Source: an uncultured Acidimicrobiaceae bacterium (GTDB taxonomy: Bacteria > Actinomycetota > Acidimicrobiia > Acidimicrobiales > Bog-793). Taken from it: a DNA stretch of 64,000 nucleotides. Positions 1-64,000 of the stretch are shown one piece after another. The notes under the pieces are model-generated. The model worked only from the letters and a program-made list of their open reading frames with translations. It did no database searches and was not told the origin of the DNA. The translations under genes were made by a program, and so were the position numbers. Within the stretch, counting starts at the first letter, position 1; each line of letters opens with the position of its first letter. The stretch is from the NCBI GenBank assembly GCA_963719125.1, contig CAVRAT010000015.1:77782-141781 (forward strand), written 5' to 3'.

Positions 1-1
1 C

Positions 2-937
2 GCAAGCCCGTTGCTCTCGCTCACATTCGCACAGGCCGTCGATCGCGTGCGGCAAAACGCCCGGGTCGCAGTGGTTGAGGAGCAGGGTAAGATTAAAGCT
101 TTCTTCCCGTACGAGCTGACCCCGAACAACGTCGCGCGAGCGATCGGCTGGCGCGTCAGCAGCTTACAGGGACTCATCAGCTCAGGTGCTCCGCTCGACG
201 CACGATTGCTCGTAAGGATGGCGGGCCTGCGCGGGTGGCGATTCGATCACGCCGATGCCACTGAGCCAGCTCTCGCCCCCTACCACTACCGTGGAACGAA
301 GATGCAAGTGCCCGTCATCGACCTCGGAAGTGGCTGGGATTCATATATCAACACACGAACCAATCAGTTCAGGCGAGAGAACCGCAGGAGGAGACGACAC
401 CTGGAGAGCGATGTCGGCACAATATCATTGGAATGGAATGTCTCCCGCCTTGATTACCTCCCGCTCCTCATCAAGTGGAAGTCCGAACAGTACGACTCAG
501 CTCGCTATTTGTACTCCGACCCCGCGGCGCGTCTGATCATCGAAGAGCTCATAACTACGACCAACGAGGACTGCCATGGAGGCCTCAGCGTCCTGTTCGC
601 CGATGATCAGCCGATCGCGATTCATTTTGGGATGATGGGGCCGCGCTTCCTTTGCTCTATCGAGACGGCGTACGACCCTAACTTTGCTCGCGCCGCTCCT
701 GGCCTGACGCTATGGCTCGCCCTGGCAGAACAGGCAGCAGGTCACGGCATCGCTTGGATCGATCTCGGCTGTGGGACGCCAAGTCGCAACGGCCGACGCA
801 ACTACAAGCTGGACCTGGCGAATTACTCATACGCGGTCATCGGAGGCGCGGTATGGGCGAGCCGCGCGGAAGCGGCGGTTCGTGCTGTCTATCGGCGGCT
901 CCTCTACGATCGCCAAGGGCACCAACCAGATCAGTGA
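2..937 (+). CDS. FemAB/CelD-like GNAT acyltransferase (PF13480-like), 5' partial
   Basis: The frame is open to the window edge. It aligns with the downstream paralog from about residue 30 (..NARVAVVEE.GKI.AF.PYEL.., ..W.S.Q.DSAR..YSDP.., ..WIDLG.G..). The pattern matches CelD/BioF2-like GNATs. Confidence 0.7.
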   Translation, partial: ASPLLSLTFAQAVDRVRQNARVAVVEEQGKIKAFFPYELTPNNVARAIGWRVSSLQGLISSGAPLDARLLVRMAGLRGWRFDHADATEPALAPYHYRGTKMQVPVIDLGSGWDSYINTRTNQFRRENRRRRRHLESDVGTISLEWNVSRLDYLPLLIKWKSEQYDSARYLYSDPAARLIIEELITTTNEDCHGGLSVLFADDQPIAIHFGMMGPRFLCSIETAYDPNFARAAPGLTLWLALAEQAAGHGIAWIDLGCGTPSRNGRRNYKLDLANYSYAVIGGAVWASRAEAAVRAVYRRLLYDRQGHQPDQ

Positions 938-1004
938 ATCGCCACCAAGGCCCAGCTCGGGCACCTCAGCGCAGCACACGGTCCTTCGCCGGCGAGAACT
1001 TTCC

Positions 1005-2018
1005 ATGCACGTAACCTTCGCTCGGCCCGACGAGCTCGGGCCGAGCGAAGCGCGACGATGGGCCGAGTTCCAGCAGCTCTCGGTCATCATGTCGAACCCC
1101 TTCCTTTCTCTCAGCTATGCGCGAGCGATTGGTCGTGCTCGACCGAATGCACGGGTCGCGGTGGTCGAAGAGGGCGGCAAGATCGAAGCCTTTCTTCCCT
1201 ATGAGCTGATCTGCAGAGGCATCGGCGGACCGCTCGGCGGCCCAATGACGATGCTGGATGGCATCGTGAGCTCTGGCGCAGCTCTGGACATGCGAGCAGT
1301 CGTCAGAATGGCGAGCCTGCGCGGATGGCGCTTCTTCCACGCACCCGCGGAACAGCGGGTCCTCAATCGATATCGCTACGACTATAGCTATCACGGCAAC
1401 GCCGTCTTCATCATCAACCTAACCGATGGGTACGATGCCTATTTGCGGAGTCGTAGCAAGTCCCTCACGAAAGCGACCGCCAAGCAGCGACAGGCCCTCG
1501 AACGCCAATTCGGCCCTGTCTTACTGGAATGGAGCAGCTCGAGTCGAGAACACCTGCACCAGCTGTTCGAGTGGAAGTCTGCCCAGTTTGACTCGGCGCG
1601 CGAGATGTACTCGGACCCGACCCAGAGCGCTGTCGAAGAGCTGATGACGGCGGATGCTGGCGATTGCAGCGGGAGCGTCAGCGTCCTCTCCGCTGGCGAG
1701 CACATGATCGCCATTTGCCTTTATCTGGTGGGACCACGGTATCTCTGTGCATGGCAGGCAGCCTACGACCGCGATTTTGCTCGTTTCTCACCGGGAACAA
1801 TTATGTTCCTGGCTCTCGTCGAGGAGGCCGCCAGTCGCGGCTTCACCTGGATCGATCTCGGTTATGGCCAGGACCACTACAAGCAGCGCTTGGCGAACGA
1901 CTCATATCCGATAGCCGGGGGCGCTGTCTGGGCCAGCCGGGTAGAAGGGGCAAGCCGCGCGGTCTACCGGCGACTCATCTACGAGCCGCGCATGCGCCAC
2001 AAGACGGCCCAAGGATAG
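1005..2018 (+). CDS. FemAB/CelD-like GNAT acyltransferase (tandem paralog)
   Basis: ATG at 1005 (MHVTFARPDELG..). The annotated ORF start at 771 overlaps the upstream gene and is an extension artefact. Clear paralogy to 2-937. Confidence 0.75.
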   Translation: MHVTFARPDELGPSEARRWAEFQQLSVIMSNPFLSLSYARAIGRARPNARVAVVEEGGKIEAFLPYELICRGIGGPLGGPMTMLDGIVSSGAALDMRAVVRMASLRGWRFFHAPAEQRVLNRYRYDYSYHGNAVFIINLTDGYDAYLRSRSKSLTKATAKQRQALERQFGPVLLEWSSSSREHLHQLFEWKSAQFDSAREMYSDPTQSAVEELMTADAGDCSGSVSVLSAGEHMIAICLYLVGPRYLCAWQAAYDRDFARFSPGTIMFLALVEEAASRGFTWIDLGYGQDHYKQRLANDSYPIAGGAVWASRVEGASRAVYRRLIYEPRMRHKTAQG

Positions 2019-2141
2019 AACTACTTCAAGACCAACCGTCAAGCGACTGGCGCTCTGTGAGGCCCGCGGAGGCACTGGTGGTGTGCTGCCGTCGCGGTGA
2101 CCAGACCTAGCTGACCCGCATGCCGCCCGCACCAGGCCGGC

Positions 2142-3038
2142 TCATGGGAACCAGACCCGCTGGCGCAGCGATTCCTCAAGCCGTCCCTCGAGATGTCCGG
2201 CCCACCAGGCAAAGCTCCATTGCCAGTGATCCCCGCCACGTAATGCTTCGGTAAGCATCCAGCGGACATAGCCAACAAACTCACCCAAGCCTCGTCGCGG
2301 CTGACCAAGATCACGATAACGCATATACAGCCATACGAAAGCACGCCCATAGCCGCGAGCTTTGCGGAAGTTGCCCCAGGCGTCCGGCGGGCGCCGGAAG
2401 TGAAGTATCGCGTCGGGGGCAAGGCCGATTGTGATACCGAGGAGCTGAGCACGCCACGTGAAGTCCGCGTCCTCGCCAATCAGAAGATCGGTGGCGAACT
2501 CGCCGATGCGTTTGCAAGCGGATGACCGGATCCCTATCAGTGCTCCCGGAACATAGATGCGGAATCCCAACAGAAGGACGAGACGGTCGGCAGGCGCGAT
2601 CTCCGCCCTGGCCCATACCGGATTGAGCCGCTTCGTATCGATGCTCGCACTCACTAGCTCGTATTTCTCAAGCGCTCGCGCCATCGCCTCGATATACCCG
2701 TCACCTACCTCGTCGTCGGCATCCACGAGAACCAGTAGCTCACCCCGCGCTACGGCGATGCCTGCATTGAGGGCATATGACTTGCCGCGCCGTGGCTCGG
2801 AGAGTATCTGCAGATTCGGGAGATCACCCTCGAACTCTTTCGCCGTCTCGGCTGAGCCATCGGTCGAGCCGTTGTCGACGACAATCACCTCCCACGGGAA
2901 AGAGCACTGCTGTGAGGCCAGCGCCCGCAGCTGGTGGCGTAGGTATGGCTCACCGTTCCTCACTGGCAGCACCACGCTAAGGCGGACGGGAGGAAGGGAA
3001 GAGGAAAACTCAACGTTATTATCCATTATAAACAGCAT
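2142..3038 (-). CDS. Family 2 glycosyltransferase
   Basis: LSVVLPVRNGEPYL..VIVVDNGSTDGS..LVLVDADDEV: a typical GT2 N-terminal GT-A fold with a DxD motif. Confidence 0.85.
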   Translation of the reverse strand: MLFIMDNNVEFSSSLPPVRLSVVLPVRNGEPYLRHQLRALASQQCSFPWEVIVVDNGSTDGSAETAKEFEGDLPNLQILSEPRRGKSYALNAGIAVARGELLVLVDADDEVGDGYIEAMARALEKYELVSASIDTKRLNPVWARAEIAPADRLVLLLGFRIYVPGALIGIRSSACKRIGEFATDLLIGEDADFTWRAQLLGITIGLAPDAILHFRRPPDAWGNFRKARGYGRAFVWLYMRYRDLGQPRRGLGEFVGYVRWMLTEALRGGDHWQWSFAWWAGHLEGRLEESLRQRVWFP

Positions 3039-3212
3039 ATCAGTATAGCGAAACTTCCTTCCATGGGCTCGCTACCGCGGGCTGAAGGGTCCGAAAACCT
3101 CCGGCACCTACTCGAACGCGGAACTGCGGGCGCATGTGCGATCTCGTCGTGTTCGCGTGCGGATCATGAGCGGCCGGGCGACGGCCAGATATTGACGTCG
3201 TAGTCGTTCAAG

Positions 3213-3217
3213 GCCTT
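3213..3217. repeat. Left copy of 5-bp target site duplication (GCCTT) of the IS21-family element
   Basis: GCCTT lies immediately outside the left terminus. The same pentamer lies immediately outside the right terminus (16157-16161). Confidence 0.6.
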
Positions 3218-3270
3218 TGTCGCTTGCCAGTCCCAAGGGACCATTCCGTTGCCAGAAGCATGGGACCACC
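3218..3270. repeat. IS21-family left terminal repeat block (2 copies of TTGCCAG..CATGGGACCACC-like motif)
   Basis: 3218-3244 reads TGTCGCTTGCCAGTCCCAAGGGACCAT and 3249-3270 reads TTGCCAGAAGCATGGGACCACC. These are the reverse complement of the repeats at 16071-16156. Confidence 0.8.
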
Positions 3271-3323
3271 TCGCGCCCCACAACGACCGGCTGGCGTGAT
3301 GATCCCGGCAGCCGGTCGGCTTG

Positions 3324-3788
3324 TCAAGCGCGCCGTTGTCGGCGCGTCGGCGAAGTCTGCGTTCGGTCCGCTCCGATGGCCGGCTTTTCGTTCTGACGGT
3401 AGGACTCGCCTTCTATGACGAGCTCCCAGGCGGCGCTCTTCAGCCGGTCGACTGCGGACTGGGCTAACAGCGGATCGGCCATGAAGCCCAGCCATTCGCT
3501 TGGGTCACGGTTCGAGGTCAGCACCGTTGCTGCGCAGTGATGTCTTTCGACGCAGATCTCATAAATGTCGGCCGTCTCGACCGAATCGAGGTGCTGGAGC
3601 GCGAAGTCGTCGATCAGGAGGAGATCGACGCCGATGAGCTTTCGCATCTCGGCGTCGTAGGTCGCGTCGAGACGTGCCGCCTTCAATCTCTTGAGCAGGC
3701 GGTCGGCCCGTTCGAAGTGCACCCCGACGCGTCGCCGGCAGGCGATGTGGCCGAGTGCGGTGGCGAAGAAGGTCTTCCCGACGCCAGG
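3324..3788 (-). pseudogene. istB: istB (IS21 helper ATPase), C-terminal fragment from the Walker A motif onward
   Basis: ..(S)PGVGKTFFATALG..LLLIDDFALQ..TSNRDPSEW..DRL.. are typical IstB/AAA motifs. N-terminal homology is lost upstream of GVGKT. Confidence 0.85.
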
Positions 3789-3836
3789 CGAGACAGCGAC
3801 AGACTGCAACATCTTCGGCGGTTGTTGCCTTGCGAG

Positions 3837-4106
3837 GTGCGAGTCACCTCCGCTGTGCACCCGCTGTTTGGGCGTCTGGTTCCGGCGACCGGTTTCAAAC
3901 GCCGCGAGGGTGTCCTGCTGCTGGTGGTGATCCTGCCGGACGGCTCGCCGGGCACGATTCCGGCCGACGCGACGAACGCGTTGGGAGAGCCACCAGTCGA
4001 AGTCGGCACGTCGGTGCTCTCAGTGGAGGGAGTACGTCGACTCCAGGCGCTGATCAGCTCGCTGGAGCCCCGACGATCCCGCTCTCGACGCCAAAGACGC
4101 AAATAG
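3837..4106 (+). CDS. DUF5372-like small protein (putative accessory protein of the LSR element)
   Basis: GTG at 3837. VHPLFGRL..ILPDGSPGTIPADATN..VLSVEGVRRLQALISSL resembles the DUF5372 ORF at 23371-23706 (HPFRPWSGREF..GVKHSLPLSWTDA..FRVDDLIVLADLV). Same position upstream of an LSR gene. Confidence 0.5.
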   Translation: MRVTSAVHPLFGRLVPATGFKRREGVLLLVVILPDGSPGTIPADATNALGEPPVEVGTSVLSVEGVRRLQALISSLEPRRSRSRRQRRK

Positions 4107-4206
4107 GCTCGCCTGACCCTGTACGCGCCAACGAACCGGGAGGTGAGCCTCTTTGCGAAGGCTCAGAATAGCCGCGCCCACTCAGCTGACCCTGGTCATA
4201 CCCGGG

Positions 4207-4341
4207 ATGGCTCCAACCTCGCAGCAATGTTGGTCGTTGCTGCCAGATACCAACCAAGCAGCGGTGCTCTCGCTGCTCGCCCGGATGATCGCCCGTGGCG
4301 TAGTTCTCGAGGAAGAGGGAGCTGCTGATGACGATCGTTGA
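4207..4341 (+). CDS. Possible small ORF overlapping the recombinase start
   Basis: ATG at 4207. ..WSLLPDTNQAAVLSLLARMIARGVV.. ends 14 nt into the recombinase gene. An analogous small ORF sits at 24415-24618 at the second LSR locus. Weak support. Confidence 0.25.
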   Translation: MAPTSQQCWSLLPDTNQAAVLSLLARMIARGVVLEEEGAADDDR

Positions 4342-6559
4342 GTCCTCCTCCAAGGTGAGCGCCAGTCACCTCGGTCGTGACGCCTACGTATACGTACGTC
4401 AGTCGACCCTCACTCAGGTGCGCGAGCACACCGAGAGCCTTGAGCGCCAGTACGAGCTCGCATTTCGCGCCCAGGCCCTTGGGTGGGCACCCCGTCAAGT
4501 GATCGTGATCGACGACGACCTCGGTCGTTCGGGCGCCAACGCGTCAGCACGGGAAGGGTTCAAGAACCTTGTCGCCCATGTCGGACTCGCCCGTGTCGGG
4601 ATCATCTTCGGGATAGAGGTGTCACGCCTAGCCCGCAACAACGCCGACTGGTATCAGCTGTTGGACCTCTGTGCCGTGACCGACACCCTCATCGCTGACG
4701 GGGACGGCATCTATCATCCGGCCGACTTCAACGACCGGCTCGTACTTGGGCTCAAAGGCACGATGTCGGAGGCGGAGCTGCATCTCATCCGCCATCGCCT
4801 GACCGCCGGGCTTCGACACAAGGCTGCCAAAGGCGAGCTGCGTCAAGGTGTGCCGGTCGGGTTCGTCTATGACGAGGCAGATCGGGTCGTCCTCGACCCC
4901 GACGAAGCGGTCATCGAGGCGATCGCAACGGTGTTCCGTCGTTTTGACGAGCTCGGGTCAGCGCGCCAGGTGATGTTGTCGATGCAAGGAGACGGTCTTC
5001 TCATTCCTCGCCGGCCGACCGGAGCCAGGCGGATCTCCTTCGCGACGGCAACATATCCGGCGATCCACGATTTCTTGACCAACCCGAACTACGCCGGTGC
5101 GTTCGTGTTCGGCCGAACCAGGACTGAGAAGCGCCTCGACGCTGAAGGGCGCTTAGTCGCTCGCGCACGGTTCCTGCCACGGGACGAATGGGCAGTCCTG
5201 ATTCCCGACCATCACCCCGGCTTTGTGTCCTGGGAGCGTTACGAGCAGATCCAAGACCAATTGCGGGCAAACTGGCGGGCCCCTCGTGGACATGGCGGCG
5301 GTGCGGTGCGAGAAGGCACGGCCTTGTTGCAAGGCCGACTTCGCTGTGGGCGCTGTGGGCGGATGATGCAGACCGGCTACTCAGGCGCCCAGGGCAACTG
5401 TCCCAGGTACGTCTGCGGGCGAGCACGCCAGCTCTATGGCAGCGAATCGATGTGCCAGAGCTTCGGAGGTCGAAAACTCGAAGCCCGCGTCCTCGACGAG
5501 GTGTTCGCTGTGCTCGAGCCCGCCGCGCTCGCGGCCACAGCTCTGGCGCTAAACGACGCTGAGTCCGCACATCGCCAGCGGCTGCACGCCTTTGAACTCG
5601 CGGTGGAGCGAGCACGATTCGAGGCAGAGCGCGCACATCGTCAGTTCGACGCTGTCGAACCGGAGAACCGCCTTGTGGGCCGAACTCTGGAACACGCCTT
5701 CGAGGAGGCGCTCAGCGCCCAACGTCATGCCGAAGCCGACTTGGCAACTCAGCGTGCCCGTCAGCCCACGCGTCTGAACGACGACGAACTGGCTTGGCTG
5801 ACTCGGGCGGGGGCGGATCTGCGCGCAGTGTTCCACGCATCGACAACCACTTGGCGGGAGCGCAAGCAGCTTCTGCGGGCCATCATCGCCGAGGTCGTCG
5901 TCGCTTGTCGCGGAGAAGACCATCAGGCCGATGTCACGATCGTCTGGGAAGGTGGCGCCTCCACGAGCTTCGTCCACGAGCTCAACAAACGTGGCGGCCA
6001 CTACCGAGCAACCGACGAGGACACCGTCGAGCTCGTTCGTCGCCTTGCTCAGCGTTATGACGACAGGACGATCGCGGCCGTGTTGTCCAAGCAGGGACGT
6101 CGGACCGGAACCGGTCTTACATTCACGAAGACGAGAGTCGCCAGTCTGCGCTTTTCGAGAGGCATCCCGGCCTTCCAGCCAAAGCTGGATGTCACAGCAT
6201 CGGACCATGATGTCGAGGTGGTCTCGATCACCAAGGCCGAGCAGATCCTCAAAGTCAACCGGACCACGATCTATCGCTGGATGCGCGAAGGCTTCATCGA
6301 AGGCGAGCAACTCACCTGCGACGGACCATGGCACATTCGCATCAACGACGAGGTTCGCAAGCGAATCGTGCCCGAGGTGCCCGAAGGCTGGCTCAATCTC
6401 GATCAAGCAGCCCGAGCCCTTGGGATCGCCCGCCAGACCGTGTTGCACAAGGTCCAACGCGGTGAGCTCAAGGCAGTCCACGTCAACCGCGGGAAGAGAA
6501 AAGGCCTGCGTATCCAGGTCGAATCCCCGGTCGCTGGACTGTTCGACACACCGTCATGA
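4328..6559 (+). CDS. Large serine recombinase (resolvase domain + recombinase domain + zinc ribbon + coiled coil + two C-terminal HTH modules)
   Basis: AYVYVRQSTLTQ (catalytic Ser), ..VSRLARNNADW.., LRCGRCGRMM..CPRYVC (zinc ribbon). The C-terminus has TIYRWMREG and TVLHKVQRGEL, which are excisionase/MerR-like HTHs. Confidence 0.9.
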   Translation: MTIVESSSKVSASHLGRDAYVYVRQSTLTQVREHTESLERQYELAFRAQALGWAPRQVIVIDDDLGRSGANASAREGFKNLVAHVGLARVGIIFGIEVSRLARNNADWYQLLDLCAVTDTLIADGDGIYHPADFNDRLVLGLKGTMSEAELHLIRHRLTAGLRHKAAKGELRQGVPVGFVYDEADRVVLDPDEAVIEAIATVFRRFDELGSARQVMLSMQGDGLLIPRRPTGARRISFATATYPAIHDFLTNPNYAGAFVFGRTRTEKRLDAEGRLVARARFLPRDEWAVLIPDHHPGFVSWERYEQIQDQLRANWRAPRGHGGGAVREGTALLQGRLRCGRCGRMMQTGYSGAQGNCPRYVCGRARQLYGSESMCQSFGGRKLEARVLDEVFAVLEPAALAATALALNDAESAHRQRLHAFELAVERARFEAERAHRQFDAVEPENRLVGRTLEHAFEEALSAQRHAEADLATQRARQPTRLNDDELAWLTRAGADLRAVFHASTTTWRERKQLLRAIIAEVVVACRGEDHQADVTIVWEGGASTSFVHELNKRGGHYRATDEDTVELVRRLAQRYDDRTIAAVLSKQGRRTGTGLTFTKTRVASLRFSRGIPAFQPKLDVTASDHDVEVVSITKAEQILKVNRTTIYRWMREGFIEGEQLTCDGPWHIRINDEVRKRIVPEVPEGWLNLDQAARALGIARQTVLHKVQRGELKAVHVNRGKRKGLRIQVESPVAGLFDTPS

Positions 6560-6587
6560 AGGGAGCGCGCAGTGTCAACCACATTCG

Positions 6588-6929
6588 ACTGGGCCCAAGA
6601 ATAAAGGCGTTGCGCGCTTGGTCGACAAAGCGCAGCGACACGAGCTCTGACCACACCGCCCGGTCGTAGGTGATCTTGGCGGTGTCGTCCCAGGCCTCGA
6701 GTGTCATCGTCGGGTCCAGCGTGGCCGCCCGAGCACGGCGACCGGCCGAGTCGCCGTCACGGCGCTGCACCTCGTCGGAGAAGAGCTGCTCCAAGAACTC
6801 CATGTGGGTGAGCTCGTGGCTGCGAGCGAGCGCCAGGCGCTCGGGCAAGGTGTCGAGGAGGCGGCCGAGCTTCAGTGATCTCATGAGCGACTTGAGCTCT
6901 GGAGAGACGCTCGGTGTGGGCGGCGTCAT
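6588..6929 (-). pseudogene. istB: istB N-terminal fragment
   Basis: ..LKLGRLLDTLPERLALARSHELTHMEFLEQLFSDEVQRRD..LEAWDD..SLRFVDQARNAFILGPS then homology stops. The ATG at 6929 overlaps the istA stop (ATGA), as in IS21 operons. Confidence 0.85.
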
Positions 6930-7403
6930 CGTCCCGCCTCCTTTGTCGTCGCGAACTCCGACGGGTCACGGGAAAAGCGCCCCTGTATGACGACGAGATG
7001 GGCAGGACTGGCCTCTTGTCCGAGGTCCTCGCGAGCGCGTTCGAGCATGCGGCTCACGAGGTTCACGTCGATCGCCTCGGCATCAAGTGCCCGGCGACAG
7101 GCCAGCTCGACGCGGCTCGGGCCCCACTTTTTCACGAGGCCCAAGAGCCGGTAGACCTGGCGCATCTTGGTCCACGGCAAAGGCGTGTCCAACAGCGCCT
7201 CGGCGTAGCGCCCGATCGCCTCGCCGTGCTGGGCCGCCAGGCGCCTCAACGCGTCGACGTCTCGTGTGGCGTAGATCTCCTTGCCGGTCGGGTAGTCCGC
7301 CGGGTCGGTCGAGCGCTGACCCGGGGCTTTTCGCGGATGGACCTTTATGAGCTCTCCGCGGAAGTAGAACTTCACCGTCTTTGAGTCACGCCTGGCCTTT
7401 AAG
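6926..7403 (-). pseudogene. istA: istA (IS21 transposase), C-terminal fragment
   Basis: ..KARRDSKTVKFYFRGELIKVHPR..LPWTKMRQVYRLLGLVKKWG..ACRRAL.. is a typical IstA C-terminus. It begins abruptly at the IS1634-type insertion. Confidence 0.85.
7398..7403. repeat. Left copy of 6-bp TSD (TTTAAG) of the IS1634-family element
   Basis: TTTAAG directly abuts both IRs (second copy 11427-11432). Removing one copy plus the IS restores istA in frame. Confidence 0.7.
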
Positions 7404-7478
7404 CGGAAGTTACGTCACCATGAAAGGGCATTGAGTCCTTCACGAGGGGAAATGCTGAGATCTCGACGGCTTTCCTGT

Positions 7479-8313
7479 CTACAGGAGGCGGAGGGGGACG
7501 TTTGCGCCGATGAGCTCGAAGGCCCGTCGCTGGACCTCGGTTAGCTGGGCGAGTTGCTCGAAGGTCTGATCTGTGCCCGGCACCGTACAGGTGTTGCGGG
7601 TGAGGGTCCCGAGATGGTCGAGGAGTCCCTGGAAGCTCTGCACGGGAAGCCCCTCCTCATTGCGCTTTCTTGCTGCCTTGCGGGCTGCAGAGGCCGAGCG
7701 TTCCGCTTTTGCCACCGGGTCGTCGCGAAACGGTGGTGCCTCGTCGGCGAAAGTGAGCGGGGCAAGGGCCCTGCGCAGGTGCCAGACGAGATGAGCAGCG
7801 AGCAGGCAGAGCAAGGCATGGGCGCGCACCCGGTCGGCGAGGCGGTGGCGGATGGGCCGGATCTCGATGTCGAGGGACTTCATGGAACGAAAGTCCCTTT
7901 CGATGCCGGCGAGCGACTTGTAGCTGCGCACGACGTCGGCCGCAGAGAGCCGCTTCGGCGCACAGCTCGTCCGCAGTACATAGATGCCGTCTAAGGCTGC
8001 CTCAGCGGCGATCGCCTCTTGTCTTCTCGAGAAGGAGAAGCTGCCCTCTTCGATGAACAGCTCGAAGTGCTTGGCCATCTTGTAGCGGTTGACGACCCGC
8101 CCCAGGCGAAGCCCGATCTTGGCCCGGTCCGAGAGGCGGCCCGCCACAACGGCGTCTTTTACCTTTGCGAGCTCGAGCTCGGTCGCAGACAAGAGCGCTT
8201 CGCGCTTTCTCGCCCGCTCGGTCGCAAGAGCCGGGTTGCGACAGCACACGAGGCGCTCGCCGGGGTAGTCCGGGTGGGTGATCTCGGCGAAGTTCACCTC
8301 GTCGAACAAAGAC
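7479..8313 (-). pseudogene. IS1634-family transposase, C-terminal fragment
   Basis: SLFDEVNFAEITHPDYPGERLVCCRNP..YVLRTS..VVRSYKSLAGIERDFRSMKS..IRPIRHRL.DRVRAH..LC: a typical DDE IS1634/IS4 C-terminal region. Confidence 0.8.
8306..8313. repeat. Left copy of 8-bp TSD (ACAAAGAC) of the ISL3 element
   Basis: ACAAAGAC abuts both IRs (second copy 10394-10401). 8 bp is the usual ISL3 duplication size. Confidence 0.8.
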
Positions 8314-8398
8314 GGCTCTCCTGACTCTTCCGTGGGTGGGAAGGTCGAACAGGTGTGCGATGTGAGTCCGACACGCGATTGTCGAGCAAGATGGGACG

Positions 8399-9040
8399 GT
8401 GGAGAACACCGCCTCGCGCTGGGAGCCTGAGGACGACGACGAGTACGAGTCGGCGAGGGCCGAGCTGAAGGAGCGCTTTGCAACCTGGGCCGCGAACGCG
8501 GGTGTCGCGATCGATCACGATGTGCCCGAGGGTCTGCTCCACTACAAGTGGGCATACGTCGATGGCCATCTCACCCGTTGGACGCGTCGCGACCTGAGCG
8601 AGATCTATCTCGAGCTCTACCCGGCCAAGGTCATGGCCGATCCCGACGAACTCGACGAGGTCCTCGCCGAGGCGAGGGCGTTTCTCACCTTTCTCTCTGC
8701 GACCGGACTGCTCGAGGAGGAGAGCGAGTCTGCCGAGGTCCTCATCGACCACCTCGACCAGATCGCAGGGCGATTCCGGGCGAACATGGCCGATCAGTCG
8801 CGCTACAGCTTTGGCAAGCGCCTGTGGACCGAGGCCGCAGCCGAAGGCGTACGGCCCGACGACCCCGCTGCGGTCGAGGCCTTCATGGCGCGCTTTAACG
8901 CCCGGCCCCGAGCCGAGCGGGACGCGATCCTCGGAGACGGTGTGAAGCCGGGGAGCCGCCGCGCACAGACGGGCCGGTTCACTCCTCCGGGAACCCCGCC
9001 CGGACCCGGTTCAGGAAAGCGGCGCAAGCGCCGGAGATGA
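8399..9040 (+). CDS. Hypothetical acidic protein with basic C-terminal tail (passenger gene of the ISL3 element)
   Basis: 213-aa ORF with high GC3 and protein-like composition. It lies inside the IS between the left IR and the 3' end of the transposase gene (convergent, 30-nt overlap). No family recognised. Confidence 0.55.
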   Translation: MENTASRWEPEDDDEYESARAELKERFATWAANAGVAIDHDVPEGLLHYKWAYVDGHLTRWTRRDLSEIYLELYPAKVMADPDELDEVLAEARAFLTFLSATGLLEEESESAEVLIDHLDQIAGRFRANMADQSRYSFGKRLWTEAAAEGVRPDDPAAVEAFMARFNARPRAERDAILGDGVKPGSRRAQTGRFTPPGTPPGPGSGKRRKRRR

Positions 9041-10279
9041 ACGGCCGGGCAGCGGGGGGCAGTAGCCGCCGCGGTCCAAGAGTGCGAGGGCGATCAGGTG
9101 CTCGGGATCGCGGAACCCGAACGCCATGCGGTGGAGCACGCGCAGCTTCGTGTTCGTCGACTCGACGAGCGCGTTCGAGACCTTGTGCAGCATCGCCGCC
9201 TCGATGCCCGGGAGGTGGCGGCGGATCTTCCGGCCGAGCTCGACGAACGCGGTGATGCGGCAACGCTGTGCCCAGGCGAGCCACTCGTCGAGCATCGTGA
9301 GCGAAAGCACGCCCTTTCGCCTGATCGCGAGACGGAGCTGCTCTTTCATCAGGTAGGCCCGATAGAGGGGCGAGTTCGTCTTCGCGATGGTCGCGAGCTT
9401 CCCCCGCTGGCGACGCGTCAGGTCCTCTGGGTTCTTCCAGAGGGCGAAACGCGCCCCCTTCAGCTCGCGCGCGTGCTCGGTCATGCCGGATCGGCGAGCG
9501 GAGTTCCAAACGTCGCGTCGCACCTCGTCGAGGGCGTCGGTCGCCCACTGAACGACATGAAACGCGTCGATGCATAGCGTCGCGTTCAAGCAGCGCTCTC
9601 GCACGACATCCGCGATCCACTCCGCTCCGTCCGCGGAGACGACGGTGATCCCGGCACAGCGTTCTTCGCCGACAAGGTCGAAGAAGCCCCGGAGCGTCTT
9701 CTTGTCCCGACCGACCGCCGCCCAGACGAGGCGACCCGAATCGTGATCCACCACCACCGTCAAGTACCGGTGGCGGCGCTTGTAGCTGATCTCGTCGATG
9801 CCGATGCGGCGCAGACCACAGAAGGGGTCGTGCGCCGCGCGTCCATCCGCGACGACGCGGGCGATGACCGAGCCGACCGTGCGCCAGGCGATGCGCATCA
9901 AGTCAGAGACAGCGGACTTCGGGGTGTGGGTGACGAGCCAGGCGACCTGGTCGTCGAAGTGCCGGGTGTGGCCCGCGCCGTGCCGCGCCCAGGGGACCTG
10001 GGCGACCGTCGGGCCGTGGGCGGGGCAGTTCACTCGCGGCGAGTCCGCCTCCAGGTAGCACTGGACGGTCCCGAGGTCGAGCGCTCGCCATCGTCGACGA
10101 CCCTCGCCCTGGTCATAGCCGGGAGCGCGCACCCCGCAGCGCCCACAACGACGCTTTGTCGACTTGCGCGGCCGGACGTGCGCGACCACGGCGTTCAGCT
10201 CCTCGTCGACCTCGACCGACTCGATCACCGTCGCCTTGTCGACACCGACCATCCGCCGCCACACATCGGCACCGAACAA
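9011..10279 (-). CDS. ISL3-family transposase
   Basis: zf-ISL3 signature ..RRCGRCG..GYD..RRWRALDLG.., then ..IGIDEISYKRRHRYLTVVVD.. and a DDE_Tnp_ISL3-like C-terminus. Confidence 0.9.
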   Translation of the reverse strand: MFGADVWRRMVGVDKATVIESVEVDEELNAVVAHVRPRKSTKRRCGRCGVRAPGYDQGEGRRRWRALDLGTVQCYLEADSPRVNCPAHGPTVAQVPWARHGAGHTRHFDDQVAWLVTHTPKSAVSDLMRIAWRTVGSVIARVVADGRAAHDPFCGLRRIGIDEISYKRRHRYLTVVVDHDSGRLVWAAVGRDKKTLRGFFDLVGEERCAGITVVSADGAEWIADVVRERCLNATLCIDAFHVVQWATDALDEVRRDVWNSARRSGMTEHARELKGARFALWKNPEDLTRRQRGKLATIAKTNSPLYRAYLMKEQLRLAIRRKGVLSLTMLDEWLAWAQRCRITAFVELGRKIRRHLPGIEAAMLHKVSNALVESTNTKLRVLHRMAFGFRDPEHLIALALLDRGGYCPPLPGRSSPALAPLS

Positions 10280-10393
10280 TGCCGTTCTCCTCGCCTCGTT
10301 TTCACGTCGCCGAACGGAGGGAGAACGTAGCCACGAGGTGGCGTTGCGTGCCTTTCAGCTGCTCAGAATGCCCACGGATCGGACACAAGAGCC

Positions 10394-10401
10394 ACAAAGA
10401 C
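10394..10401. repeat. Right copy of 8-bp TSD (ACAAAGAC) of the ISL3 element
   Basis: Identical to 8306-8313. Joining across it restores ..GPLQLSLFDEVNF.. in frame. Confidence 0.8.
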
Positions 10402-11303
10402 AGCTGTAACGGGCCGTTGTCTTGGGCGAGAGCTCTTATCTGCGGGGCACGCAGGGCGCTCACCCAGTCGAGCCCTCCGAGGCTTTTCAGTTCCTCGATG
10501 CGGGCGTTGGTGATCATGCCCCGGTCGCCGACGACGACGATCTCTTTTAGGGAAAAACGCTCCAGCACGGCCTTTAGCACGGCGGAGAAGGACTTCGGAT
10601 CGGCGGTGTTGCCTTCGAAGACCTCGATCGCAAGCGGGAGCCCGTCGCTATTGGCGATCACCCCGTACTCGATCTGGCGCTTTCCCCGCTTGCCGTCCCG
10701 GTTGTGGCCGAATGCTGCGAGCTCGTTGTGGGAGCCCTCGACATAAGAAGAGCTGAGGTCATAGCAAAGAATCGAGCCGTCGCCCAGATGCGAGGCGACG
10801 AGGGAGCCTTCGATGGCGTCCTTCTTCTCTAACAGCCAGTCCATCGCCTCGTAGCACTCATCAGAAGAGAGCCGTTCCAAGGCGAGGTCCACTGACAGGG
10901 TCGTGTTCAAGACCGCCCTCGTGTAGGCGAGCTTTGAGTCCGGCTCGATCACTTGGCCGACGAGCAGGGCGAGCGCTACGTCACGCTGGCGGCAAGGCGC
11001 GCCGAAAAGCTCATAGATGCCCGTCTTCTTCGCCATCTCGAAGACCAAGGCGGCACCACCGTGAAAAAGCGAGCGCTTGATGGCGATCGCCTCGCCGGCA
11101 GGCACGAACCTGTCGCCCGCAAGGCCACGGCGGACGAGCTCTAGGACCTCTTCGGGCAGGTGGCTCAAATTGGCGAGGGTCTCGTTGCGCACCTTGCCAT
11201 TTTCCCTATAGGAGCGCCGGAGCAGCTGCGTTTCGTAGAGCTTGCCTTTGTACTGTCGACGGATCGTGGCCACGTGCATCGCCCCACCACGCCGCACTGT
11301 CAT
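10394..11303 (-). pseudogene. IS1634-family transposase, N-terminal fragment
   Basis: MHVATIRRQYKGKLYETQLLRRSYRENGKVRNETLANL..CYDLSSSYVEG..GHNRDGKRGKRQIEYG..VVGDRGM. The true start is possibly the ATG at 11279. Confidence 0.8.
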
Positions 11304-11426
11304 GGCATAACTCTACCTCTAACCGGTCATGATTACCAGCATCTTCTGTCTACGTCTGGAAGGAGAAACAGAGCTGGACTCGCTGCTCAGGAGACAGAAA
11401 GCTCGTTAGAGCGGACTTAACTTCCG

Positions 11427-11432
11427 TTTAAG
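11427..11432. repeat. Right copy of 6-bp TSD (TTTAAG) of the IS1634-family element
   Basis: Identical to 7398-7403 and occupies the same codon phase in both istA fragments. Confidence 0.7.
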
Positions 11433-11874
11433 CGGCGACCGATGAACTGGTGTGGGATCGAGTAGAGCGCCTTGTCCACCTCGACGTGGAAGTCACGGTG
11501 CACCTTCGGCTCTGACCAGCGCGGGATGTCGAACGGTGTGCCCGGAAGAGCCAGGAGCTTGCCGAGTTCCTCGAGCCTGAACTCCTCGGCAGGCCGGCAC
11601 TGGGTCGTGCCGTGGATGCGCATGCCGGCGGTCTGTTTGCACCATGTCTCGGCACGTTCCCGGCAGTCGGTGAGGTCGACGAAGCTCTCACCGGCGAAGA
11701 AGTTCCTCCGCACGTAGGGCACGACGCGTTCCACCCGAGGCTTGTCGGTCGGCGTGGCGACGCGGGCGGCGTCGATCACAAAGCCCCGTGCCTGCGCGTA
11801 CTCGAGGAACGTGTCGTTGAAGCGAGGGGCGGTGTTCTCCGCCTCGATGACGATCGAGCTCATGTTGTCCGGAT
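11427..11874 (-). pseudogene. istA: istA middle fragment (end of the integrase core)
   Basis: PDNMSSIVIEAENTAPRFNDTFLEYAQARGFVIDAARV..DKPRVER..RIHGTT..YSIPHQFIGRRL matches the IstA catalytic-core to C-terminal transition. Confidence 0.8.
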
Positions 11875-11900
11875 TCTGTGCCCGACCGCGTTATGTGGCC
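11875..11900. repeat. RIT left terminal inverted repeat (26 bp)
   Basis: TCTGTGCCCGACCGCGTTATGTGGCC is the exact reverse complement of 15301-15326. Confidence 0.9.
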
Positions 11901-11958
11901 GATGACGACGATGTCCATCGATGACGCGGACTCTCTGCCGTCACCGGCCACATAACGG

Positions 11959-12969
11959 TCAGAGCGACGAGAGCCAATCGAGTAGTGATTCGTCCGAGCG
12001 CCAGACAGGACGAGAACGGGACCCCAGCGAAGAACCGGGAGGCTCCGTGTTCCGCAGCGCCTCGATCTTCGCTCGGGTGTTGATCTCGGCGTAGCGGTTT
12101 GTCGTGGTGAGATCGGCGTGTCCGAGCCAACCTCGGATGACGTTCACCTCCACACCGGCCTCGAGGAGATGAACCGCCGCGGTGTGGCGGAACAGGTGAG
12201 GGCTCACCCGGCGCTCGGAGCGAGCGTCGTCGAGGTGACCGACATGCCGCCGCACGATCTTGTAGATTCCGAAGCGCGTGAGTGGCGCACCGGTCGCCGA
12301 GGTGAACACGGGAGCGTCTGCCGCGCACGGCCTATTCGACGTGATGAGCAGCTGGTCGAGTAGAACCGTGGTCTCGCGCCAAAGCGGGCAGGTTCGCCAC
12401 TTGTCACCCTTGCCGTGGAGCCGAACAAGTCCTGCCTCACCAAGATCGACGTGGCCGACGCGGAGATCGGCGACCTCCTGCACCCGTGCCCCAGTGTTGT
12501 AGAGGAAGAGCAGCAGGCCGCGGTCCCGGAGAGCGAGTCGACCGGATTGCGGGAGGTCGCGAAACAGCGCCTCGATCTCGTCCCGCTCGAGGTAGTGGGT
12601 TTCAGCCGGCGCAGCACGCTTCGCTGGGATGGCCGCGACCCGCTGACAGATCCCGAGCATCTCCGGTTCCCGACTGGCGATGTACTCGAACAGCGTGTGC
12701 AGCACGGCCAGTCGCTGGTTGCGGGTGCGGACGTGATTGTGCCGATCTCCTTCCAGGTAGCGGAGGAACCCAAGGCAGCTCTCGAAGTTCAGGTCCTCGA
12801 GGCGGAGCTTGGTGATCTTCACCTTCTTGTCGCTGGCCACGAAGCACAGGAAGAGCCGGATGGTGTCCCGGTAGCTGCGCACAGTCGCCGGACGGAGTCC
12901 CTTCACCGCGATGAGATGATCGACGAAGAAGGAGTGGACGACCGGTCCGAGCGGTGTCGACCCGCTCAT
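11959..12969 (-). CDS. ritC: Tyrosine recombinase, third gene of the trio
   Basis: N-terminal SAM-like domain plus catalytic ..TGARVQEV.. / HLFRHTAAVHLL / LGHADLTTTNRYA (R..HxxR..H..Y). Confidence 0.9.
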   Translation of the reverse strand: MSGSTPLGPVVHSFFVDHLIAVKGLRPATVRSYRDTIRLFLCFVASDKKVKITKLRLEDLNFESCLGFLRYLEGDRHNHVRTRNQRLAVLHTLFEYIASREPEMLGICQRVAAIPAKRAAPAETHYLERDEIEALFRDLPQSGRLALRDRGLLLFLYNTGARVQEVADLRVGHVDLGEAGLVRLHGKGDKWRTCPLWRETTVLLDQLLITSNRPCAADAPVFTSATGAPLTRFGIYKIVRRHVGHLDDARSERRVSPHLFRHTAAVHLLEAGVEVNVIRGWLGHADLTTTNRYAEINTRAKIEALRNTEPPGSSLGSRSRPVWRSDESLLDWLSSL

Positions 12970-13919
12970 CGTCTGGCCTCACTCCACACCGGTTCGGTGA
13001 AGGCCTCGAAGCGCCTGTTCGCCTCGTCGATCAGCTGCGGCGTGATCGTGAGATAGACGGCGGTCGAGTCAGGGCTGACGTGGCCCATTAAGGTCGAGAG
13101 CCGGTACAGGCGGCTCTGCGGGTCCACCCCCTCCCGATACCAGCGCAACAGGCAGCCCACAGCAAAGGAATGACGGAGGCTGTGGAGCACGGGCGGGGAC
13201 ACGCCGTCGGGAACCGGAAGGCCGAGCGTCATGACGAGGCGGTGGAAGACCTGGCTCGCGCTCTGGGGATGGACGCTTCGCCGTCCGTCGAAGCTGAACA
13301 GCGGGTCGTCGGCGGTCCCATGGCGCCGTTCGACCTGGCAGGCGAGAACCTCACCGACGCGCGGACCGTGGGGAACGAGGCGGCTCTTGCCGAACTTGCC
13401 GCCGCGCACGACGAGCAGCTGACGGTCCGCGTCGACGTCGCTGATGAGGAGACTGCATGCCTCGCCGGCTCGCAGCCCGAGGCCGTAGCAGAGGGCGAAG
13501 ATGGCGTGGTAGGTGGACCCGCGGCCTCTCGCCCGCGCGTTGTCTGGAAGTGCCGCTGCGGCTTTGAGCAGCCGTCGCGCCTGGATGGTGTCGAAGAGGA
13601 ACGGCACACGCTGATCGGTCTCCCGTCGGCGGGTCCTTCGCAGCGGGGAGGCCACTAGGCGCTGTTGGCTGACCGCCCAGTCGAGGAAGCAGCCGAGGAC
13701 GTTAACGAGATGGTTGAAGCTGCGCGCTCGGGTCCGCGGTCGCGACGCGACGAAAACGTCGAGGAAGGCGGAGGTGAGCTCGTCCAGCTCGGTCACGCCG
13801 TGCTGATCGCAAAAGGCGAGAAACAGGTGAAGCGTCGCCTCCTCGGTCATGTACTTGCGACCGAGGGCGCGCTTGTGGGCAAGGAAGTCGCTGACGGTGG
13901 AGGCGAGCGCGGCGCTCAT
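12966..13919 (-). CDS. ritB: Tyrosine recombinase, second gene of the trio
   Basis: ..GLRAGEAC.. / HSLRHSFAV / MGHVSPDSTAVYL. ATGA overlaps with both neighbours. Confidence 0.9.
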   Translation of the reverse strand: MSAALASTVSDFLAHKRALGRKYMTEEATLHLFLAFCDQHGVTELDELTSAFLDVFVASRPRTRARSFNHLVNVLGCFLDWAVSQQRLVASPLRRTRRRETDQRVPFLFDTIQARRLLKAAAALPDNARARGRGSTYHAIFALCYGLGLRAGEACSLLISDVDADRQLLVVRGGKFGKSRLVPHGPRVGEVLACQVERRHGTADDPLFSFDGRRSVHPQSASQVFHRLVMTLGLPVPDGVSPPVLHSLRHSFAVGCLLRWYREGVDPQSRLYRLSTLMGHVSPDSTAVYLTITPQLIDEANRRFEAFTEPVWSEARR

Positions 13920-15184
13920 GCGAGCACCGCCTCGCCGTCACCGAGCGCGACCTCGCGGAGGCGCTCGATGGCGACCTTGGCGTAAACCTCGGTGGAGCGC
14001 GCCGAGCGATGCCCGATGAAGTCGCCGATCGTCTTGAGCGGGAAGTCCGCGTCGACGAGGCGCTGGACGGCCGAGTGACGCAGCGTGTGCGACCCCGGCC
14101 GGGGAACCTCGACGCCGGCACGCAGCAGGTAGGCGCGGCACAGCGACGACACCGCGGCCGCCCCGATCGGGCGCCGGGGCGCGACGGCGCGGAAGAAGAC
14201 GTGGCGATCGGACGTCGTCGGACGGCCATGCCGGAGGTAGTCGAGGATCGCCTCGCCGACCACGAGCGAGAGCGGGAACGCCGTGGAGTGACCGGCCTTG
14301 CGCTCGGGGACCCGGAGTCGGTCGTTCTTCCAGTCGATGTCGTCCAAACTGAGTGCCGCGACCTCCCGACCCCGCAGCCCGTAGGTGACGAGCAGGAGCA
14401 AGATCGCGTAGTCCCGCCGTCCCGCCTGGGTGCGACGGTCAACGCTGGCGAGCACCCGGTTGACGTCTTCCCAGGAGATCGAGCGGGGCACGTTCGAGAG
14501 CCGATACACCTGGGGCCACCCAACGGCGTTGGCGAGATCGGCATCGAGAACACCCTCGCGATGGGCGTAGCGCAAGAACACCCGGAGCACCCCGGCGCTG
14601 TCACGAACGGTGCTCTTCGCCAGCCCCGAGCCGGCGCGTTCGACGATGTAGGCGCTGAGGATCACTGGCGAAAGCTCGCCGATCGACTGGAGGCCGATCC
14701 GAGCGAGGTAGGCCTCGAAGCGGTCGAGGTGGTGGCGGTAGCCGTAGATCGAGGCGGGGCGCAGCCCGCGCTCTTCGACCAGGTAGTCGAAGAAGCCAGG
14801 AACGACGTCGACGAAGGGCTGGGGGTGAGGGCTCCGACCGGTTGGCTCGAAGCCGGGGAGCACCACCGAGAGCATCTGCTCGATCGGACCTCTCACCTCC
14901 TTCTCCATCGGTCTTGTTGAGCGGGTCCGTCGGTGATGGTCGGCGACGCGGTTGGTGATGAACGCGTCGACGTGGGCAGGCAACTCGCCGATAGTGTCCG
15001 CCCCACGCGCCCGACCGAACTCAGCAAAGGCGAAGACGATCGGCACCCGGCGCCAGACGCTCTTCGTGCTGAAGCCTTCTTCGACGAGCCAGGTGACGTA
15101 GGCCTCGATCTCGGCCGCGATCCACGAACCGCGCAGGCGATCGATAGTCGCCGGCTTGATGAAGTACTCCTCCAACATGGACAA
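13916..15184 (-). CDS. ritA: Tyrosine recombinase, first gene of the trio
   Basis: 422 aa. ..GLRGREV.. / HTLRHSAVQ / IGHRSARSTEVYA. The long N-terminal extension is typical of the first RIT gene. Confidence 0.9.
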   Translation of the reverse strand: MSMLEEYFIKPATIDRLRGSWIAAEIEAYVTWLVEEGFSTKSVWRRVPIVFAFAEFGRARGADTIGELPAHVDAFITNRVADHHRRTRSTRPMEKEVRGPIEQMLSVVLPGFEPTGRSPHPQPFVDVVPGFFDYLVEERGLRPASIYGYRHHLDRFEAYLARIGLQSIGELSPVILSAYIVERAGSGLAKSTVRDSAGVLRVFLRYAHREGVLDADLANAVGWPQVYRLSNVPRSISWEDVNRVLASVDRRTQAGRRDYAILLLLVTYGLRGREVAALSLDDIDWKNDRLRVPERKAGHSTAFPLSLVVGEAILDYLRHGRPTTSDRHVFFRAVAPRRPIGAAAVSSLCRAYLLRAGVEVPRPGSHTLRHSAVQRLVDADFPLKTIGDFIGHRSARSTEVYAKVAIERLREVALGDGEAVLA

Positions 15185-15300
15185 CCTCCTGTCTCTTTGT
15201 GATCTGAAACAGGAGCCTGTTGGAAACCACCGGCGTTATGTGGCGCAGAGTGACTGGAGCGGGTCGTTCACTAGGAAGCTGTCAGAGCGAGTGCCGGCGC

Positions 15301-15326
15301 GGCCACATAACGCGGTCGGGCACAGA
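15301..15326. repeat. RIT right terminal inverted repeat (26 bp)
   Basis: GGCCACATAACGCGGTCGGGCACAGA is the exact reverse complement of 11875-11900. Confidence 0.9.
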
Positions 15327-16000
15327 ACTGCGAAAATGTTCCGCGGAACATTTTCGGGGATGACGACCGGAAAGATCCCGCCGAAGAACCACCAGGCGGC
15401 CTCGAAGCCTTTGATCACCTCTTTGGTGGTCTGGAGAAACGTCGGCCACACGAACTGATGGCGGCTGTAGCACGCCGTGAAGATGAGCCCCCAGCACACA
15501 CGGCGATGCTCGCCGTCGGCCACGAGCCCGAGACGGCCGAAGTCGACCTGGACCTCGATACCAGGCGGCGGGTCGTCGACCCGCACCGTCGTCTTGCGCC
15601 TGCCAGCACCACAGCGCTCGACGGCAAAGCGCGCCAAGGTGCGGTGCGGGACCTCGATGCCGCGGCGACCAAGCAGTATCCCGATCTTGACGACGGTGAG
15701 GCCGTCGTCCACCCACTTGGTGATCTCGTCTTCCTGGGCGAGCAGAACCCGCCAAGCCTCTCCGTGGCCGTCGGGCCGGTGCGGGCGAACCCGTTCCACC
15801 ATCTGGCCGATCAGCTTGTCGGTGAGCTGCTCCTCGCCACCTGAGCGGTCGAGCCCGAGCTCGATCGCAGCTGAGATGTAGCGCCTCGCCGTCTTTCGGT
15901 CGATGCCGATCCCGTGAGCGATCGGGCGCTCACCCTCACCTTTCAGCCAGCGCCGAAGTGCCTCTTTGATCTGGACCACCGATACCTCCCTGAACGCCAT
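15327..16000 (-). pseudogene. istA: istA N-terminal fragment (HTH domains and start of the integrase core)
   Basis: MAFREVSVVQIKEALRRW..GIGIDRKTARRYI..VQVDFG..FTACYSRHQFV..FGGIFPVVIPEN, then homology is replaced by RIT end sequence. Confidence 0.85.
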
Positions 16001-16070
16001 CAGGCCTCCTCGGAAACGGCTTCGGAGGCCCAGCCGAATATCTCGTCGGCCGGGGGTGGTGGATGCTCAG

Positions 16071-16156
16071 GGTGGTCCCATGACTGGCAACGGAGGTGGT
16101 CCCATGCCGCTGGCAAAACTGGCGGCTAGGTGGTCCCATGTCGCTGGCAAACGACA
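16071..16156. repeat. IS21-family right terminal repeat block (3 direct copies of GGTGGTCCCATGnnGCTGGCAA)
   Basis: Copies at 16071-16090, 16095-16116 and 16129-16150. The terminus ..AACGACA ends at 16156. Confidence 0.8.
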
Positions 16157-16161
16157 GCCTT
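16157..16161. repeat. Right copy of 5-bp TSD (GCCTT) of the IS21-family element
   Basis: Matches 3213-3217. Confidence 0.6.
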
Positions 16162-16214
16162 TAGTTGCCCAGGCCTTGATGCTCGCCTTGTGGTGTGTTG
16201 TGCGAGCAATCGAA

Positions 16215-16445
16215 CTATTGGTCAGGCGACGCGCTCGTACTCATGAATGACGCCACCAAGGACGTTGTAGCAGCGAACCGTCCCAGCTCGTTGTGGCTTG
16301 CTGCGGGGCATCGGCGCGAGGAGCTTGAGCCCTCGATGTGGTCGGACCGTGTTTTAGGGCCGGACGTATTCGGCGACCACCGACTCCAGATGACCGCGGG
16401 AGACGACGAGGAGATGATCAAGGCAGTCCTCTCGAACGGTCCTCA
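16215..16445 (-). pseudogene. Integrase-core (rve-type) transposase, C-terminal remnant with an in-frame stop
   Basis: Minus-strand translation ..CLDHLLVVSRGHLESVVAEYVRP*NTVRPHRGL..RCYNVLGGVIHEYERVA resembles the conserved C-terminus of actinobacterial rve integrases. Confidence 0.5.
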
Positions 16446-16930
16446 CCCACCGCGCGGCGAAAGCGTTCGCCGAAGTCGACAGATTGGCCGGTTAACCAGA
16501 GGGTCGCGGCAAGCAGGAACGGCTCAACCGCTACATAAGAGAGGCGTTCTTGTCCGAGGCGACCCATCAGGGCATCTCCTCGCTCGAGGAGCTGAACGAC
16601 CTGTTCTTCGCCTGGCCGAACAGGTGGCCAACCGCCGCGTGCACGCAGCGACGAATAGACGCCGATTTCCCGCTTCGAGCGGACCGGCCCGCACCGCCAG
16701 GTTGATCCCGACCGGCTGAGAGAGGCCTTCAGCTGGTCAGTGACGAGGCGGGCTTCGTAGCAGCGATCATAGACGAGGATGCAGCCGGTCGGCGGGCAGG
16801 GATCTGCCCCGGCGAGGATCGGGCGGGCTGACAGACGAGCTGGCTGGACCCAGCTGACGCCCACGACGAGGCCGACATCGGCAAGCACTTTGTTGCGCCT
16901 CATCGTACGATTCATCGAGTGGCCGTTAGC
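16446..16930 (+). pseudogene. Mu-like/rve DDE transposase remnant, multiply frameshifted
   Basis: Pieces in different frames: ..GRGKQERLNRYIREAFL..GISSLEELNDLFFAW / AEQVANRRVHAATN / DPDRLREAFSWSVTRR. No intact ORF. Confidence 0.4.
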
Positions 16931-17035
16931 GGGAGGGGGACAGGCCCCCCTCCCGGCCTCCTCCCGGCGCGACAGCACTGAACGTTGAGGTAGTCGGGCC
17001 GGCAGAGCCGTCCCTCATGCGCTATCGCGTCGCGC

Positions 17036-18119
17036 ATGACAAGCGTTGTGAACATCAACGACGTGCTCGACGGTCACGTCAGTCTGGAGATCGACTGCAT
17101 CGACCGCCTGCTGCTCAACGCCTACGTCCCCAATCTGCAAGTAAGTGGTCAGGTGGTCACCTTCCTCACCGGACACCTCGGCTTCCCGGTCCCGTCACCG
17201 GCGCTGCTCGAGAAGATCGGCAACCGTTTTCGTCGAGAGGTGAAGGCCTTTGCCGCCGAGCACAACGTGCCGGTCCTCACCTTGAAAAAGCCCGATCGGA
17301 CGCGATGGGACGACCGCAAGCTCGCCCATGTCCGTCCCTACCTCGAAAGGGCCGAGGCCGAGCACCGCACCGGCGTCGTCGCCATCGTCCAGGCCCAGGA
17401 GTTCCAGTGGGTGTTCAGCGCGAAGAACCGTTCGAGCACGCCGGGGGGTTGTGAGCTTCGACTTCGTGAAAGAAGAACGCCGGGTCGGGATCTACTACTT
17501 CTACGTTCTCGATGCCGAGTTCGGACCCGGCTTCATCAAGATCTGCACGTACTTCCCCTATCCGTCCAAGGTCTGGTTGAACGGTCACGAGTGGGCCAAG
17601 CGTCAGGCTCGGCGCGAGGGCCTCAGTTTCGGCGAGCTCGCGAACGGCTTCTCCTCGTGCGAGGACCCTCAAGCCCTCCAGGCGATCTGTGACCGGCTCG
17701 GCCCGCGTGACATCGAAGACTTCATTACCCGGTGGACCGCTGTCATCCCACTCCCGGTCACCGCCGAGGACAAGAACGCCGGATACTTCTTCGAGCTCTC
17801 CATGCGCCAGGTCGAGGTCTCTCGCACGCTCGTCTTCGACGACCCTCGCCGAGCCAGAGGTTTCTTCGAGTCGCTCGTCACCGACAACATCGGCATCGGG
17901 CGCCCCCACGAGGTCCACGCCGTGTTCGGGCGCGACCGGCGTGGCCGCACCACTGCTCAGCCCTTCGCGACCAGGGTCTTCAGCCCCGGGACCGAAGTGA
18001 AGATGGACTTTCGCTACAAGAACAGTCGCGTCAAGCAGTATCTGAAGGAAGGGAGGGCACTACGTATCGAGACCGTCATCAACAAGCCCGCGGACATCGG
18101 CGTCCTCGCCCGGCTCGGG
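17036..18119 (+). pseudogene. Conserved actinobacterial hypothetical protein (possibly IS-associated), frameshifted and 3'-truncated
   Basis: MTSVVNINDVLDGHVSLEIDCIDRLLLNAYVPNLQV..FSAKNR.. continues in another frame after a G6 run (17443-17448) as ..FDFVKEERRVGIYYFYVLD..SRVKQYLKEGRALRIETVINKP. Homology ends near 18117. Confidence 0.6.
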
Positions 18120-18555
18120 CCGATTGTGGGTGTCCCGTTTCCTGTTGCCTTTCGGCCGCCGGCATCGGCTTCTCGGGTCATCCGCTGCCCACCGGGGGAT
18201 TGGGCCTTCCTTGCGGTCGGCTTACCGGGGCACGTCACCGCGCCCGGACCCCGTCGGGATTACCACGTTCCACACGCACGAGATGCGACCGGGGTGGGTG
18301 CCTCCTGTATCTCGAGGGCGGCGGTGCTCACCCGGTTGACAAAAAATCCCCGACCGGCGCCTGCCGTTTTACAGCGGCCAGCCCCTCCACCCCGCCTACC
18401 ACATGCCATCAGGCGAGGCTCACGCATAACAAGACATCAACGGAGGTTCACGCAATTCACCCGTCCGGTCTGCCCCTTGCCCGTGACCCCCAGATGGAAC
18501 AGGGGTCCTTCGGCTTTCCCTTGGGCTTCGCACCCCGCTGTTACCAGCGACGCAC
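18120..18555 (-). ncRNA. Probable group II intron 5' fragment (domains I-III), truncated before the IEP ORF
   Basis: The minus strand starts with GTGCG (18555-18551), followed by a GC-rich stretch with many short complementary segments (..GGTAACAGCGGGGTGCGAAGCC..CCGGTAAGCCGACCGCAAGGAAGGC..GAAAGGCAACAGGAAACGGGACAC). No coding potential. Identified by eye only. Confidence 0.45.
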
Positions 18556-18659
18556 GCCAAGGGCGGGGCCAGGCCTTCGAGCACGGGCCTGGGACTACGC
18601 CTCCGGCATAGGCCGGGCCTCCGATCTGCGAGCCCGCTCGCTACGTGCGACCTCGTGTC

Positions 18660-19230
18660 GCAGCTTCTTCTTGGTGTCGACACTGATCACCGGCTGGTTG
18701 CCGCCGAGAAAGGTGGTAGCCATCCCGTTCAGGTAGGAGAACTGCGCGTCCCGGTCGGGGTGAGTGGTTCCCTCCTTTTCCTTGGTCGGTGCCTGCAGGG
18801 AGTAGCCGAGCGACTTCAAGATCCGCCCGACGGTGTCGTCGGAGACCTTGAAGCCCTTTTGGACCAAGGCGTCTGCAAGGTGCCGAGTCGACTTCGATGT
18901 CCAGCGAAGCAGTGACATCGGGTTGCCGCGGGTATCGGGGTGGACGAGCTCGTCGAGGGCTTGGAGGAGTCCCGGCTGCTTGTCGATGAGCGGCCGGTCG
19001 CCGCCGCCCTTCACTCGTAGGCGCTCGGACGGCTCAATGCCGTCTTCCACCTCGCGCTCTGCTTTGATCACGGTGTTGCGGCTCATGCCTGAAGCCTAGG
19101 CGACCGCACTCTTGCCGCCGCGTCCGAGCATGCGTGAACAGGCCCCCGATACGACACGGCGCTGTCGCTCGTTCAGATGGGGCAGGACGGTCTCGAAGAA
19201 TCGCGCGAGCTCCTCTTGTCCGACCTCCAC
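18660..19230 (-). pseudogene. ISAzo13-family transposase, N-terminal fragment with an in-frame stop
   Basis: VEVGQEELARFFETVLPHLNERQRRVVSGACSRMLGRGGKSAVA*ASGMSRNTV..LLRWTSKSTRHLADAL..HPDRDAQFSYLN..QPVISVDTKKK. TAG at 19096-19098. Truncated after DTKKK. Confidence 0.75.
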
Positions 19231-19270
19231 AACCCCATATTACTACGCGCGTTCTAACATGCGGTGGACC

Positions 19271-20096
19271 CTAACCGACTCCGCTCGTCGCTCGGGCCCA
19301 AGGCGCCCGCCGACGCCATATCGGCCACCGGCCCGTCTCGACTTGCAGGTCGTCGAACGAGGTCAGGCCGACGCTAGCGAGGACCTCGAGGGCACCCTCG
19401 TACGCGACCTCACGGTCGTAGCTCGTCGCGACCGGGGTCAGGTGCCGCATGCCCGCCGCGTCGACGATGCCGAGCTGCAGCGATCCCGCCGCCATGGCGA
19501 AGTGCACCTCCAGCCCCCAGCCCATGACGAGGGACTCGGGGAACGGCAGGCAGGCCATCCACGCGGGGCGACAGCAAGACCAGGGGGCCTTGCTCGATAT
19601 AGCGGGTCGTGCGGGCAACGGAGCTCAATCGCTGGCCGTTGATCTTCCAGCTGTGGTAGCTCCGGGCGAGGTGCGCCGGCTGGCTCACGTCGAGCGCGGC
19701 GATCTGCGCGATGCGGATGAAGAGCCGGAGCTGGCCTCGGGGCATCTTGATGTCGTCGTCGGTGATGAGCAGCCAGCGATCGCTCCCCTCCCCCGACGCA
19801 TTGGCGCACAGCCGGTTGAGCAGCTCGATCCGCGTGCCCGGTCCGGTGCCGACGGTGATCGACGCGAGCTGCTCGTCGATCTCGTCGAGTGCCCACAGGT
19901 GAACCATGGCTTGCGGTACGCATGCCATGAGGTTCGTCACCCGGGCGGCGTTCCGGCGCCGGTAGACGCAGCAGAAGTCGAGGGCGGGCAACGATTGGCC
20001 AACGCCCGACACCACCCCGGCAAGCAGGCTCCCCGCATGGAGTGGTTGGAAGAGCTGGCGGACCACGAGTGAAGGAGGAACGTCACGCAACGCCAT
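19271..20096 (-). pseudogene. Uncharacterised GT-A-like protein (LLITDDDIKMP), apparent 1-nt frameshift near 19571-19580
   Basis: The protein-like N-part (MALRDVPPSL..WLLITDDDIKMP..RYIEQGPLVLLSP) continues in another frame (AWMACLPFPESLVMGWGLEVHFAMAAGSLQLGIVDAAGMRHL..). The longer 587-aa ORF upstream is antisense shadow. Confidence 0.55.
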
Positions 20097-20315
20097 ACGA
20101 CGGGTCCGTCCTTTCACGATCACCCGCGTGCATCGCGACCTCGCGGGCACGAGGAGGACAACGGCATCGAGTGCCGCCGGTCCCCGCCTGCCGAGGCGTC
20201 CGACCTCGTGACAAGCAGGTTCTCGATGGCACCACGGTACTGCCCCGATGGCCGCCCGACCATCGGGGTGAGAGCGCAGCACCGCGAGCGACAAGCTTGC
20301 TAGCATGCTAGTTGC

Positions 20316-21203
20316 ATGGCTGCCGAGACAGGGGCGTCTGCTGTGTTCGAATACCGCCATGGCACTGTGCCGGTCTTTGCGCGTCGGGTCGTCCGCACCA
20401 GTCGGTACTTCTTGCTCGACCGGTTGCCCCAACTCAGAAAGGCTCCTCGACAGTACCTCTATGAGTTTGTTCGGAGCCGCATCGGAGGTGACGACGAGCG
20501 TCGGCTGCTGATCCAGGCACGTGGGAATAACGACGTCTGCTGGGCCGCAACAGACGAAGCCGAACCGCTCGTCACTGTCCGGATCGCCACTTACAACCGC
20601 GGGCCGCTGGTCGCCGAGCGTGCCATCTCCTCGGCTATCCGGCAAACCTATGAACGGCTCGAAATTCTCGTCGTCGGTGACCACTGCGATGAGCCGACCG
20701 AGCGAGCAGTGAAGTCGATCAAAGATCCTCGTCTGCGCTTCATCAACTTGGCCGAGCGCGGCCTGTATCCAACCGATCCCTGGCGGCGGTGGATGGTGGC
20801 CGGAAGCACACCGATGAACGCAGCACTCGCGATCGCTCAGGGAGCATGGATCGCCCCTTGCGACGACGACGACGAGCTCACCGACAATCACGTCGAGGTC
20901 CTGATCCATGAAGCGCGCCGGCGACGGCTCGAGTTCGTATGGAGCAAAGCAGCGATGGAGGTCACAGCAGGCACCTGGGCCGAGGTCGGCAAATGGCCGC
21001 TTGCCTGCGAAGGCATCACCCACGGGTCGGTGCTCTATGCCGGAGGGCTTCGGTTCTTCCGCCACAACGAGAACAGCTGGAAGCTCGACGAGCCCGGGGA
21101 TTGGAACTTGTGGAGGCGAATGCAGGCTGCCGGGGTCAAGATGGGTTTCGTTGACCAAGTGACGTACCGGCACTATCTCGAAGCGTATAGTCGAGGCAAC
21201 TAA
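20316..21203 (+). CDS. Family 2 glycosyltransferase
   Basis: VTVRIATYNRGPLVAERAISSAIRQTYERLEILVVGDHCDE..IAPCDDDDEL: GT2 signature with a DxD motif. Confidence 0.85.
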   Translation: MAAETGASAVFEYRHGTVPVFARRVVRTSRYFLLDRLPQLRKAPRQYLYEFVRSRIGGDDERRLLIQARGNNDVCWAATDEAEPLVTVRIATYNRGPLVAERAISSAIRQTYERLEILVVGDHCDEPTERAVKSIKDPRLRFINLAERGLYPTDPWRRWMVAGSTPMNAALAIAQGAWIAPCDDDDELTDNHVEVLIHEARRRRLEFVWSKAAMEVTAGTWAEVGKWPLACEGITHGSVLYAGGLRFFRHNENSWKLDEPGDWNLWRRMQAAGVKMGFVDQVTYRHYLEAYSRGN

Positions 21204-22298
21204 GTGATCCCGATCGTCCGCCCATCGCTCCCGCCGCTAGAGGACTACGTGACCCTGCTCGAGCGCATCTGGGAAACGAGGATGTTGTCGAACTTCTCCG
21301 AGTTCGCCCAGCTGTTCGAGGCGCAAGCTGCGACCTATCTCGAAGTCCCCGAAACCAGAGGAGTCGTCTCGTGCGACATCGGGCTCATAATCACGCTGAA
21401 ATCGCTCGGTTTGCCGGACGGAGCACCCTGTTTCCTCTCGGACTTCACCTTCAACTCGACGGCCAACGCCGCTGTATGGGCCGGGTTGCGCCCGGTGCTT
21501 GTCGATGTCGACCGGTTCACGTTCAACATGAGCTACGAATCGCTGGCCCAGGCGATGCGAGATCAGCCGCCCGGAGTGGTCCTCGCGACACACGCCTTTG
21601 GGAACCCATGTGACGTCGATTCTCTCAAGCTGGAAGCGGACGCCCACGGCTCTCGACTTGTCTTCGACGCCGCGCACGCCTACGGAAGCATGCGCGGCGG
21701 GACGAAGGTCGGAGGCCTAGGTGATGCCGAGGTCTTCAGCTTCAGTGGCACCAAGGTGGTCACGATGGCCGAGGGCGGCCTGATCGCCACCCACGACCCC
21801 GATCTCGCCGAGCGAATCACATACATCCGAGCTTACGGATTCCAGAACGACTACATCTCGCGTCTTTGCGGTTTGAATGGCAAGCTCTCCGAGCTGCACG
21901 CTGCTCTCGGAACTCTGGAAATCGACCTGATCGAGCCGCTGCTCAAACAGCGTCTCAGCCTGCTCGCCCACTATCACGGACGACTCGAAGATCTGGTCGG
22001 CTGGCAGTACGTCCGCGACACCGATCGCAGTACTTTCAAGGACCTGGCACTCGACTTGGGCACCGCGCAGCGTCGAATGGCGGTGGAAAGAGCACTAACC
22101 GATGCCGACGTGGAGTCCAAGCGTTACTTCGTCCCGCTGCACACCATGCCCGCCTACGAGCGGTTCGCCGAGCCCGCGGGCTACCCGATCACCGATGAAC
22201 TGCACCTTAGGCTGCTTTGTGTTCCGCTTTTTGCCGACTTGGCGCTCGACGATGTGGACCATATCTGCGACTTGGTTGTCGGAGCCTTGCGCTCCTGA
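21204..22298 (+). CDS. DegT/DnrJ/EryC1/StrS-family PLP-dependent sugar aminotransferase
   Basis: IPIVRPSLP..DFTFNSTANA..FDAAHAYGS..FSFSGTKVVTMAEGG (PLP lysine motif). GTG start immediately after the upstream stop. Confidence 0.9.
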   Translation: MIPIVRPSLPPLEDYVTLLERIWETRMLSNFSEFAQLFEAQAATYLEVPETRGVVSCDIGLIITLKSLGLPDGAPCFLSDFTFNSTANAAVWAGLRPVLVDVDRFTFNMSYESLAQAMRDQPPGVVLATHAFGNPCDVDSLKLEADAHGSRLVFDAAHAYGSMRGGTKVGGLGDAEVFSFSGTKVVTMAEGGLIATHDPDLAERITYIRAYGFQNDYISRLCGLNGKLSELHAALGTLEIDLIEPLLKQRLSLLAHYHGRLEDLVGWQYVRDTDRSTFKDLALDLGTAQRRMAVERALTDADVESKRYFVPLHTMPAYERFAEPAGYPITDELHLRLLCVPLFADLALDDVDHICDLVVGALRS

Positions 22299-22307
22299 AG
22301 GAGGAGC

Positions 22308-23018
22308 CTAGGGTTTCCGATCCGCGAGCGGGCGAGCGGGAATGCCAACCACGGTGCAGTTCGCCGGCAAGTTCTTCGTCACGACAGCTCCCGCTCCGAC
22401 TCTGGTACCGCGTCCGACTGTGACTCCTGGAAGGAACGCCGCGCCGGTTCCGCACTCGACGCCGTCGTGAAGCGTAACGTGCCCGGCGATGTTCACCCCG
22501 GGGCTGACTGTCACGTAATCACCTAGAACACAGTCGTGGCTGACGGTGCTATTGACATTAAGATGGACATGACGTCCTAGGCGAACGTTTGTTGTCACCC
22601 TCACGCCAGCGGTGATGACTGCCCCTGGGGCGATTTCGCACTTTGCCCCGATCGTCGCAGATGGATGAATCAGAGTAGCTGCGACCCATCCGGCCTTGGT
22701 TAGCCGCTCATCGAGCGATTCCCGCGCGGCTGAGGACCCAATTCCGATCACGAAGCGCGCTTGCAGACCGGCAACTGCGCCGTCCACACCGTAGGCACCG
22801 CCGACATCCAGCTGGTCGACTGCCCCTAGGAATGGCACCCCGAGCGCCTCGAGCTCGTCCAGGTCCCCACCACCGTCCGCGACGAACCCGAGGAAATTCC
22901 AGGTCGGCACAACTGTGTCCATGGCCTTGATGACGTCGAGAAGTTCTCGTCCGTGTCCGCCAGCTCCAACTATGACAAGTGGGGTTCTCGTCGATGATTC
23001 ACAGAGCACTTCCTTCAT
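22308..23018 (-). CDS. NeuD/PglD-type sugar N-acetyltransferase (left-handed beta-helix)
   Basis: N-terminal Rossmann-like LVIVGAGGHGRELLDV..FLGFVAD, followed by hexapeptide repeats (..IGAKCEIAPGAVITAGVRV..VSPGVNIAGHVTL..). Confidence 0.85.
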   Translation of the reverse strand: MKEVLCESSTRTPLVIVGAGGHGRELLDVIKAMDTVVPTWNFLGFVADGGGDLDELEALGVPFLGAVDQLDVGGAYGVDGAVAGLQARFVIGIGSSAARESLDERLTKAGWVAATLIHPSATIGAKCEIAPGAVITAGVRVTTNVRLGRHVHLNVNSTVSHDCVLGDYVTVSPGVNIAGHVTLHDGVECGTGAAFLPGVTVGRGTRVGAGAVVTKNLPANCTVVGIPARPLADRKP

Positions 23019-23132
23019 GCCGCTAAGCGTACGACAGTGCCTCTCTGACCTGAAAGCTCTGAACTCAGCACGCGCGAGGTCAGGGTGCGGGGCGGAGCCC
23101 CGCTCGGGGCGGAGCCCCGAGGTTCGGTTGGC

Positions 23133-23415
23133 TCAGGCGGCTTCGGTGGGCTCGACGCTCACGCGGTAACCGAGCCAGGTACTGAACGGCCCCGCCGCGG
23201 TCGTACTCGAACTCGACGCGTTTCGTGCCCGAGGCGCTAAAGCAAGGCTCTCATGGCAGCGGATACGGGCCTGGATGGAGGTCTTCTCATCGGCGGAGAC
23301 CACGTAGTCCGCTTTGCCGAGGGGCCTTCCCTCCCACTCCCGGGCGTAGAGGTCGAGCACCCGGGCGGCCTTGGTTCCAAAGCCACGGTCGCGGGGAAAG
23401 AAGTCGTCAACTACG
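23133..23415 (-). pseudogene. IS630-family transposase internal fragment
   Basis: ..SFPRDRGFGTKAARVLDLYAREWEGRPLGKADYVVSADEKTSIQAR.. then decays. The motif (D/S)ADEKTSIQA is typical of IS630/Tc1-like transposases. Confidence 0.55.
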
Positions 23416-23706
23416 TCTGATGGAGACGGTCAGGCCAGAAGTGTCCGGGCGACCCACCCGTTTCGTCCGTGGTCAGGTCGGGAGTTCCTGTTCCTCTCCG
23501 TCGGTCACAACTGGGGCGAGGACAGGGTGTTCTTCCTCGACGATGACGGCGTCAAACACTCGTTGCCCCTTAGCTGGACAGACGCGGCGTCTGTTGACGT
23601 GTTCGTCGCTCTCGCCGCCGGGCGCAGCCCGTTTCGCGTCGACGACCTCATCGTGCTGGCGGATCTGGTGGCGCGACTGTCACGAGCTGCCGATGAAGAC
23701 GTGTAA
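23371..23706 (+). CDS. DUF5372-family small protein (start uncertain)
   Basis: ..THPFRPWSGREFLFLSVGHNWGEDRVFFLDDDGVKHSLPLSWTDAASVDVFVALAAGRSPFRVDDLIVLADLV. By recollection this matches DUF5372 (Y4bD/Y4pK-like). The 5' part overlaps the IS630 remnant, so the real start is probably downstream or lost. Confidence 0.6.
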   Translation: MVPKPRSRGKKSSTTSDGDGQARSVRATHPFRPWSGREFLFLSVGHNWGEDRVFFLDDDGVKHSLPLSWTDAASVDVFVALAAGRSPFRVDDLIVLADLVARLSRAADEDV

Positions 23707-23888
23707 GGCGAATTATGCCGGTGATGTAAGGTGAATTACGCCGAGGCAATCGAAGTGTCCACCAGTATCTTCGGTGTAGATCCGCAGATTGCCCAGCATG
23801 AGGGCATTAATAGAGAACTGATGCCTTGACAGCGTCCGATAAGGAGGCATAATGATACTTACACCAATGTGGTTCGGAAGGAGAGCCG

Positions 23889-24356
23889 GTGGCCAAGAAG
23901 GCAAGTGACCCGAAGATCGAGGCGCTTCAGGCGCAGCGGTGCTTGAACCCCCATCCCGAAGCGGTGATCGACGAAGCGTTCTCGGCCTCGGAGTTCCTCG
24001 ATCCCCGGGACCTCGTGCAGGTGAAGTACGAGATGGTGCGCCGGGTGCGGGTCGAGGGCGACACGGTCGTCTCCGCGGCCGCCGAGTTCGGGTTCTCCCG
24101 GCCCTCGTTCTACGAAGCGGCGGCGGCATTGGACCGTGGTGGCCTGCCCGCCCTTGTCCCGGCCCGTCCCGGGCCCCGCCGGGCGCACAAGTTGACTGAC
24201 GAGATCGTCGCCTTCGCAAGGGCCGCCACCGAGGAGGACCCGACGCTTCGCGCAAGGGATCTCGTCGTGAGGGTCGAGGAGCGCTTCTCGCTCAGCGTGC
24301 ATCCACGTTCGATCGAGCGGGCACTGGCCCGCCAGCCCAAAAGTCCCGGCCGGTGA
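23889..24356 (+). CDS. Helix-turn-helix DNA-binding protein (mobile-element associated)
   Basis: ..FLDPRDLVQVKYEMVRRVRVEGDTVVSAAAEFGFSRPSFYEAAAALDRGGLPALVP.RPGPRRAHKL: an HTH followed by a winged-helix-like region. Sits between the DUF5372 and LSR genes. Confidence 0.7.
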   Translation: MAKKASDPKIEALQAQRCLNPHPEAVIDEAFSASEFLDPRDLVQVKYEMVRRVRVEGDTVVSAAAEFGFSRPSFYEAAAALDRGGLPALVPARPGPRRAHKLTDEIVAFARAATEEDPTLRARDLVVRVEERFSLSVHPRSIERALARQPKSPGR

Positions 24357-24414
24357 ACCGGCTCGCCAAGACGGCGCGGATCTGGCCCGCCGCTACGAGG
24401 AGCTGCGGCGGCGT

Positions 24415-24618
24415 GTGCTTTGCGGGGAGATCGACGGACACCGGCTCGGTCTCTCTGTGCTGTTACGCCAAGGCGTCACGGCGTGGATGCGAGCCGCTTG
24501 CAGCATCCCCACAGCCCCCGCTCCGGCACCCCCAGCACGCCCAGACGGCGACACCGAGCCCTTGGTGGCTGTGCTCGTCTCCCTGTGGCGCTTGCATGTC
24601 ATCGAGTCTGAGCGATGA
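24415..24618 (+). CDS. Possible small ORF overlapping the recombinase start
   Basis: The frame is open from upstream (..ARRYEELRRRVLCGEIDGHRLGLSVLLRQGVTAWMRA..) and ends 4 nt into the LSR fragment. Same position as 4207-4341. No canonical start found upstream of 24415. Confidence 0.25.
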   Translation: MLCGEIDGHRLGLSVLLRQGVTAWMRAACSIPTAPAPAPPARPDGDTEPLVAVLVSLWRLHVIESER

Positions 24619-25140
24619 GCGTCGAAGTCGCCCACAAGGTCAGCGCGGCACACCTGTCGCGCACGGCCTACCTCTATGTACGGCAGAGCACGCTTCGCCA
24701 GGTAATGGAGAACACCGAGTCCGCCGCCCGTCAGTACGCGCTGCGCCAGCGGGCGGTCGCCCTGGGCTGGGCCGTCGACCAGATCGTGGTGATCGACACC
24801 GACCAAGGCCAGTCGGGCGCGTCTGCGGCCGACCGCGAAGGGTTCTGTCGCCTCGTCGCGGAAGTCGGCATGGACCGGGTGGGGATAGTGCCCGGCCTCG
24901 AGGTGTCCCGGCTCACCCGCAACAACGCAGACTGGCACCGCCTGCTCGAGCTGTGCTCGCTCTCTTCCACCTTGATCTGCGACGAAGACGGGCTCTATGA
25001 CCCGTGCGACTTCAACGACCGGCTCCTTTTGGGGCTGAAGGGCACGATGTCAGAAGCAGAGCTCCACTTCATCCCGCGCGCCTGCGGGGCGGCATCTTGT
25101 CCAAGGCGCGGCGCGGTGAGCTCAAGGTGCCGCTCCCTCG
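24615..25140 (+). pseudogene. Large serine recombinase, N-terminal (resolvase-domain) fragment, frameshifted and truncated
   Basis: AYLYVRQSTLRQ..VSRLTRNNADWHRLLELC..LLLGLKGTMSEAELHFI parallels 4328-6559. It continues in another frame (ARLRGGILSKARRGELKVPLP) and then stops. Confidence 0.8.
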
Positions 25141-25145
25141 CGCTC

Positions 25146-25510
25146 GGATGACGCATCTCGAGAAAGCTGAACAGCCCCGAGATCGCCGCGAGGCGGCGAT
25201 TGATCGTGCTCGGCGCGAACCCGAGGGCGCGGCCGCTCGCCAACGGGATCACGTCGTCGTGCTGGCCGCTGCGTCGCGTCATGCGGCATGCCGCGAGGTA
25301 GCGCAGCAAGGCGTCGGTGTCGACCGCTTTGAAGCGCAGCCCTTCCGTGCGCAGCCACCGGGTGAAGTGCAAGAGGTCGAAGGCATAGGCGCGCACGATG
25401 GCGGGCGAGTAGTTCCGGTCGGCGAGATAGGCGAGGTAGTCGTTGCACAGCTTGAGGTCCGGCGCCGAACTGTCTCCGGCGAGTCGCCAGCGCTCGCCGC
25501 CTCCGGATTC
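25146..25510 (-). pseudogene. Tyrosine recombinase N-terminal (SAM-like domain) fragment
   Basis: ..CNDYLAYLADRNYSPAIVRAYAFDLLHFTRWLRTEGLRFKAVDTDALLRYLAACR..STINRRLAAISGLFSFLEMR. No catalytic domain follows. Confidence 0.55.
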
Positions 25511-25655
25511 ACAGCGCTCCTTCCATGACACATGAGAAACGCAGCATGAGCCGGTGGAGCGCAAGAGGGAAAGCCCGTGGATTCTTCGAATGCCATTGTC
25601 CCCAAAATCCACAGGATCCACAGGCAACTACTACTACAGACGGATCATTGACCGG

Positions 25656-26036
25656 TTAAAGGGCCAGGCGACAGATGAGCTCGACGGTCTCTGCGGGAAG
25701 CGTCGGTCGACAAGGTCGGCAGTGCGGGTAGGTCCATCGCCATCGGACGAGAGAGCGATGCCAGTCGAGGATCATCTGCGGGGAGACGAGGAACGAGCGC
25801 AATCGATCACGGGGAAGCAGCTGGGCGAGCAAGACGATCACCGCTCGGTCGGACCAGGTGAGGCGCGGTCGCTTTACTTGGCGTCGCAGAACCGCGAGCT
25901 GGTGGAGCAGCACGAGAATCTCCGCGTCCTTCGCGAATCTGATGTCCATCTGGTGGACGCGGAGGAGTTCGAGGGCGCGCCGAAGGAGGCGATGGAAAGA
26001 CACAGAGCCACGGACTGGCAGCTTCGCCCAGCACAT
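25656..26036 (-). pseudogene. rve-type integrase/transposase N-terminal fragment
   Basis: ..DAEILVLLHQLAVLRRQVKRPRLTWSDRAVIVLLAQLLPRDRLRSFLVSPQMILDWHRSLVRWRWTYP.. is the characteristic N-terminus of a common actinobacterial integrase family. The catalytic core is absent. Confidence 0.55.
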
Positions 26037-26255
26037 TGGGCCAGCTCAAGATGGGTTGGGGGAGTAAATGGCCCTTCAGGCGCCAGGCGCGTTTGGCGTC
26101 GCACACCAGGTAGGAGCACCCCTCGGACCTGCGGCCTCGCGTGAGTGCCTCACCAAGGTCGACGCTCGATATCATCTCGCGATTGGTGACGTTGACCGCG
26201 AGCGTTCCGCAGCCGAAGCGAACGACGGAATCGGGCGTTCCGGCAAGGACGGAAG

Positions 26256-27845
26256 GTGAGCCCCGACGTGCCGATCGAAACGCCGGCGCCGCACTCGGAA
26301 GGCCAACATGACGTAGGGCGTGACCGGTTCGCGAAGATCCTCTCAGGGCTGAGCTGGAACACCGGCGGCCAGGTCGTGACGGTCGCGCTCAATCTCGTCC
26401 TGACGCCATTCCTGCTGCTCCACCTAGGCGTCAGCCGGTACGGGCTGTACGCACTGCTCAGCTCCTTTCGCGGGTTGCTGTCGAACCTCGACGGCGGTCT
26501 CGGCCCAACGGCGTCACGCTACTTCTCGGTCTTCGCCGGCTCGCGCGACCACAGGGCAACCTCATCGCTGCTCATGACGATCTCGGTCATGCTCGCCTTG
26601 GTCGTAGGCACCGTCGCGGCGCTCGTCGCGATCTTCGCGCCGGATATCACCGTGGTCCTCCACGCATCGGCAGCTCTCCATCGAGAGGCCGCTGTGCTCC
26701 TGCGAGCATTCATGCCGCTGCTGTTCGCGGCGGCGCTGCGCGCGGTTTTCCAGCGGATCATCAGCGCGCAGCACCGATGGGCCTACCTGAACATCTCCGG
26801 GACCGTCTCCACGGCAGTCTACGTGGTCCTTGCGCTGCTGTTCGTCTGGCAGGGTCATGGGCTCATCGGTCTCTTCTGGGCGAACGTGGGCCAAGAGGTC
26901 GTCCTCGTGCTCGCCTCGGTGGTCGGCTCTCGTCGCTTCGTGAAGCTGCGCGAATGCCACCTCCTGCCATGGGTCGAGATCCGTGACATCGTGCGCTACG
27001 CCAGTCGCGTGCAGGTGGCCGCGGTCGCGAGCTCGTTCAACTTCGAGATCGACTCAGTCTTGGTGGGCTTGATCTTCCCAGTGCGTTACGTGGCCTTCTA
27101 CAGCATCGGCGCGAACTTCTCGAGCCAGCTGGTCAGCCTGCCGATCAACGCGGTGGGCCCGATAGCGGTGACGTTGTCACGAACCTACGGACGGTCCGAC
27201 CTCAAGACCACGCTCCGCGAGTTCGTGGACATCCAGCGACTGTGGGTCCGCGCGATCGCTGCGTACCCGCTCATCGGCGCCGCAAGCGTGTACTTCGCCA
27301 TCCTGCGTTGGCTCGGGCCGCAGGAGCGTCTAGCCGGCGTCGTCGCTGCCATCTTGCTGGTCGGGCAGACGATGACCTTGCTGAGCCAGGTGATGGCCGA
27401 ATTCGGCAAGTCAGTCAAGCGGCCTGGCCTCGAATCGCGCTATCTCGGGGTCGGAATGGTCATCAACGTCGCCTTCACCGTCCCGCTGGCGTTCACCATC
27501 GGCATGCTCGGTGTGCCGGTCGGCACCGCTCTCGGTCAGATCGCGAGCAACCTGTATTTCCTGCACATTGCACGGCGCGAGATTGATCCGAAGCTCCGCA
27601 GTTTCTTCGCAGACATACCCAAGTTGGCGGTGATTCTGGGCGTGGTCACCACGGCTTGTCTTGAGCTGCCCGCATACGAGGTGGCACCCCGCGGCCCGGT
27701 GGGGCTCTTAGTCTGTGCGATTCCGGCAGTTGTAGGGCTCGGGGTTTATACGATCGTCGTCACGGGCCTGAAACAGACCTTCGCCCGCCCTTTCGCCTGG
27801 GCCAGCCGAGCCGAGGGGGCCGTCGCGCCCGAGGATCTCGAGTAG
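26256..27845 (+). CDS. Wzx-type oligosaccharide flippase (MOP superfamily)
   Basis: 529 aa with about 12-14 predicted hydrophobic helices. N-terminal ..SWNTGGQVVTVALNLVLTPFLLLHLGVSRYGLYALL.. is typical of polysaccharide biosynthesis (Polysacc_synt) proteins. Confidence 0.85.
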   Translation: MSPDVPIETPAPHSEGQHDVGRDRFAKILSGLSWNTGGQVVTVALNLVLTPFLLLHLGVSRYGLYALLSSFRGLLSNLDGGLGPTASRYFSVFAGSRDHRATSSLLMTISVMLALVVGTVAALVAIFAPDITVVLHASAALHREAAVLLRAFMPLLFAAALRAVFQRIISAQHRWAYLNISGTVSTAVYVVLALLFVWQGHGLIGLFWANVGQEVVLVLASVVGSRRFVKLRECHLLPWVEIRDIVRYASRVQVAAVASSFNFEIDSVLVGLIFPVRYVAFYSIGANFSSQLVSLPINAVGPIAVTLSRTYGRSDLKTTLREFVDIQRLWVRAIAAYPLIGAASVYFAILRWLGPQERLAGVVAAILLVGQTMTLLSQVMAEFGKSVKRPGLESRYLGVGMVINVAFTVPLAFTIGMLGVPVGTALGQIASNLYFLHIARREIDPKLRSFFADIPKLAVILGVVTTACLELPAYEVAPRGPVGLLVCAIPAVVGLGVYTIVVTGLKQTFARPFAWASRAEGAVAPEDLE

Positions 27846-28063
27846 ACGTCCTCGCGCGGCCGTGGCGGGCGCCGTGCCGTCTGGCTCGCGCCGGGGGCGC
27901 GGGCGGGCGCTACAGGGTGCCGTGGGAGCGTCGGGCAGTCCGGCGGCAGGGATACGCGCTATCGTGAACCGGTGAGGGGGCGGCCCTTCCTCGTGACGGT
28001 GGAAGGGAGGCCGGTGGTGACAGTAACAGCACTGGGTCGGGAGTCTGAGGCCGAGAGCCGATA

Positions 28064-28909
28064 GTGACGCTGTTGGGAGCGGACAGGAAGCGACTCGAGC
28101 CGCCCGCTACGGACTGCCGGACCGGTATCACGAGCACGCGCGCGGGACAGCGCCGACTGCGACCGTCGGATCCCTCGGTCTCGGTTGTCATCCCCGCGAA
28201 AAACGAGGGCGAGAACATCTCCTGGGTGTTGAGCCGCCTGCCGGACTGCGTCAAAGAGGTCATCGTTGTCGACGGGCGGTCCGAGGACAGCACAGCCGCG
28301 ATCGTCAGGTCGGTGTGCCCCGCGGCCAAGGTGATCGAGCACGGCAACTCTGGAAAAGGGAACGCAATTGCGACCGGCCTGCTCGCCGCTGAAGGCGACG
28401 TGGTCGTGATGCTGGACGCCGACGGGTCGATGGACCCGGTCGAGATCCTGCTCTATGTTGATGCTCTCTGCGCGGGGGCCGACCTTGTGAAGGGGTCCCG
28501 AACAATCGCAGGCGGTGGCTCTCAGGACTTGTCCTTTGTGAGGAGGGTCGGGAATCGTGCCCTTCGACTCTTCTCGAACGTTGGCTATCGCCAGTCGTGG
28601 AGCGATCTCTGCTACGGCTACGCCGCGTTCTGGAAGGACTCTCTCGATCACCTCGGTCTCGTTGAGTTGTGCGCACAACGTCCCGAGCGCCAGGCATCCA
28701 CGTTGTGGCGCGGACCCTGGTACGGCCATGGTTTCGAGATCGAGGCGCTGCTCTACTGCAGGGCAGCTCGTGCCCACATGCGCATAGTCGAGGTCTTCAG
28801 TCATGAGTACAAGCGGCGCAACGGTGAGTCGCACCTCGCCACATGGCGGGACGGCGGTCGCGTCATGTTCACGATTCTCAAGGAGCTTCGGTGGCAACCA
28901 CGTCGGTAG
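28064..28909 (+). CDS. Family 2 glycosyltransferase (polyprenol-phosphate glycosyltransferase/DPM1-like)
   Basis: VSVVIPAKNEGENI..VIVVDGRSEDST..GKGNA..VVMLDADGSMDP..VKGSR resembles GtrB/Ppm1/DPM1-type GT2 enzymes. Confidence 0.8.
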   Translation: MTLLGADRKRLEPPATDCRTGITSTRAGQRRLRPSDPSVSVVIPAKNEGENISWVLSRLPDCVKEVIVVDGRSEDSTAAIVRSVCPAAKVIEHGNSGKGNAIATGLLAAEGDVVVMLDADGSMDPVEILLYVDALCAGADLVKGSRTIAGGGSQDLSFVRRVGNRALRLFSNVGYRQSWSDLCYGYAAFWKDSLDHLGLVELCAQRPERQASTLWRGPWYGHGFEIEALLYCRAARAHMRIVEVFSHEYKRRNGESHLATWRDGGRVMFTILKELRWQPRR

Positions 28910-29838
28910 TCGTCTGCTCCTACACGATGTCCCGGTGGGAGAACCTGTGTGCCACTCTCGAGGGGCTTGAGCGTCAGAGCCGGCTACCCGACGAGATCCT
29001 CCTCGTGGCCGACCACAATCCCGAGCTGTCCCACGCACTGGCATCGCTCGGGGTGGGTCGTGTCCTTCTGCATACAGGTGCCCGCGGCTGCGCGGGTGCC
29101 CGAAACCACGGTTTGCAGGCGGCCAACGGTGAGCTCGTCGCCTTCCTCGACGACGACGCCCTCCCCGAACAGGACTGGCTCGACCGGCTCGTGGCGCCGC
29201 TCGAGGCGAGCCCGTCGGTGGTCGCGACCGGTGGCTGGGTTCTGCCCGACGGCGGCAACGTGGCTGCCTGGTACCCAAAGGAGCTTTACTGGGTCTTCGG
29301 CTGTTCCTGGGCAGGCCTGGAAGCGCGCCAGACGTTGCGCAACCCGATCGGAGCGTCCATGGCCTGGCGTCGGGGCGTCCTGTCGGATGTCGGCGGGTTC
29401 AGCGTGGCGATCGGGCATGTGGGCAACTGGAGCGGGGCAATCGGCGGGTGCGAGGAGACGTTGGCCGGGATCCAGTCGACCGCACTCACGCGGGGGATGA
29501 TCGTGCACGCCCGCGATGCCGTTGTGCACCACTACGTCGGGCCCGAAAGAGTCAGGTTCAGCTACTTGTTGCGTCGTGGCTTTGGAGAAGGCACATCGAA
29601 ATGGGTAGTCCGGAGTGTGACCGGCGAGCCGCTGGGCGACGAAAAGGCGCACTCTCGCCGGATTGCCGCTGCTATCGTCACGTCGCTCGCGTTTCCTGGA
29701 CGGTGGCGGACGGCGCTCTACCTCACGGGTGGGCTGGGCGCGACTGCAGCCGGGTACCTCTACGGGCGCTTCAGCCTCGGCGCGGTCCGCCTCGAGCAAT
29801 GCGAGTCCCCTTCGAAGGCTTGGAAGGTCTCGACATGA
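28891..29838 (+). CDS. Family 2 glycosyltransferase
   Basis: GTG at 28891 preceded by AAGGAG. TSVVVCSYTMSRW..ILLVADHNPE..VAFLDDDALPEQDWL. The annotated start 28843 is probably an extension. Confidence 0.85.
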   Translation: MATTSVVVCSYTMSRWENLCATLEGLERQSRLPDEILLVADHNPELSHALASLGVGRVLLHTGARGCAGARNHGLQAANGELVAFLDDDALPEQDWLDRLVAPLEASPSVVATGGWVLPDGGNVAAWYPKELYWVFGCSWAGLEARQTLRNPIGASMAWRRGVLSDVGGFSVAIGHVGNWSGAIGGCEETLAGIQSTALTRGMIVHARDAVVHHYVGPERVRFSYLLRRGFGEGTSKWVVRSVTGEPLGDEKAHSRRIAAAIVTSLAFPGRWRTALYLTGGLGATAAGYLYGRFSLGAVRLEQCESPSKAWKVST

Positions 29839-30773
29839 ACGGCCCTGACCAGAACCGATCAGGTCGGCTCAGACTTCGCGATCACGGCGGTCCGATTGCC
29901 GTCATGGTGTTGCTGGCCATGGTCGCGGGCGTGGCGGTGTACTGCCTGACGGCCAGCTCGCCCGCCAACGCCACCTTGCACCAGCCCGGCGTTCATGGCA
30001 GTGCACGAGCACATGGCCGCCTGTCTTCGGTCCAGTGGACGACAGTGTTTGACGACAATTTCTCCGGCACGGCAGACTCGTCCCTCGGTCCGTCCTGGCG
30101 CGTCTATACGGGCACAGGCATAGGGATCGGACAGTTTGTCGATTCGTCGTCTGTGGTCCACGTCGACGGCCAAGGCCATCTCGTCGTCGGGGCTACGGAG
30201 AGCCCACAGGGGTGGCTCTCCGGCGAGGTCGAGACCACGCAAGCCTACATGCCCGGTCCGGGCCAGGACATGCTCGTCGAGTCGCGCATCGAGCTGCCCG
30301 CGGGCGGCCGGGGCTACTGGCCTGCCTTCTGGGGACTGGGTCTTCCGGCAGTCACGAACCCGAAGGCAGCGCCCATGGCCGGTGAGGACGATTTTGCTGA
30401 GACGATCAACAACGATCCCTGGGTCGGCCAGTTCATGCACTGCGGCATCTCGAACCGCGATGGACCCTGCGGTCTTGACACCCAGGTGGAGACCCCGCTC
30501 GGCGTCCCCTCGGGCGACAGCGGCTGGCACGTGTACTCGTGGCTGTGGTGCAACAAGGGCAGCAACTCTTATGTGGCCTTCTATATCGGCAACACGCTCG
30601 AGATGAAGGTGACCGAACAGCAGATCGGCGCGAAGTACTGGACGCTCTCGTTCGACCACCCGTACGTGTTCATCTACGACCTGGCCATCGGTGGCTGGGC
30701 AAGCCCGCCGGGCCTCTCGACCGCACCGAGCTCGTCCATGAAGGTCGACTACCTCCGGATCGAGCTCTCGTGA
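29835..30773 (+). CDS. Membrane-anchored glycoside hydrolase family 16-like protein
   Basis: The ATG overlaps the upstream stop (ATGA). N-terminal TM anchor (IAVMVLLAMVAGVAVYCL). GH16-type catalytic motif ExDxxE (GEDDFAE). Beta-jelly-roll-like ..WHVYSWLW....VAFYIGN... Confidence 0.75.
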   Translation: MNGPDQNRSGRLRLRDHGGPIAVMVLLAMVAGVAVYCLTASSPANATLHQPGVHGSARAHGRLSSVQWTTVFDDNFSGTADSSLGPSWRVYTGTGIGIGQFVDSSSVVHVDGQGHLVVGATESPQGWLSGEVETTQAYMPGPGQDMLVESRIELPAGGRGYWPAFWGLGLPAVTNPKAAPMAGEDDFAETINNDPWVGQFMHCGISNRDGPCGLDTQVETPLGVPSGDSGWHVYSWLWCNKGSNSYVAFYIGNTLEMKVTEQQIGAKYWTLSFDHPYVFIYDLAIGGWASPPGLSTAPSSSMKVDYLRIELS

Positions 30774-30782
30774 GTCCCAGGA

Positions 30783-32699
30783 ATGATCACCTCGTCTGGG
30801 ACCCTGACATCTCCTGAAGACGTCCCAGACGAGGGCAGAGGCGCTCCGGCCGGGCCAACCGCAGCAGACGTCCTGACGACCCCCACGAGCCACCGGTTGG
30901 TGGTCGTCTCGGCATTCGTCTCGTCGATCATCTGTCTGGTCGCGGCCTACTTCGTTCCCCGGCTCGCGATTTCGACCATGTTCGGCCTGTTCTGGCTGGC
31001 GATGATCATCCTCGTCGGTGCATCGACGTGGGTGCTTTTCGTCGGACGCTTCTCGGACTGGGCCCGTCTTGTCACCCTGACTGCAGTGAGCGTCGTCACC
31101 TATCTCCCGAAGTTGTTCCGCAGCTACCGGCGGCCGGCGTACCTGGACGAGCTGCTTCATCTCGGCCAGGCGCGTCTTGTGCAGCAGGGAATCCTCATGG
31201 GCCACAACTCCCAGGACCCGACAGTCGGTTACTTCCCGCTCTATCAGTTGCTCGTGGTCGCTATTCACGATCTCGCCCGCTTGTCCTTGTGGGACAGCGA
31301 CTTGCTTGTCGCCGGGCTCGGCCATGTCGCCATCGTGCTTGGCATCTGTGTTCTCGCCCGGCAGGTGACCGGGAGCGTGCGGATCGCAGCGACGGCAGGA
31401 TTGCTCTACGCCATCGGACCATCCGTGCTCTTCTGGCTGAGCGAGGCCTCCTACGAGTCGGTCGGCTTACCGCTCGCCCTGTTCACGGCGCACGCATGCC
31501 TGCGCGTTGCGGCCGAGCAACGTCGGAGATGGCTCTGGGTCGCGGCCGCGGGGATGATCGCGACGACCAGTGCCCAGCCGGTGTCCGGGCTGTTCCTCGC
31601 CTGCTTCCTCCTCGTCATGGGGCTCTCGGATTCCTACCGGGGTGGTGCCTATCGCCGTTTCGGACGGGTGCCGGTTCTCCTCCTGTTCGGCCTCGGCTCC
31701 GCGGCCGTCAACCTCGTCTGGATCGCCACCACGAACTGGGCTGTGATCTGGACTTACGTGCTGCCGGGCAGCTCCGCCTTCACGAGCGCGTTGTCGGCCG
31801 TCGCCCACTTCGCCGACCACCGGAGCTTCTTCCAGGGTTCCGGGCTTCCCGCATACGAGAGGTACTGCGGCGAGGCCACCCTTGTGCTGGTCCCGCTGGC
31901 CCTGATCGCATGTTTCGTCCTCTATCGCCGGGGGAGTCTCCGCCAGTCGATGAGCGGGCGGGAACGGGTCGTGCTCCGGGGGTGCTTCGTCCTCGGGACG
32001 CTCTTTGTCCTGTCGTATCCCTTCGACCTGTCCCCGACCTCTGTCACCTGGGTGCACCGGTCTTGGCAGCTCGTCTGGGTCGGGGTCTGCCTGCTGTTCG
32101 CCTACCTGATCGCGCGTGTCACGGATGACACCGCCCCGCGGACTGCCGCGGCAAACCATTGGTTGAAGGCAGGCGTGGTCGCCTTCGTGCTCGTGACCCT
32201 TGTCGGCAATACCTCTGTCAACGCTCCCGCCAGCTACATGTTCGCGGTGCCCTACCAGCTCGGTTCCGGGGCCGGACTGGTGACGAGCGACCAGCTCGAT
32301 GCGGCCTCGTGGATGCGGCTCAACGCTCCCGGCGCCGTGATCGCGTCTGACGATGACACCGAGGTGGTGCAGTGGGCATACGGCGGCACACTTAGTGCTC
32401 CCGGCGCCTTTCCTACCTGGGAATTGACCTTCGGCGGGACGCAACTCGGCTCTGTCGCACAGCGGGACGTGAGGCAGTACCGCGTGGGGTACCTGATCGT
32501 TGACAAGCTCATGTACCACGAGACGAGTGCACGCGGGTACCTCTATTCGCCAACGGAGCCGCACGCCTTTCACGAGTCGCCGGTGCCTCTGGCGGCCTAC
32601 GAGCGGCTGGTGACGGCGAGCTGGATGCGCCTCGTCTACTCCAACCCCCAGATCGCGATCTTCAAGCTCTTGCCACCAATGCAGTCGGAGCCGTCGTGA
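30783..32699 (+). CDS. Large polytopic membrane protein, GT-C-like glycosyltransferase or polymerase candidate
   Basis: 638 aa with at least 10 hydrophobic segments followed by a soluble C-terminal domain. The first extracytoplasmic loop has ..RRPAYLDELLHLGQ.., reminiscent of the D-E motif of PMT/ArnT-type GT-C enzymes. Confidence 0.55.
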   Translation: MITSSGTLTSPEDVPDEGRGAPAGPTAADVLTTPTSHRLVVVSAFVSSIICLVAAYFVPRLAISTMFGLFWLAMIILVGASTWVLFVGRFSDWARLVTLTAVSVVTYLPKLFRSYRRPAYLDELLHLGQARLVQQGILMGHNSQDPTVGYFPLYQLLVVAIHDLARLSLWDSDLLVAGLGHVAIVLGICVLARQVTGSVRIAATAGLLYAIGPSVLFWLSEASYESVGLPLALFTAHACLRVAAEQRRRWLWVAAAGMIATTSAQPVSGLFLACFLLVMGLSDSYRGGAYRRFGRVPVLLLFGLGSAAVNLVWIATTNWAVIWTYVLPGSSAFTSALSAVAHFADHRSFFQGSGLPAYERYCGEATLVLVPLALIACFVLYRRGSLRQSMSGRERVVLRGCFVLGTLFVLSYPFDLSPTSVTWVHRSWQLVWVGVCLLFAYLIARVTDDTAPRTAAANHWLKAGVVAFVLVTLVGNTSVNAPASYMFAVPYQLGSGAGLVTSDQLDAASWMRLNAPGAVIASDDDTEVVQWAYGGTLSAPGAFPTWELTFGGTQLGSVAQRDVRQYRVGYLIVDKLMYHETSARGYLYSPTEPHAFHESPVPLAAYERLVTASWMRLVYSNPQIAIFKLLPPMQSEPS

Positions 32700-33959
32700 G
32701 GCTCGGCGAGGGGCAGTGGCGACGCCTGCCGCTTCTCGGCGGCACGCTGAGCCTGCTCGTGGTGCAAGCGGCGACGTCCTCCACCGGCTACTTCTACTGG
32801 CTCATCGGCGCCAGGTCCTATCCCTCGCACGAGATCGGGGAGGCAGCCAGCATCACCTCGATCTCGATAGTCGTGGCACTGGTCGCCGGCCAGGCGATCG
32901 TGGCCTCACTTATCGTCCGGCTTCCCCGCAGCGACGCTCAGCGGGCAGTTCTCGCGTCTTCGGCGCTCTTAGCCGGAGCGGTTGCCTGTGCTCTGTCCGT
33001 AGTTGGACTCGTTGCCCTTCTCGCGTTCGTTCCCGCCCTGGGCGTGCTGCACCAGGCCGGGGTGGCCTTCGCCATGATCGTCGTCTGCGTGAGCCAGACC
33101 GTCGGCCTCGTCGTCGACGGTGCCGCGTTCGCCCTCGGCAGGTTCCGCGTTCTCGTTGGCCGGAACGCCGCCTTCGGAGCCGGGAAGTTGGCCCTCGTGG
33201 CGGTGATGGCGGCTGTCGGAGTGGGAACGGGGACCGACGTGCTCGTGGGCTCGTGGGCCGCGGCGGGGACACTCACGTCGTGCTGGGCGCTGTGGAGGGT
33301 CTGGAGGGTCACCCGCGGCTCGGGCTGGTCGTTCGCCACGATCCGGCCCGGCCTCGGCTACCAGACGATCACGGCGATCAGCGCCACGGTGCCGCCTCAG
33401 CTGCTCCCCACCCTCGTTGCGGCTCAAGTGGGTGCGTCTCTCGCCGGCGACTTCTCGCTCACCTGGTTGCTCGGCGGGCTGTGCTTCTCGATCTCTCCTG
33501 CCGTCGCTCAGGCGATGCTGGTGACGCACGAGAGCGATCTCGCCCGTTCCACTCGTTATGCGGCGCTGACCATCGGCCTCATGCTCGTGATACCGGTGAC
33601 ACTGTTCCTGACCTACGGGCACAAGATCCTTGGGTTCTTCGGCCCTTCCTACAGCCGCTACGGAGCGGTGCTGCTCGTCTGGCTTGCCGTCTCGACGGCG
33701 CCCAACGCCATCACGAACGTCGCCGTCGCCCGGTGGCGGGTCCGGGAGAGGCTGCGCCCCGCCGCCGCGCTCGAGCGGCCTTACGGCCGCCGTGACGCTC
33801 GGGCTCGTGATCGGCCCCCTCCGGGCGACCCACGGTGGTCTCGGCTCGGTCGGACTGGCGTGGCTCATCGCCCAGGTGGTCGGCTGTGGGTTTGTCCTCG
33901 GCCGGGCGATGTTCCTCCGCCCATCGGTAGGCGCCAAGCTCGAGACGGTGCCGACGTGA
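32696..33959 (+). pseudogene. Second Wzx/MOP-type flippase, apparent frameshift near 33740-33780
   Basis: GTGA overlap with the upstream gene. Polytopic until ..NVAVARWRVRE. The last TM helices (..LTAAVTLGLVIGPL..LAWLIAQVVGCGFVLGRAMFL) lie in another frame ending at 33959. The in-frame continuation to 34090 is Arg/Pro/Gly-rich nonsense. Confidence 0.6.
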
Positions 33960-34086
33960 CGGAGCGACGGATGGGGACATCGTCGCCGGGAGAGCGCCGC
34001 GGCCCGACTGGCGGAACGGGCGTCAACGAGTACCGGCTCAGGAGCGTCCCACGGCCGTTGCGGGCTTCACCCGGCGAGTTGACACG

Positions 34087-35214
34087 ATGAGGGTGGCCCT
34101 CGTCACGAGCGCCTACCCTCCCCATCTCGGTGGCGTCGAACGCCACGTGCAAGGACTCGCGCAGAGCCTGGCGGGCCTTGGATGTGAGATTGAAGTGCTC
34201 ACTCAGGCTCCGCGAGGCGCCTCACCTTCGGTGGATCAATCGGATGGACTCGTCGTGCGTCGCTGGCCGGCGAGCGGGCCTTCCCAGACCGCTCTCTTTT
34301 CGGTCGGCCTGTTCCGGTACCTGAGAGCGGCACGAGGTCGCTATGACGTCGTCCACGCCCACAACTACCATTCTGCGGCACCTGCGATGAGCTACCTGTC
34401 GGGTTGTCGCCCGCTGGTCGTCTCGACCTACCTGCATGCCCGGCCCGCGTCTTTCGTCGCGAGGGTCTTGCACGGGCCTTACGGGATCGTTGGGCGGAGG
34501 ATGTTGCGGGCGGCATCGAGTGTGATCGCCCTCTCGTCGTCCGAGGCGGACCTGGTGGCACAGCGCGTGCCCCGGGTGCGACCGGTCGTCGTCCCGAGCG
34601 GGGTTGACGCAGGCCGTTTGCGGGCGGCGCAGCCCAAGGAGAAGACCGCTCCGGTCGTCCTTTGCGTCGGGCGACTGACTGCGTACAAGGGTGCGGAGCG
34701 CGTCCTCGAGGCGGTGCCCTTGTTGGGTGAAGCGCGACTTGTTGTCGTGGGCAGCGGGCCCGAGGCGGCCACACTCCGACGATTGGCAGAAAGGCCCGGC
34801 TTCAGGGAGAAGGTGCAGCTCATGGGGACAGTCGACGACGACGAGCTCGCCCGCTGGTATGCGACCGCGGACGTCGTCATATCGATGTCGTCATATGAGT
34901 CGTTCGGGATCGTCGTCCTCGAGGGGCTTGCCGCGGGCACCCGGGTCGTGGCAAGTGACATTCCCGCTCACCGCGACATGCGGCAGTTCGACGAACACGG
35001 TTCCCTGCACCTCGTCCCGCTCGCCAGTTCACGCGAGGCGGTCGCGAAGGTGGTTCGCGACGAGCTGGCGATGGGGCGCGCCACGCCGAGCTCGACAGTT
35101 CCGAACTGGGAGACGGTGGCACAACTCCACGTCGACCTGTACGAGGCCGTCCTCGCAAGACAGTCGGCTTTGAGCCGTCGGAGAGCCAACCGGGGCACCC
35201 GTCGTGGCGGGTGA
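34087..35214 (+). CDS. Family 4 (GT-B, group 1) glycosyltransferase
   Basis: MRVALVTSAYPPHLGGVERHV.. N-terminus and ..SSYESFGIVVLEGLAAG.RVVASDI (E-x7-E region). Confidence 0.9.
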   Translation: MRVALVTSAYPPHLGGVERHVQGLAQSLAGLGCEIEVLTQAPRGASPSVDQSDGLVVRRWPASGPSQTALFSVGLFRYLRAARGRYDVVHAHNYHSAAPAMSYLSGCRPLVVSTYLHARPASFVARVLHGPYGIVGRRMLRAASSVIALSSSEADLVAQRVPRVRPVVVPSGVDAGRLRAAQPKEKTAPVVLCVGRLTAYKGAERVLEAVPLLGEARLVVVGSGPEAATLRRLAERPGFREKVQLMGTVDDDELARWYATADVVISMSSYESFGIVVLEGLAAGTRVVASDIPAHRDMRQFDEHGSLHLVPLASSREAVAKVVRDELAMGRATPSSTVPNWETVAQLHVDLYEAVLARQSALSRRRANRGTRRGG

Positions 35215-35393
35215 GCGTGGAGATCGCCGCTGCCGTCACAAGCCGAGGTCCCGGTGGGGCCGCAAGGGTCGTGTCGGGGTCGTTCGTCAATCCGTGTGGG
35301 CAGCCCGAGGTACGGGCGGCGGGGAGCGGCGTCGCAGGGCTTTGCGTTCGGCAAACCTTGTCTGGTAGAGCCGTGCTGTGAAACCGGTGTCAG

Positions 35394-36700
35394 TTGATCG
35401 CCGGCGACCCCGGCTGGTGGTGGCCGCACGGCTTCGGTTCGGTACCCCCACTGCAGATCGCGGAAGCTGCGTCAGTTCTGTGTGACATCGTCTGGATCGT
35501 CGACGAGAGCGTTCCGGAGAGTGCCTTCACCTGTCAGTTGTTGAGGAAGGTCGGGCCTGTGGTGAATACCGCCGGCCTGTCATCGCAGGAGGTCGCTTCG
35601 TTATTGCGTCCGCACTGTCCCCAAGGGGTGATGGCCTATCGAGGGGACGACATCGTGCCGCTTGCGCTGATAGCCGAGGAACTTGGGCTCAGCTATCGCA
35701 CACGCGAAGTGGCTGGCGCTTTGTGGACAAGCTCCTGCAGCGCGAGGCGCTGCGAAACGGTGGCGTGCCGTCGCCGCCTTGCTGGGCGGTCCCAGCCGAC
35801 AGCAGCCCCGCCGCCGTCGAGACTCTTGCCGCGGCAGTGGAATACCCGGCCGTGCTCAAGCCGCGCATGGCCAATGCCAGTCGGTACGCGACGCCCGTCG
35901 CCGACGCGGGCGATCTCGTCCGCCAGATCGCCCAGCTCCCACAAGAGGCTGGGGGCGAGACCGGCATGTACGTCGAGCAGTAACTTCCGAGCCTTGTCAC
36001 GTGGACGGGCGAGCGTTTCGGCGACTACCTGTCGGTAGAGAGCCTGGTGAGCTCCGGCGAGATCAGCCATGTGGCCGTGACCGGGCGGTTCTCGCTGGCC
36101 GAGCCTTTCCGGGAAACCGGGTTCTTCATACCCGCTGAGCTGCCGCAATCTCAGCTCGACGCTGTGCTCGAACTCGCCACGGCCGCCCTGCGAGCGCTCG
36201 AAGTGAGGAACGGTGACTGCCACACCGAGATCAAGCTGACCCCGGACGGCCCCCGTGTGATCGAGGTGAACGGCAGGCTCGGTGGGGGCATTCCAGAGAT
36301 GCTGCTCCAGGCAAGCGGCGTGCCGCTCTTCGAGCTCTCGATGCGCGCCGCGCTCGATGAGCGGGTGGTCGTGAACCACTTGGTCCCCTGCCGCAGAGTC
36401 GGCTGGCTCTTCGAATTCCAGCCCCCGACCGATGCCTGCCGGGTCTTGAGCATCCAAGGCCTCGACCGGTTGGCCAGGCTCGCCGGGGTGAACGCGGTCT
36501 TCGTGAACCGGGCGCCCGGCGACGAGATCGACTGGCGAGCAAGTGGTGGCAGCCACTTCATCTACTCGGTCTCCGGGGTGTCGGCGGACTACGACGGACT
36601 CCTCGAGATCAACCGCTTTCTCCGTGAAGAAGTGTCGATCGTCTACGAGTTCGGCGACTCCGCGCCTTTCGACGGGGAACTGTCAGCCACTAATTTCTGA
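35394..36700 (+). pseudogene. ATP-grasp ligase paralog, inactivated (1-nt deletion near 35718-35725 and TAC to TAA nonsense at 35981-35983)
   Basis: Collinear with 37950-39221 over its full length in three ORF pieces (35394-, 35723-35983, 36047-36700). Where the intact paralog has VEQYIPSL, this copy has VEQ*LPSL. Confidence 0.8.
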
Positions 36701-36733
36701 CCAGCGCTGCACCGGCTCAGACCGGCAGGCCAC

Positions 36734-37876
36734 TTGATTGGACCGGCGTTCACTATGGCCTACCGGACGATTGTCTGCACCGGGCACGACGGTTTCGAAC
36801 AGGTGCGAGGTCACTTCGAGGCACTCGCTTGTCACGCGCGGTACTTCACCCAGTTGCCGGAGTGGCTGGGGAGCCTCACAACAGATGCAGTTTCGTGGTT
36901 TGCGGTCGTGGACGAGGACCGCACCGTCGCGGTGGCCGCCCTCAGCCCACAGCGAGCAAGGTTCTGGGGCAAGGAACTCAGGCTCCTCGGTGGCGTACGG
37001 CAGGTTCTCGACGGCAGGCAGGAGCATGGCTTGCCGTTGGGCGCCGTTGCGATCGCCCACCCCGAGGCAGATCTCAAGACCACAGCCAGGGCATTGCTGG
37101 TCGGCTATCGGCAGGCCGGTGCCAACTGGGACGTACTGTGGCTCGACGCGGTTCGCGAAGGATCACCCTGGCTGGGGTCCGGATTCGAGTGTGACATGCG
37201 GGAAGTGGAATCCAGCGTGCCCGTTCTCGACACCACAATGCCGAGCAGTCAGTTCTGGGCAGCGGCGTCGGCACACCTCAGGCATGGGCTGAGCACGAAC
37301 CGGAGGCGCATGGACCGCGAGGGACGGACCAGCGCCGTTGTCGAGGCGCGCACGCCGGACGAGGTGGCCACCGCGTTCGACGACTTCGTGGAGTTGGAAG
37401 GCAGGGGCTGGAAGCGTCGTGTGGGTGCTTTCGTGAAACGGCCGGAGGCGGCTGACTTTGTCAGACGCTTCTTCGTGAGTGCCGCCGCGTCGCGTCGCGT
37501 GTCGATCCGATCCTTGCTCATCGACGATCGCCTGGCAGCCTCTCAGCTCTCGGTACGGGTAGGAGACTCGATCGCGTTGGTGAAGATCGCATACGACGAG
37601 ACCTTGCAGCATCTGAGCCCCGGGAACCTGCTGATGGCCGATCTCATCTCGAAGGCGTGTGACGATCCCACCGTCAACCGCATCGATTTCGGGGAACGGG
37701 CGAGTTGGTTCGACCGCTGGGGCACAGTCACGTCACCGACATACGACCTGATCGCCTTCAACCCACGCTCGCCGGCGGGACTCGCGGCCGGAACGGTCTG
37801 GAAGGCTCTGCGCGCCGTGGGAAAGCGGCCACGCTACTCAGACTCACCCGATGACCCCGGAGTCCACATGCATTGA
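36734..37876 (+). CDS. FemAB/CelD-like GNAT acyltransferase (PF13480-like)
   Basis: ..FDDFVELEGRGWKRRVGAFV..SIRSLLIDDRLAASQLSV..KIAYDETLQHLSPGNLLMADLI. Same family as 2-937 and 1005-2018. Start is TTG 36734 or ATG 36755. Confidence 0.75.
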   Translation: MIGPAFTMAYRTIVCTGHDGFEQVRGHFEALACHARYFTQLPEWLGSLTTDAVSWFAVVDEDRTVAVAALSPQRARFWGKELRLLGGVRQVLDGRQEHGLPLGAVAIAHPEADLKTTARALLVGYRQAGANWDVLWLDAVREGSPWLGSGFECDMREVESSVPVLDTTMPSSQFWAAASAHLRHGLSTNRRRMDREGRTSAVVEARTPDEVATAFDDFVELEGRGWKRRVGAFVKRPEAADFVRRFFVSAAASRRVSIRSLLIDDRLAASQLSVRVGDSIALVKIAYDETLQHLSPGNLLMADLISKACDDPTVNRIDFGERASWFDRWGTVTSPTYDLIAFNPRSPAGLAAGTVWKALRAVGKRPRYSDSPDDPGVHMH

Positions 37877-37949
37877 AGAGGCTGAGCTTGGCTGAGCCGC
37901 GGCGGGACTGCTGCTTGTACTTTGCACAACCATCTGGTAGTCCCTTGCT

Positions 37950-39221
37950 GTGCCACCGGTGACCGCCGACCGCCGGCAACCTCTGCTCGTGGTGGGGCAC
38001 GGCCATCGCTCCGTGCCTCCCATGCAGATCGTGGAGGCGGCGTCAGAGCTCTGCGACATCCTGTGGCTCCTCGACGAGAGCTCTCCGGACGGTGCCTTCA
38101 CCAGCCGCTTGCTCAGGAAACTCGGGACCGTGGTGAACCTTGCCGGCCCGTCACCGGAGGAGGCTGCCTCGCTGCTGCGGTCGTATTCCCCCGACGGGGT
38201 GGTGGCCTATCGCGACGAGGACATCGTCCCTCTTTCGCTCATAGCCGCAGAACTGGGGCTCGAGTACCGCACACCCGAGGTCGCCAGGCGCCTCGTGGAC
38301 AAGCTCTTGCAGCGAGATGCGCTCCGCAAGGGCGGACTGCCTTCACCGTCTTGCTGGGCGGTCCCCGTCGACCGGAATCCTGCCGCGATCGAAGAGTTAG
38401 CCGCGGAGGTGCAATACCCTGCGGTCCTCAAACCGCGTATCGGAAACGGCGGCCAGTACACGATGCCGGTCGCCGACGCGGGCGATCTTCTCCGTTCGGT
38501 TGCCCAGCTCCCGCCCGAGGCAGGCGGCGACACGGGGATGTTCGTCGAGCAGTACATCCCGAGTCTCGCGACAGCGCCGGACGAGCGATTCGGCAGCTAC
38601 GTGTCGGTGGAGAGCCTGGTAGCCGGAGGTGAGATCAGCCATCTCGCGGTGACGGGGCGGTTCCCCCTGGCCGAGCCGTTCCGGGAGACGGGTTTTTTCA
38701 TCCCTGCTGACCTCCCCCGGGCTCAGCTTGCGGAAGTGCTCGCAGTCACCACGGCTGCGCTGCACGCGCTCGGTGTGAGGACCGGTGACTGCCATACAGA
38801 GCTCAAGCTGACACCGGACGGTCCCCGAGTGCTCGAGGTGAACGGCAGGCTCGGTGGCGGGATCCCTGAGATGCTCCTGCGGGCGAGCGGCGTGTCGGCC
38901 TTCGAGCTCTCGATGCGCGTCGCCCTCGGTGAGCCGGTCGTCGTGGATGGCCCCGTCCCGTGCTCCAGGGTCGCCTGGCGCTTCTTGTTCCAGCCTCCGA
39001 CTTCTGCCCACCGCGTCGTCGCCATCGACGGCCTCGACCGGCTGTCCGAGCTCCCGGGGGTCAACGAGATCTATGTGAACAGGTCGCCTGGCGATCCCGT
39101 CGACTGGCGCGAGGGGACTCGCCATTACGTCTACTCGGTCTTCGGGGCGTCCGCGGATTACGACGGGCTTTTGGAGATCAACCGTTTCCTCCACGAGGAA
39201 GTGTCCATCGTCTACGAGTGA
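37950..39221 (+). CDS. ATP-grasp domain ligase (carboxylate-amine/L-amino-acid-ligase-like)
   Basis: Pre-ATP-grasp N-domain, then ..YPAVLKPRIGNGGQYTMPV..MFVEQYIP..SVESLV..GEISHLAVTGRF..CHTELKLTPDGPRVLEVNGRLGGG: classic ATP-grasp motifs. Confidence 0.85.
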   Translation: MPPVTADRRQPLLVVGHGHRSVPPMQIVEAASELCDILWLLDESSPDGAFTSRLLRKLGTVVNLAGPSPEEAASLLRSYSPDGVVAYRDEDIVPLSLIAAELGLEYRTPEVARRLVDKLLQRDALRKGGLPSPSCWAVPVDRNPAAIEELAAEVQYPAVLKPRIGNGGQYTMPVADAGDLLRSVAQLPPEAGGDTGMFVEQYIPSLATAPDERFGSYVSVESLVAGGEISHLAVTGRFPLAEPFRETGFFIPADLPRAQLAEVLAVTTAALHALGVRTGDCHTELKLTPDGPRVLEVNGRLGGGIPEMLLRASGVSAFELSMRVALGEPVVVDGPVPCSRVAWRFLFQPPTSAHRVVAIDGLDRLSELPGVNEIYVNRSPGDPVDWREGTRHYVYSVFGASADYDGLLEINRFLHEEVSIVYE

Positions 39222-41101
39222 GGCGGCTCGAGCGCGGACTCGGTCGCCCCTTTGCTGGTCAGCTCGAGCGAGCGTCTGAGCCCATGATCCTCTCGACGCA
39301 CTGCTGCGCGTCGAGGAACGCCCGCAGGCAGCTCTTCGGCGAGGGGACGTAGTGGGTGAAATAGCGCACGCCCCTCGGTGAGCGAGCCGAACAGCCAGAT
39401 TCTTCGCGCCGGCTGCCCGTAGGCGTCGGTTGGGTGGAACTTCTCGTTCAAGGCAACGCTTCCCACCTCTGTCGCGTCGTAGCAGAGGGGCTGGAGCCTC
39501 CCGTCGTGCCAGAGGTTCGTCAGCAAGGAGGAACTCGAGCGCGAGACGGTGGGGTTCTCGAGGTGACCGTGGATGAGCCAATTCACCTTCTCGGAGTACG
39601 TGTGCTCCAGGTGCCTCGAGCCCAGCAGGAATCCCTCGGCCCCGATGGGCTCGACCCACGGCGAGGGCCCGAAGGGCACCGTGACGACGTCCGCGTCGAT
39701 GAGCGCCAGGAGCTGCTTGGAACGGATCGCCGGTGGGCCGGCCACGATGCGGTTGACCCTCGTCTTGATGTTGTCGCGGAAGTCGAGGTAGGAGTCGAGT
39801 GTGAGGCCGCTGAACTCGATCACTGTGCGCATGAGGTCCCGCAGGTGACGGAGCACCTCGTAGGCGGACTTCACCGGACATGAGCCCCCGCGGAGAGACT
39901 CGCGTAGGTCGGCCTCGACCAACGAGTAGATCTGCGACTCGTAGTCCTTGGAGGAGACGTAGTCACTACGGGGGCCGAAGAAATGCACCCAGGGGTCGAA
40001 ATCGCCGTAGCGACCGGCGAGGCCGTTGACCACGGTCCCATACGACCCGTCGTGCCAGGCCCGGCCCAGCTGACTCGTCACTTCCTCGCTGGCTGCTCGC
40101 CCCTTTGCGAGCAGGGCCGACTGGGCGAAGTACCTGATCTGCATCTCTGTGAGGACGAGGGGCAGGACTGCGGAGCGAAAGTCGATCTGGCGCCTGGGCC
40201 TCCCCGTCGCCTGACCCCCCTGGACCTCCCCGATCGCCTCTTTGGTGCAGACGACGGCTTGGAACTCGTCGCTCTCGTCGACGGTCGCCACCGCCTTCGA
40301 GCAGTAGGGGAACCCGCTCCGGGAAAAGAGCCGCAGCGTCGGTTCGTCCCCCGAGCCGACATAGCGCAGCCGGTCGCCGGACTCGACGAACGAGCCGCCT
40401 CTTCCGACAGTGAGGGCGATGACGACGTCGGTTGCCACGAGCCCCATCCCCTCGACTCCGACCGTGGCCCCGCGTGGGATGGCCTTCGTGTAGCGATCAA
40501 CCGGGTAAGGCCGCGGTATCAGTGCTGGGCTCGCCTGCGGCTCGACGTTGTCGGTGTGTCCCGAAGTCAAGATGACGTGATCGACGTCGAGGTACTCCCC
40601 GTTTGCCAGCAGGACGCGCTCACGCTCGCCGCGGCTCACGATGTTCACCGCAGCGGTGTGGTGGTGGACGATCTCCACCTTCGCGGGCGCCGACGCCACG
40701 AGCGTCGCATAGAACCACTGCAGGTACTCGCCCATGAGCCGCCGCGGAAGGTAGTCGTCGCCGGTTATCTCGCGGCCAACGGCGTCGACCCGACAGGTGT
40801 CACCCACCCAGCGGTAGCCGGCTGCGGTGACCCACTCGTATAGTCCGACGGCGTAGCGGGGCGATGGGCCTTCGTCCTGCCAGGGATAGAGCGATATCTG
40901 CCCACAAGGTGTGTTGAGGATCAGATAGTCGGGCTGATCGACCGCGTAGACGCCTGATCCCGGCGTGCCCGGCTCGACGACGTGAACGCGCGCAGATCCC
41001 CACTGTGAGCGCGAACCTGTCACGATGCGTTCGAGGAAGCTGAGCCCCCACGAACCCAGTCCGATGACGGCAATTTCCATCAGAACATCCTGGTCCGGCA
41101 A
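39212..41101 (-). CDS. FAD/NAD(P)-binding domain protein (NAD_binding_9-like, uncharacterised flavoprotein)
   Basis: IAVIGLGSWG dinucleotide-binding motif near the N-terminus, ..HVILTSGHTDN.., about 620 aa. The alternative start ATG 41080 gives MEIAVIGLG. Confidence 0.75.
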   Translation of the reverse strand: MPDQDVLMEIAVIGLGSWGLSFLERIVTGSRSQWGSARVHVVEPGTPGSGVYAVDQPDYLILNTPCGQISLYPWQDEGPSPRYAVGLYEWVTAAGYRWVGDTCRVDAVGREITGDDYLPRRLMGEYLQWFYATLVASAPAKVEIVHHHTAAVNIVSRGERERVLLANGEYLDVDHVILTSGHTDNVEPQASPALIPRPYPVDRYTKAIPRGATVGVEGMGLVATDVVIALTVGRGGSFVESGDRLRYVGSGDEPTLRLFSRSGFPYCSKAVATVDESDEFQAVVCTKEAIGEVQGGQATGRPRRQIDFRSAVLPLVLTEMQIRYFAQSALLAKGRAASEEVTSQLGRAWHDGSYGTVVNGLAGRYGDFDPWVHFFGPRSDYVSSKDYESQIYSLVEADLRESLRGGSCPVKSAYEVLRHLRDLMRTVIEFSGLTLDSYLDFRDNIKTRVNRIVAGPPAIRSKQLLALIDADVVTVPFGPSPWVEPIGAEGFLLGSRHLEHTYSEKVNWLIHGHLENPTVSRSSSSLLTNLWHDGRLQPLCYDATEVGSVALNEKFHPTDAYGQPARRIWLFGSLTEGRALFHPLRPLAEELPAGVPRRAAVRREDHGLRRSLELTSKGATESALEPPHS

Positions 41102-41262
41102 GAGGCCATCACGCGAGGTTACTACGGTGTCGCAACCCTCCCGAACGGAGACGGCCTCAGGCAGACCCAGACGTTGTGTCGCCGAATTGTCACTCAGAGC
41201 AGTCGGCCGGGACCTTCGCCGCCCACGGGGCGCACGGTTTGCACCGGGTTAGGATCAGCCTT

Positions 41263-42393
41263 ATGCCTCCCGAGAAGCTGCACTGGTCTCACCTCTACAC
41301 CGAAGTCGTGACCTCCGGTCTGTGCACAGGGTGTTCGGCCTGCGTGGTCGTCTGCCCATACGACGTGCTTGGCTACAACGACCAGGACGGGGTGTACCGC
41401 CCGTTCCACGTCGCGGAGATGGGCGGGACGGACAACTGCACGCACGGCGAGAAGGGCTGCACCCTCTGCACGAGAGCCTGTCCGCGGTTCCGGACCTGGG
41501 AGCCTGAGATCGACGCCTTCCTCTTCGGGCGCGAACGCGAGGAGGACGAGGTCTACGGCATCGCACAGGACGTGATTCTTGCCCGGACCACCGACCCTGA
41601 GCTGCTGGCGGCCGGCCAGGACGGCGGCCTTGTTTCGGCGCTCTTGATCTGGGCTCTCGAGCACGACATGATCGACGCCGCCCTGGTCTCGGTCCTCGAG
41701 GGGGACGGGACCACCTGGAAGGCGGTGCCCGGAGTCGCCCGCAACAGGGATGAGGTGATCGCGGCTGCAGGCTCGCGCTACACCTATTCGGCCAATCCGA
41801 GCGCCTACGCGGCGGCGACCGAGGCAGGCGCGGAGCGCATCGCACTTGTCGGAATGGGCTGCCAGGCCTCGGCCCCGGCGGTCATGTCCGCGCGCAAGGC
41901 GGGCAAGGTCGCGCGGCGCTTCGTGCTGACGATCGGCCTTTTGTGCTCGAAGTCCTTCGACGACGCCATCTTCCCCGAGCTGTTCGAGGCCCGTTACGGC
42001 CTGGCCCGAGAGGACATCGTGAAGATGAACATCAAGGGTGTCTTCCAGGTGTGGACCCGCGACGGCGTGCTGCACGAGGTCCCGTTGAAAGAGGCGTACC
42101 CGTGGACGCGGGAGGGCTGTAACCACTGCCCCGACTTCGCAGCCGAGCACGCGGACCTCTCGGCCGGTGGCATCGGCGCCTTCCCCGACTGGACGCTCAC
42201 GATGGTCCGCACCGACCGGGGCCGGGAGCTGATTTCGGCGATGCAGACAGCCGGAGCCATCGAGGTGCGTTCCGCTTTCGACGACGACCCCGGCGCGGTG
42301 ACCCTGCTCCGCAAGCTCTCGCGTGTGAGCCGCCGGCGATGGCCGGAGGACGGAGAACAGGCTCCGAGGCGCATCCCGGTCGCAAGCACCTGA
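41263..42393 (+). CDS. FrhB/FdhB-family protein (coenzyme F420 hydrogenase/dehydrogenase beta-subunit-like) with N-terminal 2x[4Fe-4S] ferredoxin motifs
   Basis: CTGCSACVVVCP and CTLCTRACP cysteine clusters. ..GQDGGLVSALL..AAGSRYTYS..VGMGCQ..CPDFAAEHADLSAGGIG are typical FrhB_FdhB N/C domains. ATG at 41263. Confidence 0.8.
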   Translation: MPPEKLHWSHLYTEVVTSGLCTGCSACVVVCPYDVLGYNDQDGVYRPFHVAEMGGTDNCTHGEKGCTLCTRACPRFRTWEPEIDAFLFGREREEDEVYGIAQDVILARTTDPELLAAGQDGGLVSALLIWALEHDMIDAALVSVLEGDGTTWKAVPGVARNRDEVIAAAGSRYTYSANPSAYAAATEAGAERIALVGMGCQASAPAVMSARKAGKVARRFVLTIGLLCSKSFDDAIFPELFEARYGLAREDIVKMNIKGVFQVWTRDGVLHEVPLKEAYPWTREGCNHCPDFAAEHADLSAGGIGAFPDWTLTMVRTDRGRELISAMQTAGAIEVRSAFDDDPGAVTLLRKLSRVSRRRWPEDGEQAPRRIPVAST

Positions 42394-42413
42394 GGCGAAG
42401 GCCCCGAACGGAC

Positions 42414-43151
42414 TTACGCTCCAAGCTCGCGGGCCCGTGCGAGCACTGTGTCGAACATGTCCGCAGTCAGAAGACCGGTGAAGACGTTGCGCTGGCTCGG
42501 GTGGTAAGAGCAGAGCAATGTGCGAGGACCTGCTATCTGTGGGTGGCCTTGAGTACCTGAAGCACGCCCTTGCTGCGGCGCCAGTGGCAGCTCGAGGCCG
42601 TGAGCGAAACGCACCCGTTTCCCCTTTGTCGTTCCCGCAACATCAGGTAGGCGCCATAGCGCGTCGTAGGCGAAAGCGCCGAGAGCGAGCAGCACGCGGG
42701 CACCGGAAAGCTCTTGCAGCTCCGAGGAGAGGTAACGAGCGCATGTGTTGCGCTCGAGTGGGGTCGGCTTGTTGGCGGGCGGGGCGCAGCGTACCGCGGC
42801 GGTGACCCAGGTCCCGGACAACTCAAGGCCGTCGTCGATCGACCGGCTGAGCGCCTGGTTGGCGTAGCCCGCGCGATGCAGAGCTGCGTACAGGAAGTTG
42901 CCGGAGCGGTCCCCCGTGAACATCCGGCCGGTTCGGTTCCCGCCGTGGGCCGCCGGAGCCAGGCCGACGATCACGAGCCGCGCCTCCGGGTCGCCGAAGC
43001 CCGGCAGAGGACGCTCCCAGTATCTTTCCGTGCAATGCGAGACCGGTGGGTTGGACGCCGCGGCGTGGCGCCAGGCTACGAGCCTCGGGCAGAGGGAACA
43101 ATTCGCCACCTCGCGACCGATTTGCTCCAGGCGTCCCGCGGTCGATTGCAC
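42414..43151 (-). CDS. Uracil-DNA glycosylase superfamily protein (family 4/5, UdgB-like)
   Basis: ..CSLCPRL..GFGDPEARLVIVGLAPAAHGGNRTGRMFTGDRSG..SYHPSQRN. The start is uncertain (GTG 43151 proposed). The upstream part of the 411-aa ORF is shadow. Confidence 0.8.
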   Translation of the reverse strand: MQSTAGRLEQIGREVANCSLCPRLVAWRHAAASNPPVSHCTERYWERPLPGFGDPEARLVIVGLAPAAHGGNRTGRMFTGDRSGNFLYAALHRAGYANQALSRSIDDGLELSGTWVTAAVRCAPPANKPTPLERNTCARYLSSELQELSGARVLLALGAFAYDALWRLPDVAGTTKGKRVRFAHGLELPLAPQQGRASGTQGHPQIAGPRTLLCSYHPSQRNVFTGLLTADMFDTVLARARELGA

Positions 43152-43166
43152 GGGCCAAAGGCTACG

Positions 43167-43838
43167 GTGTCGGGCGTGCCGCCAACTCGCCCCAAACCGC
43201 TCCGCCCGACCGTGGTGTGCTTCGTCCGCCACGGGACGACGGCGACGACCGGCAAGGTGCTGCCGGGCCGGGCACGGGGCCTGCACCTGTCCGACAAGGG
43301 CTGGGATGAGGCGGCAAAGGCCGGCGAGGCCATTGCCGGTATATCCGTCTCGGCGGTGTACGCATCGCCACTCGAGCGGGCGAGAGAGACGGCTTCGGCA
43401 ATCTCCCAGCGTGTGGGCAAGCCCGTCGTTATTGAACGTGGGCTCGTCGAGTGCGACTTCGGGAGCTGGACCGGCGAGCCGTTGGCCCAGTTGCGCAAGC
43501 TTCCCGAGTGGCAGGCCGTCCAGCGCGTGCCCTCGAGTTTTCGCTTCCCCGGCGGCGAGTCGTTCGCAGAGCTGCAGGCCCGCATGGTTGACACCGTCGG
43601 AAGGCTCTGCACAGCGCACCCCGGCGAGTTCGTCGTTGCGGTGTCGCATGCGGACTGCATCAAGGTTGCACTAGCCAACGCTCTCGGCGTGCCGCTCGAT
43701 CTCTTCCAGCGGATCGTCGTCGCCCCTTGTTCGATCAGCACGGTCGTGTACAGCTCCGAGGGGCCGGCTGTCTTGGCCATGGGCGCGACCGGCGCGCCGC
43801 CGGCGGGCCTGCCTTCAACTCATGAGAGGTCGAGGTGA
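43167..43838 (+). CDS. Histidine phosphatase superfamily protein (MSMEG_4193/Rv2135c-like putative phosphomutase/phosphatase)
   Basis: ..VVCFVRHGTTATTGKVLPGR..LS.KG..YASPLERARETA..VSHAD.IK. RHG catalytic motif. GTG 43167 proposed. Confidence 0.8.
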   Translation: MSGVPPTRPKPLRPTVVCFVRHGTTATTGKVLPGRARGLHLSDKGWDEAAKAGEAIAGISVSAVYASPLERARETASAISQRVGKPVVIERGLVECDFGSWTGEPLAQLRKLPEWQAVQRVPSSFRFPGGESFAELQARMVDTVGRLCTAHPGEFVVAVSHADCIKVALANALGVPLDLFQRIVVAPCSISTVVYSSEGPAVLAMGATGAPPAGLPSTHERSR

Positions 43839-44395
43839 CTGAGGATTTCGAGCTTGCGAACCCCGACCGGGTGACGATCGGGACGGTCGGTCCCGTGGGC
43901 GAGCGCGTGTTCCTGTTCCAGGTGCGTGAGGGCCCCATCTTGAAGACGCTCAAGGTCGAGAAGGCCCAAGTCTCCGCGCTGGCGCGCTTTCTCGGCAGGA
44001 TGCTCGCCGAGCTCGAGCGCCCCGGGGAGCTGCCGTCGGGCGAAGATCTTGCTCTCGAGCCGTTCGGGGAACCGGATTTCGTGGTTCGCTCACTCGGTGT
44101 CAGCTACGACGACGACCTCGACCGCATCATCCTCGTCGCGGACGAGATCGACCGGACCGAAGCCGAGACTGAGGTCGAATCACTTTTCGATATCGCGGAG
44201 GATTCCGAGCCGGAAGCCGAGACGGGCGAGAGCGTACGGTTAGCGATGACCCGGGAGCAGGCGGCTGCGCTGGCCATTCGCGGGACGGAGCTCGTCGAGG
44301 CGGGCCGGCCGCCTTGCCCGCTCTGCGGGTACCCACTCGACCCGAGAGGCCACGTGTGCCCGAGGACGAACGGCCACCGTCCGCCGCTGACCTGA
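43835..44395 (+). CDS. DUF3090-family protein
   Basis: ..VTIGTVGPVGERVFLFQ..LKVEKAQV..GRPPCPLCGYPLDP.GHVCPRTNGH: conserved C-terminal Cys/His motif. GTGA overlap with the upstream gene. Confidence 0.85.
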   Translation: MTEDFELANPDRVTIGTVGPVGERVFLFQVREGPILKTLKVEKAQVSALARFLGRMLAELERPGELPSGEDLALEPFGEPDFVVRSLGVSYDDDLDRIILVADEIDRTEAETEVESLFDIAEDSEPEAETGESVRLAMTREQAAALAIRGTELVEAGRPPCPLCGYPLDPRGHVCPRTNGHRPPLT

Positions 44396-45096
44396 GCGGA
44401 CCCGCCTGGCTCGAGCTTCTCGCCGAAGGGGAGCTCGAAGTTCTGGGCAGGCTGCCGTGGAGCTCGAACTACTCGTTCCTGGCGGCGGTTCGGCTCCGGG
44501 GGACCGACGAGCGCGCCGTCTACAAGCCGGGGCGCGGCGAACGCCCCCTGTGGGACTACCCGGGTGGCCTTTTCCGACGTGAGGTCGCCGCCTACGAGCT
44601 TTCCGCCGCGCTCGGCCTCGGCATCGTGCCCGAGACGGTGCTGCGGAAGAAAGGGCCTCACGGCCAGGGATCGGTGCAGCGTTTCATCGACGCCGACTTC
44701 GCCGAGCACTATTTCACGCTGTTGAACGAGGCTTCGCACCACTCCCAGTTACGTCGGATAGCGGCCTTCGATCTCCTCGCGAACAACGGCGACCGCAAGG
44801 GCGGCCATCTCATAATCGACCAGGAGAGACGGATCTGGGGGATCGACCACGGCCTGTGCTTCCACGCTGACGCAAAGCTCAGGACCGTGATGTGGGATTT
44901 CGCCGGCGAGGAGTTACCGTCCGAGGTGCTGGCGGGCTGTGAGCTGGTGGTCGACTCGATCCCGGACGCAGTGGCGGCGTTGCTGGAGCAAGACGAGCGC
45001 GCAGCGCTTAGACGTAGAGCCGCCGGGCTGCTTCGAAAGCCTCTCTTTCCGGCCCCACGCGACGACTACCGGGCCTATCCCTGGCCCCTCGTGTGA
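44356..45096 (+). CDS. SCO1664-family protein (PI3/4-kinase-like fold, conserved actinobacterial)
   Basis: ..LELLAEGELEVLGRLPWSSNYSFLA..AVYKPGRGERPLWDYP..REVAAYELS..ANNGDRKGGH..IDHGLCFH. The start codon is uncertain. Confidence 0.75.
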   Translation: MPEDERPPSAADLSGPAWLELLAEGELEVLGRLPWSSNYSFLAAVRLRGTDERAVYKPGRGERPLWDYPGGLFRREVAAYELSAALGLGIVPETVLRKKGPHGQGSVQRFIDADFAEHYFTLLNEASHHSQLRRIAAFDLLANNGDRKGGHLIIDQERRIWGIDHGLCFHADAKLRTVMWDFAGEELPSEVLAGCELVVDSIPDAVAALLEQDERAALRRRAAGLLRKPLFPAPRDDYRAYPWPLV

Positions 45097-45137
45097 ATCA
45101 GTAGTGCCAGGTGAGCCGAGGAGCTGTCGGCCGGCGC

Positions 45138-46154
45138 TCAGTGGGCCCGAAGAGATTGCGGCGGTGCGCCCTCCTCCTCTGGGAAGAGACGTAGCGCGGC
45201 TTCTGCCGGTTTTGCGCGAGCTCGACGCCGTGCGGGCGTGGCCCGCATGACACGGCGTCGCGCGTACAGGTCGGCGTCGGCGACGGCGAGCAGCTCCGCC
45301 ACCGCAGCGCACCCCGTCGACAGGTAGCTCGCAGTACCCCAGCTGAACGACGGGGCACCGAGGCGCAGCGCGCGGGCGATGAGCACCGCCGCGTCCTCCG
45401 GCGAGGTGTCAGGCAGAACCAGGCCGAACTCGTCGCCACCGAGGCGGTAGATGCCGTCCATGCTCCGCAGAGCCTTTCTCAAGGTGTCGACGAGGAGCAC
45501 GAGCTGGCGGTCACCAGCCGCGTGGCCTGCTGTGTCGTTGACAACCTTGAGGCCGTCAAGGTCGATGGCGACGACGCTCAGGTCGAGCTCGGCACGAGCG
45601 CAGCGGGCCAATTCCCGGTCGAGGTCGCGTTCGAAGGCGCGCCGGTTGGAGCACCCGGTCAACGGGTCGCTGAACGCCGCCCGCTGGAGCTCGTCGGTGG
45701 CCCCGCGACAGGCGTTGATCATGGTGAGGTCGATGAGGCGCGTGATCGCCCGCTGTCCGGGCTCGACGGCGACCAGACCCCGGAGCTGGACGAGCTGCTC
45801 GACGACGAGAACCGGCGATCCAACTCGGGCTCCCCAGCGCGTCGCCGCGGCAGCAAGCGTTCGCCTGCGTTCAATCGGGACGGCCGGGCTGCTGGCGTCG
45901 GGCGGGAGAGCGGCGTTCTCTAGGCCTGCCCCGTCTGGGCCCTTGTCCTTGGCTGATCCAGGGTCTCCTTTTGGCAGGCCCGCATGCCCGAAAAGCCGCG
46001 GCGACCCGCCGGCAGCCGCCCCGAGCGCGCGAAGCAACAGCTCACGCTCGTCGGCGTCTGCTCGACCCGAGGCGCACCGGCGAGCCTGGCACCTTTGCCA
46101 CCATGCCTCAGCCAGCGCTTCGATCGTGGGGGCTTTGGGCATCATGTTGGTCAA
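45138..46154 (-). CDS. GGDEF-domain diguanylate cyclase with I-site
   Basis: ..DPLTGCSNRRAFE..VVAIDLDGLKVVNDTAGHAAGD..RSMDGIYRLGGDEFGLVL: RxxD sits five residues before GGDEF. The N-terminal about 160 aa match no recognised sensor domain. Confidence 0.85.
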   Translation of the reverse strand: MTNMMPKAPTIEALAEAWWQRCQARRCASGRADADERELLLRALGAAAGGSPRLFGHAGLPKGDPGSAKDKGPDGAGLENAALPPDASSPAVPIERRRTLAAAATRWGARVGSPVLVVEQLVQLRGLVAVEPGQRAITRLIDLTMINACRGATDELQRAAFSDPLTGCSNRRAFERDLDRELARCARAELDLSVVAIDLDGLKVVNDTAGHAAGDRQLVLLVDTLRKALRSMDGIYRLGGDEFGLVLPDTSPEDAAVLIARALRLGAPSFSWGTASYLSTGCAAVAELLAVADADLYARRRVMRATPARRRARAKPAEAALRLFPEEEGAPPQSLRAH

Positions 46155-46316
46155 CTCTTGGGCTGATCGCTTGACGAGGCGAACCTACCATCGGGGCGCT
46201 CCACCGCCGCGGATGCCGCCGCGGATGCCGCCTCCGCCACGTTCACGCTAGCCGCGGGATGATCAGGCGCTGCCTGGCCAGCTGGCAAGCTTGTATGGAA
46301 GAGGAGGAGGCGCGCC

Positions 46317-47414
46317 ATGTCCGCGGATTCACCCGAGCCTGTCGAGTCCGAAGCGGCCGTTTCCTCGCCGAACCTTCCGACGGTCTCGATCATCCTCCCG
46401 GTCCTGAACGAGGAGTCCCAGCTCGAGCGCTGCATGACCTCGGTGGCCCAGCAGAGCTACCCCGCGGTCATCGAGGTGGTAGTTGCCGACGGCGGCTCGA
46501 CAGATGGAACCCGGTCGCTGGTGTCCAAGTTCGCCAACGTGCGCGTCGTCGACAACCCGAGACGCATCCGCCCTGCCGGCTTGAACGCTGCCATTGCGGC
46601 AGCTTCCGGCGACATCATCGTCCGGGTCGATGCCCGCACAGCGCTGGCGCCCGACTACGTCGAGTGCTGCGTCTCGGCGCTGGAGCGGTCGGAAGCGGCC
46701 ATCGTCGGCGGGCAGATGCGCTACGAGGCTCACGGCGCACGCCAGCGCGGCATCGTGGCGGCCATGACCTCCCGCCTCGGAGCCGGGCCCGCCGCCTTCC
46801 GGCGAGAAGGTGGAGAGCCGCGATACGTCGACACCGTCTACCTGGGAGCTTTCCGGGCAAGCACGATCCGCGAGATGGGCTGCTACGACGAGTGGTCAGG
46901 AGGCAACGAAGACGCCGAGCTCGCTTGGCGGGCGCAAGGCTTCGGCGGTGTCTACCTCGACCCGTCGATCAAGTCCTACTACCTCGGACGCGACGGGCTG
47001 GGACCGCTCGCACGCCAGTTCTACCGGTACGGCCACAACCGCGCCCGTACGATCCGCAAACACCCGAGCTCGCTTTCGTGGCGCCAGCTTGCCGTCCCGG
47101 CACTCTTCGTCGGTCTCGCGAGCCCGTGGCGCCGGCCCGTGCTCGCGGCCTACGTGGCGATCATTCTCGAGCGGGGCGCCGTCGAGTTCACCCGTGACCC
47201 TCCGGCCGTGCCGACACTTCTCGCGGCCTTTCCCACCATGCATGCAGCCTGGGGCCTGGGCTTTGTCAGGGGGATCGTCAAGAAGCCGGGCCCGAGCGAT
47301 CTTCACGGATCTGTGCATGGGTCACATGCCTGTTCAAGGCGATCGACCCGGGTCGCCCGCTCGGCAAGGTTCTTTGTTCACGGGACCATTACGGAAGCTC
47401 GACATGCCAACTGA
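46317..47414 (+). CDS. Family 2 glycosyltransferase (ExoA-like) with C-terminal membrane segments
   Basis: VSIILPVLNEESQL..VVVADGGSTDGT..IIVRVDARTA..GGNEDAEL.. GGAGGAGG sits upstream of the ATG. Confidence 0.85.
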   Translation: MSADSPEPVESEAAVSSPNLPTVSIILPVLNEESQLERCMTSVAQQSYPAVIEVVVADGGSTDGTRSLVSKFANVRVVDNPRRIRPAGLNAAIAAASGDIIVRVDARTALAPDYVECCVSALERSEAAIVGGQMRYEAHGARQRGIVAAMTSRLGAGPAAFRREGGEPRYVDTVYLGAFRASTIREMGCYDEWSGGNEDAELAWRAQGFGGVYLDPSIKSYYLGRDGLGPLARQFYRYGHNRARTIRKHPSSLSWRQLAVPALFVGLASPWRRPVLAAYVAIILERGAVEFTRDPPAVPTLLAAFPTMHAAWGLGFVRGIVKKPGPSDLHGSVHGSHACSRRSTRVARSARFFVHGTITEARHAN

Positions 47415-48312
47415 CGGTTCCGACCAGGTCGACCTCACCCTGTTCACGACTGCGAAGCCTTTTGCCGGGCATTCGGGGATCATTCAGCACAATGCTCTGC
47501 GCAGCTGGTCGCGGTTGCAACCACGCCCCGAGATACTCCTCATCGGTGACGAGGAGGGCTATGAGGAAGCGGCTGCGGACGTGGGCGCTTTTCGTGTGCC
47601 TGGCCTCGAGCGGAACGAGTTCGGCACGCCTTTGGTCTCGGAGATCTTCCGAAGCGGCCGGGAACGCGGAAAAGGACACGTTCTCACTTTCCTGAACGCG
47701 GACATCATTCTTCCGCCACTCTTTGCTCAAGCCGTGGCGATCGTCGAGCGAACGTTCCCGCGGTTCTTGTTAGTTGGACGGAGGGTCGACCTTGAAGTCG
47801 ATCAACTCCTCGAGTTTGACGACGACTGGTACGAACGCTTGTCCACGCGTGCCGTTGCCGACGGAACTGCCCGTGGCGATCTGTGTATCGACTACTTTGT
47901 TTTCACACGCGATCTGTTCGCGGCAATCCCACCTTTTGCGATTGGGCGCACCAGATATGACAACTGGTTGATTTGGAGAGCCGCACAGGACGGCGCTGCT
48001 GTCGTGGACGCGTCCGCTTTTGTGAAGGTGATTCATCAGAACCACGATTACGGCCATGTGGACGGTCTGATCAAAGCATGGGAGGGAACAGAAGCCAAGC
48101 GGGCTGAACAGCTACTTGGTCACTGGTCCCACTATCACTCGATTTCTCACGCTAGGTACATGCTGGCGCCGTCGGGTGAGGTGAGACCTGCCCAGGGTTT
48201 GCGGTACACCACGGCTCGTTCCCGGCGTGTTCTCAGCCACCTGCTTCGATCTTCAAGGCCGCTCAGGAGGCGTGTCAAAGTGCTATTGGCTCGCCGCTCC
48301 ACGAAGCGCTGA
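47404..48312 (+). CDS. Uncharacterised protein, possible GT-A-like glycosyltransferase
   Basis: ATG 47404 overlaps the end of the upstream gene. ..LTLFTTAKPFAGHSGIIQHNALRSW..ILLIGDEEG..FLNADIIL..CIDYFVF..RYDNWLI. The 46810 start is out-of-gene shadow. Confidence 0.55.
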   Translation: MPTDGSDQVDLTLFTTAKPFAGHSGIIQHNALRSWSRLQPRPEILLIGDEEGYEEAAADVGAFRVPGLERNEFGTPLVSEIFRSGRERGKGHVLTFLNADIILPPLFAQAVAIVERTFPRFLLVGRRVDLEVDQLLEFDDDWYERLSTRAVADGTARGDLCIDYFVFTRDLFAAIPPFAIGRTRYDNWLIWRAAQDGAAVVDASAFVKVIHQNHDYGHVDGLIKAWEGTEAKRAEQLLGHWSHYHSISHARYMLAPSGEVRPAQGLRYTTARSRRVLSHLLRSSRPLRRRVKVLLARRSTKR

Positions 48313-48416
48313 GCGAGTCCTATTGACACGTGCGGAATTGTCCGGGAACGGAGTCAGAGTTGCCTAGATCCGGCCTTGTAGACTGAACAACATGCCGACC
48401 CCAGTCGCAGGTTTTC

Positions 48417-49262
48417 GTGTCCGGTAGTTCCGTCTTTGACGAGGTCCCTATCGACAGGGTCCGGCGGTACTGGGATAATCGACCTTGCAACGTTCGCCAC
48501 TCACCTCTTCCGGTGGGAAGTCGCGAGTACTTCGACGAGGTCGAAGCCCGCAAGTACCGCGTTGAGCCTCACATTCCCGGTTTCGCCGAGTTTGACCGCT
48601 GGAAAGGCAAGCGAGTACTGGAGATAGGTTGCGGGATAGGCACCGACACGGTCAACTTTGCGCGAGCCGGTGCCGAGGTGGTGGCGTGCGACCTCTCAGT
48701 GGAGTCGATCAAGATCGCTCGCCAGCGGGCCGAGGTGTTCGGTCTCTCTGAGCTCATCACTTTTGTGAACACGAATGCCGAACAGATGGAAGAAGTGCCT
48801 GCTGAGAGGCCATTCGATCTCGTCTACAGCTTTGGTGTGATCCATCACACCCCGAAGCCCCAGCGGGTTCTCGAGAGCGCCCGCCGGCGGATGAGTGCCG
48901 GAGGCAAGCTGAAGGTGATGGTGTACAACCGCCATTCCTGGAAGGTTGCTGGGATTGTGATCGGTCACGGTAAAGGCCGGTTTTGGAGGGCAGACGAATT
49001 GATTGCCGAGCAGTCCGAGGCGCAGACAGGCTGTCCGGTGACCTTTACGTATACCAAGGACACAGTGCGTGACCTGATCGAACCGCCCGGCTTCAAGGTG
49101 GACGACATCAGGATCGACCACGTCTTCCCCTACCGCGTGAAGGACTACGTCGAGTACCGCTACGAGAAGCGCTTCCCGTTCCGGGTGATGCCCGCTCCGA
49201 TGATGAGGAAGCTCGAGACGAGTGTCGGCTGGCATCTCATGGTCGATGCCACGGCCGCTTAG
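48417..49262 (+). CDS. Class I SAM-dependent methyltransferase
   Basis: ..RVLEIGCGIGTDTVNFARAGAEVVACDLS.. (motif I, GxGxG) and ..DLVYSFGVIHHTP... Confidence 0.85.
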   Translation: MSGSSVFDEVPIDRVRRYWDNRPCNVRHSPLPVGSREYFDEVEARKYRVEPHIPGFAEFDRWKGKRVLEIGCGIGTDTVNFARAGAEVVACDLSVESIKIARQRAEVFGLSELITFVNTNAEQMEEVPAERPFDLVYSFGVIHHTPKPQRVLESARRRMSAGGKLKVMVYNRHSWKVAGIVIGHGKGRFWRADELIAEQSEAQTGCPVTFTYTKDTVRDLIEPPGFKVDDIRIDHVFPYRVKDYVEYRYEKRFPFRVMPAPMMRKLETSVGWHLMVDATAA

Positions 49263-49298
49263 AAGCTGTCCCCTGGACACCGAGCAGAAGGGACGACG

Positions 49299-50609
49299 AT
49301 GCAGCTTGCCGTAATCGGTCTTGGAAAACTTGGCTGTCCAATGGCCGCCCTGTTAGCCGCCGCGGGCTACGACGTCGTCGGAGCAGACCTGAGCGAGGCA
49401 GTTGTGGCAGCGGTCAACGAAGGTCGTGCTCCTGTAGACGAGACCGGCCTTGCTGAGCTCATGACGCAGGCTGCGCCTCGGCTATGGGCGACGACGAGCG
49501 TTGAGGAGGCGGCCGAGGATGCCGAGGTCGCTTTCTGCATCGTCCCGACCCCCAGCCTGGAGGACGACTCCTTCGACACGGGCGGCGCCGAGTCGGCTTT
49601 CACGGCCATTGGCCGTGGATTCGCACGCAAGGACCGCGGTAGGCGGGTGGCTGTGCTGACCAGCACCGTGCTGCCGGGCGCCACGGAGCTACGCATCAAG
49701 CCGGCACTAGAAAAAGGCAGTGGCATGGTTGTTGGCCCCGAGCTCGGTCTGTGCTACTCGCCAGAGTTCATCGCTCTGGGCAGCGTTATTGAGAACATGC
49801 GCCACCCAGACATGGTTCTTATGGGCTCGTCCGACACATGGGCAGCCGAAAAGGCAGCGCACATCATCAAGACAGTCGCCGACCAGGATGTTCCAGTGGC
49901 CTTCATGTCCATCGTCGAGGCCGAGATGACGAAGATATCGGTGAATGGATTCATTACCACGAAGATCTCGTACGCCAACATGATCGCCGAGATCTGTGAA
50001 CGCCTTCCCGGCGCCGACGCGGCGGTAGTGACGGCAGCGGTCGGCCTCGATTCTCGGATAGGGCAGAAGTACCTGCGCCCGGGCGCTCCGTACGGCGGTC
50101 CGTGCTTCCCGAGAGACAACGCGGCGTTCAGGGCCCTGGCCAATTCTCTCGGAGTGGAAGCAGACCTCGCAGTCGCGACCGATCGCATCAATCGCCGCCA
50201 GACGCGCCTGCTTGTCGAGAGAATCACCGACCAAGCGGGCAAAGAGGCGAGAGTTGCCATCCTGGGACTCACCTACAAGCCGTTCACTCCTGTCACAGAA
50301 GAAGGCTTCGGGACCTTGCTGGCCCGGGAATTGGTGTCGGAGGGACTATCAGTGTCGGTGTACGACCCGAAAGCGATCGTCGAACTGGACGGGGTTCATA
50401 GAACTGGGTCAGCTGAAGCCTGTATCGCTGCTGTGGATGTCGTCGTCGTGGCAACGCCTTGGCCGGAGTTCGCCGAGATCAAACATGTCGATTCAGGCCT
50501 GCTGTTCGACTACTGGCGTATCGTCCCCGAGTCCGCTCTAGCGCGGTCGACGAGGGTTTTCTACCCGGGCGCGGGCTCGGCACTCGCAGACGACCGCGCC
50601 ACTACATGA
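49299..50609 (+). CDS. Nucleotide-sugar 6-dehydrogenase (UDP-glucose/GDP-mannose dehydrogenase family)
   Basis: MQLAVIGLGKLGCPMAA.. N-terminal Rossmann fold. ..EFIALGS..KISYANM..GGPCFPRDN (catalytic Cys). C-terminal UDP-binding domain. Confidence 0.9.
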   Translation: MQLAVIGLGKLGCPMAALLAAAGYDVVGADLSEAVVAAVNEGRAPVDETGLAELMTQAAPRLWATTSVEEAAEDAEVAFCIVPTPSLEDDSFDTGGAESAFTAIGRGFARKDRGRRVAVLTSTVLPGATELRIKPALEKGSGMVVGPELGLCYSPEFIALGSVIENMRHPDMVLMGSSDTWAAEKAAHIIKTVADQDVPVAFMSIVEAEMTKISVNGFITTKISYANMIAEICERLPGADAAVVTAAVGLDSRIGQKYLRPGAPYGGPCFPRDNAAFRALANSLGVEADLAVATDRINRRQTRLLVERITDQAGKEARVAILGLTYKPFTPVTEEGFGTLLARELVSEGLSVSVYDPKAIVELDGVHRTGSAEACIAAVDVVVVATPWPEFAEIKHVDSGLLFDYWRIVPESALARSTRVFYPGAGSALADDRATT

Positions 50610-50681
50610 TGGAGACCGCCACCAGCTAGGAGTTTGTTGGCCCTTGGTCATACGAGCACCACACAGAGGACGGAGGTAAAT

Positions 50682-51698
50682 GTGCCAGTCGAACTGGACA
50701 AGGATGCGTATGTAGTCGTCGCGGGCGCAGGCGGGTTCATTGGTGGTCACCTTGTGAGCCGGCTACTCGACGACGGGTACAAGAAGATCCGAGCTGTCGA
50801 CAACAAGCCCATCGGCCAGTGGTACCAGCGACCCGCGGGCGTGGACTATGTGCAGGCTGACCTGCGACTCCTCGAATCGTGCCGTGAAGTCGTCGACGGC
50901 GCGCGCTACATATTCGACTTCGCCGCCGACATGGGTGGTATGGGTTTCATCGAGTATCACAAGGCTGACTGCATGCTTTCGGTTCTGATCGCGACTCATC
51001 TGCTCATGGCGGCGCGCGACAAGGGCACCATCGAGCGCATGTTCTTTTCGTCCTCGGCATGTGTCTATAACGCCGACAAGCAACGCGATCCGAATGTCAC
51101 GGCTCTCAAAGAGGAGGATGCCTATCCCACGCTTGCGGAGGACGGCTACGGTTGGGAAAAGTTGTTCACCGAGCGCATGTGTCGGCACTTTGACGAGGAG
51201 TTCGGGATCACCACGCGTATTGCCAGGTTCCACAACGTCTACGGCCCGAACGGTACCTGGAACGGCGTGAGGGCGAAGGCGCCTGCGGCGATCTGCCGAA
51301 AGGTGGCCGAGGCGAAGATAGGTGGCGCCTCCGAAATTGAGATTTGGGGCGATGGCGAGCAGACGCGGAGCTTCATGTACATAGACGATTGCGTCGAGGG
51401 AGTCATGAGGATCACGACGGGTGATTACGGCGATCCGCTCAATCTAGGCAGCACTGAACTCGTGTCCGTCAACCAACTTGTCGACATGATCGAGTCCATC
51501 GCTGGCATAAAGCTTCGTCGCAACTACAATCTGGCCGCGCCCCAAGGCGTGAGGGGCCGCAATAGCGACAACACACGGCTCGTTCGCGAGATCGGCTGGG
51601 AACCGCAGGTCACTCTGATGGACGGTCTGGAGCGCACGTATCGCTGGATCTATGACGAGATATCTCATGGCCGTCGGGATGTGGCCGAGGCATCATAG
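50682..51698 (+). CDS. SDR-family nucleotide-sugar epimerase, GDP-mannose 3,5-epimerase-like
   Basis: GGAGG then GTG at 50682. VVVAGAGGFIGGHL..FAADMGGMGFI..SSSACVY..YGWEKL..RFHNVYGP.GTW.G.R.KAPAAICRK closely follows GME signature blocks as I recall them. Confidence 0.8.
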   Translation: MPVELDKDAYVVVAGAGGFIGGHLVSRLLDDGYKKIRAVDNKPIGQWYQRPAGVDYVQADLRLLESCREVVDGARYIFDFAADMGGMGFIEYHKADCMLSVLIATHLLMAARDKGTIERMFFSSSACVYNADKQRDPNVTALKEEDAYPTLAEDGYGWEKLFTERMCRHFDEEFGITTRIARFHNVYGPNGTWNGVRAKAPAAICRKVAEAKIGGASEIEIWGDGEQTRSFMYIDDCVEGVMRITTGDYGDPLNLGSTELVSVNQLVDMIESIAGIKLRRNYNLAAPQGVRGRNSDNTRLVREIGWEPQVTLMDGLERTYRWIYDEISHGRRDVAEAS

Positions 51699-51763
51699 AC
51701 TTCGTTGGCCGCCTCGGGGCTCGACAGGGGTTGGCCCCGTCACCGGGTAGGAGTTTCGGATAA

Positions 51764-51805
51764 CCGCGCCGCACAAGTAGGGCGCACACTATTCGTGCGG
51801 CGCGG
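51764..51805. repeat. Perfect 11-bp-stem inverted repeat (CCGCGCCGCAC ... GTGCGGCGCGG, 20-nt loop)
   Basis: Read directly from the sequence. Lies in the 400-bp convergent spacer between the epimerase and the minus-strand methyltransferase. Possible bidirectional terminator or protein binding site. Confidence 0.4.
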
Positions 51806-51959
51806 ACAGAAGCGTGGCAACTGCACTTCCGGCGCAGAGTCGTTGCATCAGGTGAAAGCGGCACCGGAGCAACTCGTCTTATCATCTGATGTTGACGGAC
51901 GTATTTTGGGTCGCGGGTGTGCTATGACTCGAGGAGGATGTATCTCCTATCGAAAATTC

Positions 51960-52110
51960 TTAAGCCAAGTGGCATACTCATCCATCTCGGTGCCAATATC
52001 GTCTCTACAGCCTGGCGGCCGCTCGCATCGTTGGCTTGGGCGGAAGGGTGCTGGCGTTCGAGCCGAGTTCGCGCCGACCGCATCGAGCTCAGAGGTCAGA
52101 TATTCGCTGG
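51960..52110 (+). pseudogene. Possible FkbM-type methyltransferase N-terminal remnant
   Basis: Across two frames: ..ILIHLGANI / LYSLAAARIVGLGGRVLAFEPS.. resembles the FkbM motif D.GANIG.Y.L.AA...G.V.AFEP. Very short and frameshifted. Confidence 0.3.
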
Positions 52111-52866
52111 CCCAGCTAGGTACCTTGACTGCATCTCGGGAATAGTCTCCACGAGGAGAGGATTGTCGAGGGGGACCCGCGAACCTACAAAAATCGCACG
52201 AGTATTCTCCGTCGGCCGAACATCGCGGTGAAGACCAGTCCAGGCCAAGGGGAACTCTCGATGGTCAGGCTGGGTCAGTGGAAGATACCCGTGTCCCCAA
52301 AGCTCGCGGACGCGCCGAAGCACCCAGGGACGCGTCGGACGGCAGCCTTGTCCAGAGCTCGACTGATTCCTCACGTTCAGCTGTTCAGGGACGACGTTTA
52401 CCTCCTCGGTGTCGCCCGGTGCACAGCAAGTCTCAAGGAGTATCAACGACGAGACTTTGGCCAAAGCGCGGAGTGCTGTTTCGGGATTCGACAAATGGTA
52501 TAGAGTTCCGTAGCAAAAAACGACATCAAAGATGCCTATAGCTGAGATCTCGTCTGGCCTCTCCAGATCAAGACTGCAAACATTTCGGCCTGGGTAGCGA
52601 CGTCGCATCTCAGCAACGTTTTCAGGACGAGAGTCGGTGGACAGCACCGAACATCCCCGGCTTAGGAAGAACTCCGTCAGTAGTCCGATCCCCGCGCCAA
52701 CCTCGAGCACATGTCGACGATCAAGGTCGAGTCTGAGGCTCGCCAGATGATCGACGCGAGCGGTATTGAGAGATCGCGCGTCTGGGGTGACAAAGACATA
52801 GAAGGCGTTAAAGTGAACCGCAATTCGTTGTCGGATGTTCGACCGTCCGAAGCGCGATAGTGGCAT
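52096..52866 (-). CDS. Class I SAM-dependent methyltransferase (low-GC gene)
   Basis: ..HVLEVGAGIGLLTEFFLSRGCSVLSTDSRPENV.. and ..FDVVFCYGTLYHL... Local GC is about 45-55% in sampled 60-nt lines, against about 68% elsewhere. Confidence 0.8.
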   Translation of the reverse strand: MPLSRFGRSNIRQRIAVHFNAFYVFVTPDARSLNTARVDHLASLRLDLDRRHVLEVGAGIGLLTEFFLSRGCSVLSTDSRPENVAEMRRRYPGRNVCSLDLERPDEISAIGIFDVVFCYGTLYHLSNPETALRALAKVSSLILLETCCAPGDTEEVNVVPEQLNVRNQSSSGQGCRPTRPWVLRRVRELWGHGYLPLTQPDHREFPLAWTGLHRDVRPTENTRAIFVGSRVPLDNPLLVETIPEMQSRYLAGPANI

Positions 52867-53096
52867 GATTTCGATTCTAGTTGCAGATCTCTCGCTGATC
52901 TACGACCTGCTGTAACGGCCCATGCTGGGTGCTACTAGATGACCACGTCGTCGAAGACATGCGAGAGCCGCTCGAGAAAGATCAGGGGAAGAATGTAAGT
53001 CCTGGTAGTTCGGACTCGACTTCGGCGACTCAACTCCATTATCGGGGCCTCGCACCCCTGCTGACCTGGGCGAGCTGTGGATAAAGTCGAGTTTCA

Positions 53097-54918
53097 GAAG
53101 TCCGATGTAGTGACAAATGAGTGATTGACCGACGGGATCACACACCTGTAATATGTGATTCCTGTACGTGAAGGTGAGCACGGTGCGTAGCGGCAAGAAG
53201 ACCTACCGCTATCTCACCTTGGCCGAGTCGTTCCGCAACGAGGACGGCCAGCCCCGGAGCCGGATCGTCGCCCGCCTGGGCGAGGTGTCGGAGATGACCA
53301 CCTCGGGCGAGCTCGAGCGCATCGTCGATGCCCTCTCGGCCCAGTTGGGACGCGGAGCTTCTCTCGAGCTCACCGCCGAGTCCGCTCCCTCTTATGGGGC
53401 GATGGCGGCTTGCGACGCAGTCTTCTCGCGCCTGTCGCTTGATGAGCTGTTCGACACCCTTGGTGCTCGCCGGCGCTCGGCCGGCCTCTCGGACGCGGTC
53501 TTCGGGATGGTGGCGAACCGGTTGTCGGACCCCTCCTCGAAAAGGCGCTGTGTCACCGACTGGCTCGGTGCCGACGCGGCACTGCCCGAGGCTCGCAGCG
53601 CCCCGTCGCTCGACCGGCTATATCGGGCCTTGGACGCGGTCGCGGACTGTAAGGACGAGATCGAGGCCCGCTGCTACACAGAGCTGTGCAATCTGACAAA
53701 CCTGGATCTGCGCCTTGTCTGTTACGACCTCACCTCCACCTACTTCGAGGGGGACGAGAAGGTCTCGGACAGCTTTCCCTCCAAGGCCTTCGGCTACAGC
53801 CACGACCATCGGGGCGACCGGCCGCAGATCGTGATCGGATTCCTCGTCACATCCGACGGCATCCCGATCGCCCATCACGTCTTTGCGGGCAACACGGCGA
53901 ACCGATCGACGCTGGCCGAGGTGATGGCCGACCTGCAGGCACGCTTCGGGGTTGGACGCATCGCCCTTGTGGCAGACAGAGGCCTCATCTCAGAGGAGAA
54001 CCTGGCCCTGGTCGCCGAGCGCGGCTTCGACCACGTACTCGCGACCCGCCTCCATCGCGATCCGTCGGTCGCCGCTGTCTTGGAGGCTGCCGCCGACAAA
54101 GACGCCGTCTTCGTGCCGGTGGGAGACGACGGGACCAGAGCGACCGAGGTCACCTACGAGTCCCGCCGCTATGTCGTGGTCGATTACCCCAAGCGTCACG
54201 TGCGCGACGGCGCCCGTCGATCGGAACTGTTGGCGCGAACGGAGGATCGCCTAAGGGCCCTTGCAGATCGGGTGCGTAAGGGCCGCCTCGTCGACCCGGC
54301 CAAGATCGGCGCCGCCGCCGACCGGATCCTCAGGGACTCGGGGGTCTCGCGTTGTTTTTCGACCAGGATCGCCCACGGGGTCTTCACCTGGGACTACGAC
54401 GAGGAGGCCATGGGCTACGAGGAGAGGCTCCTTACCGGACGCTACGTGATCACGACCTCGCTCGACCAGAAGACCGCTTCGACCGCAGAGGTCGTCGGCC
54501 ACTACAAGGCCCTGCAGTCGGTCGAACGGCGCTTTCGAGTGCTGAAGGACTTCTTAGCGCTGCGCCCGGTCTTCCACTACACCGAAAAGCGCGTGCGGGG
54601 TCACGTCGCTATCTGCGTGCTTGCCGCTGTCCTGGAATCCGTGATGAGCATCGACTTGAGGGCCCGAAAGCTCACCGACCCGGACCTCGAGGGCAGCACC
54701 TCACCGCTCGGCGGGCGCTTCGTGAGCTCGAGCGGGTCCGGATAGTCCGCTTCAGTGAAGCGGACGGCAACGAACCTCAGGTCGTGACCCGGCCGAGCCC
54801 CTTCCAGGCCGAGATCCTCGCCGCTCTCGGTGTCGACACTTCCGCTTGGCGCTCACGCGTCGCCTGATCACCGACGATCACACGCGATGTAGGGCAAAAA
54901 CTGCCTACGCGCGACTTC
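53097..54918 (+). mobile_element. IS1634-family insertion sequence (ends approximate)
   Basis: Transposase 53168-54867. Weak IR candidates GAAGTCCGATGTAG (53097-53110) and the complement of CTACGCGCGACTTC (54905-54918), 10 of 14 matching. No TSD identified. Confidence 0.5.
53168..54867 (+). pseudogene. IS1634-family transposase with an apparent -1 frameshift at a G run (54691-54693)
   Basis: VKVSTVRSGKKTYRYLTLAESFRNEDGQPRSRIVARLG..CYDLTSTYFEG..GYSHDHRGDRPQIVIG..VADRGLISEEN... The C-terminal ..QHLTARRALRELERVRIVRF.. continues in another frame to 54867. Confidence 0.8.
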
Positions 54919-55182
54919 GTGACTAGGACCTTTAGGTTTGAGCCGCCGAAGTCGGGTCGGAGCGTCGAGCTACCCGCGAATCTAGCGAGCAACGTCCCCG
55001 ATAGGAGTACTAAGGGCCTTCAAACCGAGGGGGCCGTTCCCATCCATGCTGCGCCGTTCCTCGAATCCTGATCCACAGTCGTATCCGGACGTATCATGCG
55101 ATCGACTACTGGACAATGCAGTACGCGATATGATGCTGTTGCCGTCATCGCCATGATGGCGTTCTAACCCGACGGACACTAG

Positions 55183-56367
55183 TCATCGCGCTCTAAGTGC
55201 TCGTACATCAGTGATGTCTGCCTTCTCCAAGCCCCAATCAGGTTGGTTATACAAGACCTCGTGATTGTGCGCGGCGAGAAGCGAACGCTTCATCGCTCGC
55301 AGTTCCGCGGGCTTGATGTGGGGCATCCCGCGCTGTTCTACAGCGGCGTAGTGCTTTTGGTGCCCCTCGGGTGTCCAGCCGGAGCCCGAGGCGTGCTCCA
55401 TATGGTACGCGACAGCGGGAGGTTCGACGTCCACAAATCGCAGGCCATTCGCGTGCATTTGATGCATGAAGATCGTGTCGAGATGCATTGAGTGAACGAC
55501 CAGCTCTGGATAAGCCCGAAATCTCCACCAATCATGTCGTGATAGCAATGTGAAGTCACCGCAAGCGTTGACGTTTAACCTAGGAAGAATCATGAGATCA
55601 GCGAGTGCTCTAGCCCGATCCAGTGCGAAGCGCGAGATGGCACCTAACGACCGAGCGTCTTTTGGCCTGTGCCTGGGAAGTTGAAGCAATGGCCTGGCAG
55701 CGCTGTGGCTAGGATGCCCCCCAAGATGCCGCACCGAAGAGAATAGCTGGGTGACCTGCCATGCTAGGAAGTCACCGACGCCTTGGTAGATCGGTAAGAC
55801 TCGCCCGAGCCGAGGATAGTAAATGCCGTCTCTCCGCTCGTATCGGATCGGGTGCGATTTGCAGAAGGCTAGAGCTTCTTCGACCGTGGCGACGCCGTCG
55901 GGGAAGGGAAACTCGACGTCGTTACGGTCGGCCCGCCACACCGTCCCGTCCCCGATTTTGGTGGTGGTGAAGTCGAACAACTCAGGCGCGAGCAGGATGT
56001 CTATGTTAGTGGCGAGAACGTTATCCCCGTGGGCACGCCGAATGCCGACGTTCTTCGCGATCATTTGTAACATTGGTATGCCACCTTCGGGAAGCAATCT
56101 CTGGTGCTCAGCGTGCGGAACGGTGAGGACGCGTACAGACAGCATTGACTCTCCCGAAGGCCAGCGCATTGTGTCGATAAGTGGCGCTCGGTCCTCCGGA
56201 GGGTTCCATTCGACGAGTACGAGCTCCACGCTGACATGGCGTCGATCTGCATTCCACGCCAGTCCATCGACGAACCACTGCATTCTTTCGAGGAGATGTC
56301 CGCCATGATCGTCGTTGCGGCTTGTCGTCACGACGCTCAGACGTGGTCGACTGAGGGGGAGACTCAC
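55183..56367 (-). CDS. Uncharacterised putative glycosyltransferase (GT-A-like)
   Basis: The GTG start overlaps the upstream stop (GTGA). ..LSVVTTSRNDDHGGHLLERMQWFVDGL..VELVLVEWNPP..NIDILL... The part of the 510-aa ORF upstream of 56367 overlaps the flippase and is rejected. Confidence 0.55.
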   Translation of the reverse strand: MSLPLSRPRLSVVTTSRNDDHGGHLLERMQWFVDGLAWNADRRHVSVELVLVEWNPPEDRAPLIDTMRWPSGESMLSVRVLTVPHAEHQRLLPEGGIPMLQMIAKNVGIRRAHGDNVLATNIDILLAPELFDFTTTKIGDGTVWRADRNDVEFPFPDGVATVEEALAFCKSHPIRYERRDGIYYPRLGRVLPIYQGVGDFLAWQVTQLFSSVRHLGGHPSHSAARPLLQLPRHRPKDARSLGAISRFALDRARALADLMILPRLNVNACGDFTLLSRHDWWRFRAYPELVVHSMHLDTIFMHQMHANGLRFVDVEPPAVAYHMEHASGSGWTPEGHQKHYAAVEQRGMPHIKPAELRAMKRSLLAAHNHEVLYNQPDWGLEKADITDVRALRAR

Positions 56368-57866
56368 TTTGGCCTTTCCTCTCTGGTCGCGTGCCCCAAG
56401 CGTGAAACACCAAAGGTAAGAGACCCATAGATCGCGAGCAACACGAGCAGTTCCGGGATCATAAGCCAACCACCTCGAGGGGCATATCCTGCAGTGAGGT
56501 GCATCACAAGGTAGATCGCGATAAGAACGGCCGAGATGAGGAAAAACCGCCCACTTTGCTCCAGTGAGACTCCGAAACCGGCGACGCGCCGAAATGCCGT
56601 AGCGCCCCATACGACGATCACCACGCTCCCTGTGAGGAGGGCGATAGCTGCGGCCGACGCGGCATAAAAGGGAATCGTGGAACCGGCGACCACCAAAGCA
56701 GCGACAGTCGCCCAAAGCGTTATTCGTAGCACAATTCCCTCTGCTTGAAGGTAAACCAAGCCGTCGATGAAGACTGCTGCCGGGCAGGACAATGCTGCGT
56801 AGAAGCTCAGCAACACGAGGGGTGTCGCGCCTCCGGCGAAGCCTCGTCCAGCGATTAGTACGAGTCCAGGGCGCGCAAAGACGATCGCAGCTAGGGGCAA
56901 AGCGGCTCCCCCCAGGGTCAAGACATCGAAGGCGCGCTGGGTGAGGCGCTGTCTGCGGATGGACGAACCGTCGATGAACTTCGGGAGCATGGCGGCCGTG
57001 AGCACATATGGGACAGCTGTGCCGAAGACGGCGAGTTGGAGAGCCACGCCGAACTCCCCGACCGTGGCGAGCGGCGCCAAGAGCGACAACAACACGACGT
57101 CGACCTGGACCGCGATGCTGCTCAGCACTTGGCTAATACCGAGAGGCGTGGCACTTCTGATCAACTCCCGGACTTGTTGGCGGCCCGATCGGAAGTCGGC
57201 ACGAACGTAGTGACGAGCGATGCCAAGGCCCAGCAGCGCCGTTGCGACATCTGCCGCGACAGTGAGCCACAAATAGCCTGCCACGCCAAGCGCCGCGGCC
57301 ACCGTTGTCCCGGCCGCTCCAAGCAGGAAGAGGCTGCTGGTGAGATCGATGAAAGCTCGAGCATCGTTGCGGGCTTTGGCGATGAGCACAGCACCGCTGA
57401 TTACCCAGGCGGCATTGGGAGGCAGGCTTACGACGAGGACGAGACTGAGGGCTCGAAGATGAGGATGCTTAGCATAGACAACGAACGCGGCGGCGGTCAT
57501 CATTGCCATGGCAACTGAAGAAACGATCAGGCCAGCCAGCAGGCCGCCACCGTAAACTGCTCGATCGTTCGCCCCGGGTGTTGCCATCTCCCTGCTGACG
57601 ATGCGAGTTAAACCGAAGTCACAGAGTCCTACGAACAAGTTTGCGACCGCGGAGGCAGCGACGACCTCGCCCCAGCGCACTGGGCCGAAGTCGTGGGTGA
57701 TTAAGCGCAAGGCAACAAGCGATACCGCCGCTCCGGCTACGCGACCAATCAACCTGGTCGAGGCGTTGTAACTGACCCGCGCACGCAATTTTCGTCTTCC
57801 TGCCGAATCAGCCGAGCTTGCCGGCGTCGCCGGTCGGGCGTCTGGACCGCTCGAAGACTGAGTCAT
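56364..57866 (-). CDS. Wzx-type flippase (MOP superfamily), third in the window
   Basis: 500 aa, about 12-14 hydrophobic helices. Polysacc_synt-like N-terminus (..NASTRLIGRVAGAAVSLVALRLITHDFGPVRWGEV..). Confidence 0.85.
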   Translation of the reverse strand: MTQSSSGPDARPATPASSADSAGRRKLRARVSYNASTRLIGRVAGAAVSLVALRLITHDFGPVRWGEVVAASAVANLFVGLCDFGLTRIVSREMATPGANDRAVYGGGLLAGLIVSSVAMAMMTAAAFVVYAKHPHLRALSLVLVVSLPPNAAWVISGAVLIAKARNDARAFIDLTSSLFLLGAAGTTVAAALGVAGYLWLTVAADVATALLGLGIARHYVRADFRSGRQQVRELIRSATPLGISQVLSSIAVQVDVVLLSLLAPLATVGEFGVALQLAVFGTAVPYVLTAAMLPKFIDGSSIRRQRLTQRAFDVLTLGGAALPLAAIVFARPGLVLIAGRGFAGGATPLVLLSFYAALSCPAAVFIDGLVYLQAEGIVLRITLWATVAALVVAGSTIPFYAASAAAIALLTGSVVIVVWGATAFRRVAGFGVSLEQSGRFFLISAVLIAIYLVMHLTAGYAPRGGWLMIPELLVLLAIYGSLTFGVSRLGHATREERPK

Positions 57867-57878
57867 TCCTTCCGCCCG

Positions 57879-59204
57879 CTAGCGGGCTTTGCCCTCGAAG
57901 ATCGTTCGCAATGTCCGGCCCAGGATACGCAAGTCCAGGCTCAGGCTCTGGTGACGGAGGTAGAAGAACTCGTACTGCAGTTTCTCGAGGGCGTCGATGT
58001 CGCTCGATCCGTAGTCGTAGTTGATCTGTGCCCAGCCCGTGATACCTGGACGGACGAGATGGCGCAGCTCGTAGAAGGGGATGGTCTTCGTTAACAGCTC
58101 GACGTAGTGCGGTTGCTCCGGCCGTGGTCCCACGATCGACAGATCGTGGCGAATGACGTTCCACATCTGCGGCAGCTCGTCGACGTGGAGTTTCCGAAGC
58201 ACCCGGCCGACCTTGCCGAGCCGAGGGTCGTCTTCTGCGGTCCAGTCCGAGGACAAGCCCCCAGGGCGCATCGTCCGGAACTTGTGAATCGTGAACACGA
58301 CACCGTCCTTGCCCACTCGGGGCTGGCTGTAGAAAAGGGGCCCGCGATTGCCGAACAAGTCGACGATCGCCACGATCGGCACGGCTACGGCAAGGGCCAG
58401 TAGTCCGAGCAGGGCGATCACGAGGTCCAACGCCCTCTTGCTCCGCGCGTAGGCAGGCCTGTGGATCTCGTTGATGTCGAACAGTAGAGAGATGCGCTCG
58501 AGTTCCGAGATCGGCAATCTGCCTAGCCAGACGTCGTAGAAGAGCGAGAGCGTCCGGATCCGCACCCCCTTTGAGTGGAGCTCTGCGGCTTGAGCGACGA
58601 TCTCCTCGCGTTGTTGCGATTCCCGGTCGAGTACCAGGAGGTTCGCATTGGCCGACTTCACGAGTTGCGCCAAGAGCATGGGCTCGTCAGGCGTTGGCAT
58701 CACGTCGTCGGGACGAGCCACCGCGACAAGCAGGGCCGGCCTTTCGGCGAGTTGCTGCGTATCGCGGACTAGGCGGTTTGCTTCTTCACCTGCGACGATC
58801 GCGACCACTCGATCGAGGTTCGCGCGCCTGCGCTGGGTGGCGCCCGATAGTCCGGAGACGAGCACGAAGACAGGCACCAGGATCACCGAGCTGACGAAGA
58901 CGACAAAGCGCGGAAGCAGCTGGGCACCCGTGAAGAGCTGCAGAACAGAGATTATGACGTCGGCGGCCACTAGCGCGGCAAACGCCCTCGCGAACTGTCG
59001 CGAGAGGCGACCTCCCCCGTCCGGAAGCCCTGCTGCGTAGCTGGTTGCCCAGATCAGGGCGATGAAGATCAGGATCCATCGGAAACGTGGCTCTTCAGTC
59101 AGCGAATAAACATGCCGAGCTACGTAGTGTGAATGAACCACTTCGGTCGCGATGACGACGGCTAGCGTCAAGACGGGAAGGAGCCACTTGACCGGACGAC
59201 TCAT
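57879..59204 (-). CDS. Polyprenyl-phosphate phosphoglycosyltransferase (WbaP/EPS sugar-transferase type, initiating enzyme)
   Basis: ATG at 59204 (MSRPVKWLL..). N-terminal TM helices and central Rossmann-like domain. C-terminal Bac_transf motifs ..GPLFYSQPRVGKDG..F.IHKFRTM..DPR....G..LR...VDELPQ..NV..G.LS.VGPRP..PGITGWAQ. Confidence 0.9.
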   Translation of the reverse strand: MSRPVKWLLPVLTLAVVIATEVVHSHYVARHVYSLTEEPRFRWILIFIALIWATSYAAGLPDGGGRLSRQFARAFAALVAADVIISVLQLFTGAQLLPRFVVFVSSVILVPVFVLVSGLSGATQRRRANLDRVVAIVAGEEANRLVRDTQQLAERPALLVAVARPDDVMPTPDEPMLLAQLVKSANANLLVLDRESQQREEIVAQAAELHSKGVRIRTLSLFYDVWLGRLPISELERISLLFDINEIHRPAYARSKRALDLVIALLGLLALAVAVPIVAIVDLFGNRGPLFYSQPRVGKDGVVFTIHKFRTMRPGGLSSDWTAEDDPRLGKVGRVLRKLHVDELPQMWNVIRHDLSIVGPRPEQPHYVELLTKTIPFYELRHLVRPGITGWAQINYDYGSSDIDALEKLQYEFFYLRHQSLSLDLRILGRTLRTIFEGKAR

Positions 59205-59274
59205 CACAAACCATTCAAGCCCAGAAGAAGCCGGCAGCGGTGCCAATGATCTGGTTGGCGCGCCCGGGAGTGAA

Positions 59275-61131
59275 ATGTCGGGGTCGCGTGGGTTGCTGCC
59301 GCAGGATCGCTTCGGCGGGGTGAGCGGGCTCGGCGCGTTCGCCGCTGTCGGCGCAGCTCTTCTCTGCCTTGCCTTTTCGCCCAAGGTGGATTCGGTGACC
59401 TTCACGCCGAAGTACGCCGTGTTGCTCATCTTCGCCGCGGTAGGCATCGTGCCCGTGGCGCGTCTCGTCACCAGCCGTTCGCCGCTACGTTGGCCTGCGA
59501 GAGCAGCGGTCGCGTTTCTCGCCGTCGCCCTCGTATCGGCGCTGGTCTCCCCGTCGCCGAACATCGCGTTCTTCGGCCTATATCTCTGGGGTACGGGCTG
59601 GCTGTTCTGGCTCGGAGTCGTCGGCGCCTTCGCAATCGGTGCCTCACTTGGTCCGAAGGATCGTCGCTGGCTGTTTTGGGGCCTGCTCGTCGGCTCAATT
59701 GGCAGCGCGGTTGTTGCGGTCTTCGAGATCGTCGCCAATCCTTCAACCCCGGGTTTCAGTCTCTATGACGGCACGCAGGCGGCCGGTTTCCTGGGGAACC
59801 CGATCTATTTGGAGGCTCTCCTGCTCGGCGGGCTCGCGCTGGTGCTAGGCAGAGCGTGCTGGTCACCGCTGCGGTGGGGCGCTCCCGTTCTCGTGCTCGC
59901 CGTCGCGCTCGAATTCACCTTTGAGCGCTTCGCGATCGTGGTGCTCGTCCTGCTGGTCCTATATGCGCTGTATGCCTACGGCGTTCGCCGTGGTGGGCTG
60001 TTCGCGTTGCTCGTTGGCGTCGGCTACGGCATCGCCTACCTCGGTGGGGGCTCCGGCCTCGGTTCCAGGGTGACCTCGGGAACTTCCGAGAGCACTTTCG
60101 GGCTCCGACTGCGAGTGTGGTTGCAATCGGCGCACTACGTGCTGCACCATCCTCTGCTGGGTGCCGGCCCCGGTCAGCTCCGAACTGCGATGGACTCGAG
60201 CGCCACCCTCTCGTTCTTTCAGCGAGTGCTGGCTGGCAGGGTGTTGACCGACGGCCATGACATGTTCGTCGAGGTCGCCGTCACGACCGGGCTCATCGGC
60301 ATGGCCTGTTTCCTCGTGTGGCTGGTCAGAGCCGCCCGGATGGCAGCGCGTGGAGCCTTTCTGGGATTTGCCGCGGCGATGTTCGCGACTGAGCTCGTGG
60401 AGCCGATCAACATAGCCATCATCCCTCTCGCGTTCCTGGCCCTAGGTGCCGCAACGGCACAGCGATCCATACCTGAGTGCTCATCCGCCGATACCGCTCC
60501 TCAGCTGGCAGAACAGCAGATTGCTGATGTCAATGGCCCCAAGGCGAACGGCCGCCGCGTCGCCGTTTATCTCACAACCATCGTCGCGCTCGCTCTTGCG
60601 CTTTTTCTCGGAGCGACGATGGTGGCAGGCGACGCCTACATGTTCCGCGGGACGAACTTCGCTCCCGGCCAGCCGTACAATCTTGCGGCCGCGAGTGACG
60701 GGAATCGGCTCTTGCCCTACTGGCCGGACTCGGCGCTCAAGCTAGCCCAGATCGAGGCCTTCGACAGCATCAGCGGCGTGTCCTCCACGGCTACAGCCCA
60801 CCTGGCCGAAGCGCGCCGGTGGACGGCGGTTGCCGCGAACCGGGACTCGCACAGCCCGCAGCTCTGGACGCTCTTGGCGGTCGCGGACGTCGATCTCAAA
60901 GCCTACGGGCATGCCCGCACCGAGTACTACCGCGCGCTCTCATGCGACAAATGGTTCACGCAGGCGCTCCAAGGTCTCGGCCAGCTCGCGGGGATCGATC
61001 ATAACTGGAACGAGGCTGTCCACTTCTACCGGTTGGCTCTGACGACGGCGAAATACGATGCAGAGCTGGCAGCGCCACTGCGCGTCTTGCTCAGCAGCGC
61101 GGAACGGAATGCCAGACCCGCCGGTGGGTGA
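59275..61131 (+). CDS. Wzy_C (O-antigen ligase/O-oligosaccharyltransferase/polymerase family) membrane protein with C-terminal TPR-like domain
   Basis: ATG 59275. At least 10 TM helices. ..RLRVWLQSAHYVLHHPLLGAGPGQL.....GHDMFVEVAVTTGLIG is the Wzy_C signature region. C-terminal soluble part has TPR-like repeats (..YYRALSCDKWFTQALQGLGQL..AVHFYRLAL..). Confidence 0.8.
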   Translation: MSGSRGLLPQDRFGGVSGLGAFAAVGAALLCLAFSPKVDSVTFTPKYAVLLIFAAVGIVPVARLVTSRSPLRWPARAAVAFLAVALVSALVSPSPNIAFFGLYLWGTGWLFWLGVVGAFAIGASLGPKDRRWLFWGLLVGSIGSAVVAVFEIVANPSTPGFSLYDGTQAAGFLGNPIYLEALLLGGLALVLGRACWSPLRWGAPVLVLAVALEFTFERFAIVVLVLLVLYALYAYGVRRGGLFALLVGVGYGIAYLGGGSGLGSRVTSGTSESTFGLRLRVWLQSAHYVLHHPLLGAGPGQLRTAMDSSATLSFFQRVLAGRVLTDGHDMFVEVAVTTGLIGMACFLVWLVRAARMAARGAFLGFAAAMFATELVEPINIAIIPLAFLALGAATAQRSIPECSSADTAPQLAEQQIADVNGPKANGRRVAVYLTTIVALALALFLGATMVAGDAYMFRGTNFAPGQPYNLAAASDGNRLLPYWPDSALKLAQIEAFDSISGVSSTATAHLAEARRWTAVAANRDSHSPQLWTLLAVADVDLKAYGHARTEYYRALSCDKWFTQALQGLGQLAGIDHNWNEAVHFYRLALTTAKYDAELAAPLRVLLSSAERNARPAGG

Positions 61132-61255
61132 TGACGTCAGCAGGGGCGCACAGAGACCGTGTGATCACTCAGAGCGTCAGGTTGGGCTAAAGTTTTCCCC
61201 GATGCTGCCGATGACTACTCGGTAGCAGTTTCCATTGACCCGAGGAGGAAAGCTT

Positions 61256-61843
61256 ATGAGGAACGTTCCCGAGAGGCTCCGTGCGCGGCGCCTTAGGTTG
61301 GAGGAGGCGGGTGAGGAGGGCTTCACGCTCATCGAGCTGCTCGTTGTCCTGCTCATCATCGGCATCCTGCTCGCGATCGCCATCCCGACGTTCCTGTCGG
61401 TGACCAAGACCGCGAACAACACCGCCGCGCAGGCCAACTTGCAGACCGCCCTGACCGGCGCCGACACCTACTACACCAGCGACAACCAGACCTACTCCGG
61501 CATCGACGTGGCTGGGCAGGGCGTGTCGAACATCTCGCAGATCGACACTGGCTTGACGTATGTGAGCCAGGCTGATTCGACCAAGGCGAACGTGGTCTCG
61601 CTTGACGTCGCTACAGTGACTCCGGCGAAAACCACGCTAGTGATGGCGGCTTTCTCGCCGGGTACGAACGACTGCTGGATCATCCAAGACCAGAAGTCGA
61701 CGATCACAGCATTTGACGGCGCACCCACGGCTGCCGGCACCTATTACTCAGTGATCAAGGGCAGCAGCCCTACAACTTGCACATCCGTTCTTAGTGCGGC
61801 ACCAGCGAGCGGCTGGTCAACCACCGGCTTCCCGAAGGGGTAG
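61256..61843 (+). CDS. Type IV pilin / pseudopilin with class III signal peptide
   Basis: GAGGAGG then ATG 61256. Leader MRNVPERLRARRLRLEEAGEEG, then FTLIELLVVLLIIGILLAIAIPTF (prepilin peptidase site G/F, E5). Two Cys (..NDCW.., ..PTTCTS..) and a Ser/Thr-rich C-terminal tail. Confidence 0.85.
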   Translation: MRNVPERLRARRLRLEEAGEEGFTLIELLVVLLIIGILLAIAIPTFLSVTKTANNTAAQANLQTALTGADTYYTSDNQTYSGIDVAGQGVSNISQIDTGLTYVSQADSTKANVVSLDVATVTPAKTTLVMAAFSPGTNDCWIIQDQKSTITAFDGAPTAAGTYYSVIKGSSPTTCTSVLSAAPASGWSTTGFPKG

Positions 61844-61908
61844 TCGTCGGCCCAAGATCTGCCTAGGGAGTTACTGGGTTTTCTCCAATGGCAGTATCAG
61901 CGATTGTG

Positions 61909-61940
61909 AAGGACCTCCCGGCCCTGGCCAGGAGGTCCTT
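61909..61940 (+). terminator. Candidate intrinsic terminator after the pilin gene
   Basis: 10-bp stem AAGGACCTCC / GGAGGTCCTT with a 12-nt loop, followed by TTC. 66 nt downstream of the pilin stop. Only a weak T tract. Confidence 0.4.
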
Positions 61941-62099
61941 TCGCGGTATGGGCCGACAGTCTCGCCAGCAAGGAGATGAGAGTCCTTCCTGAGCTTTGGT
62001 CGTTGAAGTTCAGTAGCTGATGCCCAGTGCGTCGTGCCGACCCGGGGTGCGGAGGGGGCGAAGGCAAAGCCACAGGCCCGAGCGCGAGCAAACGGATTT

Positions 62100-62640
62100 A
62101 GGCTGTCCATCGGTGGTGACCTGCTTGCGAACAGGGAAGCCGAGGACCCATCCCTCCGCCCGCTGAGCTCATCCCAGCTGGGCGAATAAACGATCCAAGC
62201 GGGGTACGTGGGAGGTGATTTCGTCGGGCCGTGGCGACGTCAACGCGCGACATATTGATCCACGAGCTGCAGGTGGGTGAAGTGGAGATGAACGCGTGGA
62301 TGTCGCACCAGCCAGCGCCCGACGTCGAGATGTTCGGCGCTGAACGGTTGATTCGGTGGAAGAATCTGCTGGTGGTGCCGGAACAGACGTGATCGTGTGT
62401 GCGGACGTTCGGGCAGTCCAGAGCGCAATGGGAGCACCTGCGATGGGACCGAGGCGGCTTCCGCGTCGCGTGCTGGTGCCATCTCGATCTGGACGGGCAC
62501 TTCGCCCGGATCGGCAAGGCGCGCCGCTCTGTCGCCCGCCGATGCGGTTTCGTGATGACGGCGAACCTCAACATTGTCAGCCTGTGCTCGGATCGGAGCG
62601 TAGGGCGATCGGTGACGGCTCCGCGCCGACATCGTGCGCC
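62100..62640 (-). pseudogene. IS630-family transposase C-terminal remnant, multiply frameshifted
   Basis: Pieces in different minus-strand frames: ..FSAEHLDVGRWLVRHPRVHLHFT / PTCSSWINM.. resemble the IS630 ..HPR.HLHFTPT..SWLN.VE.. block. Confidence 0.4.
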
Positions 62641-62908
62641 CAGATGAGAAGGCGGGACATTCAGGGCTGCTACCCGGGTGCTCGACGTAGTCGCCGAGTA
62701 CAAGGAGGCGACGGACGGAGGCCCATTTGTTCAGGGAGGTCCGCGGTCTCGGCGACCGCTATCTCCGGCTCCCGCGCTGTGACTCGACCTCCTCGAGGTA
62801 TGACCTGAAGTTGTGGATCACCCACTCGTCCAAAGGCGCGACGTACCTTCCTCGTTGAAATCCAAGACGAGCAGCCGGCGTTAGCGCGCCGGCGAGGAAG
62901 GGACGCCG

Positions 62909-64000
62909 ATGTTGAGCGTAGTGAACAACGACGAGGCCGGCGCGGAAGGTCGCTCGAACCTTGACGAGATCTGTCGCGAAGGTGCGAGGACGATGCTCGC
63001 CGCGGCCTTGGAGGCCGAGGTCGACGCCTATCTCGCCGAGCTCGTAGACGAGCGTGATGAGGACGGGCATCGCCTCGTGACGCGCAACGGCCACGCACGA
63101 CAGCGCAAGGTCCAGACCGTGGCCGGCGCGGTCGAGATCACAGCACCGAGGGTGAACGACAAGCGCGTGGACGAGGAAACCGGTGAGAAGGCCCAGTTCC
63201 GCTCCGTCATCATCCTGCCCTGGTGCCGGAGATCCCCGAAGGTCACCGAGGTCCTGCCGCTTTTGTACCTGCACGGACTCTCGACAGGGGACTTCGCCCC
63301 TGCCCTCGAGGGCTTCTTCGGTTCTGCAGCTGGGTTGTCGGCCTCTGTGATCACCCGGCTCACCACCGCTTGGCAGGACGAGCACCGTGCCTTCATGGCG
63401 CGCAACTTGGCGGACCGGGACTACGTGTACCTCTGGGCCGACGGGGTGCACTTCAACGTGCGACTCGAAGAGGAACGGCTGTGCTGTCTCGTGATCGTCG
63501 GTGTTCGCCTCGACGGCAAAAAGGAGCTCGTCGCGATCGCGGACGGCTACAGGGAGTCCACCGACTCCTGGGCGGCGTTGCTAAGAGACCTGCGCCACCG
63601 CGACATGCGCGCCCCGGTCGTCGCGGTCGGTGACGGTGCGCTCGGGTTCTGGGCAGCCCTTCGAGACGTGTTCCCCGAGACCAAAGAGCAGAGGTGTTGG
63701 GTGCATAAATCCGCGAACATCCTCGACGCCCTGCCCAAGTCCATCCAGCCGCTCGCTAAGACGATGCTCGCCGAGGTGAGAGACGCCGAAGACCGTGAGC
63801 ACGCCCGCGACGCCGCCAAGGCCTTCGACAACGAGTTCTGTGCCAAGTGGCCGAAGGCCGCCGAAAAGCTCCACGACGACCTCGGACCGCTGCTGTGCTT
63901 CTTCGACTTCCCGGCCGAGCACTGGGTGCACTTGAAGACCGCGAACCCGATCGAGTCGACCTTTTCGACCGTGAGGCTAAGGACGAAGGTGACCAAGGGC
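62909..64000 (+). CDS. IS256-family (Mutator-type) transposase, 3' partial (runs off window)
   Basis: My own translation from ATG 62909 is open to the window end: MLSVVNNDEAGAEGRSNLDEICREGARTMLAAALEAEVDAYL..LPLLYLHGLSTGDF..YLWADGVHFNVRLEE..CWVHKSANILDALPK..NPIESTFSTVRLRTKVTKG. Not in the supplied ORF track because it has no stop. Confidence 0.9.
   Translation, partial: MLSVVNNDEAGAEGRSNLDEICREGARTMLAAALEAEVDAYLAELVDERDEDGHRLVTRNGHARQRKVQTVAGAVEITAPRVNDKRVDEETGEKAQFRSVIILPWCRRSPKVTEVLPLLYLHGLSTGDFAPALEGFFGSAAGLSASVITRLTTAWQDEHRAFMARNLADRDYVYLWADGVHFNVRLEEERLCCLVIVGVRLDGKKELVAIADGYRESTDSWAALLRDLRHRDMRAPVVAVGDGALGFWAALRDVFPETKEQRCWVHKSANILDALPKSIQPLAKTMLAEVRDAEDREHARDAAKAFDNEFCAKWPKAAEKLHDDLGPLLCFFDFPAEHWVHLKTANPIESTFSTVRLRTKVTKG

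Follow-up and report, generated by a model that had tools for sequence, protein, structure and literature searches.

An IS21-family insertion sequence in an uncultured Acidimicrobiaceae genome appears to have acquired its guests in two ways: we put at about 85% the probability that a large serine recombinase (LSR) element and a RIT element homed into it by site-specific recombination, while an IS1634-family and an ISL3-family element arrived by ordinary DDE transposition. The locus lies within the window (i.e., the whole 64,000-nucleotide stretch analysed here), and the source genome is a MAG of 34 contigs and 3.9 Mb. The IS21 skeleton is broken by three primary insertions (the LSR element, the IS1634-family IS and the RIT element), and the ISL3 element sits inside IS1634 (see Table 1). 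An earlier note on this DNA had described a four-level nest; the depth is in fact three (IS21 > IS1634 > ISL3), with five elements.

Table 1. Features of the composite IS21 locus (positions within the window)
Feature	Position	Strand	Remarks
Whole IS21-family element	3218-16156	-	12,939 bp with guests; skeleton 2,622 bp
IS21 TSD, left copy, GCCTT	3213-3217	.	same letters as 16157-16161
IS21 TSD, right copy, GCCTT	16157-16161	.	same letters as 3213-3217
istB 3' piece (from Walker A GVGKT through the stop)	3324-3789	-	spans positions 100-235 of the Pfam IstB_IS21 profile
istB 5' piece (start to ..NAFILGP)	6592-6929	-	Pfam IstB_IS21 profile positions 3-103
istA 3' piece	6926-7403	-	alignment with intact IstA
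istA middle piece (DNMSS.. to ..HQFIGRRL)	11433-11868	-	collinear with intact relatives
istA 5' piece (start to ..FGGIFPVVIP + G of Asp codon)	15355-16000	-	alignment with intact relatives
LSR mini-element, 2,802 bp including one crossover-core copy	3790-6591	+	junction within G-P-P-G codons of istB Walker A
Small conserved ORF, ~90 aa, VRVT..HPLFG..LPDGSPGTI..LSVEG	3837-4106	+	open frame kept in 66 related elements
Large serine recombinase, 743 aa	4328-6559	+	Pfam Resolvase, Recombinase, Zn_ribbon_recom, HTH_17
IS1634-family element, 1,935 bp plus ISL3 guest	7404-11426	-	TSD TTTAAG at 7398-7403 and 11427-11432
ISL3-family element, 2,080 bp	8314-10393	-	TSD ACAAAGAC at 8306-8313 and 10394-10401
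ISL3 transposase	9011-10279	-	NF033550 269.6 bits (cut-off 180); three Pfam ISL3 domains
213-aa ORF within ISL3 element	8399-9040	+	ORF
RIT insertion, 3,486 bp	11869-15354	-	at Asp-Asn codons of second DDE aspartate of istA
RIT terminal inverted repeat, 28 bp	11874-11901	.	perfect partner at 15300-15327
Three tyrosine recombinase genes	11959-15184	-	Pfam Phage_integrase in all three
ritA-like, 422 aa	13916-15184	-	Phage_integrase; longest of three
ritB-like, 317 aa	12966-13919	-	Phage_integrase
ritC-like, 336 aa	11959-12969	-	Phage_integrase
Perfect 22-bp palindrome AAAATGTTCCGCGGAACATTTT	15333-15354	.	at istA-5' junction; predicted part of RIT attachment site

Reconstruction of the IS21 host element

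The outer termini, the GCCTT on both sides and the subterminal repeats lie where the earlier note had placed them. The ends read TGTCGCTTGCCAG and TGTCGTTTGCCAG (TGTCG..CGACA, i.e., TG..CA termini), the subterminal motif TTGCCAG..ATGGGACCA is present in 2-3 copies per end, and 5-bp target site duplications (TSDs) were also found around two intact IS21 relatives (GCACT and GCCCT). The genes are likewise those of the IS21 family, with istA followed by istB and an ATGA overlap between the istA stop and the istB start (6926-6929). Intact relatives of 2,621 bp, L002 and L003 among them, match the four IS21 pieces collinearly at 77-83% nucleotide identity, and alignment to these relatives bore out the proposal that istA survives as three collinear minus-strand pieces and istB as two.

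In-silico removal of the guests yielded open reading frames for an IstA of 519 aa and an IstB of 267 aa, which aligned without gaps across every junction to intact same-genus proteins at ~80% identity. Specifically, deletion of 2,802 bp (3790-6591) gave back ILGPPGVGKT in IstB, meaning that the Walker A restoration proposed before holds while its ambiguous S/P residue is P; deletion of 3,486 bp (11869-15354) gave back VVIPDNMSS in IstA; and excision of IS1634 together with one TTTAAG gave back ..IGRRLKARRDSKTVKFY.. in frame in IstA, as had been predicted. The rebuilt IstA scored 160.6 bits on NF033546 (cut-off 160), and the rebuilt IstB 191.1 bits on NF038214 (cut-off 200), with Pfam IstB_IS21 passing for both halves. 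All five family assignments made from the letters alone (IS21, LSR, IS1634, ISL3, RIT) agree with the profile and domain evidence. No empty chromosomal site for the IS21 element was found among 40 relatives, and its right flank is itself repetitive debris; mobile-element debris is abundant around the locus.

Given that the source is a MAG in 34 contigs and that IS1634 and ISL3 are multi-copy, one might suspect the assembly of having collapsed distinct IS copies or fused them into a chimera. We regard such an artefact as extremely unlikely: each junction pairs with a matching one (as identical TSDs or att halves), a pattern that a chimeric join would not make, each excision yields an open frame collinear with intact homologs, and both the RIT and the LSR element are single-copy in the source genome.

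Ordinary transposition of IS1634 and ISL3

Only IS1634 and ISL3 look like products of ordinary transposition, into locally A+T-rich sites. The IS1634 element is 99.8-100% identical to intact copies on contig C18 and ends in the terminal inverted repeat (IR) CGGAAGTTA; the transposase of an intact copy (578 aa) scored 305.7 bits on NF033559 (cut-off 100), and the TSDs among copies were TTTAAG and CCTAGG, so that the DDE transposase, IRs and 5-6-bp TSD of the IS1634 family are all present. The ISL3 element, with the zinc ribbon, HTH and DDE transposase, the IRs starting GGCTCT and the 8-bp TSD of its own family, is 99.8% identical to copies on contigs C7 and C16, the three copies having three different TSDs. 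In both intact IS1634 copies (C18:131064-132998 and C18:3857-5792) the ISL3 target GAACAAAGACAGCTG is unbroken and encodes ..GPLQLSLFDEVNF.., which bears out the clean removal of ISL3 suggested previously. These intact genomic copies of the two elements thus establish the order IS21, then IS1634, then ISL3, in agreement with the chronology first proposed. As in other cases of an IS nested in an IS, the insertions of IS1634 in istA and of ISL3 in IS1634 have classic TSDs and intact genomic donor copies, and nothing about them is unusual. An orphan istA fragment in another genome (L018 in G012; 93.6% identical) that seemed to end at the IS1634 junction was dismissed as a coincidence, as it ends 8 bp off and has no adjacent IS1634.

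An LSR element at the Walker A codons of istB

The LSR carries PF00239, PF07508 and PF13408 (i.e., the serine catalytic domain, the Recombinase domain and the zinc ribbon that define the family), an N-terminal motif read from the sequence as YVRQSTLTQ, and a C-terminal excisionase-type HTH (HTH_17). The small ORF upstream had no Pfam or NCBIfam match even at E=10, which leaves the label "DUF5372-like" unsupported. The ends of the element, GACAGCGACAGACTGC... and ...GCGCAGTGTCAACCAC (+ strand), are conserved in 80 related loci, and 49 of 53 downstream flanks of its relatives are IstB_IS21 sequences beginning at the Walker A position. The first flank of the set shares only 17-87% identity with the other istB flanks, so the insertions must be independent.

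In one sister genome, comparison of an occupied with an unoccupied IS21 revealed that attB, attL and attR share CC(G), placing the crossover at the CC(G) of the Pro codon. The core in the window reads CC in attL and TC in attR, and attL is one base longer than the canonical spacing. A crossover at GG, which would imply a Val in the ancestor and a frameshift of +1, was suggested by the likeness of attL ..CCCAGTCG.. to CCAGTCGG in the relatives, and was rejected because the occupied/unoccupied comparison puts those bases in the P' arm of the element; the excision of 2,802 bp giving GPPG stands.

Among known large serine recombinase systems are Tn4451/Tn4453 (TnpX), Tn5397 (TndX) and the serine integrases of phages or ICEs (Bxb1, phiC31). 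The element described here resembles these systems in having an LSR (Resolvase, Recombinase and zinc ribbon) as its sole mobility enzyme and, apparently, att-type junctions without a TSD. It differs from them in being IS-sized (2.8 kb, comprising the LSR and the ~90-aa ORF, with no cargo), in the extra C-terminal excisionase-type HTH, and in its target, the Walker A coding DNA of another mobile element's helper gene. The searchable literature yielded no account of an LSR element of IS size that targets istB.

A RIT element at the second catalytic aspartate of istA

Read in the sense of istA, the RIT insertion consists of the 22-bp palindrome, 5 bp, IR, ritA-ritB-ritC, IR' and 5 bp, with an IR-to-IR length of 3,454 bp, a 4-bp ATGA overlap at each neighbouring pair of rit genes, and a subterminally recurring GGCCACATAACG motif. 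It thus has the adjacent, overlapping recombinase trio within ~3.5 kb, the IR of ~28-34 bp and the associated palindrome by which RIT elements are recognised. In GTDB the palindrome turned up in 21 stretches, where it nearly always separates a RIT IR from an interrupted IS21 transposase gene; 19 of 20 adjoining flanks matched NF033546 and ended at ..GG.P...V.(D). These IstA flanks are 18-79% identical to the istA piece in the window, and in a different IS21 a RIT with 83% identity occupies this codon in reverse orientation. Independent insertions in such diverse IS21 genes suggest that the RIT moves as a unit, probably driven by its three recombinases.

Covariation links the 5 bp that separate the IR from the palindrome to 5 bp of the target (82 matches out of 105; none of 10,000 shuffles scored as high). 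In the window the 5-bp segments differ at all three positions (CCCCG, CTGCG and TCCGG), meaning that heterology tolerance or later mutation is needed. No unoccupied sibling of a RIT-occupied IS21, which would locate the RIT crossover, was found in the three genomes searched.

RIT elements are reportedly also the subject of a further study, by Ricker et al. in 2013. The elements known from Cupriavidus metallidurans CH34, pHG1 and others (Van Houdt et al. 2012; PMC3414803) share with ours the recombinase trio with 4-bp overlaps, the size of ~3.5 kb and a 28-bp IR with an overlapping palindrome, and a published case of insertion into a transposase gene is known from A. ferrooxidans (in a Tn6049 relative). 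By contrast, the RIT in the window occupies a defined IstA codon common to ~20 independent loci, with a 22-bp palindrome conserved at the junction and 5-bp segments that co-vary; target specificity and movement of RITs are given as not tested in Table 1 of PMC10214605. Like Tn916, Tn554 and SE elements (PMC10214605), the RIT has junctions that are not simple direct duplications, and 5 bp at one end mismatch the target as if carried over, although it differs from these in its long IRs and symmetric palindromic attachment site. Carry-over of such a coupling sequence from an earlier site is suggested by comparison of five complete elements.

Probable targeted insertion and a proposed history

Recurrence of relatives of both elements at the same IS21 codons in many genomes argues that IS21 is a specific target and not a neutral dump. 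The earlier note had viewed the dead IS as a landing pad, a description that fits IS1634 and ISL3 but not the LSR and RIT elements. If the pad were purely passive (i.e., if a dead IS21 tolerated any insertion and all four guests were untargeted), one would expect the ordinary TSDs and locally A+T-rich sites, differing between copies, that we see for IS1634 and ISL3, and the debris filling the surrounding region would also be in keeping. This remains an unlikely account of the whole locus, however, as the LSR and RIT elements share their insertion codons with dozens of independent relatives lodged in diverged IS21 genes, their junctions look att-type and lack TSDs, and three insertions in 2.6 kb of a 3.9-Mb genome are themselves very unlikely to be untargeted.

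Common descent offers another way to explain the shared codons: IS21::RIT and IS21::LSR composites may each have formed once and spread as units, as the several near-identical occupied copies in some genomes (L058/L059; L063/L121) might suggest. We consider this very unlikely, since the targets are very diverse (the IstA and IstB flank identities given above), element types and target types occur in mixed combinations, the orientation of the RIT varies between loci, and unoccupied copies of the same IS21 lie beside occupied ones.

Under the favoured reading, with homing of the LSR and RIT elements and ordinary transposition of the other two, an IS21-family element would have transposed into its site, making a 5-bp duplication, and later been struck three times. 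The 2.8-kb LSR element would have recombined its attP with an attB in the istB segment that codes for the Walker A loop, the crossover lying in or beside the Pro codon of G-P-P-G, and would have come from a putative circle whose attP is predicted to read ..GCAGTCTGTCGCTGTC-(C/T)C-CAGTCGAATGTGGTTGACAC.. The RIT would have inserted where istA encodes the second catalytic Asp (V-I-P-D-N), bringing the 22-bp palindrome, part of a symmetric attachment site, together with a "coupling" sequence of 5 bp that mismatches the target; its circular joint is predicted to be IR'-5 bp-palindrome-5 bp-IR, and the points of cleavage in both elements are putative. The IS1634-family IS would have transposed into TTTAAG of istA and later taken ISL3 at ACAAAGAC.

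Significance

Within one 2.6-kb host, two recombinase elements appear to home to codons of IS21 catalytic motifs. More broadly, we think it probable that the IS21 family is the dedicated host of two or more mutually unrelated, site-specific lineages of parasites of parasites, an LSR lineage whose attB is the IstB P-loop DNA and a RIT clade that uses the DNA of the second IstA Asp, such that an invariant protein motif serves as a portable DNA address and the host IS is inactivated on arrival. A single IS21 copy here would carry both, and the RIT junctions would provide a first concrete model of RIT movement. Nested ISs as such are routine, and the locus provides a clean relative chronology of five elements. 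If confirmed, these systems would supply integrases that are compact, multi-site by nature and equipped with defined att sites, usable for testing; LSR and RIT elements would account for many "broken" IS21 copies in Actinomycetota genomes; and mobile elements would be seen to be able to take conserved protein motifs as DNA addresses.

Architecture of the IS21-family element and its guests

ORF listing and repeat finding across 3213-16161 recovered the arrangement that the earlier note had described, i.e., istB in two and istA in three minus-strand pieces. Between these pieces lie genes for a 743-aa large serine recombinase (LSR), an interrupted IS1634-type transposase, an ISL3 transposase and the three tyrosine recombinases of a RIT element. 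Every family assignment in the region was backed by Pfam and NCBIfam, and both IstB halves passed Pfam IstB_IS21. The ends of the outer element, TGTCGCTTGCCAG and its partner, are flanked on both sides by GCCTT, as had been noted; the same ends occur in two intact relatives from same-genus genomes, where the 5-bp duplications are GCACT and GCCCT. Four pieces in the window are collinear with intact 2,621-bp relatives at 77-83% identity, and the skeleton without guests measures 2,622 bp.

The excisions proposed in the earlier note were carried out in silico, yielding a 519-aa open IstA and a 267-aa open IstB containing ILGPPGVGKT. The rebuilt IstA is ~80% identical over residues 1-518 to intact proteins of five same-genus genomes. 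In pairwise alignments with the proteins of a related locus (L002), the rebuilt frames run collinearly and free of gaps at every junction (PDNMSS, GRRLKARRDSKTVK and ILGP.GVGKT), so the failure to align that the earlier note had named as evidence against nesting was not seen. The paired duplications and attachment-site halves, as well as the four open frames restored exactly, are unlike the products of a chimeric join.

Features of the nested region: window coordinates, profile matches and, for comparison, LSR attachment sites of a sister genome
Feature	Position or sequence	Method or model	Score (bits)	Cut-off
IS21-family element	3218-16156
IS21 pieces aligned to intact relatives	3217-3785, 6586-7401, 11439-11873, 15348-16158	blastn
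LSR element (2,802 bp)	3790-6591
IS1634	7404-11426
ISL3	8314-10393
RIT element	11869-15354
Deleted to rebuild IstA	7404-11432, 11869-15354	in silico
Deleted to rebuild IstB	3790-6591	in silico
IS1634 transposase		NF033559	305.7	100
ISL3 transposase		NF033550	269.6	180
Rebuilt IstA		NF033546	160.6	160
Rebuilt IstB		NF038214	191.1	200 (score slightly below)
attB (sister genome)	..ATCGGG-CC-GCCCGGTGTGGG
attL (sister genome)	..ATCGGG-CC-GGTCGGAATTGG
attR (sister genome)	..GCTGTC-CC-GCCCGGTGTGGG

The IS21 insertion site is older mobile-element debris adjoining a glycosyltransferase gene (2142-3038), and no empty chromosomal site was found among the 40 relatives looked at. The right flank (16162-18700) contains fragments recurring at many places in related genomes. 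A second IS21 relative in the same genome (C34:1-797; 83% nucleotide identity to 15360-16156) is cut off by a contig end no more than ~5 bp from the istA D-N position that the RIT occupies in the window; another RIT or palindrome may have caused this assembly break. An orphan 400-bp istA fragment amid ordinary genes of another genome (L018; G012:C5, 7330-7732) is 93.6% identical to 11435-11838, nearer to the window copy than any intact IS21 found.

Order and age of the insertions

The same genome carries two intact 1,935-bp IS1634 copies (contig C18) and two further ISL3 copies (contigs C7 and C16), all 99.8-100% identical to their window counterparts. In the intact IS1634 copies GAACAAAGACAGCTG is uninterrupted, and ..GPLQLSLFDEVNF.. 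is encoded by an intact copy. The window ISL3 lies at that very site between two copies of ACAAAGAC, and the duplications of the remaining ISL3 copies, also 8 bp long, differ from it (CGAAAAAG and CTCATTTT); the window IS1634 is bounded by TTTAAG and another copy by CCTAGG. The intact copies and differing duplications prove the order IS21, then IS1634, then ISL3. The relative chronology suggested earlier therefore stands, since the intact IS1634 copies hold the ISL3 target uninterrupted, but the supposed four-level nest is in fact three deep, with five elements. Given that all guest genes are open, that IS1634 and ISL3 have near-identical siblings and that the IS21 frames lack stops, the whole pile is, judging from these sequence features, young.

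The 2,080-bp ISL3 element also contains a 213-aa ORF without family match (8399-9040, plus strand), which overlaps the end of the transposase gene; this stretch is common to the other two ISL3 copies at 99.8% nucleotide identity.

The LSR element and the istB Walker A motif

LSR relatives at 60-83% protein identity were recovered from 300 searched genomes of the order and from a GTDB scan, and the element ends are common to the best 80 loci. Nearly all of these 80 lie between h-h-h-G-(P/D)-x and G-(T/V)-G-K-(T/S), and an IstB_IS21 match (Pfam) begins at the Walker A position in 49 of the 53 downstream flanks of sufficient length. Because the istB flanks are no more than 17-87% identical to the first flank in the set, the insertions are independent. 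The element thus appears to be a homing element for the istB Walker A motif; the literature searched yielded nothing on LSR elements in istB. Its ~90-aa ORF is conserved and open in 66 relatives, with no family match in Pfam or NCBIfam.

More distant relatives (~60-65% identity) interrupt the Walker A of P-loop genes other than istB, and P-loop coding DNA more generally seems to be the target of the clade. Such loci are L043, L051, L115, L128 and L130, with targets such as VVIGAAG and TGKTYALDA, or GVITG(D/E)V and GAGKS (this second pair matching AAA_22), on the two sides of the insertion. At two further loci (L062 and L103) the istB halves up- and downstream of the LSR are of different IstB types, e.g., ..VVLLGDS with GVGKTFLATALGHIAC. 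Such mixed halves suggest LSR-mediated exchange between occupied IS21 copies.

Two occupied and two unoccupied IS21 copies in a sister genome place the LSR crossover there in the Pro codon (attB, attL and attR in the table). 'P-V-G'-like bases in attL were considered as target sequence and rejected, as the same comparison marks them as element-derived; the attP of the element thus mimics its target. In the window, the core is CC in attL versus TC in attR, and the spacing in attL exceeds the canonical one by a base that may be genuine or a homopolymer error.

The RIT element and the istA D-N site

The ritABC trios reported by Van Houdt et al. (PMC3414803) belong to elements of ~3.5 kb that have 28-29-bp inverted repeats (IR) with an overlapping palindrome, and one such RIT lies within a Tn6049-type transposase gene. 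In a 2023 overview (PMC10214605), the target specificity and the movement of RIT elements are entered as not tested. In istA sense, the window insertion reads ..GTCATC-CCCCG, then AAAATGTTCCGCGGAACATTTT-CGCAG-IR, and at its other end IR'-TCCGG followed by ACAACATGAGC..; intact IS21 relatives have GTCGTAATTCCCGACAACATGTCC at this site. The 22-bp junction palindrome occurs once in the genome.

The 5-bp segment that separates the IR from the palindrome mirrors the 5 bp of target adjoining the palindrome at 82 of 105 positions, a level reached by none of 10,000 shuffles. The far-junction 5 bp equal the target 5 bp in two of five complete RIT elements (L038 and L039) and differ from the palindrome-junction 5 bp in the remaining three. 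We infer an excised form with a symmetric attachment site (IR'-5-palindrome-5-IR), in which crossover would fall within the 5-6 bp adjoining the palindrome; a matching overlap would be preferred, and a mismatch would lead to carry-over of the coupling sequence, as in Tn916, Tn554 and SE elements (PMC10214605).

At L028, L034 and L013 (same-genus; G007:C5, ~253.3 kb) two different istA 5' halves meet head to head at the palindrome, which is imperfect in L013, and no RIT is present; these joins look like recombination products of two RIT-occupied IS21 sites. Another locus (L014, the same as L030; G003:C76, 95-3601) holds an inverted RIT, 83% identical to that of the window, with the palindrome at both ends; on either side of it lie 5' halves from two distinct istA genes.

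The palindrome was found in 21 GTDB stretches (Acidimicrobiia, Pseudonocardiales, Streptosporangiaceae, Gemmatimonadales, Eisenbacteria and one delta-proteobacterial MAG), in nearly all of which it separates the inverted repeat of a RIT, bearing the motif GTTATGTGGCC, from a transposase gene ending ..FFGG.P...V.(D). The IS21 transposase model was matched by 19 of 20 palindrome flanks, and in a same-genus genome an IS21 with 82% identity has this codon occupied by a RIT that is 83% identical to the one in the window but inverted. The RIT element, too, appears to be a homing element, for the D-N site of IS21 istA.

Follow-up and report, generated by a model that had tools for sequence, protein, structure and literature searches.

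The window analysed here, 64,000 nucleotides of a contig from an uncultured Acidimicrobiaceae bacterium, contains an istB gene split by DNA that encodes a large serine recombinase (LSR). LSRs are familiar from phages and ICEs, where they are integrases, and from a few clostridial transposons with cargo, which use them as transposases. The locus raises the question of whether the LSR gene and its small neighbours are what is left of a phage or island, a switch of the interrupted gene, a passenger of the IS21 element around it, or a mobile element in their own right. Our results indicate that the region of about 3789-6587 is probably an autonomous element of insertion sequence size, which uses its LSR as transposase and prefers the Walker A codons (G-x-x-G-x-G-K-T/S) of IstB, the helper ATPase of IS21-family insertion sequences.

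The insert and the interrupted istB gene

The interrupted gene belongs to the IstB family of IS21, and its two halves cover the parts of the IstB_IS21 profile given in Table 1. The first-pass annotation had placed the element exactly in the P-loop codons of istB, and we compared the locus with istB alleles that have no insert. The right flank aligns with the closest uninterrupted relative (L092) at 95.9% DNA identity up to base 938 of L092, and the left flank at 94.9% starting at base 943. Since both flanks align with this intact gene, the 2.80 kb at about 3789-6587 are a discrete insert whose flanks are colinear with uninterrupted istB at 95-96% DNA identity, and whose join lies inside the Walker A codons (GPVGVGKT). 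The boundaries proposed before, 3789 and 6590, thus coincide with the Walker A site, the ends of the insert being at most 4 nt away. Metagenomes contributed 80 IstB relatives without an insert (63-96% protein identity, mostly 245-252 codons), and these are colinear with the N-terminal half, one residue and the C-terminal half; all 80 contain GPVGVGKT, and all have GT(C/T) at the crossover codon.

At the right junction there is one added base (GGGCC[C]AGTCG versus GGGCCAGTCG in the intact locus L095), and the frame of the istB 5' half is shifted as a result; the additional C, relative to intact relatives, sits in the run 6591-6593. The ORF that carries the 3' half spans 3324-3860. In relatives, the gene upstream of istB carries rve and Mu-transpos_C_2 domains; in the window this gene is truncated by comparison with L092, and the ORF at 6926-7375 gave no Pfam match. 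The IS21 hosting the window copy is decayed, with a truncated upstream gene and a 1-nt indel at the junction, and this copy may itself be stranded.

Table 1. Coordinates of the features at the istB locus and at the second LSR locus of the window (L092, closest uninterrupted relative)
Feature	Position	Strand	Basis or remark
IS21-family remnant, 3' end downstream of istB stop	3213..3323	-	L092 DNA homology to ~3213
istB 3' half, second Walker A Gly (GVGKT...) to stop	3324..3786	-	IstB_IS21 100-235, E 2.5e-29
Inferred crossover dinucleotide, left junction (attR), CC in istB sense	3787..3788	.	dyad axis of reconstructed attP
Left end (P arm of attP), GACAGCGACAGACTGCAAC at 3792-3810	3789..3821	.	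kept in nearly all relatives
orf1, 94 aa, DUF5372-like	3822..4106	+	TTG start 3822 by family alignment
orf2, 62 aa, conserved small protein	4153..4341	+	overlaps LSR start by 14 nt
LSR, 743 aa, intact	4328..6559	+	Pfam and NCBIfam matches
Right end (P' arm of attP), GCGCAGTGTCAA at 6567-6578	6564..6587	.	kept in nearly all relatives
Inferred crossover dinucleotide, right junction (attL), GT in istB sense, host type	6588..6589	.	placed like 3787-3788
istB 5' half (Met ... NAFILGP)	6590..6929	-	IstB_IS21 3-103, E 1.8e-12; ORF 6483-6929
Presumed istA 3' part, remnant cut off at ~7401	6926..7401	-	L092 upstream-flank homology ends ~7401
Second element, truncated, sister family	23371..25151	+	Pfam matches
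True DUF5372 gene, second locus	23371-23706	+	73.2 bits, E 1.8e-20; above gathering cut-off
HTH_32 protein, second locus	23889-24356	+	Pfam
LSR fragment, N-terminal 178 aa, second locus	24615-25151	+	Pfam

Genes and ends of the element

The element in the window holds orf1, orf2 and the LSR gene only, with no cargo. The 743-aa ORF is a large serine recombinase by its catalytic, recombinase and zinc-ribbon domains: Pfam Resolvase (residues 19-170, E 9.9e-18), with the catalytic motif YVYVRQS26T read from the translation, in which the nucleophilic Ser fits the pattern Y-x-R-x-S-(T/S), Recombinase (residues 195-314, E 1.3e-14) and Zn_ribbon_recom (residues 333-392, E 1.1e-7), a zinc ribbon with a coiled-coil region. 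The C-terminal extension contains two HTH_17/excisionase-type modules (about 630-655 and 688-729, E 2.5e-11), with a match to TIGR01764 'excise' at residues 691-723. The profile searches thus agree with the earlier description, in which the 743-aa LSR carries a zinc ribbon and, in its C-terminal part, two excisionase-type HTH modules, and the full-length homologs (738-776 aa) have the identical domain set. The two fused modules would make extra DNA contacts beyond those of the recombinase and zinc-ribbon domains. Pfam gave no DUF4368 match for the LSR. XisF was the best NCBIfam match; its score of 82.6 bits stays far under the cut-off (375), and on this basis the LSR is not an XisF ortholog. 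The Ccr equivalogs (score/cut-off: CcrA 43.7/700, CcrB 20.9/900, CcrC 14/900) and the IS607 TnpA equivalog (transpos_IS607, 21 bits against 110, a weak local match to the HTH at residues 693-726) were likewise rejected.

The small ORF between orf1 and the LSR gene, previously regarded as doubtful, is a real gene conserved in nearly every relative. By tblastn, orf2 is found at the matching position in nearly all related loci, its start codon being TTG, ATG or GTG but always at the same site, and it is called as a gene of 63-65 aa in L001-L007. Its product has the motif W..LPE..R..VL.LLARLIARGVL and matches no family in Pfam or NCBIfam.

The product of orf1 has 184 homologs, typically of 88-95 aa, with the conserved motif LPCEVRVTS..HPLFGR...LPDGSPGTIP..ATD, and its AlphaFold model (pLDDT 82) predicts a small beta-barrel with a C-terminal helix. 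Of the proposal that it is a DUF5372-like protein beside the LSR, the remote relation stands, whereas a Pfam match does not. Pfam gave no DUF5372 match for orf1 even at E=10, and BLASTP gave none with the true DUF5372 protein of the window. Profile-profile alignment with DUF5372 by hhalign, however, reached 87.4% probability over 79 columns (E 3.7e-6). Orthologous orf1 proteins score 26.8 (L181), 22.8 (L183) and 18.1 bits (L182) against Pfam DUF5372 (PF17342, gathering cut-off 25 bits), and that of the Pseudomonas ortholog passes at 26.8 bits. Given the profile-profile match and the ortholog scores together with the lack of a Pfam match, orf1 is best described as a remote DUF5372 homolog below Pfam-level membership. 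It resembles DUF5372 in length, in being the first gene, co-oriented upstream of an LSR gene, and in the motif pattern V.VTHP..G...DG...P..TD...L..L, but lacks the invariant W and the GRxxFR motif of the family. Judged by these alignments, orf1 is a divergent branch of DUF5372, which to our knowledge is an uncharacterised family of small proteins. We hypothesize that orf1 and/or orf2 cooperate with the LSR; the most plausible roles would be those of a directionality (excision) factor or of a cofactor in synapsis or targeting.

The ends of the element are conserved and imperfectly inverted (...GCAGTCTGTCGC... and ...TT(G/A)ACACTGCGC). In the reconstructed attP, the GCAGT/ACTGC motifs and an inner (C/T)CG-NN-CG(G/A) core define a dyad axis at the crossover, where attB has such a core as well, and the crossover dinucleotide coincides with the bases that differ from relative to relative at both junctions. 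The junctions are precise, without duplication beyond the shared core. From the established LSRs phiC31, Bxb1 and TnpX we infer that the LSR would bind two sites, an attP of about 40-50 bp where the ends of the excised circle are joined and an attB with the P-loop codons at its centre. Cleavage of both with a 2-nt stagger and exchange of half-sites would then give the attL and attR seen here without duplicating the target. Bases 1 and 2 of the third Walker A codon are the most probable point of crossover. Excision and re-integration are inferred steps, since neither an excised circle nor an attP junction turned up in 186 related loci or in IMG/VR. A search for a sigma-70-like promoter in window positions 3600-6800 detected none. 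Canonical LSRs require an identical central dinucleotide. The putative central dinucleotide is equal at both junctions in 41 of 67 loci and differs in the other 26, most loci being from metagenome assemblies, many of them long-read, in which errors near CCGG are possible; in the window it is GT at attL versus CC at attR. If this variability reflects real mismatch tolerance, it would be new LSR biochemistry.

Relatives, targets and mobility

Across Actinomycetota, 220 places matched, and the 80 best of them contain the three-gene unit, with LSR identities of 60-84%. These 80 loci are from species-representative genomes of Acidimicrobiia, Mycobacterium, Pseudonocardiales, Propionibacteriales and Micromonosporaceae, and the cultured Mycobacterium interjectum is among the carriers of a related element. 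The same unit, position and orientation were found in 7 of 7 places with two close LSR relatives and in most of the 80 loci. The distance between the end motifs is about 2.77-2.79 kb in the closest relatives; for most loci it is about 2.76-2.83 kb, and a few reach as much as 4.2 kb. Because LSRs are mostly phage or ICE integrases, and because a few relatives measure 3.0-4.2 kb between the end motifs, the unit might be taken for a vestige of some larger prophage or integrative element that lost its cargo and left the integrase beside attL and attR. We consider this scarcely probable, as more than 60 loci have this unit of about 2.8 kb complete with both conserved ends and its three genes, and phage or conjugation genes were found in none of the copies examined. 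Furthermore, 28 nt separate the LSR stop from the right crossover, and 33 nt separate the left crossover from the orf1 start, which leaves no room for lost cargo. The first-pass reading of a minimal LSR element with no phage or ICE cargo is well founded.

Among 52 distinct left flanks, 46 (88%) match Pfam IstB_IS21 from about profile position 102, that is, at the P-loop, and the orientation is constant, with the LSR gene antisense to istB. As many actinobacterial relatives share this spot in istB, the element is a site-specific parasite of another mobile element rather than the remnant of a phage or island. The flanking IstB proteins of the relatives span 30-100% identity, and the IS21 lineages targeted are, on this measure, diverse. 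The element occurs in many copies per genome. In the metagenome-assembled genome CAWIBX01, five copies agree at every base (100%) over 2809 bp, with 40-92% identity between their flanks, and copy pairs in five other assemblies, M. interjectum included, have inserts of 99.8-100% identity within flanks of 40-92%. Such sequence comparisons indicate that the element is recently mobile, and with no cargo, defined ends and near-identical copies at different sites it is an insertion sequence in the broad sense. Many relatives are on contigs of only 2.4-4 kb, which would be expected if assemblies break at repeats.

One pair of copies (L010 and L011) is an exception in that its flanks are 99.5-100% identical and its insert likewise, indicating that the composite of IS21 and insert is, at least sometimes, copied whole. 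This is what would be seen if the LSR unit were an old passenger of one IS21 that spread by IS21 transposition only; IS21 needs IstB, which other IS21 copies could supply in trans. That explanation is very unlikely and is largely refuted by the genome pairs with nearly identical inserts in dissimilar flanks; the range of flanking IstB proteins also speaks against it, as do the rare copies outside IS21. Of the latter, one interrupts the P-loop of an AAA_30 protein (L067, split as IGAAG-TGKT), two lie in AAA_22 proteins (L080 and L082, split as ITG(D/E)VG-AGK), and two are in unrelated genes, namely lgt (L060) and a GMC oxidoreductase gene (L061). These off-target copies are still at P-loops or look-alike sequences.

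Alternatively, the LSR unit could be a programmed gene-interruption switch, a cassette that silences IS21 and restores istB by precise excision, resembling XisF of the Anabaena fdxN element or SpoIVCA of the Bacillus skin element. Although the LSR matches XisF best among the NCBIfam families, the orientation is constant and precise excision at the split point would rebuild an intact Walker A, we regard a switch as unlikely. The XisF score is far under family level, identical copies occur in unrelated IS21 lineages of one genome, and further copies lie in lgt, in the GMC oxidoreductase gene and in other ATPase genes. Many of the targeted IS21 copies, that of the window included, are decayed, and IS21, being a parasite itself, offers no obvious host programme that a switch would serve.

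For an autonomous element that homes to istB, the logic of the target would be that the codons of a catalytic motif are conserved across very different IS21 lineages, and that IS21 is multi-copy, dispensable and itself horizontally mobile. With such properties the P-loop site would be abundant and portable, and its use safe for the host; IS21, whose istB is split, would bear the cost. Because each insertion knocks out the helper ATPase, these LSR elements may restrain IS21 in Actinomycetota, mycobacteria included.

Known systems and the wider DUF5372-LSR family

TnpX (Tn4451/Tn4453) and TndX (Tn5397) are LSRs that act as transposases in clostridial transposons. Like the window element, these are non-phage elements with an LSR as the sole recombination enzyme, and circle excision and re-integration without target duplication are known for them. 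Unlike it, they carry cargo (catP, conjugation genes) and use many loosely defined sites around a GA dinucleotide, instead of a long, specific IstB P-loop target. TndX-like transposases have been placed in a 'multi-targeting' LSR clade, in which DUF4368 is found in 63% of the LSRs and is thus common but not universal (Durrant et al. 2022, PMC10083194). In comparison with this TndX/TnpX clade, the window LSR has two HTH_17 modules in place of DUF4368, and its element has the orf1/orf2 pair in addition. Lacking DUF4368, and with 88% of the distinct flanks at one position of one gene family, the window LSR and its relatives do not show the multi-targeting pattern.

Some likeness to other systems is also evident. 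Members of the IS607 family are IS-sized and have a serine recombinase with a MerR/excisionase-type HTH (HTH_17). Their TnpA, however, has about 200 aa, an N-terminal HTH and no recombinase or zinc-ribbon domains, in contrast to the 743-aa LSR with its C-terminal HTH modules, and they have very low target specificity and often carry TnpB. XisF and SpoIVCA are LSRs on elements that interrupt a coding sequence, which excision can restore; these elements differ in being tens of kb long, single-copy and excised in development, and XisF requires XisH and XisI. The phiRv1 integrase (Rv1586c) and Xis (Rv1584c) of Mycobacterium tuberculosis act on an attB within the multi-copy REP13E12. Compared by description, phiRv1 likewise has an actinobacterial LSR and an attB inside a multi-copy repetitive element, but is prophage-like with about 10 kb, and its target is not the catalytic-motif codons of a transposition gene. 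Its directionality depends on a separate excisionase-type HTH protein, whereas in the window LSR HTH_17 modules are fused to the recombinase. No published description of an element like that of the window was found in the literature. An LSR element of IS size that carries no cargo and has a long, specific target within a gene of another mobile element represents a distinct and apparently undescribed LSR lifestyle, and such compact three-gene systems, with natural attP/attB pairs that can be deduced, could serve genome engineering.

A DUF5372-type gene had also been noted at a second LSR locus of the window, and this gene is a true DUF5372 member (Table 1). The proposed survey of DUF5372 neighbourhoods, run over a handful of lineages, gave a matching result: DUF5372 genes from elsewhere are located just upstream of an LSR gene, co-oriented, wherever the contig extends far enough. 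This orphan family thereby gains a testable setting as the first gene of LSR mini-elements. It is conceivable, though we propose it only tentatively, that DUF5372-associated LSRs form a widespread superfamily of cargo-free mini-transposons that are hyperparasites of mobile elements. The target of each branch would be DNA that encodes a motif at or near the catalytic site of an enzyme of some other element. For the family described here this would be the Walker A of IstB in IS21, for that of the second locus the rve/DDE region of IS3-type transposases, and for the proteobacterial relatives the RT motif region of group II intron reverse transcriptases. The DUF5372-like protein and/or orf2 would then be the missing directionality or target cofactor, and the LSRs would tolerate non-identical central dinucleotides, allowing the use of P-loop alleles that differ at the third codon. 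Codons of a catalytic motif would serve as a conserved, portable attB, a strategy that seems to be repeated for group II intron reverse transcriptases and IS3 transposases. The LSR family of the second locus abuts or splits IS3-type transposase genes. Proteobacterial relatives at a greater distance from the istB element split reverse transcriptases of group II introns. A complete unit of the sister family, found elsewhere, consists of DUF5372, an HTH protein, a small ORF and a 692-aa LSR.

An insertion in the Walker A codons of istB

Between the two halves of istB lie three plus-strand genes: orf1, orf2 and a gene for a large serine recombinase (LSR). The translation of the 5'-half ORF ends ...NAFILGP and that of the 3'-half ORF resumes ...GVGKTFF, which puts the break within the Walker A loop (P-loop). 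When the two IstB halves, joined with one residue between them, were scanned against metagenome contigs, 80 uninterrupted relatives with 63-96% protein identity were recovered, all 80 of which read GPVGVGKT and were colinear with the join, mostly with a length of 245-252 codons. The closest of these, L092, has 95.9% DNA identity to the right flank as far as base 938 of its own sequence, and 94.9% to the left flank from base 943 onward. Since the flanks are colinear with L092, the 2.80 kb between them is an insertion, placed with an uncertainty of 4 nt. The interval of 3789-6590 proposed by the first-pass annotation is thus essentially exact, and its placement of the boundaries in the Walker A codons holds against the intact relatives. 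No intact IS21 copy spanning the P-loop was found inside the fetched related loci, and the intact sites come from the metagenome scan instead.

Features of the split istB, the second LSR locus and their surroundings
Feature	Position	Strand	Remarks
istB 3' half (ORF)	3324-3860	minus	Pfam IstB_IS21 profile positions 100-235
orf1	3822-4106	plus	TTG start at 3822, from family alignment; reading frame open further upstream
orf2	4153-4341	plus	conserved small ORF
LSR, 743 aa	4328-6559	plus	Resolvase, Recombinase, Zn_ribbon_recom, two HTH_17 stretches
istB 5' half (ORF)	6483-6929	minus	Pfam IstB_IS21 profile positions 3-103
358-aa ORF	7479-8555		weak DDE_Tnp_1 match; adjoins the truncated IS21
Transposase-like ORF, 422 aa	9011-10279		putative; same length as the ORF at 13916-15184
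Transposase-like ORF, 422 aa	13916-15184		putative; same length as the ORF at 9011-10279
IS630-type-looking transposase fragment	23133-23360	minus	left of second locus; DEKTSIQA motif by eye; no Pfam match
Second locus: true DUF5372, HTH_32 protein, truncated LSR	23371-25151		DUF5372 E 1.8e-20
Tyrosine-recombinase N-terminus	24995-25627	minus	Phage_int_SAM_1; second-locus LSR cut at ~25151 beside it

At the right junction, GGGCC[C]AGTCG, the GGGCCC run is one C longer than in the intact relatives (at 6591-6593). This extra base, which puts the istB 5' half out of frame, could be genuine or reflect a homopolymer error of the assembly. Homology to L092 extends only to about 7401, within the gene upstream of istB, which indicates that the IS21 copy in the window is itself decayed.

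The recombinase is a bona fide LSR, with the catalytic motif YVRQS26T. Its second HTH scores above the cut-off of the TIGR01764 "excisionase" family, while orthology to XisF, CcrA/B/C or IS607 TnpA was ruled out by NCBIfam scores. The base composition of the insert is not distinct from its surroundings. A search for repeats within the window revealed neither a further copy of IS21 nor terminal repeats of more than 40 nt in the insert, and a promoter and terminator scan of 3600-6800 detected none, although such an E. coli-type scan is weakly informative for an actinobacterium with 63% G+C.

Distribution and mobility of the unit

Homologues of the LSR number in the thousands. The best 120 are 71-100% identical to it, mostly 738-749 aa long (a few are shorter or reach 776 aa), and nearly all share its four Pfam domains. 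Many of these are encoded on short contigs (2.4-5 kb), the outcome to be expected where a repeat breaks the assembly. In all seven places with two of these proteins the gene order was IstB 3' half (minus), orf1, orf2, LSR and IstB 5' half (minus), followed by an rve/Mu-transposase gene. A species-level scan with one genome per species gave 220 matches, the best 80 of which were kept; these 80 come from Acidimicrobiia, Pseudonocardiales, Propionibacteriales, Micromonosporaceae and Mycobacterium MAGs, include two cultured Mycobacterium interjectum strains, and reach five copies per genome. The M. interjectum orthologue of the LSR lies within LQPB01000055.1 33798-42026 and NZ_LT546237.1 3502805-3511030.

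In tblastn searches with the IstB halves, nearly all loci with enough flanking sequence had the C-terminal half directly to the left and the N-terminal half directly to the right, with the P-loop's G-(P/D/N) as the last residues of the N-half and G-x-G-K as the first of the C-half. Pfam assigned 46 of 52 distinct left flanks to IstB_IS21, from profile position ~102. Among themselves, the flanking IstB proteins share as little as 30% identity (range 30-100%), indicating that many IS21 lineages have been targeted. A full-text search of the literature outside subscription journals turned up no account of DUF5372, of LSRs located in istB or of elements of this kind, and nothing relevant on serine recombinases with IS21 or group II introns; the passages searched in the large LSR survey of Durrant et al. 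(2022) mention neither this target nor this element.

Copies within one genome are 99.8-100% identical over ~2.81 kb of insert, whereas their 400-nt flanks are only 40-92% identical. MAG CAWIBX01, with five copies, shows this pattern, as do pairs of copies in five other assemblies, that of M. interjectum among them. On one chromosome (OY970155.1), by contrast, the flanks of two copies (L010 and L011) are 99.5-100% identical and the insert likewise, implying that the IS21 and insert composite is sometimes duplicated as a whole. A few copies lie outside istB: the P-loop is split in an AAA_30 protein (L067) and in AAA_22 (ExeA/TniB-like) ATPases (L080 and L082), and the insertion is in lgt in L060, in a GMC oxidoreductase gene in L061 and in other sequence in L033 and L076. 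Such a set is what one would expect of a site-specific recombinase that prefers one attB and occasionally uses pseudo-sites. It is quite probable, in our judgement, that the element is a site-specific LSR mini-transposon targeting the Walker A codons of IstB.

On one contig, L004, the identical insert is bordered by one IS21 type on the left and by a different type on the right when compared with L002 and L003, which suggests either recombination between element copies or an assembly chimera.

Element ends, reconstructed attP and probable crossover site

Nearly all copies share the left end ...GACAGCGACAGACTGCAAC... and the right end ...GCGCAGTGT(C/T)AA... (plus strand). The attP reconstructed from these reads, in istB sense, GCAGTCTGTCGC-NNNN-[14 nt]-TT(G/A)ACACTGC, or, written as the joined ends, ...GCAGTCTGTCGCTGTC-(C/T)CG-NN-CG(G/A)...TTGACACTGCGC.... 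Given its GCAGT/ACTGC motifs and inner (C/T)CG-NN-CG(G/A) core, the dyad axis falls between the fourth and fifth positions of the 14-nt block, at the first and second bases of the third Walker A codon, and the host site in G-P-x-G alleles has a matching CCG-NN-CGG core. The joined ends had no match in any fetched locus or in IMG/VR.

Host-sequence overlap at the junctions did not fix the crossover, as positions 6-7, 7-8 and 2-3 each suit some loci and fail others. The clearest test is provided by the Mycobacterium-lineage copies, in which positions 1-3 are constant at the left junction and 6-14 at the right, while positions 4-5 vary at both and agree between junctions in 7 of 10 copies (TC, GT and CC). 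From the dyad axis and these copies we infer a crossover at positions 4-5, a placement that misfits some loci. Across all loci, the central dinucleotide is identical at both junctions in 41 of 67, differs by one base in 17 and by both in 9. The window itself has CC at the left junction (3787-3788) and the host's GT at the right (6588-6589), and the dinucleotide also differs among five 100%-identical copies in one MAG (L015 and L073 versus L016, L017 and L079). Such differences, within a copy and among copies, are unexpected for an LSR; possible explanations are a mismatch-tolerant exchange followed by heteroduplex segregation, a second register, or assembly error near CCGG.

Small genes, sister family and wider relatives

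The orf1 family (~88-95 aa) is well conserved, with 62% mean column identity, and has no Pfam annotation. Direct assignment of orf1 to DUF5372 was rejected: orf1 matched nothing in Pfam (E up to 10) or NCBIfam, and BLASTP gave no match to the true DUF5372 protein in the window. A profile comparison with the single orf1 sequence was marginal (E 0.07). The alignment of the orf1 family, however, matched an alignment of 40 DUF5372 proteins in a single register across 79 columns (87.4% probability, E 3.7e-6), and the gene at the orf1 position in a 47%-identical Pseudomonas element scores above the Pfam DUF5372 cut-off. On these two grounds the name "DUF5372-like", used in the first-pass annotation, is justified for a divergent branch, and what falls is membership at the Pfam level. 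The AlphaFold model of orf1 (pLDDT 82) is a four-stranded barrel with a C-terminal helix; its PDB matches are weak and SH3/Tudor/KOW-like only (best E 8.7e-3, TM 0.42), and the fold search was rejected as a functional lead.

tblastn locates orf2, with its conserved motif W..LPE..R..VL.LLARLIARGVL, in the same position in almost every locus, so its earlier description as doubtful can be dropped. Its start codon varies (TTG, ATG or GTG) at a fixed position. It overlaps the start of the LSR gene by 14 nt, which suggests that the two are translationally coupled. Judged from position alone, orf1 and orf2 might tentatively be cast as a directionality factor or cofactor, a role in which we place much less confidence than in the targeting of IstB.

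The closest orf1 relatives (93% identity, L089-L091) adjoin a block of three tyrosine-recombinase genes with only a short IstB fragment between, and this is another nest of recombinase-based elements.

The recurrence of a DUF5372-type gene with an LSR at the second locus, also noted in the first-pass annotation, is borne out by Pfam, and the truncated LSR there is clearly homologous to the first. Its relatives (L172-L180 and L184) form a ~3.3-kb unit of DUF5372, HTH, small ORF and a 692-aa LSR. In L184 the unit interrupts an IS3-type transposase gene, leaving rve_3/rve_2 to one side of it and rve and HTH_Tnp_1 to the other, and in four other loci it adjoins rve_3 fragments. In most aligned copies, excluding that of the window, the left junction lies just before the conserved ...ANAYAERF.... 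Another DUF5372 lineage combines DUF5372, a 321-aa gene and an LSR on a 3.5-kb contig.

Plasmids of rhizobia, Pseudomonas and Mycetohabitans encode full-length LSR homologues with 44-48% identity, in up to 15 places per record. All three inspected (L181-L183; NZ_CP005961.1, NZ_CP147709.1 and NZ_CP080530.1) keep the order orf1-orf2-LSR, and the gene interrupted in each case encodes a group II intron-type reverse transcriptase, broken at RVT_1 profile position ~80, rather than IstB. Within this limited sample, small LSR elements in the genes of other mobile elements, often in DNA coding for conserved motifs, would seem to be a recurring theme. In lifestyle the element is closest to the TnpX/TndX transposons, and like phiRv1 it targets a repeat. 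Unlike these, it is IS-sized and without cargo, shows high specificity for a single block of codons in a gene of another element, and has the orf1/orf2 pair and fused HTH_17 modules.

The neighbourhood of the element in the window is crowded with transposase-like ORFs and looks like an IS graveyard.

Follow-up and report, generated by a model that had tools for sequence, protein, structure and literature searches.

The window, that is, the whole stretch of 64,000 nucleotides analysed here, carries a recombinase-in-trio (RIT) transposon of about 3.49 kb (11874-15359, flanking palindrome site included) located inside an IS21-family istA gene (Table 1). The element is intact, as the sequence-only reading had claimed, with three recombinase genes that retain their catalytic residues and with perfect terminal inverted repeats. 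These repeats are 28 bp long, not 26 bp as first proposed, and their tips are 3454 bp apart (3452-3476 bp in relatives), within the 3.3-3.5 kb range of RIT units. The genes are adjacent, co-oriented and overlap by 4 bp each (13916-13919 and 12966-12969), and all three products match Pfam Phage_integrase, in agreement with the initial description of three overlapping tyrosine recombinase genes. Positional counterparts of each rit gene were found in the other trios of this genome and in annotated plasmid trios. The ritA start is the ATG at 15178, preceded by GGAGG at 15185-15189; the TTG at 15184 given in the list of open reading frames is a less likely start.

Table 1. Coordinates of the RIT element, its motifs and the interrupted istA gene, in positions of the window.
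Feature	Position	Strand	Remarks
IS21-family istA, middle part	11429-11872	minus	aa 231-378 of intact homologue; tblastn with L103
Target-side 6-bp central (overlap) segment TCCGGA	11868-11873		bears istA Pro/Asp codons
Left (ritC-side) terminal inverted repeat, 28 bp	11874-11901		M1 + M2
M1, ritC side	11874-11884		TTCTGTGCCCG
M2, ritC side	11890-11900		GTTATGTGGCC; TT to TT 17 bp from M1
M3, ritC side	11946-11956		inverted GGCCACATAAC; 45 bp from M2; 1 nt before ritC stop codon
ritC	11959-12969	minus	tyrosine recombinase, 336 aa; Pfam PF00589 at 5.8e-30
ritB	12966-13919	minus	tyrosine recombinase, 317 aa; Pfam PF00589 at 8.4e-17
ritA	13916-15178	minus	tyrosine recombinase, 420 aa; extra N-terminal five-helix domain aa 1-110
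M3, ritA side	15235-15245		inverted; 55 bp from M2; 56 bp upstream of ritA start
Right (ritA-side) terminal inverted repeat, 28 bp	15300-15327		M2 + M1
M2, ritA side	15301-15311		in right terminal repeat
M1, ritA side	15317-15327		CGGGCACAGAA
Element-borne junction site	15328-15359		6 bp + back-to-back half-sites + 6 bp
6 bp CTGCGA	15328-15333		within junction site
Back-to-back half-sites	15334-15353		AAATGTTCCG, CGGAACATTT; within palindrome 15331-15356
6 bp TCGGGG	15354-15359		putative crossover segment common to istA N-terminal part
IS21-family istA, N-terminal part	15347-16045	minus	target-derived sequence ends about 15354-15360

In alignments with XerD (1a0p) and the archaeal XerA (4a8e), RitA, RitB and RitC all display GLRxxE, HxLRH, GH and the Tyr, that is, the R...HxxR...H...Y set; for the catalytic Lys of RitA, the alignment is not clear. 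Their top matches are XerC, XerD and XerA. RitA differs by its additional N-terminal domain, which an AF2 model of residues 1-115 folds into five helices with a pLDDT of 93.9. No Pfam match was obtained for this domain, Foldseek against the PDB returned nothing significant (the best match being the Cre N-domain, E 1.5-8, TM 0.40-0.45), and hhalign comparison with the SAM-like domain of RitA itself, which could have pointed to a second core-binding domain, was not significant either. The full-length RitA model was poor (pLDDT 69, pTM 0.37), and its catalytic part recovered only Xer, Cre and Tn1549 Int.

The location inside istA is confirmed by two observations. First, once joined, the flanks match the IS21 transposase model NF033546 in a single stretch (161.9 bits). 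Second, intact istA homologues of other genomes, which served as the empty-site reference, read ATC CCC GAC AAC ATG at this point and lack the palindrome that adjoins the element. In the same genome no empty istA site was found, the only homologous istA (83%) being a contig end that stops at the same position. The middle part of istA opens with the P-D-N-M codons right at the end of the RIT; an IS block that arrived later interrupts it at about 11428. On the other side, PENV mimics PDNM, which is why the istA protein alignment continues into the palindrome. The insertion point thus corresponds to the P-D-N codons, D216 being the second Asp of the D153/D216/E262 triad. The C-terminal flank begins at P215/D216 in 26 loci, and x-D-N is found in 43 of the 96 distinct flanks. 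The comparison indicates that this is a site-specific insertion at the istA P-D-N codons, as in dozens of relatives. Related copies lie in many different transposase genes and therefore support the mobility of the lineage, not that of this copy. Indeed, the element is present once in its genome, where identical copies at several sites, as would indicate mobility, were not found; the nearest same-genus copies are 80-86% identical. Laboratory transposition of a RIT has never been achieved (PMC10214605).

We then considered the ends of the element. Exact copies of GCCACATAACG / CGTTATGTGGC occur at 11889-11899 (minus), 11947-11957 (plus), 15234-15244 (minus) and 15302-15312 (plus) and nowhere else in the 3.92-Mb genome, so that the two inverted pairs with spacers of 47 and 57 bp reported earlier are indeed there. 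With up to one mismatch, the 11-mer has six matches in the window (0.62 expected), a number reached by none of 100 shuffles. Each terminus had been taken for a complete recombinase site whose two arms enclose an unusually long spacer; this view is not supported, as there are three motif copies per end, plus two half-sites in the flanking palindrome. The third, degenerate motif (M1) lies at each repeat tip, TTCTGTGCCCG on the ritC side and its complement on the ritA side, and the four 11-mers are the M2 and M3 motifs of both ends. Position 3 of the motif is C in M1 and A in M2/M3, and three site classes are found in all.

This organization is conserved. Our comparison set comprised 121 ends (90 distinct) from 79 related loci, together with RITs of cultured Proteobacteria and of a Bacillus. 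Each of the 121 ends carries a terminal motif M1 (TTCTGTGCCCG), a motif M2 further in and in the same orientation (TTATGTGGCC), and an inverted copy deeper in the element (M3), so that the 11-mer and its arrangement recur in related RIT copies. In a relaxed scan, the M1-M2 step was 17 bp from TT to TT in 90 of 95 ends. The M2-M3 gap fell into classes of 44-47 bp (37 ends), 54-58 bp (48 ends), 66 bp (two ends) and 79 bp (one end), and not a single end had a gap of 48-53 or 59-65 bp. The preferred values of about 45, 55 and 66 bp are steps of one DNA turn. This quantisation holds over 32 mutually unalignable groups of spacer sequences, defined at 70-80% identity; a 60% cut-off was useless because chance identity is 53%. 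The same geometry is found in RITs whose RitB is only 24-50% identical (M1-M2 of 17 bp, M2-M3 span of 64-66 or 76 bp inclusive), from Burkholderia, Paraburkholderia, Rhizobium, Bradyrhizobium, Sinorhizobium, Sphingobium, Phaeobacter and Bacillus plasmids, and in two other RIT families of the same genome. The RIT on plasmid byi_1p of Burkholderia sp. YI23 (CP003090) shares the TTCTGTGCCCG / GTTATGTGGC motifs with our element and likewise interrupts an IS21 istA.

Could these ends act as single strands? Hairpin-structured RIT intermediates were proposed by Nielsen et al. 2017 (PMC5737581), and the M2-gap-M3 ends and the palindrome could behave as integron attC or the attP of CTX phage do. In favour of this reading, the ritC-side end of our copy folds well as single-stranded DNA (z = -4.7 and -6.6), as does the palindrome (z = -5.4), and exonuclease-protected RIT DNA without detectable circle junctions has been reported, together with imperfect palindromes of 47 and 51 bp at RIT ends (PMC5737581). 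However, the ritA-side end of the same copy barely beats its shuffles (z about -2) and, over 88 distinct ends, pairing past the 11-mer did not exceed the shuffled control on the ritA side and exceeded it only slightly on the ritC side, with no compensatory pattern. Moreover, gap steps of 10-11 bp are predicted by a helix-face constraint on duplex DNA, not by a hairpin loop, and the sequence of the 11-mer is itself conserved, whereas attC-like sites conserve structure rather than sequence. We therefore regard a hairpin intermediate as unlikely. Judged by the helically stepped gap and the lack of pairing beyond the motif, the 11-mers would be accessory sites that are phased along duplex DNA rather than crossover sites.

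The second striking feature is a perfect 26-bp palindrome (15331-15356) just outside the ritA-side repeat, which the sequence-only reading had missed. A palindrome adjoins one end in 47 of the 96 distinct flanks and differs between RIT lineages rather than between targets; no other copy was found in this genome. A target sequence or target duplication was considered and rejected: the palindrome is not in intact istA genes, stays constant over different targets and changes with the RIT lineage. The comparison thus indicates that it belongs to the element and travels with it. Positions -6 to -1 read TC[C/G]GG[C/G] in 43 target flanks and 46 palindrome flanks, so that both types of flank share one consensus in the central 6 bp. 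These occur as identical 6-bp direct repeats in clean relatives, among them L004, L007 and L026, and the reconstructed circle junctions of these three loci are perfect 32-bp palindromes. The reconstructed core of the relative L014 has a dif-like layout (GGGCACATAA-CCCGGA-TTATGTGGCG), as has the C17 core from the same genome as our element (CCGCATAA-GTCCGC-TTATGCCGAGG). The arms of our copy are degenerate (CACAGAA-CTGCGA-AAATGTT, and CACAGAA-TCCGGA-CAACATG at the target), and the target half-sites resemble the motif weakly. Its three 6-bp segments also differ from one another (CCCCGA, CTGCGA and TCCGGA), which points either to an overlap that tolerates mismatches or to reshuffled flanks. As in Tn916/CTnDOT, Tn554 and SE/GInt elements, a junction segment of 6 bp need not be alike at the two ends, in the manner of a coupling sequence, and it can stem from an earlier site (PMC10214605).

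Taken together, we consider it probable that the element and its relatives insert at the istA P-D-N codons by means of triple-motif ends, with exchange at dif-like cores and with M2/M3 as accessory sites. Site positions, conservation, quantised spacing, target position, 6-bp repeats and palindrome carriage come from the comparison itself; from these we infer the cleavage points, a circle, the protein-site assignment and the tolerance of overlap mismatches. The terminal motifs would be Xer/dif-type half-sites with the core TTATG, and strands would be exchanged not between the 11-mers but at 11-6-11 cores. In each core, M1 would be separated by an overlap of 6 bp (consensus YCCSGA, coding orientation) from a half-site that flanks it, either a palindrome arm of the element or the target GA-CAAC-ATG. 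In the circular form, the two ends would then face a pair of adjoining palindrome arms, with 6 bp between each end and its arm, which would offer two equivalent cores, each able to recombine with the target. Two such cores would explain why the trio occurs in both orientations relative to the target and why the palindrome always lies on the N-terminal side of the split gene. M2 and M3 would act in double-stranded DNA on a fixed helical face, loading extra Rit protomers and bending or wrapping the end into a defined synaptic complex, much like the accessory sequences of lambda Int or of Xer at cer/psi. Given the three site classes, it is plausible that the recombinases divide the labour between them, as the sequence-only reading had hinted.

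Alternatively, M2 and M3 might be mainly operators through which Rit binding autoregulates ritABC and blocks read-through transcription from the host gene, with no role in synapsis. Autoregulation at transposon ends is common among transposons, M3 lies close upstream of ritA, and the ritC-side M3 abuts the ritC stop codon. Nevertheless, the same strict geometry applies to the ritC end, which has no gene to be regulated, no sigma-70-like promoter was detected for ritABC, and operators would in any case be compatible with an architectural role; we thus give little credence to regulation as the main function. That the M2/M3 pair is itself the recombination site, with exchange within its 47-57-bp spacer, is very improbable even though the pairs are perfect, conserved, inverted and present once per end, since known tyrosine recombinases (Cre, Flp, Xer, lambda Int) exchange strands 6-8 bp apart, so that a gap of 45-57 bp cannot be their crossover region, since the spacers are unalignable among relatives, when both ends of one element would need homology, and since the borders with target DNA coincide with the inverted-repeat tips, 16 bp beyond M2 (the outer 11-mer), and are followed by 6 bp and a half-site, instead of falling between M2 and M3.

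The element is a member of the known RIT family, and its site architecture is newly resolved. RITs such as ritABC of Cupriavidus metallidurans CH34, those of pHG1 and those of many Proteobacteria have the same three overlapping co-oriented genes, with a long A, then B and C; further shared features are terminal inverted repeats, the unit size (about 3.45 kb) and an occasional reported insertion in transposase genes (Van Houdt 2009/2012, PMC3414803; Nielsen et al. 2017, PMC5737581). Published searches for RIT binding sites were described as unconvincing (PMC3414803, PMC5737581). These texts describe neither the three sites per end, the 17-bp step and the quantised gap nor the dif-like cores, the palindrome carried along and the P-D-N rule for the target, part of which may be contained in Ricker et al. 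2013. The dif site is an 11-6-11 site with CATAA-N6-TTATG (PMC3025954), and the putative RIT sites share with XerC/XerD at dif both the half-site core TTATG and the 11-6-11 layout. In contrast to dif systems, our element has six accessory or terminal sites and two carried half-sites, and its target is a transposase coding motif. Elements that exploit Xer (IMEX such as CTX phage, and pdif modules) have no recombinase of their own and use those of the host at its dif site, whereas our element brings its own three and lies in istA. A host dif site was not found in this genome (85% complete), either with CATAA-N6-TTATG or in a search that allowed up to eight mismatches against the dif of Frankia. 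A combination of core sites with distant phased accessory sites, for which synapse shaping is proposed, is also known from lambda-type integrases, with their arm sites, and from Xer at cer/psi; however, the putative RIT accessory sites share the core sequence of the proposed crossover half-sites, and no arm-binding domain was identifiable in RitA. Finally, a circle is likewise presumed for Tn916/CTnDOT, Tn554 and SE/GInt, but these use one or two recombinases and helper proteins, unlike RIT, and have no such terminal inverted repeats or carried back-to-back half-site palindrome.

RIT elements are widespread, with at least eight phyla among their hosts and both plasmids and genomic islands as carriers, and the pattern described here is that of one class of mobile elements systematically inactivating another. 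The resulting site map is falsifiable, as it gives the end bases, the expected exchange point, the accessory sites and the relevant spacing. It also defines a natural target, a stretch of 15-20 bp of IS21 istA, and a transposition assay could be built on a clone of it. A broader reading is offered tentatively, as possible rather than probable: RITs would be Xer-derived transposons specialised on parasitising other transposons. They may home to the DNA that codes for the second catalytic Asp of IS21-type transposases through dif-like 11-6-11 cores, within an eight-site, helically phased complex made of M1, M2 and M3 per end plus the two carried half-sites. Each recombinase may have its own site class, namely M1 (TTCTG), M2/M3 (TTATG) and the palindrome or target arm, with M1 being cleavage-proximal. 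Lastly, the unused second core of the integrated copy may stay active and drive inversions. If so, such inversions would leave solo palindromes, and cassettes between two C-terminal gene halves. Most relatives come from metagenome assemblies, in which contigs crossing a 3.5-kb repeat may be chimeric and could account for some mixed flank combinations. Both by-products, which the main reading already predicts, were encountered: five loci have two C-terminal parts around the cassette, and a genome of the same genus has a lone palindrome flanked by N-terminal parts in inverted orientation, one on either side. In another genome of this genus, the same junction, with an unusual GCAG, is found on the opposite end of the cassette.

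Each end of the recombinase-in-trio (RIT) element carries a third, degenerate copy of its repeated motif: the extreme tip reads TTCTGTGCCCG (11874-11884), and 9 of its 11 bases are identical to TTATGTGGCCG, 17 bp inward. We call the tip copy M1, the next one M2 and the inverted inner copy M3. M2 and M3 together make up the four 11-mers already picked out in the sequence-only reading, and our scan placed them at the same coordinates. Exact GCCACATAACG was confined to these four places in the whole 3.92-Mb assembly, of which the window is C15:77782-141781, and, with at most one mismatch, six matches occurred in the window against 0.62 expected. The same reading was right that the terminal inverted repeat is perfect, but the repeat is slightly longer than stated, 28 bp instead of 26 bp. 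Its description of three overlapping tyrosine recombinase genes is borne out by Pfam and by alignment to solved Xer structures: neighbouring rit genes overlap by 4 bp, and the catalytic Arg, HxxR, His and Tyr are present in RitA, RitB and RitC, whose nearest matches are XerC, XerD and XerA. The likely start of ritA is the ATG at 15178, with GGAGG six bases before it; a search for a sigma-70-like promoter found none. The extra N-terminal domain of RitA was modelled as a five-helix bundle (pLDDT 93.9) and gave no significant structural or family match. The element has every structural feature of the RIT family and lacks one other, multi-copy mobility in the source genome. Because it is single-copy there and the nearest same-genus copies are only 80-86% identical, its description as recent or still active is unproven.

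We then asked how far this arrangement is kept in related elements. RitB searches of genome and metagenome collections yielded 97 loci with RitB identities of 40-83%, where named genome bins were the source mostly in Actinomycetota, and a pattern scan covered 121 ends, 90 of them distinct. M1 was present at the tip of every end (TTCTGTG[C/G]CCG, with C at position 3 in 83%), M2 was present in every end (TTATGTGGCC, with A at position 3 in 99%), and an inverted M3 was found in all ends except two. In a scan that left the step from M1 to M2 free, it measured 17 bp, TT to TT, in 90 of 95 ends. The gap between M2 and M3, defined as GTTATGTGGCC and GGCCACATAAC, was 44-47 bp in 37 ends, 54-58 bp in 48, 66 bp in two and 79 bp in one; no end had a gap of 48-53 or 59-65 bp. 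The 44-47 and 54-58 bp classes each occurred at ritA and at ritC ends, and the window copy has 45 bp on the ritC side and 55 bp on the ritA side. The spacers themselves form 32 mutually unalignable groups (chance identity 53%), 31 of which retain one of three length classes. Since these classes lie one helical turn apart while the spacer sequence is free, the comparison points to a requirement that the motif sites lie on one face of the duplex. The sequence-only reading had staked itself on conservation of the 11-mer arrangement in related RITs, and the arrangement is kept more strictly than expected.

An operator role for the motif sites is compatible with M3 lying near the ritA start, but it leaves the identical geometry at the opposite end unexplained. 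Alternatively, the ends could act as folded single-strand sites. The ritC-side end of the window copy folds strongly (z = -4.7 and -6.6), the palindrome next to the right repeat folds with z = -5.4, and Nielsen et al. (PMC5737581) described exonuclease-protected RIT DNA. However, the comparative pairing test does not support this reading: past the motif, pairing was no more than in a shuffled-partner control on the ritA side and slightly above it at two positions only on the ritC side. Nor does folding predict length classes one helical turn apart.

The layout recurs in distant RIT families. Two others in the source genome use a different word, TTATGCCG, laid out as in the window. Twelve RITs from plasmids of cultured bacteria (RitB 24-50% identical to that of the window) were also searched without a fixed word, that is, for any word repeated 17 bp on with an inverted copy further in. 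The layout was found in Burkholderia sp. YI23, Paraburkholderia phymatum, P. sabiae, Rhizobium, Bradyrhizobium (two strains), Sinorhizobium, Sphingobium, Phaeobacter and Bacillus sp. S3, always with an M2-to-M3 span of 64-66 or 76 bp, equivalent to the 45 and 55/56 bp gap classes. In the Burkholderia RIT the words are identical to those of the window, and the element splits an IS21 istA with an adjoining istB.

In the window the target is likewise an istA gene. When its flanking proteins were joined at the insertion point, NCBIfam NF033546 (IS21 transposase) matched them without a break, at 161.9 bits against a cut-off of 160. Intact homologues in related genomes, up to 78% identical, read GTG ATC CCC GAC AAC ATG (V-I-P-D-N-M) at this point. 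Its position makes this Asp D216 of a D153/D216/E262 triad and, from the usual rve-type pattern, we infer that it is the second catalytic Asp of the DDE motif. A perfect 26-bp palindrome, CGAAAATGTTCCGCGGAACATTTTCG (15331-15356), is found just beyond the right repeat; it occurs once in the genome and is absent from the intact istA homologues. Read in frame, its arm beside the istA N-terminal part (15334-15359, minus strand) gives P-E-N-V-P-R-N-I-F, which imitates the intact gene's P-D-N-M (8 of 12 bases) and makes protein alignments overrun the true junction.

The related loci were oriented by the split gene before their junctions were compared. All loci with one palindrome flank and one gene flank show the same order: transposase N-terminal part, 6 bp, palindrome, 6 bp, inverted repeat, the ritABC trio, inverted repeat, 6 bp and (P)-D-N-[M/L]. 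The 96 distinct flanks comprised 47 palindromes, 43 x-D-N and 6 others, and in 26 loci the C-terminal flank aligned to the window IstA from P215/D216. The palindrome differs between RIT lineages (GATTATGTGGCGCGCCACATAATC in L014, L017 and L097; GAAAATGTGGCGCGCCACATTTTC in L006; GAATATGTTCCGCGGAACATATTC in L004 and L010), is constant over different target genes and is missing from intact targets. It travels with the element. In complete elements it lies on the ritA side in 16 cases and on the ritC side in 8, the trio thus occurring in either orientation.

The six bases beside the repeat tip follow the consensus TC[C/G]GG[C/G] in both palindrome and target flanks. Clean 6-bp direct repeats were seen in L007 (CCCGGA), L004 (GTCGGA) and L026 (GACCGA), where deleting the palindrome, the element and one repeat restores the reading frame; joining both ends of clean elements gives a perfect 32-bp palindrome between two inverted repeats. 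All three 6-bp segments agree in 8 of 24 complete elements, most of the others show partial identity, and 6-mers of target type and of element type both occur at the downstream junction. In the window copy the segments do not match. Either mismatches in the overlap are tolerated, the bases of the former site being carried along, or flanks have been exchanged between copies. Overlap mismatch is tolerated in Tn916/CTnDOT, and bases of the former site are carried in Tn554/SE (PMC10214605).

Read from the repeat tip, the junction consists of an inverted M1, six bases and a half-site, as in L014 (GGGCACATAA-CCCGGA-TTATGTGGCG) or at an end of another RIT of the source genome (CCGCATAA-GTCCGC-TTATGCCGAGG). 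This 11-6-11 layout is that of dif, both in E. coli (GGTGCGCATAA-TGTATA-TTATGTTAAAT) and in Frankia (CACGCCGATAA-TGCACA-TTATGTCAAGT) (PMC3025954), and it fits the Xer-like nature of the three Rit proteins. On this reading of the bases, the palindrome would be two back-to-back half-sites, each serving the core on its own side. The positions of the junctions contradict exchange within each inverted 11-mer pair, by which each terminus had been taken for a self-contained two-arm site with a long spacer. The 11-mers are instead, we infer, accessory sites and not crossover sites.

Positions of the features discussed (window coordinates unless a contig is named)
Feature	Position	Strand	Remark
11-mer GCCACATAACG or complement	11889-11899, 11947-11957, 15234-15244, 15302-15312		
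Terminal inverted repeat	11874-11901 / 15300-15327		perfect, 28 bp
ritA	13916-15178	minus	tyrosine recombinase, Pfam Phage_integrase
ritB	12966-13919	minus	tyrosine recombinase, Pfam Phage_integrase
ritC	11959-12969	minus	tyrosine recombinase, Pfam Phage_integrase
Target-side core CGGGCACAGAA-TCCGGA-CAACATG	11861-11884	plus	shown as reverse complement (coding orientation)
Unused core CGGGCACAGAA-CTGCGA-AAATGTTCCG	15317-15343		
Hybrid core CGGAACATTT-TCGGGG-ATGACGACC	15344-15368		
istA aa 1-234	16045-15347	minus	tblastn
istA aa 231-378	11872-11429	minus	tblastn
istA aa 378-538	7402-6929	minus	tblastn
istB aa 16-147	6932-6543	minus	tblastn
istB aa 131-284	3785-3327	minus	tblastn
4-kb insertion block at istA aa 378	about 7403-11428		IS1634-family transposase 10302-11303; ISL3-family transposase 9011-10279
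Large-serine-recombinase (LSR) element in istB	about 3786-6542		LSR gene 4328-6559
RIT, a further insertion in the IS21 copy			at the presumed catalytic Asp codon of istA
Other RIT families with TTATGCCG	C17:89961-93305; composite on C26/C29		

We consider it probable that RIT moves through a circle whose core recombines with istA, M2 and M3 being accessory. The element would be excised as a circle, or copied into one, with the junction end, 6 bp, arm|arm, 6 bp, end. Its two cores being equivalent, either would then recombine with the istA site CC-[C/G]-GA | CAAC-[A/C]-TG by exchange of the 6-bp overlap, while M2 and M3 may load extra protomers and fix the geometry of the ends. Such a circle would account for the 6-bp repeat, the palindrome kept upstream and both trio orientations. 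Three site classes and three Rit proteins invite a putative one-to-one assignment.

Should the unused core of an integrated copy recombine with another target in cis, an inversion would result, yielding a cassette between two C-terminal gene halves and a palindrome standing alone between N-terminal halves in inverted orientation. The cassette with two C-terminal halves occurs at five loci (L008, L019, L050, L073, L098), and a solo palindrome, AAATGTTCCGCGGAACATCT, lies without a recombinase cassette at L148:1523-1542 (same-genus genome G157, C5:253318-253344), between the facing N-terminal halves of two different transposase genes. In a further same-genus genome (G153, C76:95-3606; locus L149), a RIT 83% identical to that of the window has palindromes on both sides. 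Its ritC-side flank is nearly identical to the ritA-side istA junction of the window, gtcgtaatcccc-palindrome-gcag, including the unusual GCAG; the same junction on the ritC end indicates that the cassette has turned relative to it. Four metagenome loci (L022, L024, L069, L077) carry an N-terminal gene half plus a palindrome on each flank; the palindromes of L022, slightly asymmetric, are in direct repeat. These four loci do not simply derive from the model and are possibly assembly chimeras; by-product loci come mostly from metagenome contigs, in which assembly over a 3.5-kb repeat can yield chimeras.

The accessible literature describes RIT ends solely in terms of an inverted repeat of 28-34 bp overlapped by a palindrome, or of imperfect palindromes of 47/51 bp; it calls the search for their binding sites unconvincing and lists RIT target specificity and movement among the points not tested. 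The present analysis adds the finding of three sites per end, the constant 17-bp step, the helical-turn quantisation of the gap over distant RIT families, a hairpin test with a negative outcome and the interpretation of the cores as dif-type sites, though part of the end description may be in Ricker et al. 2013. An uncharacterised transposition system is thereby made directly testable at the bench.

With an intact homologue as tblastn query, a single IS21 copy (istA and istB, minus strand, 3327-16045) was located in five pieces, separated by three or more unrelated insertions. Among these, the IS1634-family element by which istA is truncated (10800-11426) recurs on contig C18 in two copies of 100% identity (4483-3857 and 131690-131064), which indicates recent activity in the source genome. 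At least three further distant RIT-type trios are present in this genome (C17:89961-93305, C29:77917-84879, C26:52177-57049, C15:57177-60153): one intact, in which the inverted repeat is 35 bp long and the motifs are TTATGCCGAGG; one composite, with at least four recombinase genes and 94-bp inverted repeats, found twice at contig ends; and one decayed. The palindrome that flanks the C29 copy differs and reads TCCGTTACACCGATATCGGTGTAACGGA. Finally, a second istA, 83% identical to the N-terminal part in the window, lies at a contig end (C34:1-797). The contig ends exactly at the codon where the palindrome starts in the window, and this gene is probably another RIT-interrupted istA that the assembler left uncrossed.
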